NCBI GenBank assembly: GCA_046563655.1
Contig: CM102287.1
Coordinates: 1,178,001-1,242,000 of the forward strand
Reading direction: 5' to 3'
From: Yuukianura sp. NJ FZ-2021
Taxonomy: Eukaryota
DNA length: 64,000 nucleotides
Shown: positions 1 to 64,000 of the stretch, one piece after another
Layout: each line of letters opens with the position of its first letter
Numbering within the stretch: position 1 is the stretch's first letter
Notes under the pieces: generated by a model
Databases searched by the model: none
What the model was told of the DNA's origin: nothing
What the model saw: only the letters and a program-made list of their open reading frames with translations
Program-made: the position numbers and the translations under genes

Positions 1-99
1 AAAAATTCCTTGCCTGACTTACTATTTGAAAGTGGAATGTAAAGAAGAAGTCCACATCCCAGATTTTGATGCTGATCTTACATTAAAGTAATTCATTAA

Positions 100-790
100 C
101 TAGGGACGCAACGTAGAGTATGTTGCTGTCTCGTATCTCATGTCGTGTTCAAGGATTAGTAGTTATTAACATTTCAAGTAGAGACGCAGCGTACAGTAAG
201 CAGTCGTCTCCACAATTAGGTCGCAGTCAGGCGTAAATCTACAGATTGTTCAATGAATTGAAGTTTTTAGTAAGTCTTTTGGATTTCAATGAATGTTTTT
301 CGAAAAGTTATCAAGTAAATTAAAAATTTTGTACTAGTCCATGAGTGAACGACAAGAATCAGAAACTACTCAGTCACGTATTCCTAGAACTAGGTCTGAA
401 AGAGCTGAACATAGAGCCAGAGTCAGAGAACAGAAGACACAAAGTCGTATTGAAAGTCAAACTCAAAGTCAGATTCAAGGTCAAAGTTCAAAGTCAAGTA
501 GAGTGCTTATCTTGTCTTATAATTTCAAATGTTGAACATAAAGTTGCGAAGTCAGAGACGCTACGTAGAATAGGTTTATCTCATTTCATGCACATGTTTA
601 AGTTAATTGAGTTCAAATTTGAGACGCAGCGTACAGTAAGCCGACGTCTCTACAGTTAGATTGAAGTAAGGCAGAAATCTAAAGGTTGTTAAGTCTCCAT
701 TAAGTTAGTACCATGAGTTTACGAATTGAATGTAGACTGCAGTTAGTTATTAAGACACAAGAGACGCAGCGTAGATTAACTCCTACCCTC
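100..790. repeat. Degenerate dispersed repeat region flanking the satellite
   Basis: The motif GAGACGCAGCGTA recurs at ~181, 621 and 761, with variants at ~103 and ~555. The block at ~100-260 resembles ~550-690. A short AGTCAAA-type microrepeat lies at ~455-497. Confidence 0.5.
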
Positions 791-959
791 ACCATACTTC
801 CAGACTGCAAGCCGTAGAAAACAAACTGACAGTTGTCCCCAAGAACGTTTCGGCAAAAACGTCCATATTTTTTAAAATTAAAATATTAAAAAAAAAAATT
901 AAAAAAAAAAATTTTTTTTGAAAATAAAAAAAAAATTTTTTTTTGAAAATTTTTACTCC

Positions 960-1425
960 GACGTCATTTCATGTCGCAAGTGAAAATTCACGTCGCGAAT
1001 TTTCGCGTCGCGCGAGGCGACGTGAATTTTCACAGAAAATGGAAATTTGATGCTCAGTCGCTACTACGGCGACACCCACAGCGATGGGACGCAATTTCCC
1101 GTCTCGCGTGAAATTTCACGTCGCGGATGGCGACATCCGCGAATTTTCGCGTCGCGCGAGGCGACGTGAATTTTCACAGAAAATGCAAATTTGATGCTCA
1201 GTCGCTACTACGGCGACACCCACAGCGATGGGACGCGATTTCCGGTCGCGCGTGAAATTTCACGTCGCGAATACCGACATCCGCGAAATAGGTCAAAAAC
1301 TAAAAACCGATGTCGGCAGGTGTTATGTGTGACAACGGAATTGATCCTAAGCCGTTTCTAGTCGCACGCGAAATTTCACGTCGCGTACGCCGCGAGTCGT
1401 GAATTTTCGCGTCGCGCCTGGCGCC
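960..1425. repeat. CpG-rich palindromic tandem repeat (~144-bp period) at the satellite boundary
   Basis: GAATTTTCGCGTCGCGCGAGGCGACGTGAATTTTCACAG starts at 997 and 1141, with a partial third copy at 1401. GTGAAA(A/T)TTCACGTCGCG occurs repeatedly in both orientations. Confidence 0.8.
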
Positions 1426-4400
1426 AGGCGGAGCGATTTATCCCGACTTTTAATTCCGCCCTATCCAGATTTAATGGCGATCTATCGACACCAATGAGAC
1501 TTGGGGTCCTGCAGTACGTTTCATAAGGATTTCAGAAAACTAACTCATTTTCTCCCGGCATCGTTCCGCGCGGAGGTTTTTCGAATGTATTGTTTTGAAA
1601 CAAATTTTCATAAATAAAAGTAACGAGATGAGGGACGACACAGCAAGTGAAAGTGGGTTCCTGTAGCACTTTTTATGAGGATTTCAAAAATGTAGTTGAC
1701 TTTTACCCAGCATCGTTCCGGATTGCATTTCTTTTGAATTCTCTGTTTTGAAACATGAATTTTCATAAATAAAGGTAACCAGATGAGGGACGACACAGCA
1801 AGTGAAAGTGGGTTCCTGTAGCCCTTTTTATGAGGATTTCAAAATAATAATTTACTTTCTGTTCATTCTCACATTTGCATGTTCATTCTCACAAATTTAA
1901 GTCGTTTTGCGTCAAAATGGAGCTCGGCATTCCCCTGGGTGCCGTATACCAACCCCAGATAGAATTCGAGGCGGAGCGATTCCTCCCGACTTTTAAGTCC
2001 GCCCTATCCAGATTTAATGGCGATCTATCCACACCAATGAAACTTGGGGTTCTGCAGTACGTTTCATAAGGATTTCAGAAAACTAACTCATTTTCACCCG
2101 GCATCGTTCCGCGCGTAGGTTTTTCGAATGTTTTGTTTTGAAACAAATTTTCATAAATAAAAGTAACGAGATGAGGGACGACACAGCAAGTGAAAGTGGG
2201 TTCCTGTAGCACTTTTTATGAGGATTTCAAAAATGTTGTTGCCTTTTACCCAGCATCGTTCCGGAATGCATTTCTTTTGAATTCTCTGTTTTGAAACATG
2301 AATTTTCATAAATAAAGGTAACAAGATGAGGGACGACACAGCAAGTGAAAGTGGGTTCCTGTAGCCCTTTTTATGAGGATTTCAAAAATATAATTTACTT
2401 TCTGTTCATTCTCACATTTGCATGTTCATTCTCACAAATTTAAGTCGTTTTGCGTCAAAATGGTGCTCGGCATTCCCCTGGGTGCCGTATTCCAACCCCA
2501 GATAAAATTCGAGGCGGAGCGATTTATCCCGACTTTTAAGTCCGCCCTATCCAGATTTAATGGCGATCTATCCACACCAATGAGACTTGGGGTCCTGCAG
2601 TACGTTTCATAAGGATTTCAGAAAACTAACTCATTCTCTCCCGGCATCGTTCCGCGCGGAGGTTTTTCGAATGTATTGTTTTGAAACAAATTTTCATAAA
2701 TAAAAGTAACGAGATGAGGGACGACACAGCAAGTGAAAGTGGGTTCCTGTAGCACTTTTTATGAGGATTTCAAAAATGTAATTTACTTTCTGTTCATTCT
2801 CACATTTGCATGTTCATTCTCACAAATTTAAGTCGTTTTGCGTCAAAATGGTGCTCGGCATTCCCCTGGGTGCCGTATTCCAACCCCAGATAAAATTCGA
2901 GGCGGAGCGATTTATCCCGACTTTTAAGTCCGCCCTATCCAGATTTAATGGCGATCTATCCACACCAATGAGACTTGGGGTCCTGCAGTACGTTTCATAA
3001 GGATTTCAGAAAACTAACTCATTTTCTCCCGGCATCGTTCCGCGCGGAGGTTTTTCGAATGTATTGTTTTGAAACAAATTTTCATAAATAAAAGTAACGA
3101 GATGAGGGACGACACAGCAAGTGAAAGTGGGTTCCTGTAGCACTTTTTATGAGGATTTCAAAAATGTTGTTGCCTTTTACCCAGCATCGTTCCGGAATGC
3201 ATTTCTTTTGAATTCTCTGCTTTGAAACATGAATTTTCATAAATATAGGTAACAAGATGAGGGACGACACAGCAAGTGAAAGTGGGTTCCTGTAGCACTT
3301 TTTATGAGGATTTCAAAAATGTAGTTGACTTTTACCCAGCATCGTTCCGGAATGCATTTCTTTTGAATTCTCTGTTTTGAAACATGAATTTTCATAAATA
3401 AAGGTAACCAGATGAGGGACGACACAGCAAGTGAAAGTGGGTTCCTGTAGCCCTTTTTATGAGGATTTCAAAATAATAATTTACTTTCTGTTCATTCTCA
3501 CATTTGCATGTTCATTCTCACAAATTTAAGTCGTTTTGCGTCAAAATGGAGCTCGGCATTCCCCTGGGTGCCGTATACCAACCCCAGATAGAATTCGAGG
3601 CGGAGCGATTCCTCCCGACTTTTAAGTCCGCCCTATCCAGATTTAATGGCGATCTATCCACACCGATGAGACTTGGGGTCCTGCAGTACGTTTCATAAGG
3701 ATTTCAGAAAACTAACTCATTTTCTCCCGGCATCGTTCCGCGCGGAGGTTTTTCGAATGTATTGTTTTGAAACAAATTTTCATAAATAAAAGTAACGAGA
3801 TGAGGGACGACACAGCAAGTGAAAGTGGGTTCCTGTAGCACTTTTTATGAGGATTTCAAAAATGTAGTTGACTTTTACCCAGCATCGTTCCGGAATGCAT
3901 TTCTTTTGAATTCTCTGTTTTGAAACATGAATTTTCATAAATAAAGGTAACAAGATGAGGGACGACACAGCAAGTGAAAGTGGGTTCCTGTAGCACTTTT
4001 TATGAGGATTTCAAAAATGTAATTTACTTTCTGTTCATTCTCACATTTGCATGTTCATTCTCACAAATTTAAGTCGTTTTGCGTCAAAATGGTGCTCGGC
4101 ATTCCCCTGGGTGCCGTATTCCAACCCCAGATAAAATTCGAGGCGGAGCGATTTATCCCGACTTTTAAGTCCGCCCTATCCAGATTTAATGGCGATCTAT
4201 CCACACCAATGAAACTTGGGGTCCTGCAGTACGTTTCATAAGGATTTCAGAAAACTAACTCATTTTCACCCGGCATCGTTCCGCGCGGAGGTTTTTCGAA
4301 TGTTCTGTTTTGAAACAAATTTTCATCAATAAAAGTAACGAGATGAGGGACGATACAGCAAGTGAAAGTGGGTTCCTGTAGCACTTTTTATGAGGATTTC

Positions 4401-7400
4401 AAAAATGTTGTTGCCTTTTACCCAGCATCGTTCCGGAATGCATTTCTTTTGAATTCTCTGCTTTGACACATGAATTTTCATAAATAAAGGTAACAAGATG
4501 AGGGACGACACAGCAAGTGAAAGTGGGTTCCTGTAGCACTTTTTATGAGGATTTCAAAAATGTAATTTACTTTCTGTTCATTCTCACATTTGCATGTTCA
4601 TTCTCACAAATTTAAGTCGTTTTGCGTCAAAATGGTGCTCGGCATTCCCCTGGGTGCCGTATTCCAACCCCAGATAAAATTCGAGGCGGAGCGATTTATC
4701 CCGACTTTTAAGTCCGCCCTATCCAGATTTAATGGCGATCTATCCACACCAATGAAACTTGGGGTCCTGCAGTACGTTTCATAAGGATTTCAGAAAACTA
4801 ACTCATTTTCACCCGGCATCGTTCCGCGCGGAGGTTTTTCGAATGTTTTGTTTTGAAACAAATTTTCATAAATAAAAGTAACGAGGTGAGGGACGACACA
4901 GCAAGTGAAAGTGGGTTCCTGTAGCACTTTTTATGAGGATTTCAAAAATGTTGTTGCCTTTTACCCAGCATCGTTCCGGAATGCATTTCTTTTGAATTCT
5001 CTGCTTTGACACATGAATTTTCATAAATAAAGGTAACAAGATGAGGGACGACACAGCAAGTGAAAGTGGGTTCCTGTAGCACTTTTTATGAGGATTTCAA
5101 AAATGTAATTTACTTTCTGTTCATTCTCACATTTGCATGTTCATTCTCACAAATTTAAGTCGTTTTGCGTCAAAATGGTGCTCGGCATTCCCCTGGGTGC
5201 CGTATTCCAACCCCAGATAAAATTCGAGGCGGAGCGATTTATCCCGACTTTTAAGTCCGCCCTATCCAGATTTAATGGCGATCTATCCACACCAATGAAA
5301 CTTGGGGTCCTGCAGTACGTTTCATAAGGATTTCAGAAAACTAACTCATTTTCACCCGGCATCGTTCCGCGCGGAGGTTTTTCGAATGTTTTGTTTTGAA
5401 ACAAATTTTCATAAATAAAAGTAACGAGATGAGGGACGACACAGCAAGTGAAAGTGGGTTCCTGTAGCACTTTTTATGAGGATTTCAAAAATGTAATTTA
5501 CTTTCTGTTCATTCTCACATTTGCATGTTCATTCTCACAAATTTAAGTCGTTTTGCGTCAAAATGGTGCTCGGCATTCCCCTGGGTGCCGTATTCCAACC
5601 CCAGATAAAATTCGAGGCGGAGCGATTTATCCCGACTTTTAAGTCCGCCCTATCCAGATTTAATGGCGATCTATCCACACCAATGAAACTTGGGGTCCTG
5701 CAGTACGTTTCATAAGGATTTCAGAAAACTAACTCATTTTCACCCGGCATCGTTCCGCGCGGAGGTTTTTCGAATGTTTTGTTTTGAAACAAATTTTCAT
5801 CAATAAAAGTAACGAGATGAGGGACGACACAGCAAGTGAAAGTGGGTTCCTGTAGCACTTTTTATGAGGATTTCAAAAATGTTGGTGCCTTTTACCCAGC
5901 ATCGTTCCGGAATGCATTTCTTTTGAATTCTCTGCTTTGACACATGAATTTTCATAAATAAAGGTAACAAGATGAGGGACGACACAGCAAGTGAAAGTGG
6001 GTTCCTGTAGCACTTTTTATGAGGATTTCAAAAATGTAATTTACTTTCTGTTCATTCTCACATTTGCATGTTCATTCTCACAAATTTAAGTCGTTTTGCG
6101 TCAAAATGGTGCTCGGCATTCCCCTGGGTGCCGTATTCCAACCCCAGATAAAATTCGAGGCGGAGCGATTTATCCCGACTTTTAAATCCGCCCTATCCAG
6201 ATTTAATGGCGATCTATCCACACCAATGAAACTTGGGGTCCTGCAGTACGTTTCATAAGGATTTCAGAAAACTAACTCATTTTCACCCGGCATCGTTCCG
6301 CGCGGAGGTTTTTCGAATGTTTTGTTTTGAAACAAATTTTCATAAATAAAAGTAACGAGGTGAGGGACGACACAGCAAGTGAAAGTGGGTTCCTGTAGCA
6401 CTTTTTATGAGGATTTCAAAAATGTTGTTGCCTTTTACCCAGCATCGTTCCGGAATGCATTTCTTTTGAATTCTCTGCTTTGACACATGAATTTTCATAA
6501 ATAAAGGTAACAATATGAGGGACGACACAGCAAGTGAAAGTGGGTTCCTGTAGCACTTTTTATGAGGATTTCAAAAATGTAATTTACTTTCTGTTCATTC
6601 TCACATTTGCATGTTCATTCTCACAAATTTAAGTCGTTTTGCGTCAAAATGGTGCTCGGCATTCCCCTGGGTGCCGTATTCCAACCCCAGATAAAATTCG
6701 AGGCGGAGCGATTTATCCCGACTTTTAAGTCCGCCCTATCCAGATTTAATGGCGATCTATCCACACCAATGAAACTTGGGGTCCTGCAGTACGTTTCATA
6801 AGGATTTCAGAAAACTAACTCATTTTCACCCGGCATCGTTCCGCGCGGAGGTTTTTCGAATGTTTTGTTTTGAAACAAATTTTCATAAATAAAAGTAACG
6901 AGGTGAGGGACGACACAGCAAGTGAAAGTGGGTTCCTGTAGCACTTTTTATGAGGATTTCAAAAATGTTGTTGCCTTTTACCCAGCATCGTTCCGGAATG
7001 CACTTCTTTTGAATTCTCTGCTTTGAAACATGAATTTTCATAAATAAAGGTAACAAGATGAGGGACGACACAGCAAGTGAAAGTGGGTTCCTGTAGCACT
7101 TTTTATGAGGATTTCAAAAATGTTGTTGCCTTTTACCCAGCATCGTTCCGGAATGCACTTCTTTTGAATTCTCTGCTTTGAAACATGAATTTTCATAAAT
7201 AAAGGTAACAAGATGAGGGACGACACAGCAAGTGAAAGTGGGTTCCTGTAGCCCTTTTTATGAGGATTTCAAAAATATAATTTACTTTCTGTTCATTCTC
7301 ACATTTGCATGTTCATTCTCACAAATTTAAGTCGTTTTGCGTCAAAATGGTGCTCGGCATTCCCCTGGGTGCCGTATTCCAACCCCAGATAAAATTCGAG

Positions 7401-10400
7401 GCGGAGCGATTTATCCCGACTTTTAAGTCCGCCCTATCCAGATTTAATGGCGATCTATCCACACCAATGAAACTTGGGGTCCTGCAGTACGTTTCATAAG
7501 GATTTCAGAAAACTAACTCATTTTCACCCGGCATCGTTCCGCGCGGAGGTTTTTCGAATGTTTTGTTTTGAAACAAATTTTCATAAATAAAAGTAACGAG
7601 GTGAGGGACGACACAGCAAGTGAAAGTGGGTTCCTGTAGCACTTTTTATGAGGATTTCAAAAATGTTGTTGCCTTTTACCCAGCATCGTTCCGGAATGCA
7701 TTTCTTTTGAATTCTCTGCTTTGACACATGAATTTTCATAAATAAAGGTAACAAGATGAGGGACGACACAGCAAGTGAAAGTGGGTTCCTGTAGCACTTT
7801 TTATGAGGATTTCAAAAATGTAATTTACTTTCTGTTCATTCTCACATTTGCATGTTCATTCTCACAAATTTAAGTCGTTTTGCGTCAAAATGGTGCTCGG
7901 CATTCCCCTGGGTGCCGTATTCCAACCCCAGATAAAATTCGAGGCGGAGCGATTTATCCCGACTTTTAAGTCCGCCCTATCCAGATTTAATGGCGATCTA
8001 TCCACACCAATGAAACTTGGGGTCCTGCAGTACGTTTCATAAGGATTTCAGAAAACTAACTCATTTTCACCCGGCATCGTTCCGCGCGGAGGTTTTTCGA
8101 ATGTTTTGTTTTGAAACAAATTTTCATAAATAAAAGTAACGAGATGAGGGACGACACAGCAAGTGAAAGTGGGTTCCTGTAGCACTTTTTATGAGGATTT
8201 CAAAAATGTAATTTACTTTCTGTTCATTCTCACATTTGCATGTTCATTCTCACAAATTTAAGTCGTTTTGCGTCAAAATGGTGCTCGGCATTCCCCTGGG
8301 TGCCGTATTCCAACCCCAGATAAAATTCGAGGCGGAGCGATTTATCCCGACTTTTAAGTCCGCCCTATCCAGATTTAATGGCGATCTATCCACACCAATG
8401 AAACTTGGGGTCCTGCAGTACGTTTCATAAGGATTTCAGAAAACTAACTCATTTTCACCCGGCATCGTTCCGCGCGGAGGTTTTTCGAATGTTTTGTTTT
8501 GAAACAAATTTTCATCAATAAAAGTAACGAGATGAGGGACGACACAGCAAGTGAAAGTGGGTTCCTGTAGCACTTTTTATGAGGATTTCAAAAATGTTGG
8601 TGCCTTTTACCCAGCATCGTTCCGGAATGCATTTCTTTTGAATTCTCTGCTTTGACACATGAATTTTCATAAATAAAGGTAACAAGATGAGGGACGACAC
8701 AGCAAGTGAAAGTGGGTTCCTGTAGCACTTTTTATGAGGATTTCAAAAATGTAATTTACTTTCTGTTCATTCTCACATTTGCATGTTCATTCTCACAAAT
8801 TTAAGTCGTTTTGCGTCAAAATGGTGCTCGGCATTCCCCTGGGTGCCGTATTCCAACCCCAGATAAAATTCGAGGCGGAGCGATTTATCCCGACTTTTAA
8901 GTCCGCCCTATCCAGATTTAATGGCGATCTATCCACACCAATGAAACTTGGGGTCCTGCAGTACGTTTCATAAGGATTTCAGAAAACTAACTCATTTTCA
9001 CCCGGCATCGTTCCGCGCGGAGGTTTTTCGAATGTTTTGTTTTGAAACAAATTTTCATAAATAAAAGTAACGAGGTGAGGGACGACACAGCAAGTGAAAG
9101 TGGGTTCCTGTAGCACTTTTTATGAGGATTTCAAAAATGTTGTTGCCTTTTACCCAGCATCGTTCCGGAATGCATTTCTTTTGAATTCTCTGCTTTGACA
9201 CATGAATTTTCATAAATAAAGGTAACAAGATGAGGGACGACACAGCAAGTGAAAGTGGGTTCCTGTAGCACTTTTTATGAGGATTTCAAAAATGTAATTT
9301 ACTTTCTGTTCATTCTCACATTTGCATGTTCATTCTCACAAATTTAAGTCGTTTTGCGTCAAAATGGTGCTCGGCATTCCCCTGGGTGCCGTATTCCAAC
9401 CCCAGATAAAATTCGAGGCGGAGCGATTTATCCCGACTTTTAAGTCCGCCCTATCCAGATTTAATGGCGATCTATCCACACCAATGAAACTTGGGGTCCT
9501 GCAGTACGTTTCATAAGGATTTCAGAAAACTAACTCATTTTCACCCGGCATCGTTCCGCGCGGAGGTTTTTCGAATGTTTTGTTTTGAAACAAATTTTCA
9601 TAAATAAAAGTAACGAGATGAGGGACGACACAGCAAGTGAAAGTGGGTTCCTGTAGCACTTTTTATGAGGATTTCAAAAATGTAATTTACTTTCTGTTCA
9701 TTCTCACATTTGCATGTTCATTCTCACAAATTTAAGTCGTTTTGCGTCAAAATGGTGCTCGGCATTCCCCTGGGTGCCGTATTCCAACCCCAGATAAAAT
9801 TCGAGGCGGAGCGATTTATCCCGACTTTTAAGTCCGCCCTATCCAGATTTAATGGCGATCTATCCACACCAATGAAACTTGGGGTCCTGCAGTACGTTTC
9901 ATAAGGATTTCAGAAAACTAACTCATTTTCACCCGGCATCGTTCCGCGCGGAGGTTTTTCGAATGTTTTGTTTTGAAACAAATTTTCATCAATAAAAGTA
10001 ACGAGATGAGGGACGACACAGCAAGTGAAAGTGGGTTCCTGTAGCACTTTTTATGAGGATTTCAAAAATGTTGGTGCCTTTTACCCAGCATCGTTCCGGA
10101 ATGCATTTCTTTTGAATTCTCTGCTTTGACACATGAATTTTCATAAATAAAGGTAACAAGATGAGGGACGACACAGCAAGTGAAAGTGGGTTCCTGTAGC
10201 ACTTTTTATGAGGATTTCAAAAATGTAATTTACTTTCTGTTCATTCTCACATTTGCATGTTCATTCTCACAAATTTAAGTCGTTTTGCGTCAAAATGGTG
10301 CTCGGCATTCCCTGGGTGCCGTATTCCAACCCCAGATAAAATTCGAGGCGGAGCGATTTATCCCGACTTTTAAATCCGCCCTATCCAGATTTAATGGCGA

Positions 10401-13400
10401 TCTATCCACACCAATGAAACTTGGGGTCCTGCAGTACGTTTCATAAGGATTTCAGAAAACTAACTCATTTTCACCGGCATCGTTCCGCGCGGAGGTTTTT
10501 CGAATGTTTTGTTTTGAAACAAATTTTCATAAATAAAAGTAACGAGGTGAGGGACGACACAGCAAGTGAAAGTGGGTTCCTGTAGCACTTTTTATGAGGA
10601 TTTCAAAAATGTTGTTGCCTTTTACCCAGCATCGTTCCGGAATGCATTTCTTTTGAATTCTCTGCTTTGACACATGAATTTTCATAAATAAAGGTAACAA
10701 TATGAGGGACGACACAGCAAGTGAAAGTGGGTTCCTGTAGCACTTTTTATGAGGGTTTCAAAAATGTAATTTACTTTCTGTTCATTCTCACATTTGCATG
10801 TTCATTCTCACAAATTTAAGTCGTTTTGCGTCAAAATGGTGCTCGGCATTCCCCTGTGTGCCGTATTCCAACCCCAGATAAAATTCGAGGCGGAGCGATT
10901 TATCCCGACTTTTAAGTCCGCCCTATCCAGATTTAATGGCGATCTATCCACACCAATGAAACTTGGGGTCCTGCAGTACGTTTCATAAGGATTTCAGAAA
11001 ACTAACTCATTTTCACCCGGCATCGTTCCGCGCGGAGGTTTTTCGAATGTTTTGTTTTGAAACAAATTTTCATAAATAAAAGTAACGAGGTGAGGGACGA
11101 CACAGCAAGTGAAAGTGGGTTCCTGTAGCACTTTTTATGAGGATTTCAAAAATGTTGTTGCCTTTTACCCAGCATCGTTCCGGAATGCACTTCTTTTGAA
11201 TTCTCTGCTTTGAAACATGAATTTTCATAAATAAAGGTAACAAGATGAGGGACGACACAGCAAGTGAAAGTGGGTTCCTGTAGCACTTTTTATGAGGATT
11301 TCAAAAATGTTGTTGCCTTTTACCCAGCATCGTTCCGGAATGCACTTCTTTTGAATTCTCTGCTTTGAAACATGAATTTTCATAAATAAAGGTAACAAGA
11401 TGAGGGACGACACAGCAAGTGAAAGTGGGTTCCTGTAGCACTTTTTATGAGGATTTCAAAAATGTAGTTGACTTTTACCCAGCATCGTTCCGGAATGCAT
11501 TTCTTTTGAATTCTCTGTTTTGAAACATGAATTTTCATAAATAAAAATAACAAGATGAGGGACGACACAGCAAGTGAAAGTGGGTTCCTGTAGCCCTTTT
11601 TATGAGGATTTCAAAAATATAATTTACTTTCTGTTCATTCTCACATTTGCATGTTCATTCTCACAAATTTAAGTCGTTTTGCGTCAAAATGGTGCTCGGC
11701 ATTCCCCTGGGTGCCGTATTCCAACCCCAGATAAAATTCGAGGCGGAGCGATTTATCCCGACTTTTAAGTCCGCCCTATCCAGATTTAATGGCGATCTAT
11801 CCACACCAATGAAACTTGGGGTCCTGCAGTACGTTTCATAAGGATTTCAGAAAACTAACTCATTTTCACCCGGCATCGTTCCGCGCGGAGGTTTTTCGAA
11901 TGTTTTGTTTTGAAACAAATTTTCATAAATAAAAGTAACGAGATGAGGGACGACACAGCAAGTGAAAGTGGGTTCCTGTAGCACTTTTTATGAGGATTTC
12001 AAAAATGTAATTTACTTTCTGTTCATTCTCACATTTGCATGTTCATTCTCACAAATTTAAGTCGTTTTGCGTCAAAATGGTGCTCGGCATTCCCCTGGGT
12101 GCCGTATTCCAACCCCAGATAAAATTCGAGGCGGAGCGATTTATCCCGACTTTTAAGTCCGCCCTATCCAGATTTAATGGCGATCTATCCACACCAATGA
12201 AACTTGGGGTCCTGCAGTACGTTTCATAAGGATTTCAGAAAACTAACTCATTTTCACCCGGCATCGTTCCGCGCGGAGGTTTTTCGAATGTTTTGTTTAG
12301 AAACAAATTTTCATAAATAAAGGTAACAAGATGAGGGACGACACAGCAAGTGAAAGTGGGTTCCTGTAGCACTTTTTATGAGGATTTCAAAAATGTTGTT
12401 GCCTTTTACCCAGCATCGTTCCGGAATGCACTTCTTTTGAATTCTCTGCTTTGAAACATGAATTTTCATAAATAAAGGTAACAAGATGAGGGACGACACA
12501 GCAAGTGAAAGTGGGTTCCTGTAGCACTTTTTATGAGGATTTCAAAAATGTAGTTGACTTTTACCCAGCATCGTTCCGGAATGCATTTCTTTTGAATTCT
12601 CTGTTTTGAAACATGAATTTTCATAAATAAAAATAACAAGATGAGGGACGACACAGCAAGTGAAAGTGGGTTCCTGTAGCCCTTTTTATGAGGATTTCAA
12701 AAATATAATTTACTTTCTGTTCATTCTTACATTTGCATGTTCATTCTCACAAATTTAAGTCGTTTTGCGTCAAAATGGTGCTCGGCATTCCCCTGGGTGC
12801 CGTATTCCAACCCCAGATAAAATTCGAGGCGGAGCGATTTATCCCGACTTTTAAGTCCGCCCTATCCAGATTTAATGGCGATCTATCCACACCAATGAAA
12901 CTTGGGGTCCTGCAGTACGTTTCATAAGGATTTCAGAAAACTAACTCATTTTCACCCGACATCGTTCCGCGCGGAGGTTTTTCGAATGTTTTGTTTTGAA
13001 ACAAATTTTCATAAATAAAAGTAACGAGATGAGGGACGACACAGCAAGTGAAAGTGGGTTCCTGTAGCACTTTTTATGAGGATTTCAAAAATGTAATTTA
13101 CTTTCTGTTCATTCTCACATTTGCATGTTCATTCTCACAAATTTAAGTCGTTTTGCGTCAAAATGGTGCTCGGCATTCCCCTGGGTGCCGTATTCCAACC
13201 CCAGATAAAATTCGAGGCGGAGCGATTTATCCCGACTTTTAAGTCCGCCCTATCCAGATTTAATGGCGATCTATCCACACCAATGAAACTTGGGGTCCTG
13301 CAGTACGTTTCATAAGGATTTCAGAAAACTAACTCATTTTCACCCGGCATCGTTCCGCGCGGAGGTTTTTCGAATGTTTTGTTTAGAAACAAATTTTCAT

Positions 13401-16400
13401 AAATAAAAGTAACGAGATGAGGGACGACACAGCAAGTGAAAGTTGGTTCCTGTAGCACTTTTTATGAGGATTTCAAAAATGTTGTTGCCTTTTACCCAGC
13501 ATCGTTCCGGAATGCATTTCTTTTGAATTCTCTGCTTTGACACATGAATTTTCATAAATAAAGGTAACAAGATGAGGGACGACACAGCAAGTGAAAGTGG
13601 GTTCCTGTAGCACTTTTTATGAGGATTTCAAAAATGTAATTTACTTTCTGTTCATTCTCACATTTGCATGTTCATTCTCACAAATTTAAGTCGTTTTGCG
13701 TCAAAATGGTGCTCGGCATTCCCCTGTGTGCCGTATTCCAACCCCAGATAAAATTCGAGGCGGAGCGATTTATCCCGACTTTTAAGTCCGCCCTATCCAG
13801 ATTTAATGGCGATCTATCCACACCAATGAAACTTGGGGTCCTGCAGTACGTTTCATAAGGATTTCAGAAAACTAACTCATTTTCACCCGGCATCGTTCCG
13901 CGCGGAGGTTTTTCGAATGTTTTGTTTAGAAACAAATTTTCATAAATAAAAGTAACGAGATGAGGGACGACACAGCAAGTGAAAGTTGGTTCCTGTAGCA
14001 CTTTTTATGAGGATTTCAAAAATGTTGTTGCCTTTTACCCAGCATCGTTCCGGAATGCATTTCTTTTGAATTCTCTGCTTTGACACATGAATTTTCATAA
14101 ATAAAGGTAACAAGATGAGGGACGACACAGCAAGTGAAAGTGGGTTCCTGTAGCCCTTTTTATGAGGATTTCAAAAATATAATTTACTTTCTGTTCATTC
14201 TCACAAATTTAAGTCGTTTTGCGTCAAAATGGTGCTCGGCATTCCCCTGGGTGCCGTATTCCAACCCCAGATAAAATTCGAGGCGGAGCGATTTATCCCG
14301 ACTTTTACGTCCGCCCTATCCAGATTTAATGGCGATCTATCCACACCAATGAAACTTGGGGTCCTGCAGTACGTTTCATAAGGATTTCAGAAAACTAACT
14401 CATTTTCACCCGGCATCGTTCCGCGCGGAGGTTTTTCGAATGTTTTGTTTTGAAACAAATTTTCATCAATAAAAGTAACGAGATGAGGGACGACACAGCA
14501 AGTGAAAGTGGGTTCCTGTAGCACTTTTTATGAGGATTTCAAAAATGTTGTTGCCTTTTACCCAGCATCGTTCCGGAATGCATTTCTTTTGAATTCTCTG
14601 CTTTGACACATGAATTTTCATAAATAAAGGTAACAATATGAGGGACGACACAGCAAGTGAAAGTGGGTTCCTGTAGCACTTTTTATGAGGATTTCAAAAA
14701 TGTAATTTACTTTCTGTTCATTCTCACATTTGCATGTTCATTCTCACAAATTTAAGTCGTTTTGCGTCAAAATGGTGCTCGGCATTCCCCTGTGTGCCGT
14801 ATTCCAACCCCAGATAAAATTCGAGGCGGAGCGATTTATCCCGACTTTTAAGTCCGCCCTATCCAGATTTAATGGCGATCTATCCACACCAATGAAACTT
14901 GGGGTCCTGCAGTACGTTTCATAAGGATTTCAGAAAACTAACTCATTTTCACCCGGCATCGTTCCGCGCGGAGGTTTTTCGAATGTTTTGTTTTGAAACA
15001 AATTTTCATAAATAAAAGTAACGAGGTGAGGGACGACACAGCAAGTGAAAGTGGGTTCCTGTAGCACTTTTTATGAGGATTTCAAAAATGTTGTTGCCTT
15101 TTACCCAGCATCGTTCCGGAATGCACTTCTTTTGAATTCTCTGCTTTGAAACATGAATTTTCATAAATAAAGGTAACAAGATGAGGGACGACACAGCAAG
15201 TGAAAGTGGGTTCCTGTAGCACTTTTTATGAGGATTTCAAAAATGTTGTTGCCTTTTACCCAGCATCGTTCCGGAATGCACTTCTTTTGAATTCTCTGCT
15301 TTGAAACATGAATTTTCATAAATAAAGGTAACAAGATGAGGGACGACACAGCAAGTGAAAGTGGGTTCCTGTAGCACTTTTTATGAGGATTTCAAAAATG
15401 TAGTTGACTTTTACCCAGCATCGTTCCGGAATGCATTTCTTTTGAATTCTCTGTTTTGAAACATGAATTTTCATAAATAAAAATAACAAGATGAGGGACG
15501 ACACAGCAAGTGAAAGTGGGTTCCTGTAGCCCTTTTTATGAGGATTTCAAAAATATAATTTACTTTCTGTTCATTCTCACATTTGCATGTTCATTCTCAC
15601 AAATTTAAGTCGTTTTGCGTCAAAATGGTGCTCGGCATTCCCCTGGGTGCCGTATTCCAACCCCAGATAAAATTCGAGGCGGAGCGATTTATCCCGACTT
15701 TTAAGTCCGCCCTATCCAGATTTAATGGCGATCTATCCACACCAATGAAACTTGGGGTCCTGCAGTACGTTTCATAAGGATTTCAGAAAACTAACTCATT
15801 TTCACCCGGCATCGTTCCGCGCGGAGGTTTTTCGAATGTTTTGTTTTGAAACAAATTTTCATAAATAAAAGTAACGAGATGAGGGACGACACAGCAAGTG
15901 AAAGTGGGTTCCTGTAGCACTTTTTATGAGGATTTCAAAAATGTTGTTGCCTTTTACCCAGCATCGTTCCGGAATGCATTTCTTTTGAATTCTCTGCTTT
16001 GAAACATGAATTTTCATAAATAAAGGTAACAAGATGAGGGACGACACAGCAAGTGAAAGTGGGTTCCTGTAGCCCTTTTTATGAGGATTTCAAAAATATA
16101 ATTTACTTTCTGTTCATTCTCACATTTGCATGTTCATTCTCACAAATTTAAGTCGTTTTGCGTCAAAATGGTGCTCGGCATTCCCCTGGGTGCCGTATTC
16201 CAACCCCAGATAAAATTCGAGGCGGAGCGATTTATCCCGACTTTTACGTCCGCCCTATCCAGATTTAATGGCGATCTATCCACACCAATGAAACTTGGGG
16301 TCCTGCAGTACGTTTCATAAGGATTTCAGAAAACTAACTCATTTTCACCCGGCATCGTTCCGCGCGGAGGTTTTTCGAATGTTTTGTTTTGAAACAAATT

Positions 16401-19400
16401 TTCATAAATAAAAGTAACGAGATGAGGGACGACACAGCAAGTGAAAGTGGGTTCCTGTAGCACTTTTTATGAGGATTTCAAAAATGTTGTTGCCTTTTAC
16501 CCAGCATCGTTCCGGAATGCATTTCTTTTGAATTCTCTGCTTTGAAACATGAATTTTCATAAATAAAGGTAACAAGATGAGGGACGACACAGCAAGTGAA
16601 AGTGGGTTCCTGTAGCCCTTTTTATGAGGATTTCAAAAATATAATTTACTTTCTGTTCATTCTCACATTTGCATGTTCATTCTCACAAATTTAAGTCGTT
16701 TTGCGTCAAAATGGTGCTCGGCATTCCCCTGGGTGCCGTATTCCAACCCCAGATAAAATTCGAGGCGGAGCGATTTATCCCGACTTTTACGTCCGCCCTA
16801 TCCAGATTTAATGGCGATCTATCCACACCAATGAAACTTGGGGTCCTGCAGTACGTTTCATAAGGATTTCAGAAAACTAACTCATTTTCACCCGGCATCG
16901 TTCCGCGCGGAGGTTTTTCGAATGTTTTGTTTTGAAACAAATTTTCATAAATAAAAGTAACGAGATGAGGGACGACACAGCAAGTGAAAGTGGGTTCCTG
17001 TAGCACTTTTTATGAGGATTTCAAAAATGTTGTTGCCTTTTACCCAGCATCGTTCCGGAATGCATTTCTTTTGAATTCTCTGCTTTGACACATGAATTTT
17101 CATAAATAAAGGTAACAAGATGAGGGACGACACAGCAAGTGAAAGTGGGTTCCTGTAGCCCTTTTTATGAGGATTTCAAAAATATAATTTACTTTCTGTT
17201 CATTCTCACATTTGCATGTTCATTCTCACAAATTTAAGTCGTTTTGCGTCAAAATGGTGCTCGGCATTCCCCTGGGTGCCGTATTCCAACCCCAGATAAA
17301 ATTCGAGGCGGAGCGATTTATCCCGACTTTTACGTCCGCCCTATCCAGATTTAATGGCAATCTATCCACACCAATGAAACTTGGGGTCCTGCAGTACGTT
17401 TCATAAGGATTTCAGAAAACTAACTCATTTTCACCCGGCATCGTTCCGCGCGGAGGTTTTTCGAATGTTTTGTTTTGAAACAAATTTTCATAAATAAAAG
17501 TAACGAGATGAGGGACGACACAGCAAGTGAAAGTGGGTTCCTGTAGCCCTTTTTATGAGGATTTCAAAAATATAATTTACTTTCTGTTCATTCTCACATT
17601 TGCATGTTCATTCTCACAAATTTAAGTCGTTTTGCGTCAAAATGGTGCTCGGCATTCCCCTGGGTGCCGTATTCCAACCCCAGATAAAATTCGAGGCGGA
17701 GCGATTTATCCCGACTTTTAAGTCCGCCCTATCCAGATTTAATGGCGATCTATCCACACCAATGAAACTTGGGGTCCTGCAGTACGTTTCATAAGGATTT
17801 CAGAAAACTAACTCATTTTCACCCGGCATCGTTCCGCGCGGAGGTTTTTCGAATGTTTTGTTTTGAAACAAATTTTCATAAATAAAAGTAACGAGATGAG
17901 GGACGACACAGCAAGTGAAAGTGGGTTCCTGTAGCCCTTTTTATGAGGATTTCAAAAATATAATTTACTTTCTGTTCATTCTCACATTTGCATGTTCATT
18001 CTCCCAAATTTAAGTCGTTTTGCGTCAAAATGGTGCTCGGCATTCCCCTGTGTGCCGTATTCCAACCCCAGATAAAATTCGAGGCGGAGCGATTTATCCC
18101 GACTTTTAAGTCCGCCCTATCCAGATTTAATGGCGATCTATCCACACCAATGAAACTTGGGGTCCTGCAGTACGTTTCATAAGGATTTCAGAAAACTAAC
18201 TCATTTTCACCCGGCATCGTTCCGCGCGGAGGTTTTTCGAATGTTTTGTTTTGAAACAAATTTTCATAAATAAAAGTAACGAGATGAGGGACGACACAGC
18301 AAGTGAAAGTGGGTTCCTGTAGCACTTTTTATGAGGATTTCAAAAATGTTGTTGCCTTTTACCCAGCATCGTTCCGGAATGCATTTCTTTTGAATTCTCT
18401 GCTTTGAAACATGAATTTTCATAAATATAGGTAACAAGATGAGGGACGACACAGCAAGTGAAAGTGGGTTCCTGTAGCACTTTTTATGAGGATTTCAAAA
18501 ATGTAGTTGACTTTTACCCAGCATCGTTCCGGAATGCATTTCTTTTGAATTCTCTGTTTTGAAACATGAATTTTCATAAATAAAGGTAACAAGATGAGTG
18601 ACGACACAGCAAGTGAAAGTGGGTTCCTGTAGCCCTTTTTATGAGGATTTCAAAAATATAATTTACTTTCTGTTCATTCTCACATTTGCATGTTCATTCT
18701 CACAAATTTAAGTCGTTTTGCGTCAAAATGGTGCTCGGCATACCCCTGGGTGCCGTATTCCAACCCCAGATAAAACTCGAGGCGGAGCGATTTATCCCGA
18801 CTTTTAAGTCCGCCCTATCCAGATTTAATGGCGATCTATCCACACCAATGAGACTTGGGGTCCTGCAGTACGTTTCATAAGGATTTCAGAAAACTAACTC
18901 ATTTTCACCCGGCATCGTTCCGCGCGGAGGTTTTTCGAATGTATTGTTTTGAAACAAATTTTCATAAATAAAAGTAACGAGATGAGGGACGACACAGCAA
19001 GTGAAAGTGGGTTCCTGTAGCCCTTTTTATGAGGATTTCAAAAATGTAATTTACTTTCTGTTCATTCTCACAGTTGCGTGTTCATTCTCACAAATTTAAG
19101 TCGTTTTGCGTCAAAATGGTGCTCGGCATTCCCCTGGGTGCCGTATACCAACCCCAGATAAAATTCGAGGCGGAGCGATTTATCCCGACTTTTAAGTCCG
19201 CCCTATCCAGATTTAATTGCGATCTATCCACACCAATGAAACTTGGGGTTCTGCAGTACGTTTCATAAGGATTTCAGAAAACTAACTCATTTTCACCCGG
19301 CATCGTTCCGCGCGGAGGTTTTTCGAATGTTTTGTTTTGAAACAAATTTTCATAAATAAAAGTAACGAGATGAGGGACGACACAGCAAGTGAAAGTGGGT

Positions 19401-21211
19401 TCCTGTAGCCCTTTTTATGAGGATTTCAAAAATGTAATTTACTTTCTGTTCATTCTCACACTTGCATGTACATTCTCACGAATTTAAGTCGTTTTGCGTC
19501 AAAATGGTGCTCGGCATTCCCCTGGGTGCCGTATTCCAACCCGTGATAAAATTCGAGGCGGAGCGATTTATCCCGACTTTTAAGTCCGCCCTATCCAGAT
19601 TTAATGGCGATCTATCCACACCAATGAAACTTGGGGTTCTGCAGTACGTTTCATAAGGATTTCAGAAAACTAACTCATTGTCACCCGGCATCGTTCCGCG
19701 CGGAGGTTTTTCGAATGTTTTGTTTTGAAACAAATTTTCATAAATAAAAGCAACGAGATGAGGGACGACACAGCAAGTGAAAGTGGGTTCCTGTAGCACT
19801 TTTTATGAGGATTTCAAAAATATAATTTACTTTCTGTTCATTCTCACATTTGCATGTTCATTCTCACAAATTTAAGTCGTTTTGCGTCAAAATGGTGCTC
19901 GGCATTCCCCTGGGTGCCGTATTCCAACCCCACATAAAATTCGAGGCGGAGCGATTTATCCCGACTTTTAAGTCCGCCCTATCCAGATTTGTATGTATGT
20001 ATGTTTTTCAGGAGGGGGCTAAGCCGAGGCTTAACTCGCACCGATGAGGCGCACTTAGACGGGCCTATTTCAGTAACTCCATTAGGGACATACTGTTTGA
20101 GTTCGGGCTGCCTTTAACCGGTTATCATTTCTTTCACTGGGTATTCAGCAGTCTGAGAGGGGAAGGATACCCACAAACTCCTCCACCTCGAGCTTCTGGC
20201 TTTTCGTATTTAAATTATCTTATTTCTCATAAGACAGACGAATTGCCTCCGCTCATCAACATATTATAATCTTGCGAGGGACTGCTGCCTTGCATACTAT
20301 TACTTGACGCGGCAGGACGACGGATCGAATCCATCTCCCTGCGTTGACTTTTTCATAGGCTTAGCATACAATCTCAGGTAGACAGTGGAAAAGGATGGGA
20401 GCCTTAACCACTGAGCTACTCGCCCGCCTCCTATCCAGATTTAATGGCGATCTATCCACACCAATGAAACTTGGGGTCCTGCAGTACGTTTCATAAGGAT
20501 TTCAGAAAACTAACTCATTTTCACCCGGCATCGTTCCGCGCGGAGGTTTTTCGAATGTTCTGTTTTGAAACAAATTTTCATAAATAAAAGTAACGAGATG
20601 AGGGACGGTACAGCAAGTGAAAGTGGGTTCCTGTAGCACTTTTTATGAGGATTTCAAAAATGTTGTTGCCTTTTACCCAGCATCGTTCCGGAATGCATTT
20701 CTTTTGAATTCTCTGCTTTGAAACATGAATTTTCATAAATAAAGGTAACAAGATGAGGGACGATACAGCAAGTGAAAGTGGGTTCCTGTAGCACTTTTTA
20801 TGAGGATTTCAAAAATGTTGTTGCCTTTTACCCAGCATCGTTCCGGAATGCATTTCTTTTGAATTCTCTGCTTTGAAACATGAATTTTCATAAATAAAGG
20901 TAACAAGATGAGGGACGACACAGCAAGTGAAAGTGGGTTCCTGTAGCACTTTTTATGAGGATTTCAAAAATGTTGTTGCCTTTTACCCAGCATCGTTCCG
21001 GAATGCATTTCTTTTGAATTCTCTGCTTTGAAACATGAATTTTCATAAATAAAGGTAACAAGATGAGGGACGACACAGCAAGTGAAAGTGGGTTCCTGTA
21101 GCCCTTTTTATGAGGATTTCAAAAATATAATTTACTTTCTGTTCATTCTCACATTTGCATGTTCATTCTCACAAATTTAAGTCGTTTTGCGTCAAAATGG
21201 TGCTCGGCATT
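1426..21211 (+). repeat. Satellite DNA array, left block (388-bp unit plus a variable number of 155-bp monomers), interrupted by a SINE
   Basis: Unit spacings of 388, 543, 698 and 853 bp are read from repeated landmarks (e.g. 1875, 2418, 2806, 3504). The copies are nearly identical. Confidence 0.98.
19991..20429 (-). mobile_element. tRNA-derived SINE inserted in the satellite
   Basis: 13-bp TSD CCTATCCAGATTT at 19978-19990 and 20430-20442. On the minus strand there is an A box TAGCTCAGTGG (20418-20408), a B-box-like GGATTCGATCC (20332-20322) and a 3' (CATA)n tail at 19991-20004. Confidence 0.88.
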
Positions 21212-21346
21212 TGATGAGTGAGCTAAGCCACTTCTACCCCGCTTAAGTCTCAAGTCACCCCAGGTATTGTGTGTCGAATTGACTTTTTGACAGAGAATGT
21301 AATACATCTTTATGTCATTCAGCCGTTTCTGGTGTGATGTCAAAAG
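21212..21346 (+). repeat. Left terminal inverted repeat of the Polinton
   Basis: 21212-21283 is the reverse complement of 36312-36376 except for a 7-bp extra TCAAGTC. Imperfect similarity continues to about 135 bp. Confidence 0.93.
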
Positions 21347-21374
21347 GAAAATCACCGCGTCTCCATTTAAACAT

Positions 21375-21692
21375 AAAAAAAGTTAGGTTCGTACTCTATT
21401 TAAACTCTTCGCATAATCAAGCATGCTTCTCTCACGGCTGCCTCAACTTGTAGTCCGCCGCTCTCTAAGTCATTGTATCATTCCACCTTTTCCAGAATGG
21501 TGGAAATGGAACAATGACTTAGAGAGCCGCGGACTACAAGTTGAGGCAACCGTGAGAGAAGAATGCTTGACTATACGAAGAGTTTAAATAGAGTACGAAC
21601 CTAACTTTTTTAATTTTTTTACTGCTCCTGGGAATCGACCCCAGGCTTCCTCGATTTGATTCCATCACCCTATCGTTTGCGCTAATGCACTT
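21375..21692 (-). ncRNA. Candidate Pol III transcript: degenerate tRNA-like head followed by a long hairpin
   Basis: Minus-strand A-box-like TAGCGCAAACG starts at 21684. A T-arm CCTGGG-GTCGATT-CCCAGG contains a B-box-like motif starting at 21641. An inverted repeat spans 21376-21611. The first T-run of 4 or more on this strand is T7 at 21381-21375. Transcription is inferred. Confidence 0.5.
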
Positions 21693-21927
21693 ACCATTGT
21701 TTAATTCAAAGTGAATTTGATATATACTCCGAAATAATCAAAATGTTATTATAAAACAAGGGTTTAAACATAAACGTTTTTAACATTAGAAACTGTTTAC
21801 ATCTTAAAAGCTCAGCTTAAATTCCTTTCCGGTTAGTCAATTGTGCACTTAATAGTGATATTAATCATAGCTCCAAATTTAGCTCTCAGTTATCTTTCTT
21901 AAGTCAAACTGAAAACATCTATCTACA

Positions 21928-22406
21928 ATGCGGCAGAGGTACGTGTTTAATCACGAACATTACTACAACACTTTGAGGGACCAAATTGGCAATGGAATGC
22001 CTGTGTTTCATGGGGTACGTCAAAGAGGGGTGGGATTGGTTACATCCTAGGCGGGATTGCCAAGTACGCATTGCCAATCATCATGAAGTGGATTTTGCCT
22101 CGCGCAAAGGAAGCTGCAGTTAAAACTGTGAGTGGCATTGCGGGAGGACGCCAGTCGGTAAAGAAAGCTTTGAAAGAAAACAGCGTTGGATTTTTGAAGA
22201 ACGTCGGCTCGGATCTTTTGAATTCAGTAGTGGGAAGTCAAACCGGAAACGGTGTTCGAAATAAACAGAAGCGGACGTACACGAAGAGGAAACCCGCGAA
22301 ACTAAGGAAGCAAGTCTCTGCAAACAAGGTTAAGAAATCCAAATCGAAAGTCTCAAAAAACGAAAAGCGAAACCAAATCCAACAAAGACGAAGAGAACCA
22401 AATTAG
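21928..22406 (+). CDS. Polinton small virion protein with amphipathic Gly-rich helix and basic tail (cupiennin/pVI-like); 1-nt frameshift near 22028
   Basis: The ATG at 21928 gives MRQRYVFNHEHYYNTLRDQIGNGMPVFHGVRQRG. The next frame continues GIGYILGGIAKYALP into the 22071 ORF. The QxGxG...QRGxGIG pattern resembles a conserved Maverick gene (recognised from memory). Confidence 0.65.
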
Positions 22407-22419
22407 ATATTTTTGCATA

Positions 22420-23721
22420 ATGTCTTTGCTGCATTCCCGGTCTAAACCGGCTATTCGTGGAGAAGTCGACCTATTTTCAATCCCAGCAACAGATACGACG
22501 TGTGACTACAGTATGTACGAAGAGTATCAGCCAGTTGTGAACGTTCAGGACGCTTCAAACAAAATCGAATTTAAGATTCCTGGGAATAGTAACCATTACC
22601 TGGATTTGACAGACAGCTTCCTGCGGATCAAGCTAAAAGTGACGCAGAAGACCGGAGATAACCTAGGAACGGATTCCACAGTTGGAACTGTGAATTTATT
22701 TATGCATGCCCTCTTCTCACAACTGGACATATATTTTAATGAAAAACTTGTGTCCACAAGCAATAATGGCTACTCATATCGGGCGTACATAGAAACATTG
22801 CTTTGCTACGGAAAAGACTACAAAACCTCCCAGGGTGGATGTGCTTTGTACTATGAAGACACAGTTGGTGGAATTGCAGACTCGACAAACCTAGGATGGG
22901 AGAAACGAAAAAGCTACATCAACGAATCGAAAGACTTGGAGCTAATCGACAAATTGAGATTTAACCTAGCTAATCAACATCGATACATATTGAATGACGT
23001 GAACGTTCGCATTTGTCTCACACGATCTTCCGATGCATTTGCCCTTTTTTCAAAGAAGAAGGGTGAGGATGGAGTAATCAAGTTCTTATCGGCAACATAC
23101 TACATCCGAAAACAACTGCCTTTTCCTAGCATTATATTGGCTCATCAGAGACTTTTAGAAAAAGGCGAAATTGCTCAATACCCATTTAAGTCCACTGAAG
23201 TGAAATACTTTACCATTGCTCAAGGAAATTCGTCTGCCCTCGAAGAAAACCTTTTTGCAAATACTGTGCCAAGTCGTATCATAATTGGATTTGTGGATAG
23301 CTTGGCGTTCAACGGAGATTTCAATTCAAATCCGTTTCGTTTCCACAATTACAACATTAAGTCCATTTCGATTTCAGTCAACAATGTGTCTATACCAATT
23401 AGACCGTTGTCCTTGGACTTTCCAAATAACGAATGGCTTTTGGCATACTATCTTTTATTTACGAGCACAGGAATAGCTGGGCACGATGTTGGACTGTCTT
23501 TTGGGCGAGACGACTACAAAGAGAGCAATGCCCTATTTACATTTGATATTCTTCAACCCACTGGGAACGAGGCACTCCTTCATTTGGAAAAATCTGGGAG
23601 CGTGAAAATTGAAGTTCAGTTTAGCAGGGCGCTAGAAAAATCAGTGCACTGTGTTATTCTGTCTGAACAACAAGGGGTTTTGGAGATTGACAAGTACCGA
23701 CAAGCAGTTGTGGCACAATGA
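22420..23721 (+). CDS. Polinton major capsid protein (double jelly-roll, PY/hexon-like)
   Basis: Intact 433-aa ORF. Motifs EVDLFSIP, YLDLTDS, LFSQLDIYFN, YSYRAYIETLL and FNGDFNSNPFRF match the Maverick major capsid pattern, and the gene lies next to the protease. Confidence 0.85.
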   Translation: MSLLHSRSKPAIRGEVDLFSIPATDTTCDYSMYEEYQPVVNVQDASNKIEFKIPGNSNHYLDLTDSFLRIKLKVTQKTGDNLGTDSTVGTVNLFMHALFSQLDIYFNEKLVSTSNNGYSYRAYIETLLCYGKDYKTSQGGCALYYEDTVGGIADSTNLGWEKRKSYINESKDLELIDKLRFNLANQHRYILNDVNVRICLTRSSDAFALFSKKKGEDGVIKFLSATYYIRKQLPFPSIILAHQRLLEKGEIAQYPFKSTEVKYFTIAQGNSSALEENLFANTVPSRIIIGFVDSLAFNGDFNSNPFRFHNYNIKSISISVNNVSIPIRPLSLDFPNNEWLLAYYLLFTSTGIAGHDVGLSFGRDDYKESNALFTFDILQPTGNEALLHLEKSGSVKIEVQFSRALEKSVHCVILSEQQGVLEIDKYRQAVVAQ

Positions 23722-24268
23722 ATACCACCGAAATCATGGAGATACTGGATAGGAGCATCAACGGATCATACCAAACTGCAGTTCTACCGTCCGACAAATT
23801 AAACGTTATTACTTCGGATCAGTTCGCAGTCGTAGCAAATTCCCAAACTTCCAAGGAACCAGGAATGCATTGGATCGGCATGTTCAAAAAACGAGGAGGT
23901 AGGGAAGTTGAATTCTTCGACAGCTGTGCAATGCCGATTCACTTTTACAATCCTAGCTTTGTAAATTTTCTTTACTCCAAATCCGACGTCATAAGGATGA
24001 GCAGCCTTAGAGTTCAGCCGGAGCATAGCGATGCTTGTGGACAGTTCGCGCTATACTACTTGATACACAGAGTCAAGGGAGAATCATTCGAAAAATTCTG
24101 AGCAGGTTCGACGAATTTGATCTAAATGTAAACGACAACATTGTTAGAGACTTCGCGGCAATTAACTTACATTACGATAATACATGCTTCAGGGGTGACT
24201 CCCAAAACTTAGAAGTAACCAGAATCATTCAGTGTTGTGAGATTTTAGAAGTTCTACTCAACATGTAA
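23718..24268 (+). CDS. Adenain-like (C5 family) cysteine protease; 1-nt frameshift in an A-run at ~24091-24095
   Basis: His (PGMHW), Asp (EFFDS), Gln and Cys (SDACGQF) catalytic pattern. The C-terminus ILSRFDEFDLNVNDNIVRDF continues in another frame. Confidence 0.88.
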
Positions 24269-24335
24269 GTTTCGGTTCCTACAAGTGTATATATTTAACG
24301 TGACCAAATTGTACATTCATTCTAATCTTATTAAA

Positions 24336-25265
24336 ATGAAATCTCAAGTTGCGAAAGCATACAAGAACATCGGAAGTTCTACTTATTTGGGGGGCAAGAA
24401 ACATTTAAGTAAGTTAAACGGTATTTCTGATTCTACAGCATTGAAATTCTTACAAACTCAAGACTCATACACGCGCCATAAGAGTCGGAGGTGCAAATTT
24501 CGCAGGAGACGGGTAACATCACCAGGTATAAACTACCTATGGCAGGCTGATATTGTTTTTTTGCCAAAGTACACTGAAGAAAACGATGGCTATTCTTGTC
24601 TTTTAACCGCAATTGATGTCCTGTCAAAGTATGCATTTGCTGTGCCAATGAAATCAAAGAAAACTAGCGAAGTTATTCAAGCATTTAAGCGGATCATCTC
24701 TTCAGGGAAAGGAAAACCTGTAACACTAGAATGCGATCAAGGTTTAGAATTTTGGTCAGCTACATTCCAGAAGTGGGCAAAGTCTCTTGGCATATTGATG
24801 TACCATAACTTTTCAGACTTTGGTTCATCCGTTATTGAACGGTTTAACCGAACAATATGCACAGCTATCTCAAGACATCTTACTGAAAGTGGTCAAGCGA
24901 GATACATTGAAGCCCTGCCTTTTCTTATAAAGACTTATAACAGTAAAATACATTCGCGAACGAAAGTGGCGCCATGCGACGTTAACAAATACAATGAAAT
25001 GGACGTATGGTTGGAATCTTATAAGGACTTGTATTCAAAACCTAAATCAAAAGCTACTCTTAAACTGTACGACCGCGTTCGCCTAGATAAAACGAAACAC
25101 ATATTTGGCAAAGGTTATTGGCCTGCTTTTACGAGCGAAATTTTCGAAGTTTGTGAAGTCATCAATTCCATTCCTGTGACGTATCGTGTCAGGGATCTCT
25201 CTGGTGAGCAAATTTCTGGCATCTATTACAGTCAAGACCTCAGCAAGATAAGTTTAAAAGTGTAA
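24336..25265 (+). CDS. Retroviral-like (rve) DDE integrase of the Polinton
   Basis: WQADIVFL, LECDQGLEF and SVIERFNRTI give the D-D-E triad. YNSKIHSRTKVAP is also present. The first ATG is at 24336. Confidence 0.95.
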   Translation: MKSQVAKAYKNIGSSTYLGGKKHLSKLNGISDSTALKFLQTQDSYTRHKSRRCKFRRRRVTSPGINYLWQADIVFLPKYTEENDGYSCLLTAIDVLSKYAFAVPMKSKKTSEVIQAFKRIISSGKGKPVTLECDQGLEFWSATFQKWAKSLGILMYHNFSDFGSSVIERFNRTICTAISRHLTESGQARYIEALPFLIKTYNSKIHSRTKVAPCDVNKYNEMDVWLESYKDLYSKPKSKATLKLYDRVRLDKTKHIFGKGYWPAFTSEIFEVCEVINSIPVTYRVRDLSGEQISGIYYSQDLSKISLKV

Positions 25266-25266
25266 A

Positions 25267-26013
25267 ATGGGATTCTATATTACATTACCGTCGAACGGCT
25301 CACGTTATTTTTCTGACAACCGAACCAGTAACTACAGGATTAAACTTCCATCCAAAATAAAACTTGAGCCTTCCTTATACGAAGTCGGGCTTACTGAGTT
25401 GACTTATGTGTGCTCCATAAAAACCCTAACCGGAGCTGAGAAAGACAACCTCATTGAGTATAATGCGGCGAAGACTGCCGGGAAAATAGTGCTTCCTTTA
25501 CTTCATTACAGTACCGTGGAGCATTTAGTTCACATAATCAACGCATCTTTTATAAAGCACAGCGTCCCTTCCAACTTGAAGTACTATGAAACAAAGTGTC
25601 GTGTTATCCTGGAAGTAGAAGCTGGATTTAGTATCGAAATAAGTGAGAAACTCTCCTACATTTTGGGATTTAATGGTACGCTTGAATTCAATTCAAATCA
25701 GCAAAATACTTACTTGATAGCCGATTCTCCACCGGATATACTCGGTGGGCGATATCACATGTTTCTATACTGTGACATAATAGAGTCTCAAATCGTTGGA
25801 TCCTCTCTTGTGCCTCTGCTTCGTATGGTAAACATAATTGGAAACGAAGGACAAGCAGTCACTCAAACTTTTGCTCATCCGTTTTATCTGCCGATTTCAA
25901 GGAGCGAGTTTGACATCATCTCTATTGTACTGTGTGACGAATTTGGGGAGGAATTACAAATTGACAAAGGTCAAGTGACTTTAACTCTACATTTTAAGAA
26001 GATATCAACCTAA
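25267..26013 (+). CDS. Polinton minor capsid protein (PX/penton-like)
   Basis: Intact 248-aa ORF. The N-terminal FYITLPSN...N...LP..I.L...YEVGL.E and C-terminal FLYCDIIESQIVG...PLLR...TLHF patterns are typical of this Maverick gene. Confidence 0.75.
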   Translation: MGFYITLPSNGSRYFSDNRTSNYRIKLPSKIKLEPSLYEVGLTELTYVCSIKTLTGAEKDNLIEYNAAKTAGKIVLPLLHYSTVEHLVHIINASFIKHSVPSNLKYYETKCRVILEVEAGFSIEISEKLSYILGFNGTLEFNSNQQNTYLIADSPPDILGGRYHMFLYCDIIESQIVGSSLVPLLRMVNIIGNEGQAVTQTFAHPFYLPISRSEFDIISIVLCDEFGEELQIDKGQVTLTLHFKKIST

Positions 26014-26740
26014 TGGAGAACCATACGTACGATTTCGATCAAATTCAACTCAAACATCCATTCACATTTATTGTTGCAGGCGGTACGATGTCTGGAAAAA
26101 CAACATTTGTTTGCAAGATTATTCAAAACCTCGACATGATGGTGTCACCTAGAATCGATGACGTAATTGTATTCTATAAGGTATATCAAAGCGGCTATGA
26201 CGTCATGAAGTCAATGGACCATAGAGTTAGATGCATGGAGGGATTAAAATTGGACGAAGTCTACGCTAATAATACATTGCTAGTCATCGATGACCAAATG
26301 GCAGATTCATTAAAAGACAAATCTGTCCAAGAACTCTTCACTTGCGGTGTTCATCATAGGTAAGGCAAAAATCACTTTGCAAATGCACTACCTCGATAAA
26401 TTTGCATAGAATTGACAAAACGTTTTTGAATTCCAGGTCAATATCCGTCATCTTCCTTTCTCAAAATTTGCTGCCGCAAGGAAAATATGCCAGGGATATT
26501 CGTCTCAACACACATTACATGACGATTTGCAAGACCCCCTCATTTCCATCACAAGTGATGTACCTCAGTAGACAACTCAATCCAAGGAAGCCGAGTGCAA
26601 TTTTAAACGCTTACGAGGAGGCAACTCGCCAGCCGTATTCATACTTGTTCTTAAATTTACACCCTAGTTGCCACGATAATTTACGAATACAGTCAGGAAT
26701 TCTTCCAAAGGAAGAACATATTATTTACTTACCAAGTTAA
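26013..26740 (+). CDS. FtsK/HerA-type (A32-like) packaging ATPase with one intron (26360-26436)
   Basis: Walker A GGTMSGKT and Walker B LLVIDD. Removing the 77-bp GTAAG...TTCCAG intron restores HHR-SISVIFLSQNL in frame. Confidence 0.93.
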
Positions 26741-26754
26741 GTGTTTCTTTTACA

Positions 26755-27101
26755 ATGACAAACCGTTTAGTTAGAAACAAAACGTTCCTCGAAGAAGTTA
26801 AAAAGTGTAAAGCTCCGCGCCGAAAAAGTTAATAAAAAAGGCTTCAAAAGACAACATTGAAGCATTGTCCGAAATTGCTCTAAACACGTTAATTGGTAAT
26901 GTGCCATTAACTAAACAACACAAACATAAACTCAAACGGCACAGGAGTTGTATCAGGAATCTTGCAAAGAAGTTCTCTATTAAAAAGAAGAAGGAATTCT
27001 TAATACAAAAAGGTGGGTTTCTTCCACTGTTGGTGACACCAGCTCTGTCGATACTTGGCGGTCTTGCAGCAAACGCATTAACTCACCTTGTGGGTTTATA
27101 A
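26755..27101 (+). CDS. Small basic Polinton protein (putative core/virion protein); 1-nt frameshift in an A-run at ~26823-26827
   Basis: The ATG at 26755 (MTNRLVRNKTFLEEVKKC) joins LIKKASKDNIEALSEIALNTLIGNVPL...QKGGFLPLL. The protein is Lys-rich with a hydrophobic C-terminus. Confidence 0.7.
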
Positions 27102-27953
27102 TGTCCAAAAAAATGAAACTGATACCGCATCTGGAGTACGAAAAACTTATTGCCATTCAACGAAGCTCCTCAGCTTTTACATAAATCTGCATCAGTTCAA
27201 CTATTCCAAAGGAAGCAAGCAGCAGCAACAAACATTCTAAAATGGAATTCTATTTCCGATGACATCAAATTAGCCTTATTCAATAGTATGGTAAAGGGAC
27301 TGCACGCAAACTTTTCGGCTCTAATACACACTCCACTTCAAGTTGAAGTTTCTAAACCGGGAAAGCTTGTTCCATCACCCAAAAGTACAAAGACCAACCA
27401 CGAAGAGAATATAAAACGCGATGCAGGAACGACCGTAGACCAGGCTTTGTACAACACTCACCTAGCTAAGTTCCTTCCAAAAAAGTACCAGCTACCTGGC
27501 ATGAAAATAATGCACGTTCTTTCTACGTCTGCATTTAATGACATTTCCTGGGATGAGTCCGGCCAAGTTTCGTATAAGGGTGTACCAAGGAATGGTGCAA
27601 ATATTATTGAACTCTTGGCATACGTCCTAAAGCCTCCGGCGAAGGTCATTCCACCAAAGGGAATTCGTACATTTATTTACATTTTAAAGAAAGTGCATTT
27701 ACAAAAGGAGTTGCTTGGAATTCATATTCGGAACAAGTTAAATCTGAGTACGGTAGCACTACTTGCCCAAAATACTCCAGCCACTAACGAATCGCTAGAA
27801 GAGGGCGAGGAAGAGGAGGAGGAACACGACGACGAAGAGGAGGAGGGAGACGGAATGGACGATTACGAAGCGGATGCTCCCACTAGTGGTAATACATCTG
27901 ATGAGCAATATCAAACGCCAGTTGCCACAGCCTCTGCCTGGAGCATCTTCTAA
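27101..27953 (+). CDS. Polinton protein of unknown function with acidic tail; probable frameshift near 27140-27150
   Basis: The ATG at 27101 overlaps the upstream stop (TAATG) and gives MSKKMKLIP. The main 267-aa ORF is in another frame and contains ISWDESGQVSYKG...NIIELL. Confidence 0.65.
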
Positions 27954-27984
27954 TTAGTCAGTTATTGGAGTTAATAGTACAAAC

Positions 27985-28669
27985 ATGTCAGAACTAGTTG
28001 CAAAAGTAGACGTAATCAACATGCCTCTAGTAGTATTAACGAACAACGGTCCGGATTTCGAACAGTACTCAACCACTGAAAGTAGGCTAGCCAGCTTCGA
28101 TTCCTCTACTAAGGATTGCTTCCTCCTGCTGCAACACTAGCAAACGCAGGATTCTTCTTCACAGAGTTTGAGGATGCTGTAATTTGTTTTTACTGTGGGC
28201 TGTGTCTGAGTTCTTGGAGTCAACACGATTCACCATGGTTGGAACACCGAATTCATTCTCCAAACTGTGCATATCTCATTCTAAAGCACCCAGTCACAAA
28301 CGTAAGCTACAAAATGTTTGGAAGCAAAATTATGACAGTAAATATATATTTATGATAAATTTTGAAAAATGTAGGTTTCGTCAACAACGGATCTTTGTGA
28401 GATGGATTCCGGAAAGTGTATAGAGACAGGTAAAGGAATCATTAAAGTGCAAGTTTGAACTTATGTGTGAACTCATAATTATTTTTTCTTATATAGAATT
28501 GAACAATTTGAAGTCTATTATCAGGTGCAAGATTTGCATGATTCGCCAAGTCTCCTATATGTACGCTCCTTGCTGTCATTTGGCAACATGTTTGGAATGC
28601 TGTACCACCCAATCAATATGCCCCATATGTCGTTCCGAAATAACGCTGATAATTAAGGTCTTCGTTTAA
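27985..28669 (+). CDS. Inhibitor of apoptosis (BIR + RING) with two introns (28302-28374, 28430-28496) and a 1-nt frameshift at ~28112
   Basis: BIR motif RLASF...LANAGFFF...DAVICFYC...W...DSPWLEH...SPNC. C3HC4 RING CKIC...PCCHLATCLEC...CPICR. The GT-AG introns splice in frame, and AATAAA lies at 28688. Confidence 0.88.
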
Positions 28670-28702
28670 AATACGTCACATATAAGTAATAAAGCATTAG
28701 AC

Positions 28703-31700
28703 TTAGTTTTTATTAATCCTGTAATGCCCGTACGGTAAGGTTGTAATGCCGTCGTTTAAAATGTAGCGTTTGGAATCAAATGCATGTAGTGCAGCTTTAG
28801 TTGTTCTGATATTGTAAATTTTATGCTTGTACGACCGCATTGATTTCAGAGTGCACGCTAGAATTTTTTGGTCTAATAAAACTTTCTCCAGCATTTCAAA
28901 TGATATTGACTTTTGCTGAACTCTTTGCGGGATTCCCTTCATGGCAGTTTTTTTGAAAGAAGCCGCATGGTAATCTTCACCTACAAAGCAGTAGGACTTG
29001 GGGGCGAGTCCCACAAACTTGGTTAGTATTCGTCCCTTCACGTCGTCTTTCATTTTTCCAGTGACTCCAGCATTCGCCATTGAATAAAGCGGGTGTGATT
29101 TTGGCAAGTTGCTGGTGTCAAATAGTTCTAAGTCTTCTTCGAGGTCTTTGTATAGGTCTGTGGTGCAAATTGAGTATGCCAAGCTGTCAGTATCAGTCAT
29201 GAGCAGCGTCGCATTTTGGCCCCATTTGGTCTTGACGTAGTCATAGTGGAAACGTGCCATATGTAATTTGCTTAACTCTAAAACGCAGAATCCTGTGTAA
29301 ATTGCTTTGTTAAGGGTGACGCATGACTTCTGCATTCTAAAGCAGGCCAGATTGTCACCCAAAATATCATGCGACAAAAATTGGAATTTTGACAACAATC
29401 TGGAAGCGGTTTGACGGTTGTTCACTACTCTGATGTTCATGCGCTTCCTGACAGATTCCATTCCTTTTCCAAATACAGCATTGACACATAACTTGTAGAA
29501 CATCCTATCAAATTCATTTTTGGCATTGCGCCTTTGGGAGCTGTTGAACTCAACGTATGTTTTAAGCCATGGTTTTTGCCGGAATGCCAAAATTCTGTGA
29601 ATCTTCTGAATCAAAAGTCCACGATTCACGTAGAATTGTAAGTTTGCCACATGACAGATGTAATTCTTTCGGTGCTGGAAATGGCACACAAGCTTTTCTT
29701 GCAATTCCATGTAATTGATTGGAAGACAGTCAAGCAACTTTCTTTGGAAGCTGCTAAAATTCTCTGAAGACACAGTTGTCTTTTCACAAGCCAGTGGATA
29801 GCATTGGTGTGAGTCGTGAAGTTCTTCTGTATAGTTCAAAAGGTTAAGAAAATCATGAAAAATTAACAAAAGTAGACAGTAATAGTTCATGAAAGTACAA
29901 TACCAGGATAATGAAGATCTGCTTCTATAATGTACCCAATGTCGTCGTCCAAGTGAAAGTCATCAATATTGAATTCTGCCACCAATGCTAAAATTAAAGC
30001 AGATGAGTATATTAAAATGTAAAGTTACTCAACATTTCACTTGCTTAACGCTACCTTGATTTAAAAAATAAAATTGTCAACTGGAAGCCTGCTCTCCATT
30101 GCCTTTCCGTACAGGTTAACCATGTCCCACAAAGCAATATACATCTGGTTTGCATCTCCAGGCTTTCCACTATAGTCCTTCATGTATTTGTTGTGTGCCT
30201 CTGCATAACGATGTGAGATTTGGGAAATTCCTCCTGAACAATGGTTTAGGAGTTAGTCAGTGTTAAATTAAACATTATTAGAGGAAATACTCAAATACCT
30301 CTCATTCCTTTCTCCAGAAAAATATACATCTCAATGTCAGTTATGAGTTCCAGCTTTACGTTTGACATTTTTAAAGCAGCATCCCACGCCAGCCCAGGTA
30401 GCGAAAAGTAGTGAGCCGGGTCAAGTCCAAAATTCTTCAATGCCATTTTTCGAAACTCTTCAAACACGCAAGCGAGTAACAACGCATCGGTTAGTAGGTA
30501 AAGATCATGGTATTCCCCTAAGGATTTAAGACCGAACGTCTTGAAAATATGCAGAGCGTATTCATAGTCCGCATCGGTAATGTGGCAACTAGTAAGTGTG
30601 TTGTAGAACTTTGGCTTCGCAGGTAAATTTTCTTCATCAAAACGTTGCCAAGAGTCGATGTAGTCGTAAGGGTATACACCTTTTCTTGTAAGCAGTTCAT
30701 ATTTGTTTCCAAACACCTGCTTCATGATTGCAAATTTATCTTCTCCTTGCTCCTTCAAATTGCTGACGAGTTCACTTAATGAGGAATTGAGAAATTGAAG
30801 GCTATCTATAAACCGCAAGGAGTCAACTGCCACCGACATGTATTTCTCCGTGTTAGTTGGAATTACGGATATTTTCCTAGCACTTATGTCATTCAGTCCT
30901 TTGATGATCAAGTGATGATCATATCCTTGAAAGTTGTGGATCTGCGTGAATATAAAAAATTTTGAATTTTAATTTAATTGAAACAATTAATGAAAACCTT
31001 TAATGAAACAATTACAACGCATATTGCAAACGTATGTTGTTCTAACCACAACAGGTAAAATTTCCTCTTGTTGGAATTGTAAATTACATCTCTTGTGAGC
31101 GGCCCCTCGAAATGTACCTAATAGTAATTCGTTTAATTTTTCAATAAGATAACAACCTTTACCTTTGAATTTATCAGCGTTTTTATTTTGTTACCCGTCA
31201 AATGACAATGATCTCTGCACTTGTCTCCATAAAATTCAAATGCTCCACCACAAATGTGACAACTCTCAGCATTCTGAAATATCTCCTCCTCTCCATGTTT
31301 CATTTTAATGGGTACTTTCAGTTTGTATATCTCCATGACACTGCTCGCAATTTTTAAACAATCTTCAAGAAAAATCTTGATGCTGTCCTTTCCTCTGTAA
31401 ACACGGTAGGAGATCAACTCGCCGGTATTTTTGATTAAAGCATATGGGAATCCGGAGGGGATATGACGTTTCTCTTTAGTGATGGACGACTCATTTGAAG
31501 AATCTTGAATGGGTTTCAATATTGATTCCAAATCAGCGTACATAACATAGCCTGCTTCCATTTTGTTTGAATAGTTTTCGAAACACATCACTGGTGGACT
31601 ACCATTTTCGACTTTCGGCATCTTCACCTTTTGAAAAACAAACTTTTCACACTCAGCTTTATGCCTGAGAAGTAAGCACATCTTCTCGCATTTGCTTTCA

Positions 31701-32894
31701 CGACAGGTTTTTGAACACTGCTTAATTCTTTGTAAACAATTGTAAGTAACGTCGTTTGCAGTTTTGTTTTCCCAACAATCTGTTCATGTTCCGAATTCCA
31801 ATGAAATGCCAATTGTTTCCAGTTTTGTCACGCACAAGCATTAAATTTGCTGTTTGAGAAGTTCTGTAGTTTTTCTCAGAAATTCGTACCGGCAAAATTC
31901 CATCAAAGCGAGAATATTCAAAAACATTCACTGCAACGTCGTTTTTTTCTTCGAATTTGCATATTTGTTTCAATGAAACCGGATATTCAATGCAGTCAAA
32001 GTCATGTAGATGAGCGTACTGCTGATAAGTTGAGGCACGCGAAGTCTCCTTATCAGGACGGTACAAGGAACTGAGCACAGCCCACTTAAAACAGCGATTT
32101 CCTCTCGTCATAATATTTACAGTCGCCTTTTTGGATTCCAAACATTTTGGAAGTCGCTTCCACTGACCTCCAGTGAATGGCTTGAATTTCCCAACTCTGA
32201 TGTCTGATCCGCGGATTTTTGACAACTGCCACCCCGAACCATAAACTTCAAAGATGTTAATTGACTGGTCAATTTTTGATACACACATTTTCATAAACCG
32301 CACAAGACTTTGCTTGGGGTTCAACACGTTAAGCATGTTCGAGTTTATCATTTTCTCTTGGTATTCAAAAATTTCGTTTCCATCTTTCGATTGACATAAA
32401 TAGCGTTTAAACTGTACCTTCACAGAAAGTTGGCACTTGATAGTTTTCAACTGGACCAGACATTCTTTGATAATGTTTTCGATTTGATTTCCAAATTTCA
32501 GAAAATACAAATTGAGGCAGGGGACCGACTTTTTCATCAGATGACGGTATGTCCGGACGTACCCTTGAAATGCCTGAATTTTTTTGAAAGGAAGTATTCC
32601 AGTTTCACTGTTCTTAGAAATTGACCTCCCAATTTGGATCTTTCGACTTATAGCCTTTGCAATTTGAGAATGCAGAACTCTTGAATGCACAACTGCAGAA
32701 TGGTTTTCTAGACGTAAATGTGAGTTAAATGTTTTTCGACAAAGAACGCACCGATAATTTGGAATTTCACGTACACTTTTGTTTCTTGCACACTTCCTCC
32801 GGCACTTAGAAACGTGTTTAAGGTAAGCAAGCTTTCGAAGTTTCTGTTTGCCACAAACACCACAAACAGAAGAGCTTGGTTGGATGTGATCCAT
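28703..32894 (-). CDS. Protein-primed family B DNA polymerase with N-terminal zinc-finger-like motifs, five introns and two frameshifts (~31745, ~30070)
   Basis: Motifs YADLES, DHCHLTG-TFRGAAH, IHNFQGYD, RFIDSLQF, WDMVNLYG, KLCVNAVFGK and MTDTDS. GT-AG introns lie at 31118-31194, 30942-31046, 30234-30298, 29988-30054 and 29827-29903. Confidence 0.93.
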
Positions 32895-33581
32895 GTCTTA
32901 AAACAAGTTTTGAATTAATCAGCAGATGAATTTAGATAAGTACTCCATCTTTCAAATTACATGTGTTTCAAGTTCTAGAGTCTTTCAACAATTGTCCAAA
33001 AGGTGGCGCTGATAGTCACTTTGTAGCAATATTGCAGAGCAAAATTTTGAAGTGTATTTTAGAATGAACAAGTTTGAGATGCCAAATACAAGGCTTCAAA
33101 AAGTAGATGAATAAAGGAAAAAACGCTGCGTTTAAGCCTTCCCAGAATGAAATTTTTCCTTAAACTAGGGTACTTAAGTCCAACTGTATTCCCTTAAGTA
33201 CCTAAATGAATTTGGCCAGTTTCTGTTTGACTTCTATGAACTCGTTTGATCCTGAGATTGAAAGCGAACATTAAGTATTATCGATGTGTCAGGTAAAACA
33301 AAGTCCAAAATCACTCAATTTTTGTTAAATTGCAGTTTTCAAAACTAAAAATTTGCTGAATCCTCAATTCTCACGAATTGAAGGACAATGGGAGATTCCG
33401 TGTCATATTGTTGCTAAGGCATAAACGTTAGATACTTTAATTTGTCATGATGAAGGCTTGCCGCTCCCTAAGTTTCAGTCATCGTTCCAACTCAGTTACA
33501 GAAACAACTCCTAAGCAGCGAACGAGTTGCATCAATCACCACCATCGTTCCATTTTGCAAAGTTATCTGTGTCAACTAACT

Positions 33582-35093
33582 ATGATCCAAAGGTTGAAAA
33601 GGGGTAAGCCCTCATTTTACAATTGTTTCATTGTTTCAATTGTTGCAATAGCTATTTTGTAAATATTCAAATGTGCTGTTCATTTTGAAAAACTTACATT
33701 TAATTTACTTTTTTGATTAATTTGTTCTTAGCGAACACCGTGGACCTAGAGGAAGAAGTTCCATCCAGAACCGAAAAAATGGTAGCCGAAATGAGTCCAA
33801 ATTCGAATGACCTAAGGAATGCAGAGTTAGCCACTTCAAGGGTTAACCCCTTAGCTCGTTCTCAGCAGTATCAGGAGTCCGTAAAGGAAGCTATGCGAAA
33901 GAAAGCATCAGTGGAGCGTGAGGTAAGATTTACAACTCTTATTTAAAAAGTTGCGCAAAATTCCATAATTAACTTTTGATTTATTATTTAAGGAATCTGA
34001 TCCGGAATTTTTGCTGGACGATGATAAACTCAACAATGATGAAGATGACGATGAAGAAGAAGAAGAAGAAGAAGAAGAAGATAGCTTTGAAGAGGATGAT
34101 AGTGAAGAGAGCGAAAAGGGTATGGACGAGGAAGAAGTCAAACTCATCGCCATCGAAAAAAAGATTGCGCCAAAGAAGCCAACATTTGTCAAGGTAAGAA
34201 CAAAATAAAGACGAGGTTGTATAAAATAACTATCTTTGTTTTGTCCTTATTAGAATTTGACTCAAGAGCTTGCTGCCGCTGCGCCAAAGACACAGATGAT
34301 CGTCAAGGTTGCACAACCAAACAAACGGCGCAACCAAATTGCTGCTAAATCATCTACAAAGCAGCGACTTGGAAAGGTATAAAGATCATGTTTCGAATTG
34401 AAGTTATATTTACAAGCAACTATCGTATAATTTAAAATATGTTATTTAAAACTTTACAGGTTACATATGGAATTGAATCAGCAACTAAACCGGACGAAAA
34501 TACAACAACCGTTTCCAAGGCAATCTATCTCCGACCACAAGGACGAACCGCCAAAAAAGCAGCAAAACGCCCGATTGGGATGCGTTCGAAACCGGCGGCA
34601 AGTCACATTTAAACGGAATGACGGTTCAAAGTAAATTGATTGATTCTTAACTTTTAGAAGGCTCCAACCCATTCGGTAGCAGAAACCGAGGATTCAGAGG
34701 GTTCGATGACATACGAGCCAGCCAAGAAGAAGAAGAAAGATTCCTCCAAAGTAAGAACAAAATTACCTACTACTGGAAATTTTTTCAACTACTTAAGGAC
34801 TGCAACTTAACAATTATTATTATAATTATTTTTCACAGGAGCTGGTACTGGATTTCGCTCCGTCGGATCATGGTGGTGGCGCAGACAAGGACGTCAGGGA
34901 AGGCGACGTCCATATCGGCCAGGGAATACATGTGAAATGGCACAAGTTCAAAGGGAAGTACTATATTATGGTACGTCACTTTGCCAACGGGACTGCCGAC
35001 GGAAGACGTGGCATCAACATCGATATGCAGTATCTGCCCAATTTGAAAAAAGCTGTGGACATGGCTTACAAATGTTACGTTGACAGCTCTTAA
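33582..35093 (+). CDS. Multi-exon acidic/basic protein with C-terminal PC4 (Sub1)-like ssDNA-binding domain; 5' end uncertain
   Basis: Introns at 33604-33731, 33923-33992, 34194-34253, 34377-34459, 34598-34657 (GC-AG) and 34751-34838 give one open frame. The last exon reads VHIGQGIHVKWHKFKGKYYIMVRHF...RRGINIDMQYLPNL. The protein has a poly-D/E tract and an NLS-like PAKKKKK, and AATAAA lies at 35131. Confidence 0.72.
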
Positions 35094-35099
35094 AACGTT

Positions 35100-36086
35100 A
35101 AGCTTTTTCAAGGCTCCATCTGACACTTTGAATAAATTCAATCTTTAAAGTGCTTAATATATTTAGAAACATACAATGGTTGTGTTTATTTTGGGCATTT
35201 TTTCTTCAATTGGTTGGTTTCTGAATTAATTCTAAATCTTTCCTGGCTGTTCTTCTTGTCCCGTTTAAAGTCTCTTTCAAACCTGCGCTTCAAACGTATT
35301 AGTCCCCTCGTCTTTTCCGGCTTCCTCTGTGAATTGAAAAAATAATAAAAGGAAAATTTGTAATTACGGATCTTCTCAGAACAAAATAAAATCTCACAAT
35401 TTCAATCTGTTGTAAAACCCATTTCTGCATATGATGAGGAGTCCCCGTTTGCCGGAACATATTTGTTTTTTTCTAATAAATAATATATAAATAAATTTTA
35501 GAACCATAACAGCTAATAATAACGTAACATAAGACTGTTGTAGACATTTTCTAGAAAGCCATGCACCTTTCCACATTTCGATTTCCAAATGTTTGGTGCG
35601 CATGCGCAAATTTGAAAGTGGAGACGTACTTTTTAGACAAGAGACAAAACTTCGTTCATTTTTGTACTTGAACATATTTAATGCTTTGTGCGCAAGCGCA
35701 AATTTTGTTCAAATACGCATGAAAGCATGTCCCTACAAATAAACGTACAGGTTTTTTTGCAAAACCCCGCGCACGTTTCTACTTCTATTTTTGATGTACA
35801 TGACAAATCCGGTTTGACCAAAAACAAGACTGAATGTAAGAGACATGAAGCGTATTACCTTGGTACCTCCATTTTGTTTTTTCTCTGCACCACGACCTTT
35901 GGGTTGGTTTTGTTTGTTCACACAAAACTAAAATAAATCCAATAGAATACAAATAAATTAGATGAGAACTAAAATCAATAAAAGATTTTCAATTAATTTT
36001 TTATTAAATCTTACGTGTTGTACACCTGCTGCTTCTCTGGCTTTCCTATCAGCTTTGATTTGTCGAGGTGATTTCCCTTTTGACAT
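35100..36086 (-). CDS. Possible small spliced basic protein near the right end of the Polinton
   Basis: MSKGKSPRQIKADRKAREAAGVQH|gtaag splices in frame to FCVNKQNQPKGRGAEKKQNGGTK|gtaat. A further Lys/Arg-rich exon-like segment follows an acceptor near 35328. The middle exons are unresolved. Confidence 0.35.
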
Positions 36087-36238
36087 TTTGTAAGATTGAA
36101 TGTTGCGAATTCTGAACTCTAAAACTAATTCCCTAAACTCTAATTCTAAACTAAACAAAGACACAGACTGCTATATGTGCACTTATAGACAAAGTGCATT
36201 TTTTTTCCCTCAGCCAGAAGGAACAAAGTAGTACAATG

Positions 36239-36376
36239 TCTTTTCGTCATCACATCAGAAACGGCTGAATGACATGAAGATCTATTACATTCTCTGCCGA
36301 AAAGACATCGTGTCAATTCGACACACAATACCTGGGGTGACTTAAGCGGGGTAGAAGTGGCTTAGCTCACTCATCA
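36239..36376 (-). repeat. Right terminal inverted repeat of the Polinton
   Basis: Ends ...CTTAGCTCACTCATCA, the reverse complement of the left end. Confidence 0.93.
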
Positions 36377-39300
36377 GGCATTCCCCTGGGTGCCGTATTC
36401 CAACCCCAGATAAAATTCGAGGCGGAGCGATTTATCCCGACTTTTAAGTCCGCCCTATCCAGATTTAATGGCGATCTATCCACACCAATGAAACTTGGGG
36501 TCCTGCAGTACGTTTCATAAGGATTTCAGCAAACTAACTCATTTTCACCCGGCATCGTTCCGCGCGGAGGTTTTTCGAATGTTCTGTTTTGAAACAAATT
36601 TTCATAAATAAAAGTAACGAGATGAGGGACGACACAGCAAGTGAAAGTGGGTTCCTGTAGCACTTTTTATGAGGATTTCAAATATGTTGTTGCCTTTTAC
36701 CCAGCATCGTTCCGGAATGCATTTCTTTTGAATTCTCTGCTTTGAAACATGAATTTTCATAAATATAGGTAACAAGATGAGGGACGACACAGCAAGTGAA
36801 AGTGGGTTCCTGTAGCACTTTTTATGAGGATTTCAAAAATGTAGTTGACTTTTACCCAGCATCGTTCCGGAATGCATTTCTTTTGAATTCTCTGCTTTGA
36901 AACATGAATTTTCATAAATAAAGGTAACAAGATGAGGGACGACACAGCAAGTGAAAGTGGGTTCCTGTAGCACTTTTTATGAGGATTTCAAAAATGTAGT
37001 TGACTTTTACCCAGCATCGTTCCGGAATGCATTTCTTTTGAATTCTCTGTTTTGAAACATGAATTTTCATAAATAAAGGTAACAAGATGAGGGACGATAC
37101 AGCAAGTGAAAGTGGGTTCCTGTAGCACTTTTTATGAGGATTTCAAAAATGTTGTTGCCTTTTACCCAGCATCGTTCCGGAATGCATTTCTTTTGAATTC
37201 TCTGTTTTGAAACATGAATTTTCATAAATATAGGTAACAAGATGAGGGACGATACAGCAAGTGAAAGTGGGTTCCTGTAGCCCTTTTGATGAGGATTTCA
37301 AAAATATAATTTACTTTCTGTTCATTCTCACATTTGCATGTTCATTCTCACAAATTTAAGTCGTTTTGCGTCAAAATGGTGCTCGGCATTCCCCTGGGTG
37401 CCGTATTCCAACCCCAGACAAAATTCGAGGCGGAGCGATTTATCCCGACTTTTAAGTCCGCCCTATCCAGATTTAATGGCGATCTATCCACACCAATGAA
37501 ACTTGGGGTCCTGCAGTACGTTTCATAAGGATTTCAGAAAACTAACTCATTTTCACCCGGCATCGTTCCGCGCGGAGGTTTTTCGAATGTTCTGTTTTGA
37601 AACAAATTTTCATAAATAAAAGTGACGAGATGAGGGACGATACAGCAAGTGAAAGTGGGTTCCTGTAGCACTTTTTATGAGGATTTCAAAAATGTTGTTG
37701 CCTTTTACCCAGCATCGTTCCGGAATGCATTTCTTTTGAATTCTCTGCTTTGAAACATGAATTTTCATAAATAAAGGTAACAAGATGAGGGACGACACAG
37801 CAAGTGAAAGTGGGTTCCTGTAGCCCTTTTTATGAGGATTTCAAAAATATAATTTACTTTCTGTTCATTCTCACATTTGCATGTTCATTCTCACAAATTT
37901 AAGTCGTTTTGCGTCAAAATGGTGCTCGGCATTCCCCTGGGTGCCGTATTCCAACCCCAGATAAAATTCGAGGCGGAGCGATTTATCCCGACTTTTAAGT
38001 CCGCCCTATCCAGATTTAATGGCGATCTATCCACACCAATGAAACTTGGGGTCCTGCAGTACGTTTCATAAGGATTTCAGCAAACTAACTCATTTTCACC
38101 CGGCATCGTTCCGCGCGGAGGTTTTTCGAATGTTCTGTTTTGAAACAAATTTTCATAAATAAAAGTAACGAGATGAGGGACGACACAGCAAGTGAAAGTG
38201 GGTTCCTGTAGCACTTTTTATGAGGATTTCAAATATGTTGTTGCCTTTTACCCAGCATCGTTCCGGAATGCATTTCTTTTGAATTCTCTGCTTTGAAACA
38301 TGAATTTTCATAAATATAGGTAACAAGATGAGGGACGACACAGCAAGTGAAAGTGGGTTCCTGTAGCACTTTTTATGAGGATTTCAAAAATGTAGTTGAC
38401 TTTTACCCAGCATCGTTCCGGAATGCATTTCTTTTGAATTCTCTGCTTTGAAACATGAATTTTCATAAATAAAGGTAACAAGATGAGGGACGACACAGCA
38501 AGTGAAAGTGGGTTCCTGTAGCACTTTTTATGAGGATTTCAAAAATGTAGTTGACTTTTACCCAGCATCGTTCCGGAATGCATTTCTTTTGAATTCTCTG
38601 TTTTGAAACATGAATTTTCATAAATAAAGGTAACAAGATGAGGGACGATACAGCAAGTGAAAGTGGGTTCCTGTAGCACTTTTTATGAGGATTTCAAAAA
38701 TGTTGTTGCCTTTTACCCAGCATCGTTCCGGAATGCATTTCTTTTGAATTCTCTGTTTTGAAACATGAATTTTCATAAATATAGGTAACAAGATGAGGGA
38801 CGATACAGCAAGTGAAAGTGGGTTCCTGTAGCCCTTTTGATGAGGATTTCAAAAATATAATTTACTTTCTGTTCATTCTCACATTTGCATGTTCATTCTC
38901 ACAAATTTAAGTCGTTTTGCGTCAAAATGGTGCTCGGCATTCCCCTGGGTGCCGTATTCCAACCCCAGACAAAATTCGAGGCGGAGCGATTTATCCCGAC
39001 TTTTAAGTCCGCCCTATCCAGATTTAATGGCGATCTATCCACACCAATGAAACTTGGGGTCCTGCAGTACGTTTCATAAGGATTTCAGAAAACTAACTCA
39101 TTTTCACCCGGCATCGTTCCGCGCGGAGGTTTTTCGAATGTTCTGTTTTGAAACAAATTTTCATAAATAAAAGTGACGAGATGAGGGACGATACAGCAAG
39201 TGAAAGTGGGTTCCTGTAGCACTTTTTATGAGGATTTCAAAAATGTTGTTGCCTTTTACCCAGCATCGTTCCGGAATGCATTTCTTTTGAATTCTCTGCT

Positions 39301-42300
39301 TTGAAACATGAATTTTCATAAATAAAGGTAACAAGATGAGGGACGACACAGCAAGTGAAAGTGGGTTCCTGTAGCCCTTTTTATGAGGATTTCAAAAATA
39401 TAATTTACTTTCTGTTCATTCTCACATTTGCATGTTCATTCTCACAAATTTAAGTCGTTTTGCGTCAAAATGGTGCTCGGCATTCCCCTGGGTGCCGTAT
39501 TCCAACCCCAGATAAAATTCGAGGCGGAGCGATTTATCCCGACTTTTAAGTCCGCCCTATCCAGATTTAATGGCGATCTATCCACACCAATGAAACTTGG
39601 GGTCCTGCAGTACGTTTCATAAGGATTTCAGAAAACTAACTCATTTTCACCCGGCATCGTTCCGCGCGGAGGTTTTTCGAATGTTCTGTTTTGAAACAAA
39701 TTTTCATAAATAAAAGTAACGAGATGAGGGACGATACAGCAAGTGAAAGTGGGTTCCTGTAGCACTTTTAATGAGGATTTCAAAAATGTTGTTGCCTTTT
39801 ACCCAGCATCGTTCCGGAATGCATTTCTTTTGAATTCTCTGCTTTGAAACATGAATTTTCATAAATAAAGGTAACAAGATGAGGGAGGATACAGCAAGTG
39901 AAAGTGGGTTCCTGTAGCACTTTTTATGAGGATTTCAAAAATGTTGTTGCCTTTTACCCAGCATCGTTCCGGAATGCATTTCTTTTGAATTCTCTGCTTT
40001 GAAACATGAATTTTCATAAATAAAGGTAACAAGATGAGGGACGACACAGCAAGTGAAAATGGGTTCCTGTAGCACTTTTTATGAGGATTTCAAAAATGTA
40101 GTTGACTTTCTGTTCATTCTCACATTTGCATGTTCATTCTCACAAATTTAAGTCGTTTTGCGTCAAAATGGTGCTCGGCATTCCCCTGGGTGCCGTATTC
40201 CAACCCCAGACAAAATTCGAGGCGGAGCGATTTATCCCGACTTTTAAGTCCGCCCTATCCAGATTTAATGGCGATCTATCCACACCAATGAAACTTGGGG
40301 TCCTGCAGTACGTTTCATAAGGATTTCAGAAAACTAACTCATTTTCACCCGGCATCGTTCCGCGCGGAGGTTTTTCGAATGTTCTGTTTTGAATCAAATT
40401 TTCATAAATAAAAGTAACGAGATGAGGGACGATACAGCAAGTGAAAGTGGGTTCCTGTAGCACTTTTTATGAGGATTTCAAAAATGTTGTTGCCTTTTAC
40501 CCAGCATCGTTCCGGAATGCATTTCTTTTGAATTCTCTGCTTTGAAACATGAATTTTCATAAATAAAGGTAACAAGATGAGGGACGATACAGCAAGTGAA
40601 AGTGGGTTCCTGTAGCACTTTTTATGAGGATTTCAAAAATGTTGTTGCCTTTTACCCAGCATCGTTCCGGAATGCATTTCTTTTGAATTCTCTGCTTTGA
40701 AACATGAATTTTCATAAATAAAGGTAACAAGATGAGGGACGACACAGCAAGTGAAAGTGGGTTCCTGTAGCCCTTTTTATGAGGATTTCAAAAATATAAT
40801 TTACTTTCTGTTCATTCTCACATTTGCATGTTCATTCTCACAAATTTAAGTCGTTTTGCGTCAAAATGGTGCTCGGCATTCCCCTGGGTGCCGTATTCCA
40901 ACCCCAGATAAAATTCGAGGCGGAGCGATTTATCCCGACTTTTAAGTCCGCCCTATCCAGATTTAATGGCGATCTATCCACACCAATGAAACTTGGTGTC
41001 CTGCAGTACGTTTCATAAGGATTTCAGAAAACTAACTCATTTTCACCCGGCATCGTTCCGCGCGGAGGTTTTTCGAATGTTCTGTTTTGAAACAAATTTT
41101 CATAAATAAAAGTAACGAGATGAGGGACGATACAGCAAGTGAAAGTGGGTTCCTGTAGCACTTTTAATGAGGATTTCAAAAATGTTGTTGACTTTTACCC
41201 AGCATCGTTCCGGAATGCATTTCTTTTGAATTCTCTGCTTTGAAACATGAATTTTCATAAATAAGGGTAACAAGATGAGGGACGACACAGCAAGTGAAAG
41301 TGGGTTCCTGTAGCACTTTTTATGAGGATTTCAAAAATGTAGTTGACTTTTACCCAGCATCGTTCCGGAATGCATTTCTTTTGAATTCTCTGTTTTGAAA
41401 CATGAATTTTCATAAATAAAGGTAACAAGATGAGGGACGATACAGCAAGTGAAAGTGGGTTCCTGTAGCACTTTTTATGAGGATTTCAAAAATGTTGTTG
41501 CCTTTTACCCAGCATCGTTCCGGAATGCATTTCTTTTGAATTCTCTGTTTTGAAACATGAATTTTCATAAATATAGGTAACAAGATGAGGGACGATACAG
41601 CAAGTGAAAGTGGGTTCCTGTAGCCCTTTTGATGAGGATTTCAAAAATATAATTTACTTTCTGTTCATTCTCACATTTGCATGTTCATTCTCACAAATTT
41701 AAGTCGTTTTGCGTCAAAATGGTGCTCGGCATTCCCCTGGGTGCCGTATTCCAACCCCAGACAAAATTCGAGGCGGAGCGATTTATCCCGACTTTTAAGT
41801 CCGCCCTATCCAGATTTAATGGCGATCTATCCACACCAATGAAACTTGGGGTCCTGCAGTACGTTTCATAAGGATTTCAGAAAACTAACTCATTTTCACC
41901 CGGCATCGTTCCGCGCGGAGGTTTTTCGAATGTTCTGTTTTGAAACAAATTTTCATAAATAAAAGTGACGAGATGAGGGACGATACAGCAAGTGAAAGTG
42001 GGTTCCTGTAGCACTTTTTATGAGGATTTCAAAAATGTTGTTGCCTTTTACCCAGCATCGTTCCGGAATGCATTTCTTTTGAATTCTCTGCTTTGAAACA
42101 TGAATTTTCATAAATAAAGGTAACAAGATGAGGGACGACACAGCAAGTGAAAGTGGGTTCCTGTAGCCCTTTTTATGAGGATTTCAAAAATATAATTTAC
42201 TTTCTGTTCATTCTCACATTTGCATGTTCATTCTCACAAATTTAAGTCGTTTTGCGTCAAAATGGTGCTCGGCATTCCCCTGGGTGCCGTATTCCAACCC

Positions 42301-44954
42301 CAGATAAAATTCGAGGCGGAGCGATTTATCCCGACTTTTAAGTCCGCCCTATCCAGATTTAATGGCGATCTATCCACACCAATGAAACTTGGGGTCCTGC
42401 AGTACGTTTCATAAGGATTTCAGAAAACTAACTCATTTTCACCCGGCATCGTTCCGCGCGGAGGTTTTTCGAATGTTCTGTTTTGAAACAAATTTTCATA
42501 AATAAAAGTAACGAGATGAGGGACGATACAGCAAGTGAAAGTGGGTTCCTGTAGCACTTTTAATGAGGATTTCAAAAATGTTGTTGCCTTTTACCCAGCA
42601 TCGTTCCGGAATGCATTTCTTTTGAATTCTCTGCTTTGAAACATGAATTTTCATAAATAAAGGTAACAAGATGAGGGAGGATACAGCAAGTGAAAGTGGG
42701 TTCCTGTAGCACTTTTTATGAGGATTTCAAAAATGTTGTTGCCTTTTACCCAGCATCGTTCCGGAATGCATTTCTTTTGAATTCTCTGCTTTGAAACATG
42801 AATTTTCATAAATAAAGGTAACAAGATGAGGGACGACACAGCAAGTGAAAATGGGTTCCTGTAGCACTTTTTATGAGGATTTCAAAAATGTAGTTGACTT
42901 TCTGTTCATTCTCACATTTGCATGTTCATTCTCACAAATTTAAGTCGTTTTGCGTCAAAATGGTGCTCGGCATTCCCCTGGGTGCCGTATTCCAACCCCA
43001 GACAAAATTCGAGGCGGAGCGATTTATCCCGACTTTTAAGTCCGCCCTATCCAGATTTAATGGCGATCTATCCACACCAATGAAACTTGGGGTCCTGCAG
43101 TACGTTTCATAAGGATTTCAGAAAACTAACTCATTTTCACCCGGCATCGTTCCGCGCGGAGGTTTTTCGAATGTTCTGTTTTGAATCAAATTTTCATAAA
43201 TAAAAGTAACGAGATGAGGGACGATACAGCAAGTGAAAGTGGGTTCCTGTAGCACTTTTTATGAGGATTTCAAAAATGTTGTTGCCTTTTACCCAGCATC
43301 GTTCCGGAATGCATTTCTTTTGAATTCTCTGCTTTGAAACATGAATTTTCATAAATAAAGGTAACAAGATGAGGGACGATACAGCAAGTGAAAGTGGGTT
43401 CCTGTAGCACTTTTTATGAGGATTTCAAAAATGTTGTTGCCTTTTACCCAGCATCGTTCCGGAATGCATTTCTTTTGAATTCTCTGCTTTGAAACATGAA
43501 TTTTCATAAATAAAGGTAACAAGATGAGGGACGACACAGCAAGTGAAAGTGGGTTCCTGTAGCCCTTTTTATGAGGATTTCAAAAATATAATTTACTTTC
43601 TGTTCATTCTCACATTTGCATGTTCATTCTCACAAATTTAAGTCGTTTTGCGTCAAAATGGTGCTCGGCATTCCCCTGGGTGCCGTATTCCAACCCCAGA
43701 TAAAATTCGAGGCGGAGCGATTTATCCCGACTTTTAAGTCCGCCCTATCCAGATTTAATGGCGATCTATCCACACCAATGAAACTTGGTGTCCTGCAGTA
43801 CGTTTCATAAGGATTTCAGAAAACTAACTCATTTTCACCCGGCATCGTTCCGCGCGGAGGTTTTTCGAATGTTCTGTTTTGAAACAAATTTTCATAAATA
43901 AAAGTAACGAGATGAGGGACGATACAGCAAGTGAAAGTGGGTTCCTGTAGCACTTTTAATGAGGATTTCAAAAATGTTGTTGCCTTTTACCCAGCATCGT
44001 TCCGGAATGCATTTCTTTTGAATTCTCTGCTTTGAAACATGAATTTTCATAAATAAAGGTAACAAGATGAGGGACGACACAGCAAGTGAAAGTGGGTTCC
44101 TGTAGCACTTTTTATGAGGATTTCAAAAATGTAGTTGACTTTTACCCAGCATCGTTCCGGAATGCATTTCTTTTGAATTCTCTGTTTTGAAACATGAATT
44201 TTCATAAATAAAGGTAACAAGATGAGGGACGATACAGCAAGTGAAAGTGGGTTCCTGTAGCACTTTTTATGAGGATTTCAAAAATGTTGTTGCCTTTTAC
44301 CCAGCATCGTTCCGGAATGCATTTCTTTTGAATTCTCTGTTTTGAAACATGAATTTTCATAAATAAAGGTAACAAGATGAGGGACGACACAGCAAGTGAA
44401 AGTGGGTTCCTGTAGCCCTTTTTATGAGGATTTCAAAAATATAATTTACTTTCTGTTCATTCTCACATTTGCATGTTCATTCTCACAAATTTAAGTCGTT
44501 TTGCGTCAAAATGGTGCTCGGCATTCCCCTGGGTGCCGTATTCCAACCCCAGACAAAATTCGAGGCGGAGCGATTTATCCCGACTTTTAAGTCCGCCCTA
44601 TCCAGATTTAATGGCGATCTATCCACACCAATGAAACTTGGGGTCCTGCAGTACGTTTCATAAGGATTTCAGAAAACTAACTCATTTTCACCCGGCATCG
44701 TTCCGCGCGGAGGTTTTTCGAATGTTCTGTTTTGAAACAAATTTTCATAAATAAAAGTAACGAGATGAGGGACGATACAGCAAGTGAAAGTGGGTTCCTG
44801 TAGCACTTTTTATGAGGATTTCAAAAATGTTGTTGCCTTTGTGGCGATTGGTCAGCAAGTCCCCACTGCCAATCGCCAGATGGAGAGTGTACGAAGTGGC
44901 TCGTGTCTCACTCCCATCACATACACCAGTTCCCTTCCCATGACAAGCCAGATC

Positions 44955-45027
44955 GAACCGGTAGCTCAATTGGTAGAGAGCATCTTCCCGGATTGAAGAG
45001 GTGTGGGTTCGAGTCCCACTCGGTTCC
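44955..45027 (+). ncRNA. tRNA-like cloverleaf with A/B boxes in the 5' LTR
   Basis: Stems GAACCGG/TCGGTTC, GCTC/GAGC, TCTTC/GAAGA and GTGGG/CCCAC, with T-loop TTCGAGT. A T-run follows. Confidence 0.8.
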
Positions 45028-45255
45028 TTTATTTTTTCTGGCTTGTCCTTTGTTTCCCCTTTTATCCCTCCCCCAGTCCTCACATATGGTGCCGAAAGAC
45101 GGTTGTTCCGAGCCGTCGGAGGACTTCGGGGGCGGGGTGGTGTGGCGATTGGTCAGCAAGTCCCCACTGCCAATCGCCAGATGGAGAGTGTACGAAGTGG
45201 CTCGTGTCTCACTCCCATCACATACACCAGTTCCCTTCCCATGACAAGCCAGATC

Positions 45256-45328
45256 GAACCGGTAGCTCAATTGGTAGAGAGCATCTTCCCGGATTGAAGA
45301 GGTGTGGGTTCGAGTCCCACTCGGTTCC
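45256..45328 (+). ncRNA. tRNA-like cloverleaf in the 3' LTR
   Basis: Copy of 44955-45027 offset by 301 bp. Confidence 0.8.
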
Positions 45329-48300
45329 TTTATTTTTTCTGGCTTGTCCTTTGTTTCCCCTTTTATCCCTCCCCCAGTCCTCACAGTTTCATAAGGATTT
45401 CAGAAAACTAACTCATTTTCACCCGGCATCGTTCCGCGCGGAGGTTTTTCGAATGTTTTGTTTTGAAACAAATTTTCATAAATAAAAGTAACGAGATGAG
45501 GGACGATACAGCAAGTGAAATTGGGTTCCTGTAGCACTTTTTATGAGGATTTCAAAAATGTTGTTGCCTTTTACCCAGCATCGTTCCGGAATGCATTTCT
45601 TTTGAATTCTCTGCTTTGAAACATGAATTTTCATAAATAAAGGTAACAAGATGAGGGACGACACAGCAAGTGAAAGTGGGTTCCTGTAGCACTTTTTATG
45701 AGGATTTCAAAAATGTAGTTGACTTTTACCCAGCATCGTTCCGGAATGCATTTCTTTTGAATTCTCTGTTTTGAAACATGAATTTTCATAAATAAAGGTA
45801 ACAAGATGAAGGACGACACAGCAAGTGAAAGTGGGTTCCTGTAGCCCTTTTTATGAGGATTTCAAAAATATAATTTACTTTCTGTTCATTCTCACATTTG
45901 CATGTTCATTCTCACAAATTTAAGTCGTTTTGCGTCAAAATGGTGCTCGGCATTCCCCTGGGTGCCGTATTCCAACCCCAGATAAAATTCGAGGCGGAGC
46001 GATTTATCCCGACTTTTAAGTCCGCCCTATCCAGATTTAATGGCGATCTATCCACACCAATGAAACTTGGGGTCCTGCAGTACGTTTCATAAGGATTTCA
46101 GAAAACTAACTCATTTTCACCCGGCATCGTTCCGCGCGGAGGTTTTTCGAATGTTTTGTTTTGAAACAAATTTTCATAAATAAAAGTAACGAGATGAGGG
46201 ACGATACAGCAAGTGAAAGTGGGTTCCTGTAGCACTTTTTATGAGGATTTCAAAAATGTTGTTGCCTTTTACCCAGCATCGTTCCGGAATGCATTTCTTT
46301 TGAATTCTCTGTTTTGAAACATGAATTTTCATAAATATAGGTAACAAGATGAGGGACGATACAGCAAGTGAAAGTGGGTTCCGTAGCACTTTTTATGAGG
46401 ATTTCAAAAATGTTGTTGCCTTTTACCCAGCATCGTTCCGGAATGCATTTCTTTTGAATTCTCTGCTTTGAAACATGAATTTTCATAAATAAAGGTAACA
46501 AGATGAGGGACGACACAGCAAGTGAAAGTGGGTTCCTGTAGCCCTTTTTATGAGGATTTCAAAAATATAATTTACTTTCTGTTCATTCTCACATTTGCAT
46601 GTTCATTCTCACAAATTTAAGTCGTTTTGCGTCAAAATGGTGCTCGGCATTCTCCTGGGTGCCGTATTCCAACCCCAGATAAAATTCGAGGCGGAGCGAT
46701 TTATCCCGACTTTTAAGTCCGCCCTATCCAGATTTAATGGCGATCTATCCACACCAATGAAACTTGGGGTCCTGCAGTACGTTTCATAAGGATTTCAGAA
46801 AACTAACTCATTTTCACCCGGCATCGTTCCGCGCGGAGGTTTTTCGAATGTTTTGTTTTGAAACAAATTTTCATAAATAAAAGTAACGAGATGAGGGACG
46901 ATACAGCAAGTGAAATTGGGTTCCTGTAGCACTTTTTATGAGGATTTCAAAAATGTTGTTGCCTTTTACCCAGCATCGTTCCGGAATGCATTTCTTTTGA
47001 ATTCTCTGCTTTGAAACATGAATTTTCATAAATAAAGGTAACAAGATGAAGGACGACACCGCAAGTGAAAGTGGGTTCCTGTAGCCCTTTTTATGAGGAT
47101 TTCAAAAATATAATTTACTTTCTGTTCATTCTCACATTTGCATGTTCATTCTCACAAATTTAAGTCGTTTTGCGTCAAAATGGTGCTCGGCATTCTCCTG
47201 GGTGCCGTATTCCAACCCCAGATAAAATTCGAGGCGGAGCGATTTATCCCGACTTTTAAGTCCGCCCTATCCAGATTTAATGGCGATCTATCCACACCAA
47301 TGAAACTTGGGGTCCTGCAGTACGTTTCATAAGGATTTCAGAAAACTAACTCATTTTCACCCGGCATCGTTCCGCGCGGAGGTTTTTCGAATGTTTTGTT
47401 TTGAAACAAATTTTCATAAATAAAAGTAACGAGATGAGGGACAATACAGCAAGTGAAAGTGGGTTCCTGTAGCACTTTTTATGAGGATTTCAAAAATGTT
47501 GTTGCCTTTTACCCAGCATCGTTCCGGAATGCATTCCTTTTGAATTCTCTGCTTTGAAACATGAATTTTCATAAATAAAGGTAACAAGACGAGGGACGAC
47601 ACAGCAAGTGAAAGTGGGTTCCTGTAGCCCTTTTCATGAGGATTTCAAAAATATAATTTACTTTCTGTTCATTCTCACATTTGCATGTTCATTCTCACAA
47701 ATTTAAGTCGTTTTGCGTCAAAATGGTGCTCGGCATTCCCCTGGGTGCCGTATTCCAACCCCAGATAAAATTCGAGGCGGAGCGATTTATACCGACTTTT
47801 AAGTCCGCCCTATCCAGATTTAATGGCGATCTATCCACACCAATGAAACTTGGGGTCCTGCAGTACGTTTCATAAGGATTTCAGAAAACTAACTCATTTT
47901 CACCCGGCATCGTTCCGCGCGGAGGTTTTTCGAATGTTTTGTTTTGAAACAAATTTTCATAAATAAAAGTAACGAGATGAGGGACGACACAGCAAGTGAA
48001 AGTGGGTTCCTGTAGCACTTTTTATGAGGATTTCAAAAATGTTGTTGCCTTTTACCCAGCATCGTTCCGGAATGCATTTCTTTTGAATTCTCTGCTTTGA
48101 AACATGAATTTTCATAAATAAAGGTAACGAGATGAGGGACGATACAGCAAGTGAAAGTGGGTTCCTGTAGCACTTTTTATGAGGATTTCAAAAATGTAGT
48201 TGACTTTTACCCAGCATCGTTCCGGAATGCATTTCTTTTGAATTCTCTGCTTTGAAACATGAATTTTCATAAATAAAGGTAACAAGATGAGGGACGACAC

Positions 48301-51300
48301 AGCAAGTGAAAGTGGGTTCCTGTAGCCCTTTTTATGAGGATTTCAAAAATATAATTTACTTTCTGTTCATTCTCACATTTGCATGTTCATTCTCACAAAT
48401 TTAAGTCGTTTTGCGTCAAAATGGTGCTCGGCATTCCCTTGGGTGCCGTATACCAACCCCAGATAAAATTCGAGGCGGAGCGATTTATACCGACTTTTAA
48501 GTCCGCCCTATCCAGATTTAATGGCGATCTATCCACACCAATGAAACTTGGGGTCCTGCAGTACGTTTCATAAGGATTTCAGAAAACTAACTCATTTTCA
48601 CCCGGCATCGTTCCGCGCGGAGGTTTTTCGAATGTTTTGTTTTGAAACAAATTTTCATAAATAAAAGTAACGAGATGAGGGACGATACAGCAAGTGAAAG
48701 TGGGTTCCTGTAGCACTTTTTATGAGGATTTCAAAAATGTTGTTGCCTTTTACCCAGCATCGTTCCGGAATGCATTTCTTTTGAATTCTCTGCTTTGAAA
48801 CATGAATTTTCATAAATAAAGGTAACAAGATGAGGGACGACACAGCAAGTGAAAGTGGGTTCCTGTAGCACTTTTTATGAGGATTTCAAAAATGTAGTTG
48901 ACTTTTACCCAGCATCGTTCCGGAATGCATTTCTTTTGAATTCTCTGTTTTGAAACATGAATTTTCATAAATAAAGGTAACAAGATGAGGGACGACACAG
49001 CAAGTGAAAGTGGGTTCCTGTAGCCCTTTTTATGAGGATGTCAAAAATATAATTTACTTTCTGTTCATTCTCACATTTGCATGTTCATTCTCACAAATTT
49101 AAGTCGTTTTGCGTCAAAATGGTGCTCGGCATTCCCTTGGGTGCCGTATACCAACCCCAGATAAAATTCGAGGCGGAGCGATTTATCCCGACTTTTAAGT
49201 CCGCCTTATCCAGATTTAATTGCGATCTATCCACACCAATGAAACTTGGGGTTCTGCAGTACGTTTCATAAGGATTTCAGAAAACTAACTCATTTTCACC
49301 CGGCATCGTTCCGCGCGGAGGTTTTTCGAATGTTTTGTTTTGAAACAAATTTTCGTAAATAAAAGCAACGAGATGAGGGACGACACAGCAAGTGAAAGTG
49401 GGTTCCTGTAGCACTTTTTATGAGGATTTCAAAAATGTAGTTGCCTTTTACCCAGCATCGTTCCGGAATGCATTTCTTTTGAATTCTCTGTTTTGAAACA
49501 TGAATTTTCATAAATAAAGGTAACAAGATGAGGGACGACACAGCAAGTGAAAGTGGGTTCCTGTAGCCCTTTTTATGAGGATTTCAAAAATATAATTTAC
49601 TTTCTGTTCATTCTCACATTTGCATGTTCATTCTCACAAATTTAAGTCGTTTTGCGTCAAAATGGTGCTCGGCATTCCCCTGGGTGCCGTATTCCAACCC
49701 CAGATAAAATTCGAGGCGGAGCGATTTATCCCGACTTTTAAGTCCGCCCTATCCAGATTTAATGGCGATCTATCCACACCAATGAAACTTGGGGTCCTGC
49801 AGTACGTTTCATAAGGATTTCAGAAAACTAACTCATTTTCACCCGGCATCGTTCCGCGCGGAGGTTTTTCGAATGTTTTGTTTTGAAACAAATTTTCATA
49901 AATAAAAGTAACGAGATGAGGGACGATACAGCAAGTGAAAGTGGGTTCCTGTAGCACTTTTTATGAGGATTTCAAAAATGTTGTTGCCTTTTACCCAGCA
50001 TCGTTCCGGAATGCATTTCTTTTGAGTTCTTTGTTTTGAAACATGAATTTTCATAAATAAAGGTAACAAGATAAGGGACAACACAGCAAGTGAAAGTGGG
50101 CTCCTGTAGCACTTTTTGTGGGGATTTCAAAGATGTAGTTGACTTTTACCCAGCATCGTTCCGGAATGCATGTCTTTTGAATTCTTTGTTTTGAAACATG
50201 AATTTTCATAAATAAAGGTAACAAGATGAGGGACGACACAGCAAGTGAAAGTGGGTTCCTGTAGCCCTTTTTATGAGGATTTCAAAAATATAATTTACTT
50301 TCTGTTCATTCTCACATTTGCATGTTCATTCTCACAAATTTAAGTCGTTTTGAGTCAAAATGGTGCTCGGCATTCCCCTGGGTGCCGTATTCTAACCCCA
50401 GATAAAATTCGAGGCGGAGCGATTTATACCGACTTTTAAGTCCGCCCTATCCAGATTTAATGGCGATCTATCCACACCAATGAAACTTGGGGTCCTGCAG
50501 TACGTTTCATAAGGATTTCAGAAAACTAACTCATTTTCACCCGGCATCGTTCCGCGCGGAGGTTTTTCGAATGTTTTGTTTTGAAACAAATTTTCATAAA
50601 TAAAAGTAACGAGATGAGGGACGATACAGCAAGTGAAAGTGGGTTCCTGTAGCACTTTTTATGAGGATTTCAAAAATGTTGTTGCCTTTTACCCAGCATC
50701 GTTCCGGAATGCATTTCTTTTGAATTCTCTGCTTTGAAACATGAATTTTCATAAATAAAGGTAACAAGATGTGGGACGACACAGCAAGTGAAAGTGGGTT
50801 CCTGTAGCACTTTTTATGAGGATTTCAAAAATGTAGTTGACTTTTCCCCAGCATCGTTCCGGAATGCATTTCTTTTGAATTCTCTGTTTTGAAACATGAA
50901 TTTTCATAAATAAAGGTAACAAGATGAGGGACGACACAGCAAGTGAAAGTGGGTTCCTGTAACCCTTTTTATGAGGATTTCAAAAATATAATTTACTTTC
51001 TGTTCATTCTCACATTTGCATGTTCATTCTCACAAATTTAAGTCGTTTTGAGTCAAAATGGTGCTCGGCATTCCCCTGGGTGCCGTATTCCCACCCCAGA
51101 TAAAATTCGAGGCGGAGCGATTTATACCGACTTTTAAGTCCGCCCTATCCAGATTTAATGGCGATCTATCCACACCAATGAAACTTGGGGTCCTGCAGTA
51201 CGTTTCATAAGGATTTCAGAAAACTAACTCATTTTCACCCGGCATCGTTCCGCGCGGAGGTTTTTCGAATGTTTTGTTTTGAAACAAATTTTCATAAATA

Positions 51301-54300
51301 AAAGTAACGAGATGAGGGACGACACAGCAAGTGAAAGTGGGTTCCTGTAGCACTTTTAATGAGGATTTCAAAAATGTTGTTGCCTTTTACCCAGCATCGT
51401 TCCGGAATGCATTTCTTTTGAATTCTCTGCTTTGAAACATGAATTTTCATAAATAAAGGTAACAAGATGTGGGACGACACAGCAAGTGAAAAAGGGCTCC
51501 TGTAGCACTTTTTATGAGGATTTCAAAAATGTAGTTGACTTTTACCCAGCATCGTTCCGGAATGCATTTCTTTTGAATTCTTTGTTTTGAAACATGAATT
51601 TTTATAAATAAAGGTAACTAGATGAGGGACGATACAGCAAGTGAAAGTGGGTTCCTGTAGCACTTTTTATGAGGATTTCAAAAATGTTGTTGCCTTTTAC
51701 CCAGCATCGTTCCGGAATGCATTTCTTTTGAATTCTCTGTTTTGAAACATGAATTTTCATAAATAAAGGTAACAAGATGAGGGACGACACAGCAAGTGAA
51801 AGTGGGTTCCTGTAGCCCTTTTTATGAGGATTTCAAAAATATAATTTACTTTCTGTTCATTCTCACATTTGCATGTTCATTCTCACAAATTTAAGTCGTT
51901 TTGCGTAAAAATGGTGCTCGGCATTCCCCTGGGTGCCGTATTCCAACCCCAGACAAAATTCGAGGCGGAGCGATTTATCCCGACTTTTAAGTCCGCCCTA
52001 TCCAGATTTAATGGCGATCTATCCACACCAATGAAACTTGGGGTCCTGCAGTACGTTTCATAAGGATTTCAGAAAACTAACTCATTTTCACCCGGCATCG
52101 TTCCGCGCGGAGGTTTTTCGAATGTTTTGTTTTGAAACAAATTTTCATAAATAAAAGTAACGAGATGAGGGACGACACAGCAAGTGAAAGTGGGTTCCTG
52201 TAGCACTTTTAATGAGGATTTCAAAAATGTTGTTGCCTTTTACCCAGCATCGTTCCGGAATGCATTTCTTTTGAATTCTCTGCTTTGAAACATGAATTTT
52301 CATAAATAAAGGTAACAAGATGTGGGACGACACAGCAAGTGAAAGTGGGTTCCTGTAGCACTTTTTATGAGGATTTCAAAAATGTAGTTGACTTTTACCC
52401 AGCATCGTTCCGGAATGCATTTCTTTTGAATTCTCTGTTTTGAAGCATGAATTTTTATAAATAAAGGTAACAAGATGAGGGACGATACAGCAAGTGAAAG
52501 TGGGTTCCTGTAGCACTTTTTATGAGGATTTCAAAAATGTTGTTGCCTTTTACCCAGCATCGTTCCGGAATGCATTTCTTTTGAATTCTCTGCTTTGAAA
52601 CATGAATTTTCATAAATAAAGGTAACAAGATGTGGGACGACACAGCAAGTGAAAGTGGGTTCCTGTAGCACTTTTTATGAGGATTTCAAAAATGTAGTTG
52701 ACTTTTACCCAGCATCGTTCCGGAATGCATTTCTTTTGAATTCTCTGTTTTGAAACATGAATTTTCATAAATAAAGGTAACAAGATGAGGGACGATACAG
52801 CAAGTGAAAGTGGGTTCCTGTAGCACTTTTTATGAGGATTTCAAAAATGTTGTTGCCTTTTACCCAGCATCGTTCCGGAATGCATTTCTTTTTAATTCTC
52901 TGCTTTGAAACATGAATTTTCATAAATAAAGGTAACAAGATGAGGGACGACACAGCAAGTGAAAGTGGGTTCCTGTAGCACTTTTTATGAGGATTTCAAA
53001 AATATAATTTACTTTCTGTTCATTCTCACATTTGCATGTTCATTCTCACAAATTTAAGTCGTTTTGCGTCAAAATGGTGCTCGGCATTCCCCTGGGTGCC
53101 GTATTCCAACCCCAGATAAAATTCGAGGCGGAGCGATTTATCCCGACTTTTAAGTCCGCCCTATCCAGATTTAATGGCGATCTATCCACACCAATGAAAC
53201 TTGGGGTCCTGCAGTACGTTTCATAAGGATTTCAGAAAACTAACTCATTTTCACCCGGCATCGTTCCGCGCGGAGGTTTTTCGAATGTTTTGTTTTGAAA
53301 CAAATTTTCATAAATAAAAGTAACGAGATGAGGGACGACACAGCAAGTGAAAGTGGGTTCCTGTAGCACTTTTAATGAGGATTTCAAAAATGTTGTTGCC
53401 TTTTACCCAGCATCGTTCCGGAATGCATTTCTTTTGAATTCTCTGTTTTGAAACATGAATTTTCATAAATAAAGGTAACAAGATGAGGGACGATACAGCA
53501 AGTGAAAGTGGGTTCCTGTAGCACTTTTTATGAGGATTTCAAAAATGTTGTTGCCTTTTACCCAGCATCGTTCCGGAATGCATTTCTTTTGAATTCTCTG
53601 TTTTGAAACATGAATTTTCATAAATAAAGGTAACAAGATGAGGGACGATACAGCAAGTGAAAGTGGGTTCCTGTAGCACTTTTTATGAGGATTTCAAAAA
53701 TGTTGTTGCCTTTTACCCAGCATCGTTCCGGAATGCATTTCTTTTGAATTCTCTGTTTTGAAACATGAATTTTCATAAATAAAGGTAACAAGATGAGGGA
53801 CGACACAGCAAGTGAAAGTGGGTTCCTGTAGCCCTTTTTATGAGGATTTCAAAAATATAATTTACTTTCTGTTCATTCTCACATTTGCATGTTCATTCTC
53901 ACAAATTTAAGTCGTTTTGCGTCAAAATGGTGCTCGGCATTCCCCTGGGTGCCGTATTCCAACCCCAGACAAAATTCGAGGCGGAGCGATTTATCCCGAC
54001 TTTTAAGTCCGCCCTATCCAGATTTAATGGCGATCTATCCACACCAATGAAACTTGGGGTCCTGCAGTACGTTTCATAAGGATTTCAGAAAACTAACTCA
54101 TTTTCACCCGGCATCGTTCCGCGCGGAGGTTTTTCGAATGTTCTGTTTTGAAACAAATTTTCATAAATAAAAGTAACGAGATGAGGGACGATACAGCAAG
54201 TGAAAGTGGGTTCCTGTAGCACTTTTAATGAGGATTTCAAAAATGTTGTTGCCTTTTACCCAGCATCGTTCCGGAATGCATTTCTTTTGAATTCTCTGCT

Positions 54301-57300
54301 TTGAAACATGAATTTTCATAAATAAAGGTAACAAGATGAGGGACGACACAGCAAGTGAAAGTGGGTTCCTGTAGCACTTTTTATGAGGATTTCAAAAATG
54401 TAGTTGACTTTTACCCAGCATCGTTCCGGAATGCATTTCTTTTGAATTCTCTGTTTTGAAACATGAATTTTCATAAATAAAGGTAACAAGATGAGGGACG
54501 ACACAGCAAGTGAAAGTGGGTTCCTGTAGCACTTTTTATGAGGATTTCAAAAATGTTGTTGCCTTTTACCCAGCATCGTTCCGGAATGCATTTCTTTTGA
54601 ATTCTCTGTTTTGAAACATGAATTTTCATAAATAAAGGTAACAAGATGAGGGACGACACAGCAAGTGAAAGTGGGTTCCTGTAGCCCTTTTTATGAGGAT
54701 TTCAAAAATATAATTTACTTTCTGTTCATTCTCACATTTGCATGTTCATTCTCACAAATTTAAGTCGTTTTGCGTCAAAATGGTGCTCGGCATTCCCCTG
54801 GGTGCCGTATTCCAACCCCAGACAAAATTCGAGGCGGAGCGATTTATCCCGACTTTTAAGTCCGCCCTATCCAGATTTAATGGCGATCTATCCACACCAA
54901 TGAAACTTGGGGTCCTGCAGTACGTTTCATAAGGATTTCAGAAAACTAACTCATTTTCACCCGGCATCGTTCCGCGCGGAGGTTTTTCGAATGTTTTGTT
55001 TTGAAACAAATTTTCATAAATAAAAGTAACGAGATGAGGGACGACACAGCAAGTGAAAGTGGGTTCCTGTAGCACTTTTAATGAGGATTTCAAAAATGTT
55101 GTTGCCTTTTACCCAGCATCGTTCCGGAATGCATTTCTTTTGAATTCTCTGTTTTGAAACATGAATTTTCATAAATAAAGGTAACAAGATGAGGGACGAT
55201 ACAGCAAGTGAAAGTGGGTTCCTGTAGCACTTTTTATGAGGATTTCAAAAATGTTGTTGCCTTTTACCCAGCATCGTTCCGGAATGCATTTCTTTTGAAT
55301 TCTCTGTTTTGAAACATGAATTTTCATAAATAAAGGTAACAAGATGAGGGACGATACAGCAAGTGAAAGTGGGTTCCTGTAGCACTTTTTATGAGGATTT
55401 CAAAAATGTTGTTGCCTTTTACCCAGCATCGTTCCGGAATGCATTTCTTTTGAATTCTCTGTTTTGAAACATGAATTTTCATAAATAAAGGTAACAAGAT
55501 GAGGGACGACACAGCAAGTGAAAGTGGGTTCCTGTAGCCCTTTTTATGAGGATTTCAAAAATATAATTTACTTTCTGTTCATTCTCACATTTGCATGTTC
55601 ATTCTCACAAATTTAAGTCGTTTTGCGTCAAAATGGTGCTCGGCATTCCCCTGGGTGCCGTATTCCAACCCCAGATAAAATTCGAGGCGGAGCGATTTAT
55701 CCCGACTTTTAAGTCCGCCCTATCCAGATTTAATGGCGATCTATCCACACCAATGAAACTTGGGGTCCTGCAGTACGTTTCATAAGGATTTCAGAAAACT
55801 AACTCATTTTCACCCGGCATCGTTCCGCGCGGAGGTTTTTCGAATGTTCTGTTTTGAAACAAATTTTCATAAATAAAAGTAACGAGATGAGGGACGATAC
55901 AGCAAGTGAAAGTGGGTTCCTGTAGCACTTTTAATGAGGATTTCAAAAATGTTGTTGCCTTTTACCCAGCATCGTTCCGGAATGCATTTCTTTTTAATTC
56001 TCTGCTTTGAAACATGAATTTTCATAAATAAAGGTAACAAGATGAGGGACGACACAGCAAGTGAAAGTGGGTTCCTGTAGCACTTTTTATGAGGATTTCA
56101 AAAATATAATTTACTTTCTGTTCATTCTCACATTTGCATGTTCATTCTCACAAATTTAAGTCGTTTTGCGTCAAAATGGTGCTCGGCATTCCCCTGGGTG
56201 CCGTATTCCAACCCCAGACAAAATTCGAGGCGGAGCGATTTATCCCGACTTTTAAGTCCGCCCTATCCAGATTTAATGGCGATCTATCCACACCAATGAA
56301 ACTTGGGGTCCTGCAGTACGTTTCATAAGGATTTCAGAAAACTAACTCATTTTCACCCGGCATCGTTCCGCGCGGAGGTTTTTCGAATGTTCTGTTTTGA
56401 AACAAATTTTCATAAATAAAAGTAACGAGATGAGGGACGATACAGCAAGTGAAAGTGGGTTCCTGTAGCACTTTTAATGAGGATTTCAAAAATGTTGTTG
56501 CCTTTTACCCAGCATCGTTCCGGAATGCATTTCTTTTGAATTCTCTGCTTTGAAACATGAATTTTCATAAATAAAGGTAACAAGATGAGGGACGACACAG
56601 CAAGTGAAAGTGGGTTCCTGTAGCACTTTTTATGAGGATTTCAAAAATGTAGTTGACTTTTACCCAGCATCGTTCCGGAATGCATTTCTTTTGAATTCTC
56701 TGTTTTGAAACATGAATTTTCATAAATAAAGGTAACAAGATGAGGGACGACACAGCAAGTGAAAGTGGGTTCCTGTAGCCCTTTTTATGAGGATTTCAAA
56801 AATATAATTTACTTTCTGTTCATTCTCACATTTGCATGTTCATTCTCACAAATTTAAGTCGTTTTGCGTCAAAATGGTGCTCGGCATTCCCTTGGGTGCC
56901 GTATACCAACCCCAGATAAAATTCGAGGCGGAGCGATTTATCCCGCCTTTTAAGTCCGCCTTATCCAGATTTAATTGCGATCTATCCACACCAATGAAAC
57001 TTGGGGTTCTGCAGTACGTTTCATAAGGATTTCAGAAAACTAACTCATTTTCACCCGGCATCGTTCCGCGCGGAGGTTTTTCGAATGTTTTGTTTTGAAA
57101 CAAATTTTCGTAAATAAAAGCAACGAGATGAGGGACGACACAGCAAGTGAAAGTGGGTTCCTGTAGCACTTTTTATGAGGATTTCAAAAATGTAGTTGCC
57201 TTTTACCCAGCATCGTTCCGGAATGCATTTCTTTTGAATTCTCTGTTTTGAAACATGAATTTTCATAAATAAAGGTAACAAGATGAGGGACGACACAGCA

Positions 57301-59660
57301 AGTGAAAGTGGGTTCCTGTAGCCCTTTTTATGAGGATTTCAAAAATATAATTTACTTTCTGTTCATTCTCACATTTGCATGTTCATTCTCACAAATTTAA
57401 GTCGTTTTGCGTCAAAATGGTGCTCGGCATTCCCCTGGGTGCCGTATTCCAACCCCAGATAAAATTCGAGGCGGAGCGATTTATCCCGACTTTTAAGTCC
57501 GCCCTATCCAGATTTAATGGCGATCTATCCACACCAATGAAACTTGGGGTCCTGCAGTACGTTTCATAAGGATTTCAGAAAACTAACTCATTTTCACCCG
57601 GCATCGTTCCGCGCGGAGGTTTTTCGAATGTTTTGTTTTGAAACAAATTTTCATAAATAAAAGTAACGAGATGAGGGACGATACAGCAAGTGAAATTGGG
57701 TTCCTGTAGCACTTTTTATGAGGATTTCAAAAATGTTGTTGCCTTTTACCCAGCATCGTTCCGGAATGCATTTCTTTTGAATTCTCTGCTTTGAAACATG
57801 AATTTTCATAAATAAAGGTAACAAGATGAAGGACGACACAGCAAGTGAAAGTGGGTTCCTGTAGCCCTTTTTATGAGGATTTCAAAAATATAATTTACTT
57901 TCTGTTCATTCTCACATTTGCATGTTCATTCTCACAAATTTAAGTCGTTTTGCGTCAAAATGGTGCTCGGCATTCTCCTGGGTGCCGTATTCCAACCCCA
58001 GATAAAATTCGAGGCGGAGCGATTTATCCCGACTTTTAAGTCCGCCCTATCCAGATTTAATGGCGATCTATCCACACCAATGAAACTTGGGGTCCTGCAG
58101 TACGTTTCATAAGGATTTCAGAAAACTAACTCATTTTCACCCGGCATCGTTCCGCGCGGAGGTTTTTCGAATGTTTTGTTTTGAAACAAATTTTCATAAA
58201 TAAAAGTAACGAGATGAGGGACGATACAGCAAGTGAAATTGGGTTCCTGTAGCACTTTTTATGAGGATTTCAAAAATGTTGTTGCCTTTTACCCAGCATC
58301 GTTCCGGAATGCATTTCTTTTGAATTCTCTGCTTTGAAACATGAATTTTCATAAATAAAGGTAACAAGATGAGGGACGACACAGCAAGTGAAAGTGGGTT
58401 CCTGTAGCACTTTTTATGAGGATTTCAAAAATGTAGTTGACTTTTACCCAGCATCGTTCCGGAATGCATTTCTTTTGAATTCTCTGTTTTGAAACATGAA
58501 TTTTCATAAATAAAGGTAACAAGATGAAGGACGACACAGCAAGTGAAAGTGGGTTCCTGTAGCACTTTTTATGAGGATTTCAAAAATGTAGTTGACTTTT
58601 ACCCAGCATCGTTCCGGAATGCATTTCTTTTGAATTCTCTGTTTTGAAACATGAATTTTCATAAATAAAGGTAACAAGATGAGGGACGACACAGCAAGTG
58701 AAAGTGGGTTCCTGTAGCCCTTTTTATGAGGATTTCAAAAATATAATTTACTTTCTGTTCATTCTCACATTTGCATGTTCATTCTCACAAATTTAAGTCG
58801 TTTTGCGTCAAAATGGTGCTCGGCATTCTCCTGGGTGCCGTATTCCAACCCCAGATAAAATTCGAGGCGGAGCGATTTATCCCGACTTTTAAGTCCGCCC
58901 TATCCAGATTTAATGGCGATCTATCCACACCAATGAAACTTGGGGTTCTGCAGTACGTTTCATAAGGATTTCAGAAAACTAACATTTTCACCCGGCATCG
59001 TTCCGCGCGGAGGTTTTTCGAATGTTTTGTTTTGAAACAAATTTTCATAAATAAAAGTAACGAGATGAGGGACGACACAGCAAGTGAAAGTGGGTTCCTG
59101 TAGCCCTTTTTATGAGGATTTCAAAAATGTAATTTACTTTCTGTTCATTCTAACATTTGCATGTTCATTCTCACAAATTTAAGTCGTTTTGCGTCAAAAT
59201 GGTGCTCGGCATTCCCCTGGGTGCCGTATTCCAACCCCAGATAAAATTCGAGGCGGAGCGATTTATCCCGACTTTTAAGTCCGCCCTATCCAGATTTAAT
59301 GGCGATCTATCCACACCAATGAAACTTGGGGTTCTGCAGTACGTTTCATAAGGATTTCAGAAAACTAACTCATTGTCACCCGGCATCGTTCCGCGCGGAG
59401 GTTTTTCGAATGTTTTGTTTTGAAACAAATTTTCATAAATAAAAGCAACGAGATGAGGGACGACACAGCAAGTGAAAGTGGGTTCCTGTAGCACTTTTTA
59501 TGAGGATTTCAAAAATGTAGTTGCCTTTTACCCAGCATCGTTCCGGAATGCATTTCTTTTGAATTCTCTGCTTTGAAACATGAATTTTCATAAATAAAGG
59601 TAACAAGATGAGGGACGACACAGCAAGTGAAAGTGGGTTCCTTTAGCCCTTTTTATGAGG

Positions 59661-60148
59661 TGAGGGAAAGCTCGGAGGTGAACTCCCCAACGGGCCGACT
59701 CGCGGTCACCCGAGAACGTCTGACGACGGAAATAAAGGGGCAGAGGTCACGGGAGCTACAAGAATTGGATTAGTAATTTATTGAACAAACAAAAGATACA
59801 GTTACGGCCAATTCGTAGTAGTCGAAGAGACGAGCGGTCCTGGTCGGATCAACCAAGTATCCCTGGTTTGTCCAGGAAGTCCAGTGGAGGTGAATTGAGG
59901 TCAAATCCGGGTCAATAGAGGCAGTAGCGGGTCCAGACACGAAGAAAGAAGATGGCTGCTACTGGGAACTGGAGTGACGAGGTCTTCTCCTTGTGAGATG
60001 TTGTGGACGACTGTGTGGAGGAGGACGAGAAGATGGAGGAAGATGAAGATGATGATGCAACTGCCAGAAGAAGCGGAGGAGTACAGGAGCGGAGGAGTAC
60101 GAGGGAACCACGAAGGCTAGAGAGGGGTTTTGGGGATACCTCCCCACA
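59661..60148 (-). repeat. Probable 3' LTR of the Gypsy element
   Basis: Inverted termini TGAGGG...CCCCACA, minus-strand AATAAA at 59777-59782, and a short purine tract GGGAATA before the LTR start. The partner LTR is outside the window, so the inner boundary is inferred. Confidence 0.6.
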
Positions 60149-60213
60149 TATTCCCAGCGATCAATGAGCCGCCACGGCGATAAACCGAGGGACTCCGGAG
60201 CGATTCGGGGAAG

Positions 60214-61434
60214 CTATTGAGATGGTGGAGGGGGATCCTTGGGATGATGTTTCTTCGGTGGAGGTGGACAAGTGGCAGAGTTCTCTGCCCACCAACGAGC
60301 TCTACGCTGCTGACGATTTGGGGCCGGGGGTAAACGTCCTTGTCCAGGAGCTGGTGGAAAACGTCCTTGTGCAGGAGCTGGGGGAACTGGAGCAGCGTGT
60401 GAGGGTTCCTGGGGGGTATTCCACGTAACGGTGACTGACGTTGCGCTGGCTGGAACGTAGGCGTGAATGGGGATCAGTCCAGGGGGAACATTCGGTGACT
60501 GGAACGTGGAGCTGGAAGCTGCTGCTGAGATAGGGATGGTGAAAGAACCGGAACTGGCTTGGGGAACTGATGATGAGGCTTGGGGAACTGATGATGAGGC
60601 TTGGGGAACTGCTTGAGCTTGCGAAACTGATGGAGCTGAGGAAGTAGAAGAACCAGAGGCAGAATTTTGGCGGGAATTTGAAGAATGTGGCCGAATGGAA
60701 GATGATGGAGCCGAATTTTGAGCCAATGGGGGACGAGTAGAGTATGGAGCTGGACGATTTGGGCGAGTGAGAATCCGAATTGGTGCAGCCGATCGTGATG
60801 AAGTGCTCGGTCCAGGATTTTGGGGGTTTTGAGGGTTCAAAGTGACTTTTGCCATGTCACGAGCCAAGACGGAGGGGGAACTGGATCTGGAATGACCAGC
60901 TACAGGGGGTTTTGGGGGTCCATCCGGGAACTTCAAATCCATAAGCGGGACGACCTTGGCTGCAGCAGACTTCTGGACTTGCGGATTGGATTTCGGCGCA
61001 GGAGCAGAGGGACGACGAAATATAGGCGAATTTTGGGAAGATGGGGGAATCACGACGACCGAAGCAAGCTTCGGACGAGGGACTGGGGGAATAACCATCT
61101 CCTGGAGGCTTTTCTGCGGGGAACGTGGGTGGAAGCTGCTAGAGCTTTGGGGGGACTGAAGATCCGGCTTCTTCGGGGATTTCGGCGGGGATTGAGGAGC
61201 GAGCGGCATGTCCCAATCATCCGGAATCGGATCCACACGACGAGGGGTAATCGGCGCAGCGATGACAGTCGTAGGGGGCGAAGATGACGAAGAAGATGAA
61301 GAGCCAGGCGAATCAGTGTCACGGGGAGGCGGGGAATTCAGCAGTTCGTCTTCTGCAGCCAAATCAATTTCCGCAATTCCCTCCGAAGCATCATCCTCTC
61401 CTTGTTCCATCAAATCCTCCGGTGGTTGGTCCAT
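60214..61434 (-). CDS. Extra Pro/Ser-rich ORF between pol and the 3' LTR
   Basis: Open frame of about 406 aa from the ATG at 61434, directly after a pyrimidine-rich TTTTCAG acceptor. It is low-complexity with a basic C-terminal patch. Confidence 0.65.
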   Translation of the reverse strand: MDQPPEDLMEQGEDDASEGIAEIDLAAEDELLNSPPPRDTDSPGSSSSSSSSPPTTVIAAPITPRRVDPIPDDWDMPLAPQSPPKSPKKPDLQSPQSSSSFHPRSPQKSLQEMVIPPVPRPKLASVVVIPPSSQNSPIFRRPSAPAPKSNPQVQKSAAAKVVPLMDLKFPDGPPKPPVAGHSRSSSPSVLARDMAKVTLNPQNPQNPGPSTSSRSAAPIRILTRPNRPAPYSTRPPLAQNSAPSSSIRPHSSNSRQNSASGSSTSSAPSVSQAQAVPQASSSVPQASSSVPQASSGSFTIPISAAASSSTFQSPNVPPGLIPIHAYVPASATSVTVTWNTPQEPSHAAPVPPAPAQGRFPPAPGQGRLPPAPNRQQRRARWWAENSATCPPPPKKHHPKDPPPPSQ

Positions 61435-61481
61435 CCTGAAAATCATAAAAAACACAGTATGAGTATTTAAAAAACACTCAG

Positions 61482-64000
61482 TCAGCGCTTTTTAGGTTTT
61501 GTAAGGCGGGAAATAAGTGACAGAGCTTTTGTACGCGCCGCACGCATTGGTTGAGCAGAAATCGCTGGATTTACGCTGGCAGGGGCGCAAATTACGGGGT
61601 TTTCGCTCGCAACAGGGAGCAGGGAATCCTGTGCGGGTAAAACTGGTGGAAGTGGGATTTCTGGGGCGGGGCTTTCTGGGGGAACATTTTCGACATCATT
61701 TTGGGGGTCAAAATTTGGGGTCAACTCAGGAAGCGTAAAAGGGCTAATTTCGGGAACTTCAGGGGGCAAACTCGGAATTTCAAGGGGGATTGGATCGGGG
61801 GTAATTTCTGGAGCCTGTAACGACTGAGGGGGTTCAGAATCATCGTCAGACGACTCACGGGAACTACTGTCAAAGTCGGAAACATCATAAAGACGCTGGT
61901 GGTAAGGTTTTAATCGTTGTACGTTAACGACTGTCTCGTGAGGTTTTCGAGGTGGGACCGAAGAAACACGAACAGTTCCATTTGCAAGGACGTCAATGAC
62001 CTTGTAAGGGCCAATCCATTTCTTGGTGAATTTTCCAACGTGACCTTTTTTCCTCTGAAAGTTCCGGAGTAGAACTTTCATGCCAGCGACGTAGGTGGGG
62101 AAACGAATCTGCATTTGAGCTTTTACTCGTAAGAGCTGTTGCTCACGAGACAACTCATGGGCTACGTTGTTGGCGATGAATAATCTGTCAAAAGAATCAT
62201 TAGGGGTCAAATAATCTTGGGGAAGGGGAAACAACTTATCTACCGGCAAAACCGGCTCCCGACCAAAGACAAGAAAATATGGGGAGAAATTAGTTACCCG
62301 ATGTACAGAACAATTGACGGAGAAAACTGCTTTGGGAAGATGGATATCCCAATCTTTATGGTTTTCACTTACGAATTTGGCGATGACAGACTTTACCGTT
62401 CCGTTATGTCTCTCACAGACACCGTTTGACTTGGGATTATAGGCAGTCGTTGAGCGGTGGTCAATGGAATGGAGGGCAAGGAAATCCTCAAACTCTTCGG
62501 ACTGGAAAACCGTACCACGGTCTGACAGAATTATCTTGGGAATACCATGACGACACAGGACGTGTTTGGTAAGGACTTTGATCGCTTGAGCAGAATCTGC
62601 TGAGGGGACGGGCCAAGCTTCAACGTAACGAGTGTGGAGATCAACTATGGTCAAAATATAGGTGTTTCTCCTCGCTGTGATGGGAAAGGGGCCAAGATAG
62701 TCCACAGCAAGTGCGTTAAAGGGAATGGCGGGAACGTCAAGGCCAACGCTATTCGGGGGAGAGCGAAGTTCCGTCGATTATGTACTTGACACAAGTGGCA
62801 AGATGTGACAAATTTGACTAAGTCACGGTACATCCGGGGCCAGTAGAACCGGGGACGAAGGAGATGCCAGGATTTGTGTAGTCCAAGGTGACTAAGGGAG
62901 TCATTGTGGACGGATTCCATGGAGGATTTTCTGAGGGACTTAGGGAGACAAAGACGCCAAAGGTTACCAAATTCAGAGTAGTTCATTTTGTACAAAACTC
63001 CATCACGCAGACTAAATTCGCTCAACTTTTTCGGTTCCGCTAAGGAGTGGGGCTTACCTAGCTGCTCTGCTTTTAAGTACTCAATTATGGGTAGCCATTC
63101 TGGCTCTTTAAGTTGGAGTTCCTTCAACTTTGACTCACGGACTTTCCGGGGAGCTTCAGGGGAAACTGCTAAAGCCAGAAGATGATGTGTAATGGCCAAA
63201 TGGTCTGTGTCAGAAGGGGCGGGGTCAACGGGGTTTCGGGAAAGCGGGTCCGCATCCGTGTGGATACGGCCACTCTTGTGGACAACAGTAAAGTCGTAGG
63301 GCTGAAGGGCTAATGACCAACGGGAAATTTGGCCATAGGGGTCCTTGAATTTGAGCATGTCACAGAGGGAATGGTGGTCTGTGACAACTTTAAAATGACG
63401 CCCGTATAAATACGGACGAAATTTTTCGACAGCCCAAACAAACGCTTTCATTTCCAATTGGGGGGTTCCAAACTTTAACTCGGAGGGGGACAGAGCTCGC
63501 GAAGCAAAAGCTACAACTCTCTCTACACCATCTTGGATTTGACAAAGCGTTGCTCCGAAACCAAGTCCAGACGCATCACAATGGACGGACGTCTCTGCTT
63601 CTTCATCGGGAAACGCTAGGACTGGGGGAGAAGTAAGTTTGTCTTTCAGGGTTTGGAACGCAACTTCTGCTTCGGGGGTCCAGAAAAATGGGGAACCACG
63701 CTTTGCAGCGATTATAAGGTGGAGGGGACGGGCAATTTCCGCGAAACCTTTAATAAACCTTCTGTAGTAACTGCAAAGACCAACAAAGGAACGGACATTT
63801 TTAACAGTCGTGGGGGTAGGGAAATCACGTACTGCTTGGGTTTTCTGGGGATCAACTGCAATTCCTTCACGGGAGACAATGTGACCAAGGAATTTCAAAG
63901 AATCTTCGGCAAAGTAACACTTTTTGGGTTTTAAACTGAGACCAGCTTTACGGAGAGCACAGAAAATCTGCGCTAGGTGGTCTAAGTGTTCTTCAAAGGA
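61482..64000 (-). CDS. pol: Gypsy pol (RT C-terminus, RNase H, integrase); frameshift near 62750
   Basis: KFLGHIVS, VRSFVGLCSYYRRFI, HCDASG and TDHHSL; integrase HHCC (HNDSLSHLG...CHLCQ); DYLGP, SDRG, NGVCERHN and the GPY motif. Confidence 0.93.

Follow-up and report, generated by a model that had tools for sequence, protein, structure and literature searches.

A predicted RNA polymerase III hairpin-RNA locus beside the left terminus of a Polinton, and tRNA-like units at the same site in related elements

Virus-encoded RNA polymerase III (Pol III) RNAs, among them the VA RNAs, EBERs, TMERs and BLV miRNAs, are known from a few vertebrate viruses. VA RNAs combine an internal A/B-box Pol III promoter with a terminal stem and a 3′ U tail, and often come as one or two tandem genes; in TMERs, also Pol III products, a tRNA-like part that folds as a tRNA and is cut by tRNase Z is joined to a pre-miRNA hairpin. 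Vault RNAs and similar Pol III RNAs are about 90-140 nt long and have internal A/B boxes and a 5′/3′ panhandle. Promoters of the tRNA type are a hallmark of SINE heads, whereas the hpRNA loci described so far are host genes transcribed by Pol II. Polintons share polymerase, protease and capsid ancestry with adenoviruses. Our literature search, with subscription journals and Repbase-type annotations outside its scope, found in the portions of the sources open to it no work that connects Pol III RNAs, VA RNAs or tRNA-like genes to either Polintons or adintoviruses; publications holding both Polinton and Pol III terms were, by their titles, general transposon reviews. Here, we describe a locus just inside the left end of a Polinton that, judged from its sequence, is probably a Pol III hairpin-RNA locus. 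Clearer hairpin units with an A box, a B box and a T-run occupy the same site in related (sister) Polintons, which makes a Pol III RNA locus in the window (the whole 64-kb stretch of DNA that was analysed) credible, and this Polinton group may make its own Pol III RNAs, as adenoviruses do.

The carrier is a 15.2-kb Polinton (21212-36376) whose terminal inverted repeats (TIRs) each span about 145 bp; the 6-bp target-site duplication GGCATT flanks it on both sides (Table 1). Domain searches of its genes recover an rve integrase (4.3e-16) and an A32-like ATPase (Pox_A32, 6.1e-5), while matches to DNA_pol_B_2 (pPolB) are weak, below the cut-off (0.0014 and 0.0029), and scattered across several ORFs. 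The polymerase region (within 28703-32897) is split into four minus-strand ORFs, 28703-29959, 30291-30968, 31133-31783 and 31722-32897, the last of which has a weak, sub-threshold match to a dsRNA-binding JAZ-type zinc finger (E 0.0022). A 433-aa protein, which we read as the probable major capsid protein, has 167 homologues; some sources label these F54H12.2-like, and Pfam PF21738 is annotated on 4 of the 120 homologues listed (P0012, P0014, P0017 and P0021). The empty site is preserved as well: contigs of the source organism join 21211 straight to the sequence beyond the right end of the Polinton. Such contigs stand at very high depth in the source-organism runs and are present also in a second organism. 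Outside the Polinton, the stretches of the window that we sampled (for example 20559-21126 and 36583-37317) consist of a satellite that has a 155-bp unit and, as a higher-order variant, one of 388 bp; the Polinton is an insertion in one of its repeats. Two identical tRNA-Ser(GGA) genes (44955-45027 and 45256-45328) lie within this satellite, in a 301-bp tandem duplication (44840-45385).

Table 1. Features of the Polinton's left end, and of its termini, in window coordinates.
Feature	Position	Strand	Basis or remark
Left target-site duplication, GGCATT	21206..21211	none	read from the sequence; empty-site contigs run from 21211 into the right flank
Left TIR	21212..21355	+	aligned to the reverse complement of the right end; core 21280-21348 vs 36239-36307, 87%
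12-nt direct repeat TTTAAACATAAA, left copy	21366..21377	+	overlaps outer edge of hairpin
Hairpin arm (3′ arm of minus-strand RNA)	21369..21482	-	ends in T7 at 21381-21375
Apical region	21483..21504	-	CCACC/GGTGG pairs further, leaving an 11-nt loop; AAAA on minus, TTTT on plus strand
Hairpin arm (5′ arm of minus-strand RNA)	21505..21618	-	inverted-repeat search and folding
A-rich spacer between head and hairpin	21606..21620	-	A7 TT A6 on minus strand; length varies between copies
Degenerate tRNA-derived head	21621..21692	-	A-box-like 21684-21674; B-box-like 21641-21631; T-arm 21644-21628
12-nt direct repeat TTTAAACATAAA, right copy	21763..21774	+	exact match to left copy
First plus-strand gene of the capsid module, start	21923..22406	+	related Polintons are similar in nucleotide sequence from here on
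Probable major capsid protein gene, 433 aa	22420..23721	+	query for retrieving related Polintons
Right TIR	36232..36376	-	end-to-end alignment
Right target-site duplication, GGCATT	36377..36382	none	read from the sequence

The locus was noticed in a first-pass annotation, made from the letters alone, as a VA-RNA-like unit: an inverted repeat just inside the left TIR, with an 11-nt loop, behind a tRNA-like promoter. The inverted repeat is real, with 114-nt arms that are 92% complementary and lie 22 nt apart, and folding gives the 11-nt loop. Since the left TIR aligns over about 21212-21355, the hairpin begins 14 nt to the inside of it. Folding, which the annotation had suggested as a check, gives -212.2 kcal/mol for the minus strand (z -23.5) and -191.9 for the plus strand, and the hairpin exceeds chance by a wide margin. 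Which strand is meant to be read is less clear from the hairpin itself. Past 21700, the minus strand meets no stretch of at least four T until, as had been claimed, the T7 formed by the last bases of the second arm, and the plus strand meets a TTTT in the hairpin loop; as an argument about strand, the observation is weak, because an internal T-run is also missing in 17.6% of shuffles of the head plus palindrome, which is not significant. The same holds for the claimed G-U bias. Three of the nine arm mismatches do form G-U pairs on the minus strand only (21412/21575, 21416/21571 and 21438/21549), and one does so on the plus strand only (21478/21509), a difference of 3 vs 1 that is not significant. 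A search for targets of the arms within the 64-kb window found none.

Upstream of the hairpin on the minus strand, a motif scan and folding agree with the earlier description of a degenerate tRNA-like head. The A-box-like and B-box-like 11-mers, counted from 21684 to 21641, are 43 nt apart on one strand, inside the 30-60 nt of a type 2 Pol III promoter. Scored against consensus motifs, the B box fits 10 of the 11 positions of GGTTCGANTCC and the A box is weak, fitting 8 of the 11 positions of TRGCNNAGTGG. The T-arm is well formed (a 5-bp stem and a 7-nt loop) and is all that folds; the head lacks an acceptor stem and has neither its own terminal stem nor its own terminator. ARAGORN calls no tRNA at 21621-21692, and the Rfam tRNA model is absent over 701 nt, both at its gathering score and at E up to 10. 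We therefore rejected the head as a canonical tRNA gene, and it is best described as tRNA-derived, not a tRNA. In shuffled sequence, an A+B pair of the same stringency arises about 2.3 times per 461 kb, both strands counted; a pair at so short a distance from the hairpin (some hundred bases) is thus rare, and it weighs by its location there and not by its own score. The head faces outward, and the first plus-strand gene begins about 230 nt to its right. A TATATAT word (21719-21727, minus strand) precedes, by about 25-30 nt, the start that the A box would predict; the region is AT-rich, and such a word may arise there by chance. The direct repeat TTTAAACATAAA brackets the hairpin, the head and a further 70 nt; when the two flanking zones, chosen after the fact, are shuffled, 2 of 1000 trials yield a repeat of at least 12 nt. 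This repeat hints at insertion of the whole module, and it could be either an insertion scar or part of the unit.

The unit is present in other copies of the same Polinton family. We aligned contigs at 80% likeness from three DNA runs of the source organism and one run of the second organism. At least three contig records bridge the junction between hairpin and head with at least 31 nt on each side (X1 record 2, X2 record 10 and X3 record 19), and one of these, X2 record 10, is a diverged copy that crosses the junction over 21576-21715 with 12 differences and 8 gaps. At least five diverged contigs lead from the head into the Polinton interior (X1 records 3 and 4, X2 record 11, X3 record 20 and X4 record 31). 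The last of these comes from the second organism, where the right arm occurs too (records 29 and 30); among the records listed for that organism, no single one spans hairpin and head by the 31-nt rule. Thus the expectation that sister copies would share the unit is borne out for the head in several copies and for the hairpin-head junction in at least one diverged copy. Summed contig depth over hairpin and head, a rough measure and not a copy number, is about that of the neighbouring interior (21700-21900) and several-fold below that of the TIR, and we found no contig joints that skip the module. The copies vary most towards the apex of the right arm, where at least 10 differences fall between 21514 and 21542, and other copies have insertions in the spacer at 21611-21613. 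Among the differences listed, the covered part of the left arm has no partner changes, and the B box and T-arm have no variant, which is not significant. Two contigs carry the sequence from 21362 onward beside unrelated upstream sequence, yet share the 12-mer.

Sister Polintons offer a wider comparison. An alignment of 32 of the 167 capsid homologues served to retrieve 80 metagenome loci, 10 of which have a capsid identity of at least 59%; six of these include enough upstream DNA (L002, L003, L004, L006, L008 and L010). Nucleotide similarity between the left end in the window and the 80 loci is confined to the coding part, from 21923 onward, with none over the window's unit. Five of the six informative loci carry one or two units of about 95-150 nt at 600-830 nt upstream of the capsid gene: two on the minus strand in L002 and in L004, two on the plus strand in L010, one on each strand in L003 and one on the plus strand in L006. 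The sixth, L008, has no unit; there a polymerase gene lies directly upstream and the gene order differs. In six of the nine sister units, the two boxes are clear and spaced 42-47 nt apart, as in TGGCATAGTGG ... GGATCAATTCC and TAGCATAGTGG ... GGTTCGATTCT; in the other three (the second unit of L004 and both units of L003) they are weak. The second L004 unit and the plus-strand L003 unit were found by eye only. In all nine, a terminal stem of 12-64 bp joins the 5′ segment that holds the A box to the 3′ segment, and its base lies 11-15 nt before the A box, the place at which a promoter of the tRNA type would start transcription. A run of T4-T8 comes after the stem, adjoining it in most cases and set off by 6-14 nt in both L003 units; within the L006 unit, a TTTT occurs 23 nt past the A box.

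Several lines of evidence suggest that these sister units are more than chance matches and that they may be shaped as RNA. A strict scan (A box with at most one mismatch, B box with at most one mismatch 40-47 nt away, first TTTT 60-110 nt on) gives five matches, all at the site of the sister units, against a mean of 0.38 and a maximum of 4 in 100 shuffles of 461 kb. In an alignment of four units, 90% of cells in the terminal stem are paired, compared with 35-48% when the partner strand is slid, and 7 of the 21 pairs have changed on both sides. RNAalifold, run on six units, recovered only five pairs because the 3′ strands were out of register, and the structure was then set by hand on the four units. 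In 9 of 10 structures the strand with the boxes and T-run folds better than its complement, and that strand has 38 G-U pairs against 13 on the other (35 against 12 when the window's hairpin is left out), an asymmetry expected from selection on RNA rather than DNA. The units fold at z -3.8 to -15. They belong to no family that we could name: ARAGORN found no tRNA in the sister loci (58 of the 80 scanned), and in L001-L012 no unit matches any Rfam family at E up to 5, whether tRNA, VA or vault. Across the 80 loci, R1 (a covariance model described below) and the strict box scans found no similar units elsewhere. Compared in pairs, the units are 55-67% identical and show no clear orthology, the two L002 units being most alike; a block inversion that would make the L002 and L010 units orthologous is conceivable at this level of identity.

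These and other Polintons contain further repeats, which we record here as separate observations. In L004, the core covariance model R2 has a weak match (435-498, minus strand; 14.7 bits, E 2.6) that lies further outward than the two units and could be a third, decayed one. L006 has, outward of its tRNA-like unit, a second hairpin (2-107; 52-nt arms, 77%), which the T7/A7 inside its arms makes incompatible with transcription by Pol III. In L003 (1000-1260) and L010 (100-230), short sub-repeats, tandem or inverted, occur outward of the units and may be subterminal repeats of these elements. In distant Polintons, with capsid identity of about 37-50%, long hairpins occur at other places in the element: in L053 (10472-10719 and 10940-11133), L013 (9168-9249), L068 (9254-9368) and L037 (6713-7055), and none of these four was seen to have a tRNA-like partner; the L053 hairpin adjoins TTAGGG-like repeats. 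Viral contigs searched with capsid protein patterns and with a 29-nt hairpin pattern gave no match. An A-box...B-box pattern matched at least 120 stretches in viral contigs, mostly long ones, and we rejected these as relatives: R1 scores 16.6-21.9 bits on 80 fetched loci, against 80-95 for its own source units, and they appear to be ordinary tRNA-like genes.

How the window's unit relates to the sister units can be judged by sequence models and by position, and the two differ in what they yield. We built covariance models of the full unit (R1) and of its core (R2) from four and six sequences, respectively, with a short calibration that makes the E-values rough. Over 510 kb, R1 finds L003 (E 6e-4) and L004 (E 0.28), and neither the window's head nor its hairpin at E up to 10; R2 over the same 510 kb matches the head weakly (11.9 bits, E 9). 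A local R1 search of 501 nt scores the head at 7.5 bits (E 0.16) and the inner hairpin at 10.7 bits, equally on both strands. R1 matches in the satellite (13.3 bits, 8 copies) were set aside as noise, and inspection together with R1 and R2 searches found no hairpin or tRNA-like unit inside the right TIR. Among the sisters themselves, boxes are clear in six of nine units and the stem covaries in the four aligned; the window's head shows only a weak R1/R2 match. By position the agreement is closer. The window's A box lies 736 nt before the start of the capsid gene and the sister A boxes lie 616-824 nt before theirs; in L002 and L004, the gene-proximal unit stands where the window has its head, and the distal unit where it has its hairpin. 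At its base (AAGTT... / ...AACTT plus T-run), the stem of the window's hairpin is like those of the sister units, over few bases only, and stems of 58-64 bp in L006 and L003 indicate that stem growth occurs in this family. From position and stem base, we infer that the window's unit is a fusion of two units. In such a fusion, the proximal unit would have kept its promoter and lost its stem and terminator, and the distal unit would have kept its stem base and terminator, lost its boxes and grown a long stem.

We propose, tentatively and as a possibility that falls a little short of likely, that the locus is a composite Pol III gene, this Polinton family's version of a small RNA gene feature found across the clade. 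The feature would consist of one or two small RNA genes with a tRNA-type internal Pol III promoter, placed between the left TIR and the capsid genes. Each sister gene would be self-contained: an A box 11-15 nt past the stem base, a B box about 43 nt further on, a 3′ end that pairs with the 5′ end, and a T-run. In the window, the proximal unit would be left as a promoter head, with B box and T-arm intact and the A box weak, and the place of the distal unit would be taken by the hairpin with its 114-bp arms ending in T7. We infer transcription, a single RNA, its processing and its function as follows. TFIIIC would bind the head, and Pol III would initiate near 21696 on the minus strand, cross the A-rich spacer and both arms, and terminate at T7. 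The resulting composite transcript of about 320 nt, which we consider plausible from the layout of the DNA, would be near-perfect dsRNA over its 3′ two-thirds and end in a 3′ U tail. Such an RNA could be a substrate of Dicer or of a dsRNA sensor, acting as a decoy or as a source of small RNAs for the element.

The features on which this proposal is built also admit a different history, in which the head is a dead relic of an ancestral tRNA-like RNA gene and the hairpin an unrelated inverted duplication, the two being neighbours by accident. The hairpin would then act, if at all, as DNA or within a Pol II transcript: as a cruciform near the terminus, as a barrier between transcription of the flank and of the element, or as a trigger of host silencing. 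The weak A box, the lack of a stem and terminator belonging to the head, its marginal match to the sister models and the non-significant strand evidence within the window's hairpin all suit this account. So do the second hairpin of L006, which is incompatible with Pol III and so places a hairpin of another kind at this end of a related element, and the long hairpins of distant Polintons (L013, L053 and L068), for which no tRNA-like partner was seen. We consider a relic head unlikely all the same, since the hairpin occupies the exact place of the sisters' second unit, with a stem base and T-run that resemble theirs, and since head, spacer and hairpin are still together in a diverged copy; the B box and T-arm, without a listed variant between copies, lean the same way without reaching significance. 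Still further from what we would expect, and improbable in our estimate, is that the promoter resemblance is due to chance and that the locus is a neutral palindrome beside random sequence. Lone T-arm-like motifs (24 observed, 24-40 in shuffles) and loose A+B pairs (98 observed, 95-130 in shuffles) are indeed no commoner than expected, and we rejected both as evidence. A stricter A+B pair, however, is expected about 0.08 times per Polinton, and here one is found no more than 3 nt from the hairpin, with the offset from the capsid gene that the five strict sister matches also have.

Hairpin and head, together with the sister units, might instead be tRNA-derived mobile elements of the SINE or foldback-MITE type, a host repeat load landing repeatedly in the only large non-coding stretch that these Polintons have. 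The direct repeat around the module would fit such an origin, as would the 55-67% identity between units without clear orthologous pairs and the two contigs in which the left edge of the hairpin stands beside unrelated sequence upstream of 21362. Orientation also varies among the sister loci (minus in L002 and L004, plus in L010 and L006, both in L003), a pattern that mobile insertions would produce too. The first-pass annotation had itself set its reading against a dispersed SINE or MITE: the depth over hairpin and head, roughly measured, is like that of the interior and not far higher, which sides with that reading, whereas the 12-nt direct repeat bracketing the module does not. The repeat is in turn a poor match for what an insertion should leave. 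The 12-mer is present in both contigs whose upstream context differs and therefore was not duplicated at each insertion, and it would put the 5′ end about 70 nt before the A box, a misfit with a retrocopy derived from a Pol III transcript. We found no contig that joins across the module; in the sister units, body, tail and visible flanking duplications are all missing; and five of six loci have one or two units at one fixed site, with none alike elsewhere in the 80 loci. Taken with these observations, an origin as mobile elements seems to us quite unlikely, less so than pure chance and more so than a relic head.

Returning to the composite Pol III gene, we can sketch what it might do. A bolder form of the proposal, which we regard as somewhat doubtful, is that this Polinton clade encodes Pol III hairpin RNAs at a fixed site by the left TIR as a counterpart of the VA RNAs, and that here two tandem genes have fused to give an RNA of about 320 nt whose 114-bp dsRNA would saturate or redirect host RNAi or dsRNA sensing, or would make small RNAs against targets in the host or in rival elements. 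If Polintons do carry such genes, then counter-defence by non-coding RNA would be much older and more widespread in the adenovirus-Polinton lineage than supposed, or would have arisen there again independently. The sister units supply a simple signature with which to search for it: a long terminal stem that reaches an A box after 11-15 nt, followed by a B box and a T-run.

Known systems resemble the window's unit and the sister units in different respects. The TMERs of murid gammaherpesvirus 68 share with the window's unit the order of a tRNA-like promoter, a hairpin and a T-run. They differ in that the window's head has no acceptor stem and that its hairpin is 250 nt long (114-nt arms) where that of a TMER is about 60 nt. 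With the acceptor stem missing and a hairpin four times too long, the unit falls outside the TMER type; processing by tRNase Z as in herpesvirus tRNA-miRNA units is doubtful for a head of this kind. The hairpin by itself is closer to the hpRNA loci that yield endo-siRNAs, being a long, near-perfect inverted repeat of the Dicer-substrate type, and departs from them in its implied Pol III promoter, in being borne by a Polinton and in having no target within the window. With tRNA-derived SINEs and foldback MITEs, the unit shares a tRNA-derived head with A and B boxes and long inverted arms; unlike them, it has no body or tail and no convincing target-site duplication at its own ends, and it is not over-represented relative to the Polinton interior.

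The sister units have counterparts of their own. Vault RNAs are like them in size (about 90-140 nt), in internal A and B boxes and in the 5′/3′ panhandle, and unlike them in that the sister units have no Rfam vault match and are encoded by a mobile element at a fixed site. The comparison with VA RNAs, the label under which the locus was first noticed, divides between the window and its sisters. No Rfam VA RNA match was found in the window's unit at E up to 10 or in L001-L012 at E up to 5, and the design differs too: a VA RNA fits a terminal stem, a central domain and an apical stem into about 160 nt, and the window's unit is about 320 nt long with its promoter outside a 114-bp stem. A stem of that length would be expected to activate, not block, a PKR-like sensor, and the hosts of this Polinton clade may lack PKR. 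The label fares better at the level of architecture. Adenovirus VA RNAs I and II and the sister units are alike in a carrier with pPolB and double-jelly-roll capsid proteins, in internal A and B boxes, in paired ends with a 3′ U tail and in often occurring as one or two tandem genes.

Follow-up and report, generated by a model that had tools for sequence, protein, structure and literature searches.

Vertebrate Mavericks, or Polintons, are modular elements with terminal inverted repeats (TIRs), a 6-bp target duplication, a protein-primed family B DNA polymerase (pPolB), an rve integrase, capsid genes, a protease and an ATPase, as described in the sections of Barreat & Katzourakis (2021, PMC8097293) drawn on here, and the element reported below has the same TIRs, target duplication, pPolB, integrase and ATPase, together with putative capsid and protease genes. 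It also resembles the adintoviruses, or animal Polinton-like viruses, in being a probably animal-associated combination of pPolB, integrase and putative capsid genes with accessory genes. In the portions of Starrett et al. (2021, PMC8502044) used for this comparison, spliceosomal introns in coding genes are not mentioned and the only intron passage concerns group II maturases. In protist hosts, dinoflagellate eupolintoviral proviruses carry introners, which are multi-copy transposon-derived introns, and these proviruses share with our element the condition of an integrated Polinton-like element with introns of the spliceosomal type (Gozashti et al. 2025, PMC12166617, in the excerpts consulted).

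We analysed a stretch of 64,000 nucleotides, hereafter the window. It very probably contains a complete and recently integrated Polinton of a clade in which short, AT-rich introns of the U2 type split the pPolB, ATPase, IAP and PC4-like genes.

The element and its intronless genes

The element is a genuine Polinton/Maverick. It is complete, spans 15,165 bp (21212-36376) within a 155/388-bp satellite, and combines TIRs and a 6-bp target duplication with pPolB, an rve integrase and an FtsK/A32-type ATPase. In the related loci L003 and L004 the genes follow one another as in the element, PolB> <IAP <ORFb <ORFa <ATPase. Its ends are as follows.

21206..21211, no strand: left target site duplication, GGCATT, the same six letters at both flanks
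21212..21348, no strand: left TIR; its core arm (21212-21249) is 100% complementary to 36339-36376
36239..36376, no strand: right TIR; the match extends from the core arms out to 21348/36239
36377..36382, no strand: right target site duplication, GGCATT, mirroring the left copy

The presence of an IAP gene suggests an animal host, and the host genome is probably that of an invertebrate. The genes without introns include the structural genes and the integrase.

21929..22406, forward: small basic protein gene at the left end; no intron seen, frame disturbed in the window copy
22420..23721, forward: putative major capsid protein (MCP) gene, one open frame, collinear with L006 over residues 2-433
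23718..24268, forward: putative maturation protease gene, intronless, with a frame break near 24090 in the window copy
24336..25265, forward: rve-type integrase gene, one open frame, collinear with L006 and others
25267..26013, forward: penton-like (minor capsid) gene, one open frame, with tblastn matches in L004, L006 and L015
26757..27101, forward: ORFa, small and conserved, with a frame break near 26822 in the window copy
27102..27953, forward: ORFb, conserved, with an acidic tail and a frame break near 27163 in the window copy

The integrase was clearly recognized by Pfam (PF00665, E 4.3e-16, with 59.5 bits where the cut-off is 32.6). The MCP gave a weak match below the cut-off (DJR-like_dom, E 0.012) and is 22-47% identical to its counterpart in 10 Polinton-like loci. 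The protease, which in a Polinton would be a cysteine protease of the adenain/Ulp1 type, has no Pfam match; it lies between the MCP and integrase genes, and tblastn found the counterpart gene in 13 loci. The penton-like label is our assumption from the position of the gene. The initial annotation had described the capsid, protease and integrase genes as apparently intronless, and the MCP, penton-like and integrase genes are indeed single open frames collinear with those of relatives. The protease gene likewise contains no intron and is collinear with its relatives, but its frame is broken in the window copy.

In total, the window copy has eight frame breaks, which the initial annotation had overlooked and which lie in PolB, IAP, the protease, the two small ORFs and the left-end gene. 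They are absent from read-derived contigs of the same sample. Because these contigs differ in length exactly at the breaks (in the left-end gene at 22026 and 22354), the breaks may be either assembly errors or decay of the window copy. As assembled, this copy would be incapable of making PolB, IAP or protease.

Introns in the polymerase and ATPase genes

PolB introns were called with our own spliced protein-to-DNA alignment, using an uninterrupted homologue of 1264 aa (P0001) and eight further queries.

28703..32894, reverse: pPolB gene, six exons, with frame breaks near 31743 and an in-frame stop at 30063-30061
31118..31194, reverse: PolB intron 1 (HLTG/TFRG), 77 nt, phase 1; position common to L001 and L005
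30942..31046, reverse: PolB intron 2 (LPVV/IHN), 105 nt, phase 0, two in-frame stops; position common to L001, L005 and L008
30234..30298, reverse: PolB intron 3 (MRG/GIS), 65 nt, phase 1; position common to L001, L003 and L005, and in L008 with GC-AG
29988..30054, reverse: PolB intron 4, 67 nt, phase 1; position common to five of five relatives
29827..29903, reverse: PolB intron 5 (YP/EELHD), 77 nt, phase 1; position common to L001, L002, L003 and L008, but 7 codons away in L005

A search with PolB exon 7 gave 1192 relatives at E<=0.001; many have a length of about 1200 aa, and some are named DNA-directed DNA polymerase in their source. The match of PolB to Pfam DNA_pol_B_2 is weak (E 0.001-0.004). 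Five of the nine queries placed all five introns at identical coordinates and the other four recovered four of them. The one intron ever missed was 30054-29988; it adjoins a frame break directly upstream, for which reason intron 4 is the least secure in the window. Twelve uninterrupted PolBs aligned by tblastn were collinear over every junction. The five interruptions claimed for this gene were thus reproduced with GT..AG borders by alignment of uninterrupted homologues, and the motifs rejoined at introns 1, 2, 3 and 5 read as the initial annotation had written them. The introns are poorer in GC than the exons (0.26 vs 0.40).

26013..26740, forward: A32/FtsK-type packaging ATPase gene, two exons, with Pfam Pox_A32 and FtsK_SpoIIIE matches on exon 1
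26360..26436, forward: ATPase intron, GTAAGG..CAG, 77 nt, phase 2, inside the HH(R/K)x(I/V)S motif

Homologues of the ATPase occur in 15 loci, and its Pfam matches are modest (Pox_A32 at 23.0 bits, just above the cut-off of 22.8; FtsK_SpoIIIE at E 1.7e-4). The single intron proposed for it, 26360-26436, was placed identically with five of five uninterrupted references, and in 13 of the 14 loci holding both halves these abut with exactly one codon between them. Removing the introns restores the frame in PolB and in the ATPase, collinear with the uninterrupted homologues.

Comparison with related elements showed that the PolB positions are held in common by five close relatives, all metagenomic and 64-70% identical in amino acids (L001, L002, L003, L005 and L008). 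At 18 of the 19 callable positions the intron lies at the same residue and in the same phase, once with GC-AG borders, and the nineteenth is shifted by 7 codons. L003 is the only close relative with any ATPase, and its sequence stops within exon 2 and does not reach the site of the intron. The relatives' PolB introns differ in length (50-65 nt) and can no longer be aligned to those of the window (identity 0.45-0.62, compared with 0.59-0.62 for shuffled controls). In PolB exon 7, dN is 0.23-0.25 and the proportion of synonymous differences (pS) is saturated at 0.84-0.88; the exons are under purifying selection.

It is conceivable that the interruptions are not introns but insertions specific to this copy, or products of its decay into a pseudogene. 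The eight frame breaks would fit this, and so would the weak PolB donor sites (GTAACA, GTTAGA, GTATTT, GTAGCG and GTATTG), which agree poorly with the usual GTRAGT pattern. However, such an origin is contradicted by the sharing of positions and phases with five relatives whose proteins are about 30% different. The selection on the exons also speaks against it, as do the borders, every one of which is GT..AG, or GC..AG in one relative. Furthermore, the contigs of runs X1-X3 span all intron sites and retain the introns, and sibling copies are 39 nt shorter inside PolB intron 2 and differ by three letters inside the ATPase intron. We therefore consider copy-specific decay very improbable. One X2 contig joins 30227 to 30295, skipping 67 nt close to PolB intron 3 without coinciding with its borders, with only 20 letters on its shorter side; we read it as a divergent copy, although it might be something else.

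Introns of the IAP and PC4-like genes and the total count

The two accessory genes were also found to be split.

27985..28669, forward: IAP-like gene (BIR and RING), three exons, with a frame break at about 28111-28121 in the window copy
28302..28374, forward: IAP intron 1, 73 nt, phase 0; recurs at the same residue in L002, with 73 nt, and in L003, with 89 nt
28430..28496, forward: IAP intron 2, 67 nt, phase 1; same residue in L002 (80 nt)
33447..35093, forward: PC4-like gene with acidic and basic tracts and a C-terminal PC4/Sub1-like ssDNA-binding domain; last exon 34839-35093; five or six introns
33604..33731, forward: PC4-like gene intron 1, 128 nt, phase 1, placed by open-frame logic alone
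33923..33992, forward: PC4-like gene intron 2, 70 nt, phase 0, GTAAGA donor
34194..34253, forward: PC4-like gene intron 3, 60 nt, phase 0, three in-frame stops
34377..34657, forward: PC4-like gene, ambiguous stretch that is either a single 281-nt intron or a pair of introns flanking a middle exon
34751..34838, forward: PC4-like gene last intron, 88 nt, phase 0

The IAP-like gene is of the BIR-RING type, with a BIR match (E 1.1e-18) and a C-terminal RING match (zf-C3HC4_3, E 7.2e-9); the first 20 BIR profile positions lie upstream of the frame break. Both introns proposed for it were found, and both recur in L002.

By profile and predicted fold, the C-terminal domain of the PC4-like gene is a PC4/Sub1-like ssDNA-binding domain. 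The window copy scores 18.7 bits with PF02229, under the cut-off of 25, but a match was obtained for eight of the 12 family members, at best with E 2.2e-8. An AF2 model of the domain (pLDDT 85.7) has four strands and a helix, and its top Foldseek matches are MoSub1 and human PC4 (probability 1.00, TM 0.57-0.72, E 6e-3 to 3e-2). In the relative P0241, an ORF passes from intron-like residues into the same first residue of the last exon. An uninterrupted full-length homologue of this gene was sought and none was found. The initial annotation had counted six introns here. Four are clear, but the count of six could not be reproduced, because 220 different open-frame exon chains are possible in 34377-34657.

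For the same reason the total in the element is 13-14. Of the initial figure of at least 14, eight introns are confirmed against relatives (five in PolB, one in the ATPase and two in the IAP gene). Among these eight, seven shift the frame and the eighth, of 105 nt, contains two in-frame stops. Borders are GT..AG in 12 of 12 window introns compared and in 17 of 17 of the relatives' introns compared, to which the GC-AG intron of L008 is added. The segments appear to be spliceosomal introns of the U2 (GT-AG) type. Being short and AT-rich, they might alternatively be removed from the DNA itself, as happens with internal eliminated sequences in ciliates, or splice themselves. The probability of this is negligible in our opinion. 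The borders are GT..AG and not TA..TA, none of the contigs joins exactly across any segment, and the IAP gene suggests an animal host. Rfam finds two tRNAs as the sole matches in the window, and 60-128 nt is below the size of group I or II introns. Nor do the introns resemble introners; the best pairwise identity among the 12 of the window is 0.66, compared with 0.62 for shuffles.

Origin of the introns and comparison with known systems

The five PolB introns seem to be confined to one clade. The sister locus L004 (54% identity, same gene order) gave no PolB intron call over the part that it holds (P0001 residues 682-1262), and its ATPase is uninterrupted. Among 75 more distant loci, none had a call at any of the five positions in the same phase. 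Since L004 and the more distant loci are without these introns, gain within the lineage, as the initial annotation had suggested, is the better reading, with the direction of change argued from this distribution. The rarity of such introns is lowered by candidates elsewhere in PolB at 11 other metagenomic loci, at P0001 residues 347, 470, 472, 561, 667, 673, 745 and 887. Five of them (L032, L033, L036, L037 and L052) share residue 745, and the others include L047/L049, L018, L055 and L016. As in the window, these are GT..AG interruptions that shift the frame or contain stops; unlike in the window, there are one to three per locus, at other positions, in polymerases 36-41% identical to ours. 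The general statement that descriptions of Polintons usually give the core genes as uninterrupted agrees with the parts of PMC8097293 and PMC10120064 considered here, but is softened by these loci.

It could be argued that the introns are older than the clade, were present in a wider group and later disappeared from L004 and other lineages. The candidates at the 11 other loci would fit this, since they show introns outside the clade as well. However, the introns of the other loci lie at different positions, and none of the five positions occurs in any of the loci compared outside the clade. L004 would need at least four losses (three in PolB and one in the ATPase) by recombination with reverse-transcribed copies, and an element that exists only as DNA makes no such copies. 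Ancestral introns are thus improbable.

We suggest that the clade's common ancestor gained the five PolB introns and that they have kept their positions since, while the structural genes and the integrase would have stayed free of introns. Polintons are copied through DNA alone, so that an intron arising in an integrated element passes to all of its daughters. For the split genes to function, they would have to be transcribed in the host nucleus and their introns removed by its spliceosome.

The introns may have been kept because they are useful, either in the timing of a spliced replication and accessory module against an unspliced structural module or in evading host surveillance of intronless foreign genes; the initial annotation had proposed a possible splicing control of this kind, of replication and packaging against structural genes. 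They occur in PolB, ATPase, IAP and PC4-like genes and not in those for MCP, penton-like protein, protease and integrase, and their positions were held while synonymous sites became saturated. Adenoviruses splice the coding regions of Pol, pTP and IVa2, which also favours this idea. However, introns are not easily lost from an element without an RNA stage, so retention is expected even without benefit, and the ATPase, a packaging gene and not an early one, does not follow a clean early/late line. We regard a useful role as rather unlikely.

Introns in core genes are unusual for Polintons, and gene callers that ignore introns fragment such elements. The adenoviruses have a related gene set, with pPolB, an adenain-type protease, a double jelly-roll capsid, an A32/IVa2-type ATPase and a separate ssDNA-binding protein, to which the putative capsid and protease genes of the element would correspond. 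Their nuclear transcription and their spliced polymerase and IVa2 messages would likewise match what is predicted for the element. They differ in being free viruses with leader splicing, no integrase and an ssDNA-binding protein that is not PC4-like. Compared with the vertebrate Mavericks as treated in the sections of PMC8097293 cited above, the window element has five PolB introns and one ATPase intron, plus an IAP gene and a PC4-like gene. From the adintoviruses, as far as the cited portions of PMC8502044 describe them, it differs in being integrated, with a target duplication. Its introns differ from the introners described in the excerpts of PMC12166617 in showing no mutual similarity beyond shuffled controls, and their positions are old and conserved.

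Structure and state of the inserted element

The window was mostly tandem satellite with units of 155 bp and 388 bp, within which we found an insert of 15,165 bp at 21212-36376. The arms of its inverted repeat, at 21212-21249 and 36339-36376, were perfectly complementary, and the repeat extended to 21348 and 36239. With GGCATT at both flanks, the insert is a complete Polinton/Maverick carrying the hallmark 6-bp target duplication. Along its plus strand come, in order, genes for a small basic protein, a capsid protein (433 aa, with a weak double-jelly-roll match), a protease-like protein, an integrase (rve PF00665, E 4.3e-16), a penton-like protein and an A32/FtsK-type ATPase, then two small conserved ORFs (ORFa and ORFb) and the gene of a BIR-RING IAP. 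The protein-primed family B polymerase (PolB) lies on the minus strand and is followed by a plus-strand gene ending in a PC4-like domain. A scan of viral contigs gave 135 pattern matches and zero relatives.

Several other structures were seen in and around the insert. Just inside the left repeat, a near-perfect palindrome occupies 21369-21618, with 114-nt arms that are 92% complementary and 22 nt between them. The satellite is interrupted at 44840-45385 by 1.8 copies, 100% identical, of a 301-bp unit, each copy holding a tRNA-like gene (44955-45027 and 45256-45328); an Rfam search of the whole window returned two tRNAs and nothing else. At the GC-richer right end (61482-64000, minus), long ORFs read from translation resemble reverse transcriptase, RNase H and integrase, and are probably those of an LTR retrotransposon.

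As assembled, the copy of the element is not open, and its frames are broken at the following places.

Frame breaks in the assembled copy (window positions)
near 31743, minus strand: break in PolB
30063-30061, minus strand: in-frame stop in PolB
~28111-28121, plus strand: break in the IAP gene
near 24090, plus strand: break in the protease gene
ORFa, ORFb and the left-end gene: disturbed

Contigs matching the element were found in three DNA-type sequencing runs from one sample (X1-X3). They had 0-20 other letters per 0.6-3 kb relative to the window, and may share its source sample, in which case they are not independent of it. Substitutions were few, and the contigs differed in length at 22026, 22354, 24090, 26822, 27163, 28121, 30062 and 31743, where the frames of the window break; these eight places were 8 of the 12 length differences listed, among 24. 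Because the contigs differ there and because the IAP frame of the relatives continues unshifted across the site of its break, the breaks belong to this copy or its assembly and not to the family. They look like indel errors of the assembly or the marks of a decaying copy.

All introns described below were retained in the X1-X3 contigs, with internal differences in two of them (39 nt in the second PolB intron and 3 nt in the ATPase intron). No exact join across an intron was present among the contigs of the runs. A weak joint, 30227 to 30295, with 20 letters on its shorter side, falls near the third PolB intron and off its borders. One contig from X1 and one from a fourth run labelled organism B (X4) join 22885 to 34808, with about 30 other letters between. 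These contigs represent a derivative with an internal deletion, in which the left end is retained through the beginning of the capsid gene and the right end is retained from the PC4-like gene's last intron onward. In part of the capsid gene (22599-23436), 24 of the 27 copy differences listed, from 40 of 828 entries, were at third codon positions, a pattern that points to purifying selection between the diverged copies of that sample.

Introns of the polymerase, ATPase, IAP and PC4-like genes

For PolB we used 12 uninterrupted homologues of about 1200 aa, at most 45% identical, taken from the best 120 of 1192 matches. With tblastn they matched the window in five collinear pieces, whose query coordinates abut where the frame changes. 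A spliced protein-to-DNA aligner, written for this analysis and allowing GT..AG introns in three phases, frameshifts and affine gaps, was then used with P0001, an uninterrupted homologue of 1264 aa. It gave five introns with the same borders as the reading by eye.

Introns placed in the element (window positions)
31194-31118, minus strand: PolB, first intron
31046-30942, minus strand: PolB, second intron
30298-30234, minus strand: PolB, third intron
30054-29988, minus strand: PolB, fourth intron
29903-29827, minus strand: PolB, fifth intron
26360-26436, plus strand: ATPase intron, phase 2
28302-28374, plus strand: IAP, first intron
28430-28496, plus strand: IAP, second intron
33604-33731, plus strand: PC4-like gene
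33923-33992, plus strand: PC4-like gene
34194-34253, plus strand: PC4-like gene
34751-34838, plus strand: PC4-like gene, last intron

Four of the five PolB introns have lengths that shift the frame, and the remaining one, of 105 nt, has two in-frame stops. Their GC content was 0.26, compared to 0.40 in the exons. Eight additional PolB queries were aligned; four recovered all five introns and four recovered four of the five, placing an in-frame insertion instead of the intron at 30054-29988, which adjoins a frame break. The aligner sometimes also called a 43-nt "intron" at 31737-31695, which we attributed to the frame break near 31743 and rejected as artefactual.

The ATPase intron lies inside the motif HH(R/K)x(I/V)S, and all five uninterrupted references agree on it. 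In 13 of the 14 loci holding both halves of this ORF, the halves are read in a single unbroken frame and are separated by just one codon, namely the codon that the intron splits. Without the two IAP introns, the BIR domain and the RING would not be joined in one protein. Among the related metagenomic loci, L002 has introns at the same two IAP residues and L003 at the first.

In the PC4-like gene, the four introns have clear borders and leave the frame open. The initial annotation, whose observation was largely right, had counted at least 14 introns in the element, six of them here. The total is 13 or 14 rather than at least 14, since the middle of this gene (34377-34657) has 220 open exon chains, the simplest being a single 281-nt intron, and the attempt to place a sixth intron failed. 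Two more introns may have to be added from a possible small basic-protein gene at 35195-36086 (minus), read by eye and without homology support as three exons with GT..AG introns of about 85 and about 520 nt. Two near-palindromic motifs rich in GCGC, TGCGCTTGCGCAC and TGCGCATGCGCAC, lie within the longer of these candidates.

The last exon of the PC4-like gene (34839-35093) scored 18.7 bits against Pfam PC4, below the cut-off of 25. The assignment is nevertheless supported by its family, its predicted model and the structural matches. A search of 1.84 billion representatives gave 15 relatives, most of 64-95 aa, and 8 of the 12 aligned members match PC4 (best E 2.2e-8). The model has four strands and a helix (pLDDT 85.7), with MoSub1 and human PC4 as its best structural matches (probability 1.00, TM 0.57-0.72). 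The single relative that a word search gave, P0241, is 61% identical; its ORF of 90 aa passes from six intron-like residues into the same first exon residue. A single-stranded DNA-binding protein of this type, encoded beside a protein-primed polymerase, would be in keeping with a part in replication by strand displacement. In X4, a 2002-nt contig holds 33804-35200 of this gene, introns included, at a depth of about 550 and with 31 other letters; it diverges upstream of 33804, and the remainder of the element has a depth of 0-15 in that run.

Intron positions among related elements

One metagenome scan gave 80 PolB loci, the closest five being 64-70% identical to the element. The comparison of intron positions across related elements proposed by the initial annotation was made with the aligner and by inspection, and in 18 of 19 callable places an intron was found at the same P0001 residue and in the same phase.

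PolB intron positions shared with the window in the five closest loci (shared of callable)
L001: 5 of 5
L002: 2 of 2
L003: 3 of 3
L005: 4 of 5
L008: 4 of 4, two by eye, one of them with a GC donor

The GC donor (GAG|GCAAGT) belongs to the third PolB intron of L008 (731-787). Compared with the other elements, the fifth intron of L005 (1492-1543) is shifted downstream by seven codons, as intron sliding or replacement might produce. Introns of the relatives were 50-65 nt long and 0.45-0.62 identical to those of the window, within the range of shuffled controls. In the last PolB exon, dN was 0.23-0.25, while pS was saturated at 0.84-0.88. The intron positions have thus lasted through a long divergence in which the protein stayed under purifying selection. 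As far as is evident, these genes could yield working proteins only if the segments were removed from their RNA.

In a large protein collection, the clade was represented solely by fragments, 268-339 aa long and beginning some 40 residues inside the last exon. When shorter proteins were searched, nine closer relatives emerged (P0121-P0129, 51-71% identity), of which P0121, P0122, P0123 and P0127 share their starting methionine, about 40 residues inside the last PolB exon of the window. Such a shared start would be expected from a prokaryotic gene caller if an intron lay just upstream.

A sister element that is 54% identical (L004) has the same gene order, IAP included. It gave one intron call in the IAP gene and zero over P0001 residues 682-1262, and its ATPase is uninterrupted. 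In all, 16 of the 80 loci gave one or more GT..AG calls that either shift the frame or contain a stop, and five of these are the close relatives. The calls in the other 11 are at different positions (residue 745 in five loci; 667, 561, 472, 887, 347, 673 and 470 in others), and in the 75 loci other than the close relatives no call falls on any one of the window's five positions in the same phase. Lineage-specific gain, as initially put forward, is supported by positions that the close relatives share. Since the loci outside the clade, L004 included, have no calls at these positions, gain in the ancestor of the clade appears the simpler reading.

Introns in Polinton-like PolB genes, as judged from these candidate calls, are probably not confined to this clade. 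The candidate at residue 745, common to L032, L033, L036, L037 and L052, is 105-111 nt long and in phase 1; candidates elsewhere in PolB were seen in L047, L049, L018, L055 and L016. Twelve further aligner calls in distant loci were in frame and open, and were counted as insertions, not introns.

Maintenance of the introns and comparison with known elements

Since a Polinton copies itself as DNA, an intron gained in an integrated copy would pass to all its descendants, and there would be no reverse-transcription step for its loss. Because DNA-only copying gives no easy route of loss, retention is expected with or without benefit. Expression of the intron-bearing genes would then require transcription in the nucleus and splicing by the host spliceosome. 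It is also conceivable, though we consider it unlikely, that the introns are a strategy of the element tying expression of pPolB, the PC4-like protein, the IAP and the ATPase to the host spliceosome. Such dependence would either separate their timing from that of the capsid, protease and integrase genes, which are unspliced, or make their transcripts resemble those of host genes to a small-RNA system that surveys foreign DNA lacking introns. If it were so, the five positions held amid synonymous saturation would reflect selection.

Conserved introns in pPolB and the ATPase would mean that nuclear transcription of the lineage is of long standing and that it depends on host splicing. This bears on lifestyle, namely nuclear transposons or viruses as against cytoplasmic virophage-like agents. 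Because surveys of Polintons and endogenous viruses often use intron-blind tools, assuming that these elements lack introns, elements of the clade get fragmented or scored as degraded by such gene calling. The shared positions provide a simple marker of the clade. They also allow the gain of introns by a DNA-only mobile element to be placed in order relative to its relatives, which is rarely possible, with IAP introns in the clade and its sister and core-gene introns in the clade only.

According to the initial annotation, Polinton core genes are usually described as uninterrupted. This matches the passages available of two studies, in which intact vertebrate Mavericks have "eight conserved and intronless ORFs", with introns absent, "in agreement with ... 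Kapitonov and Jurka (2006)" (Barreat & Katzourakis 2021, PMC8097293), and endogenous viruses "do not contain introns", the rationale given in the methods for prokaryotic gene callers (Bellas et al. 2023, PMC10120064). The 11 other PolB loci with candidate introns weaken the generalization. In Starrett et al. 2021 (PMC8502044), Krupovic et al. 2014, Yutin et al. 2013 and Jeong et al. 2023, such introns as are mentioned at all are self-splicing or group II introns. The exact phrases on introns in Polintons that we looked for did not occur in the main texts of the literature searched; earlier records of intron-bearing invertebrate or nematode Polintons may exist, including in Repbase. Dinoflagellate eupolintoviral proviruses carry introners, according to Gozashti et al. 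2025 (PMC12166617). The introns of the window, which in an introner test had no mutual similarity beyond shuffles, appear unlike these.
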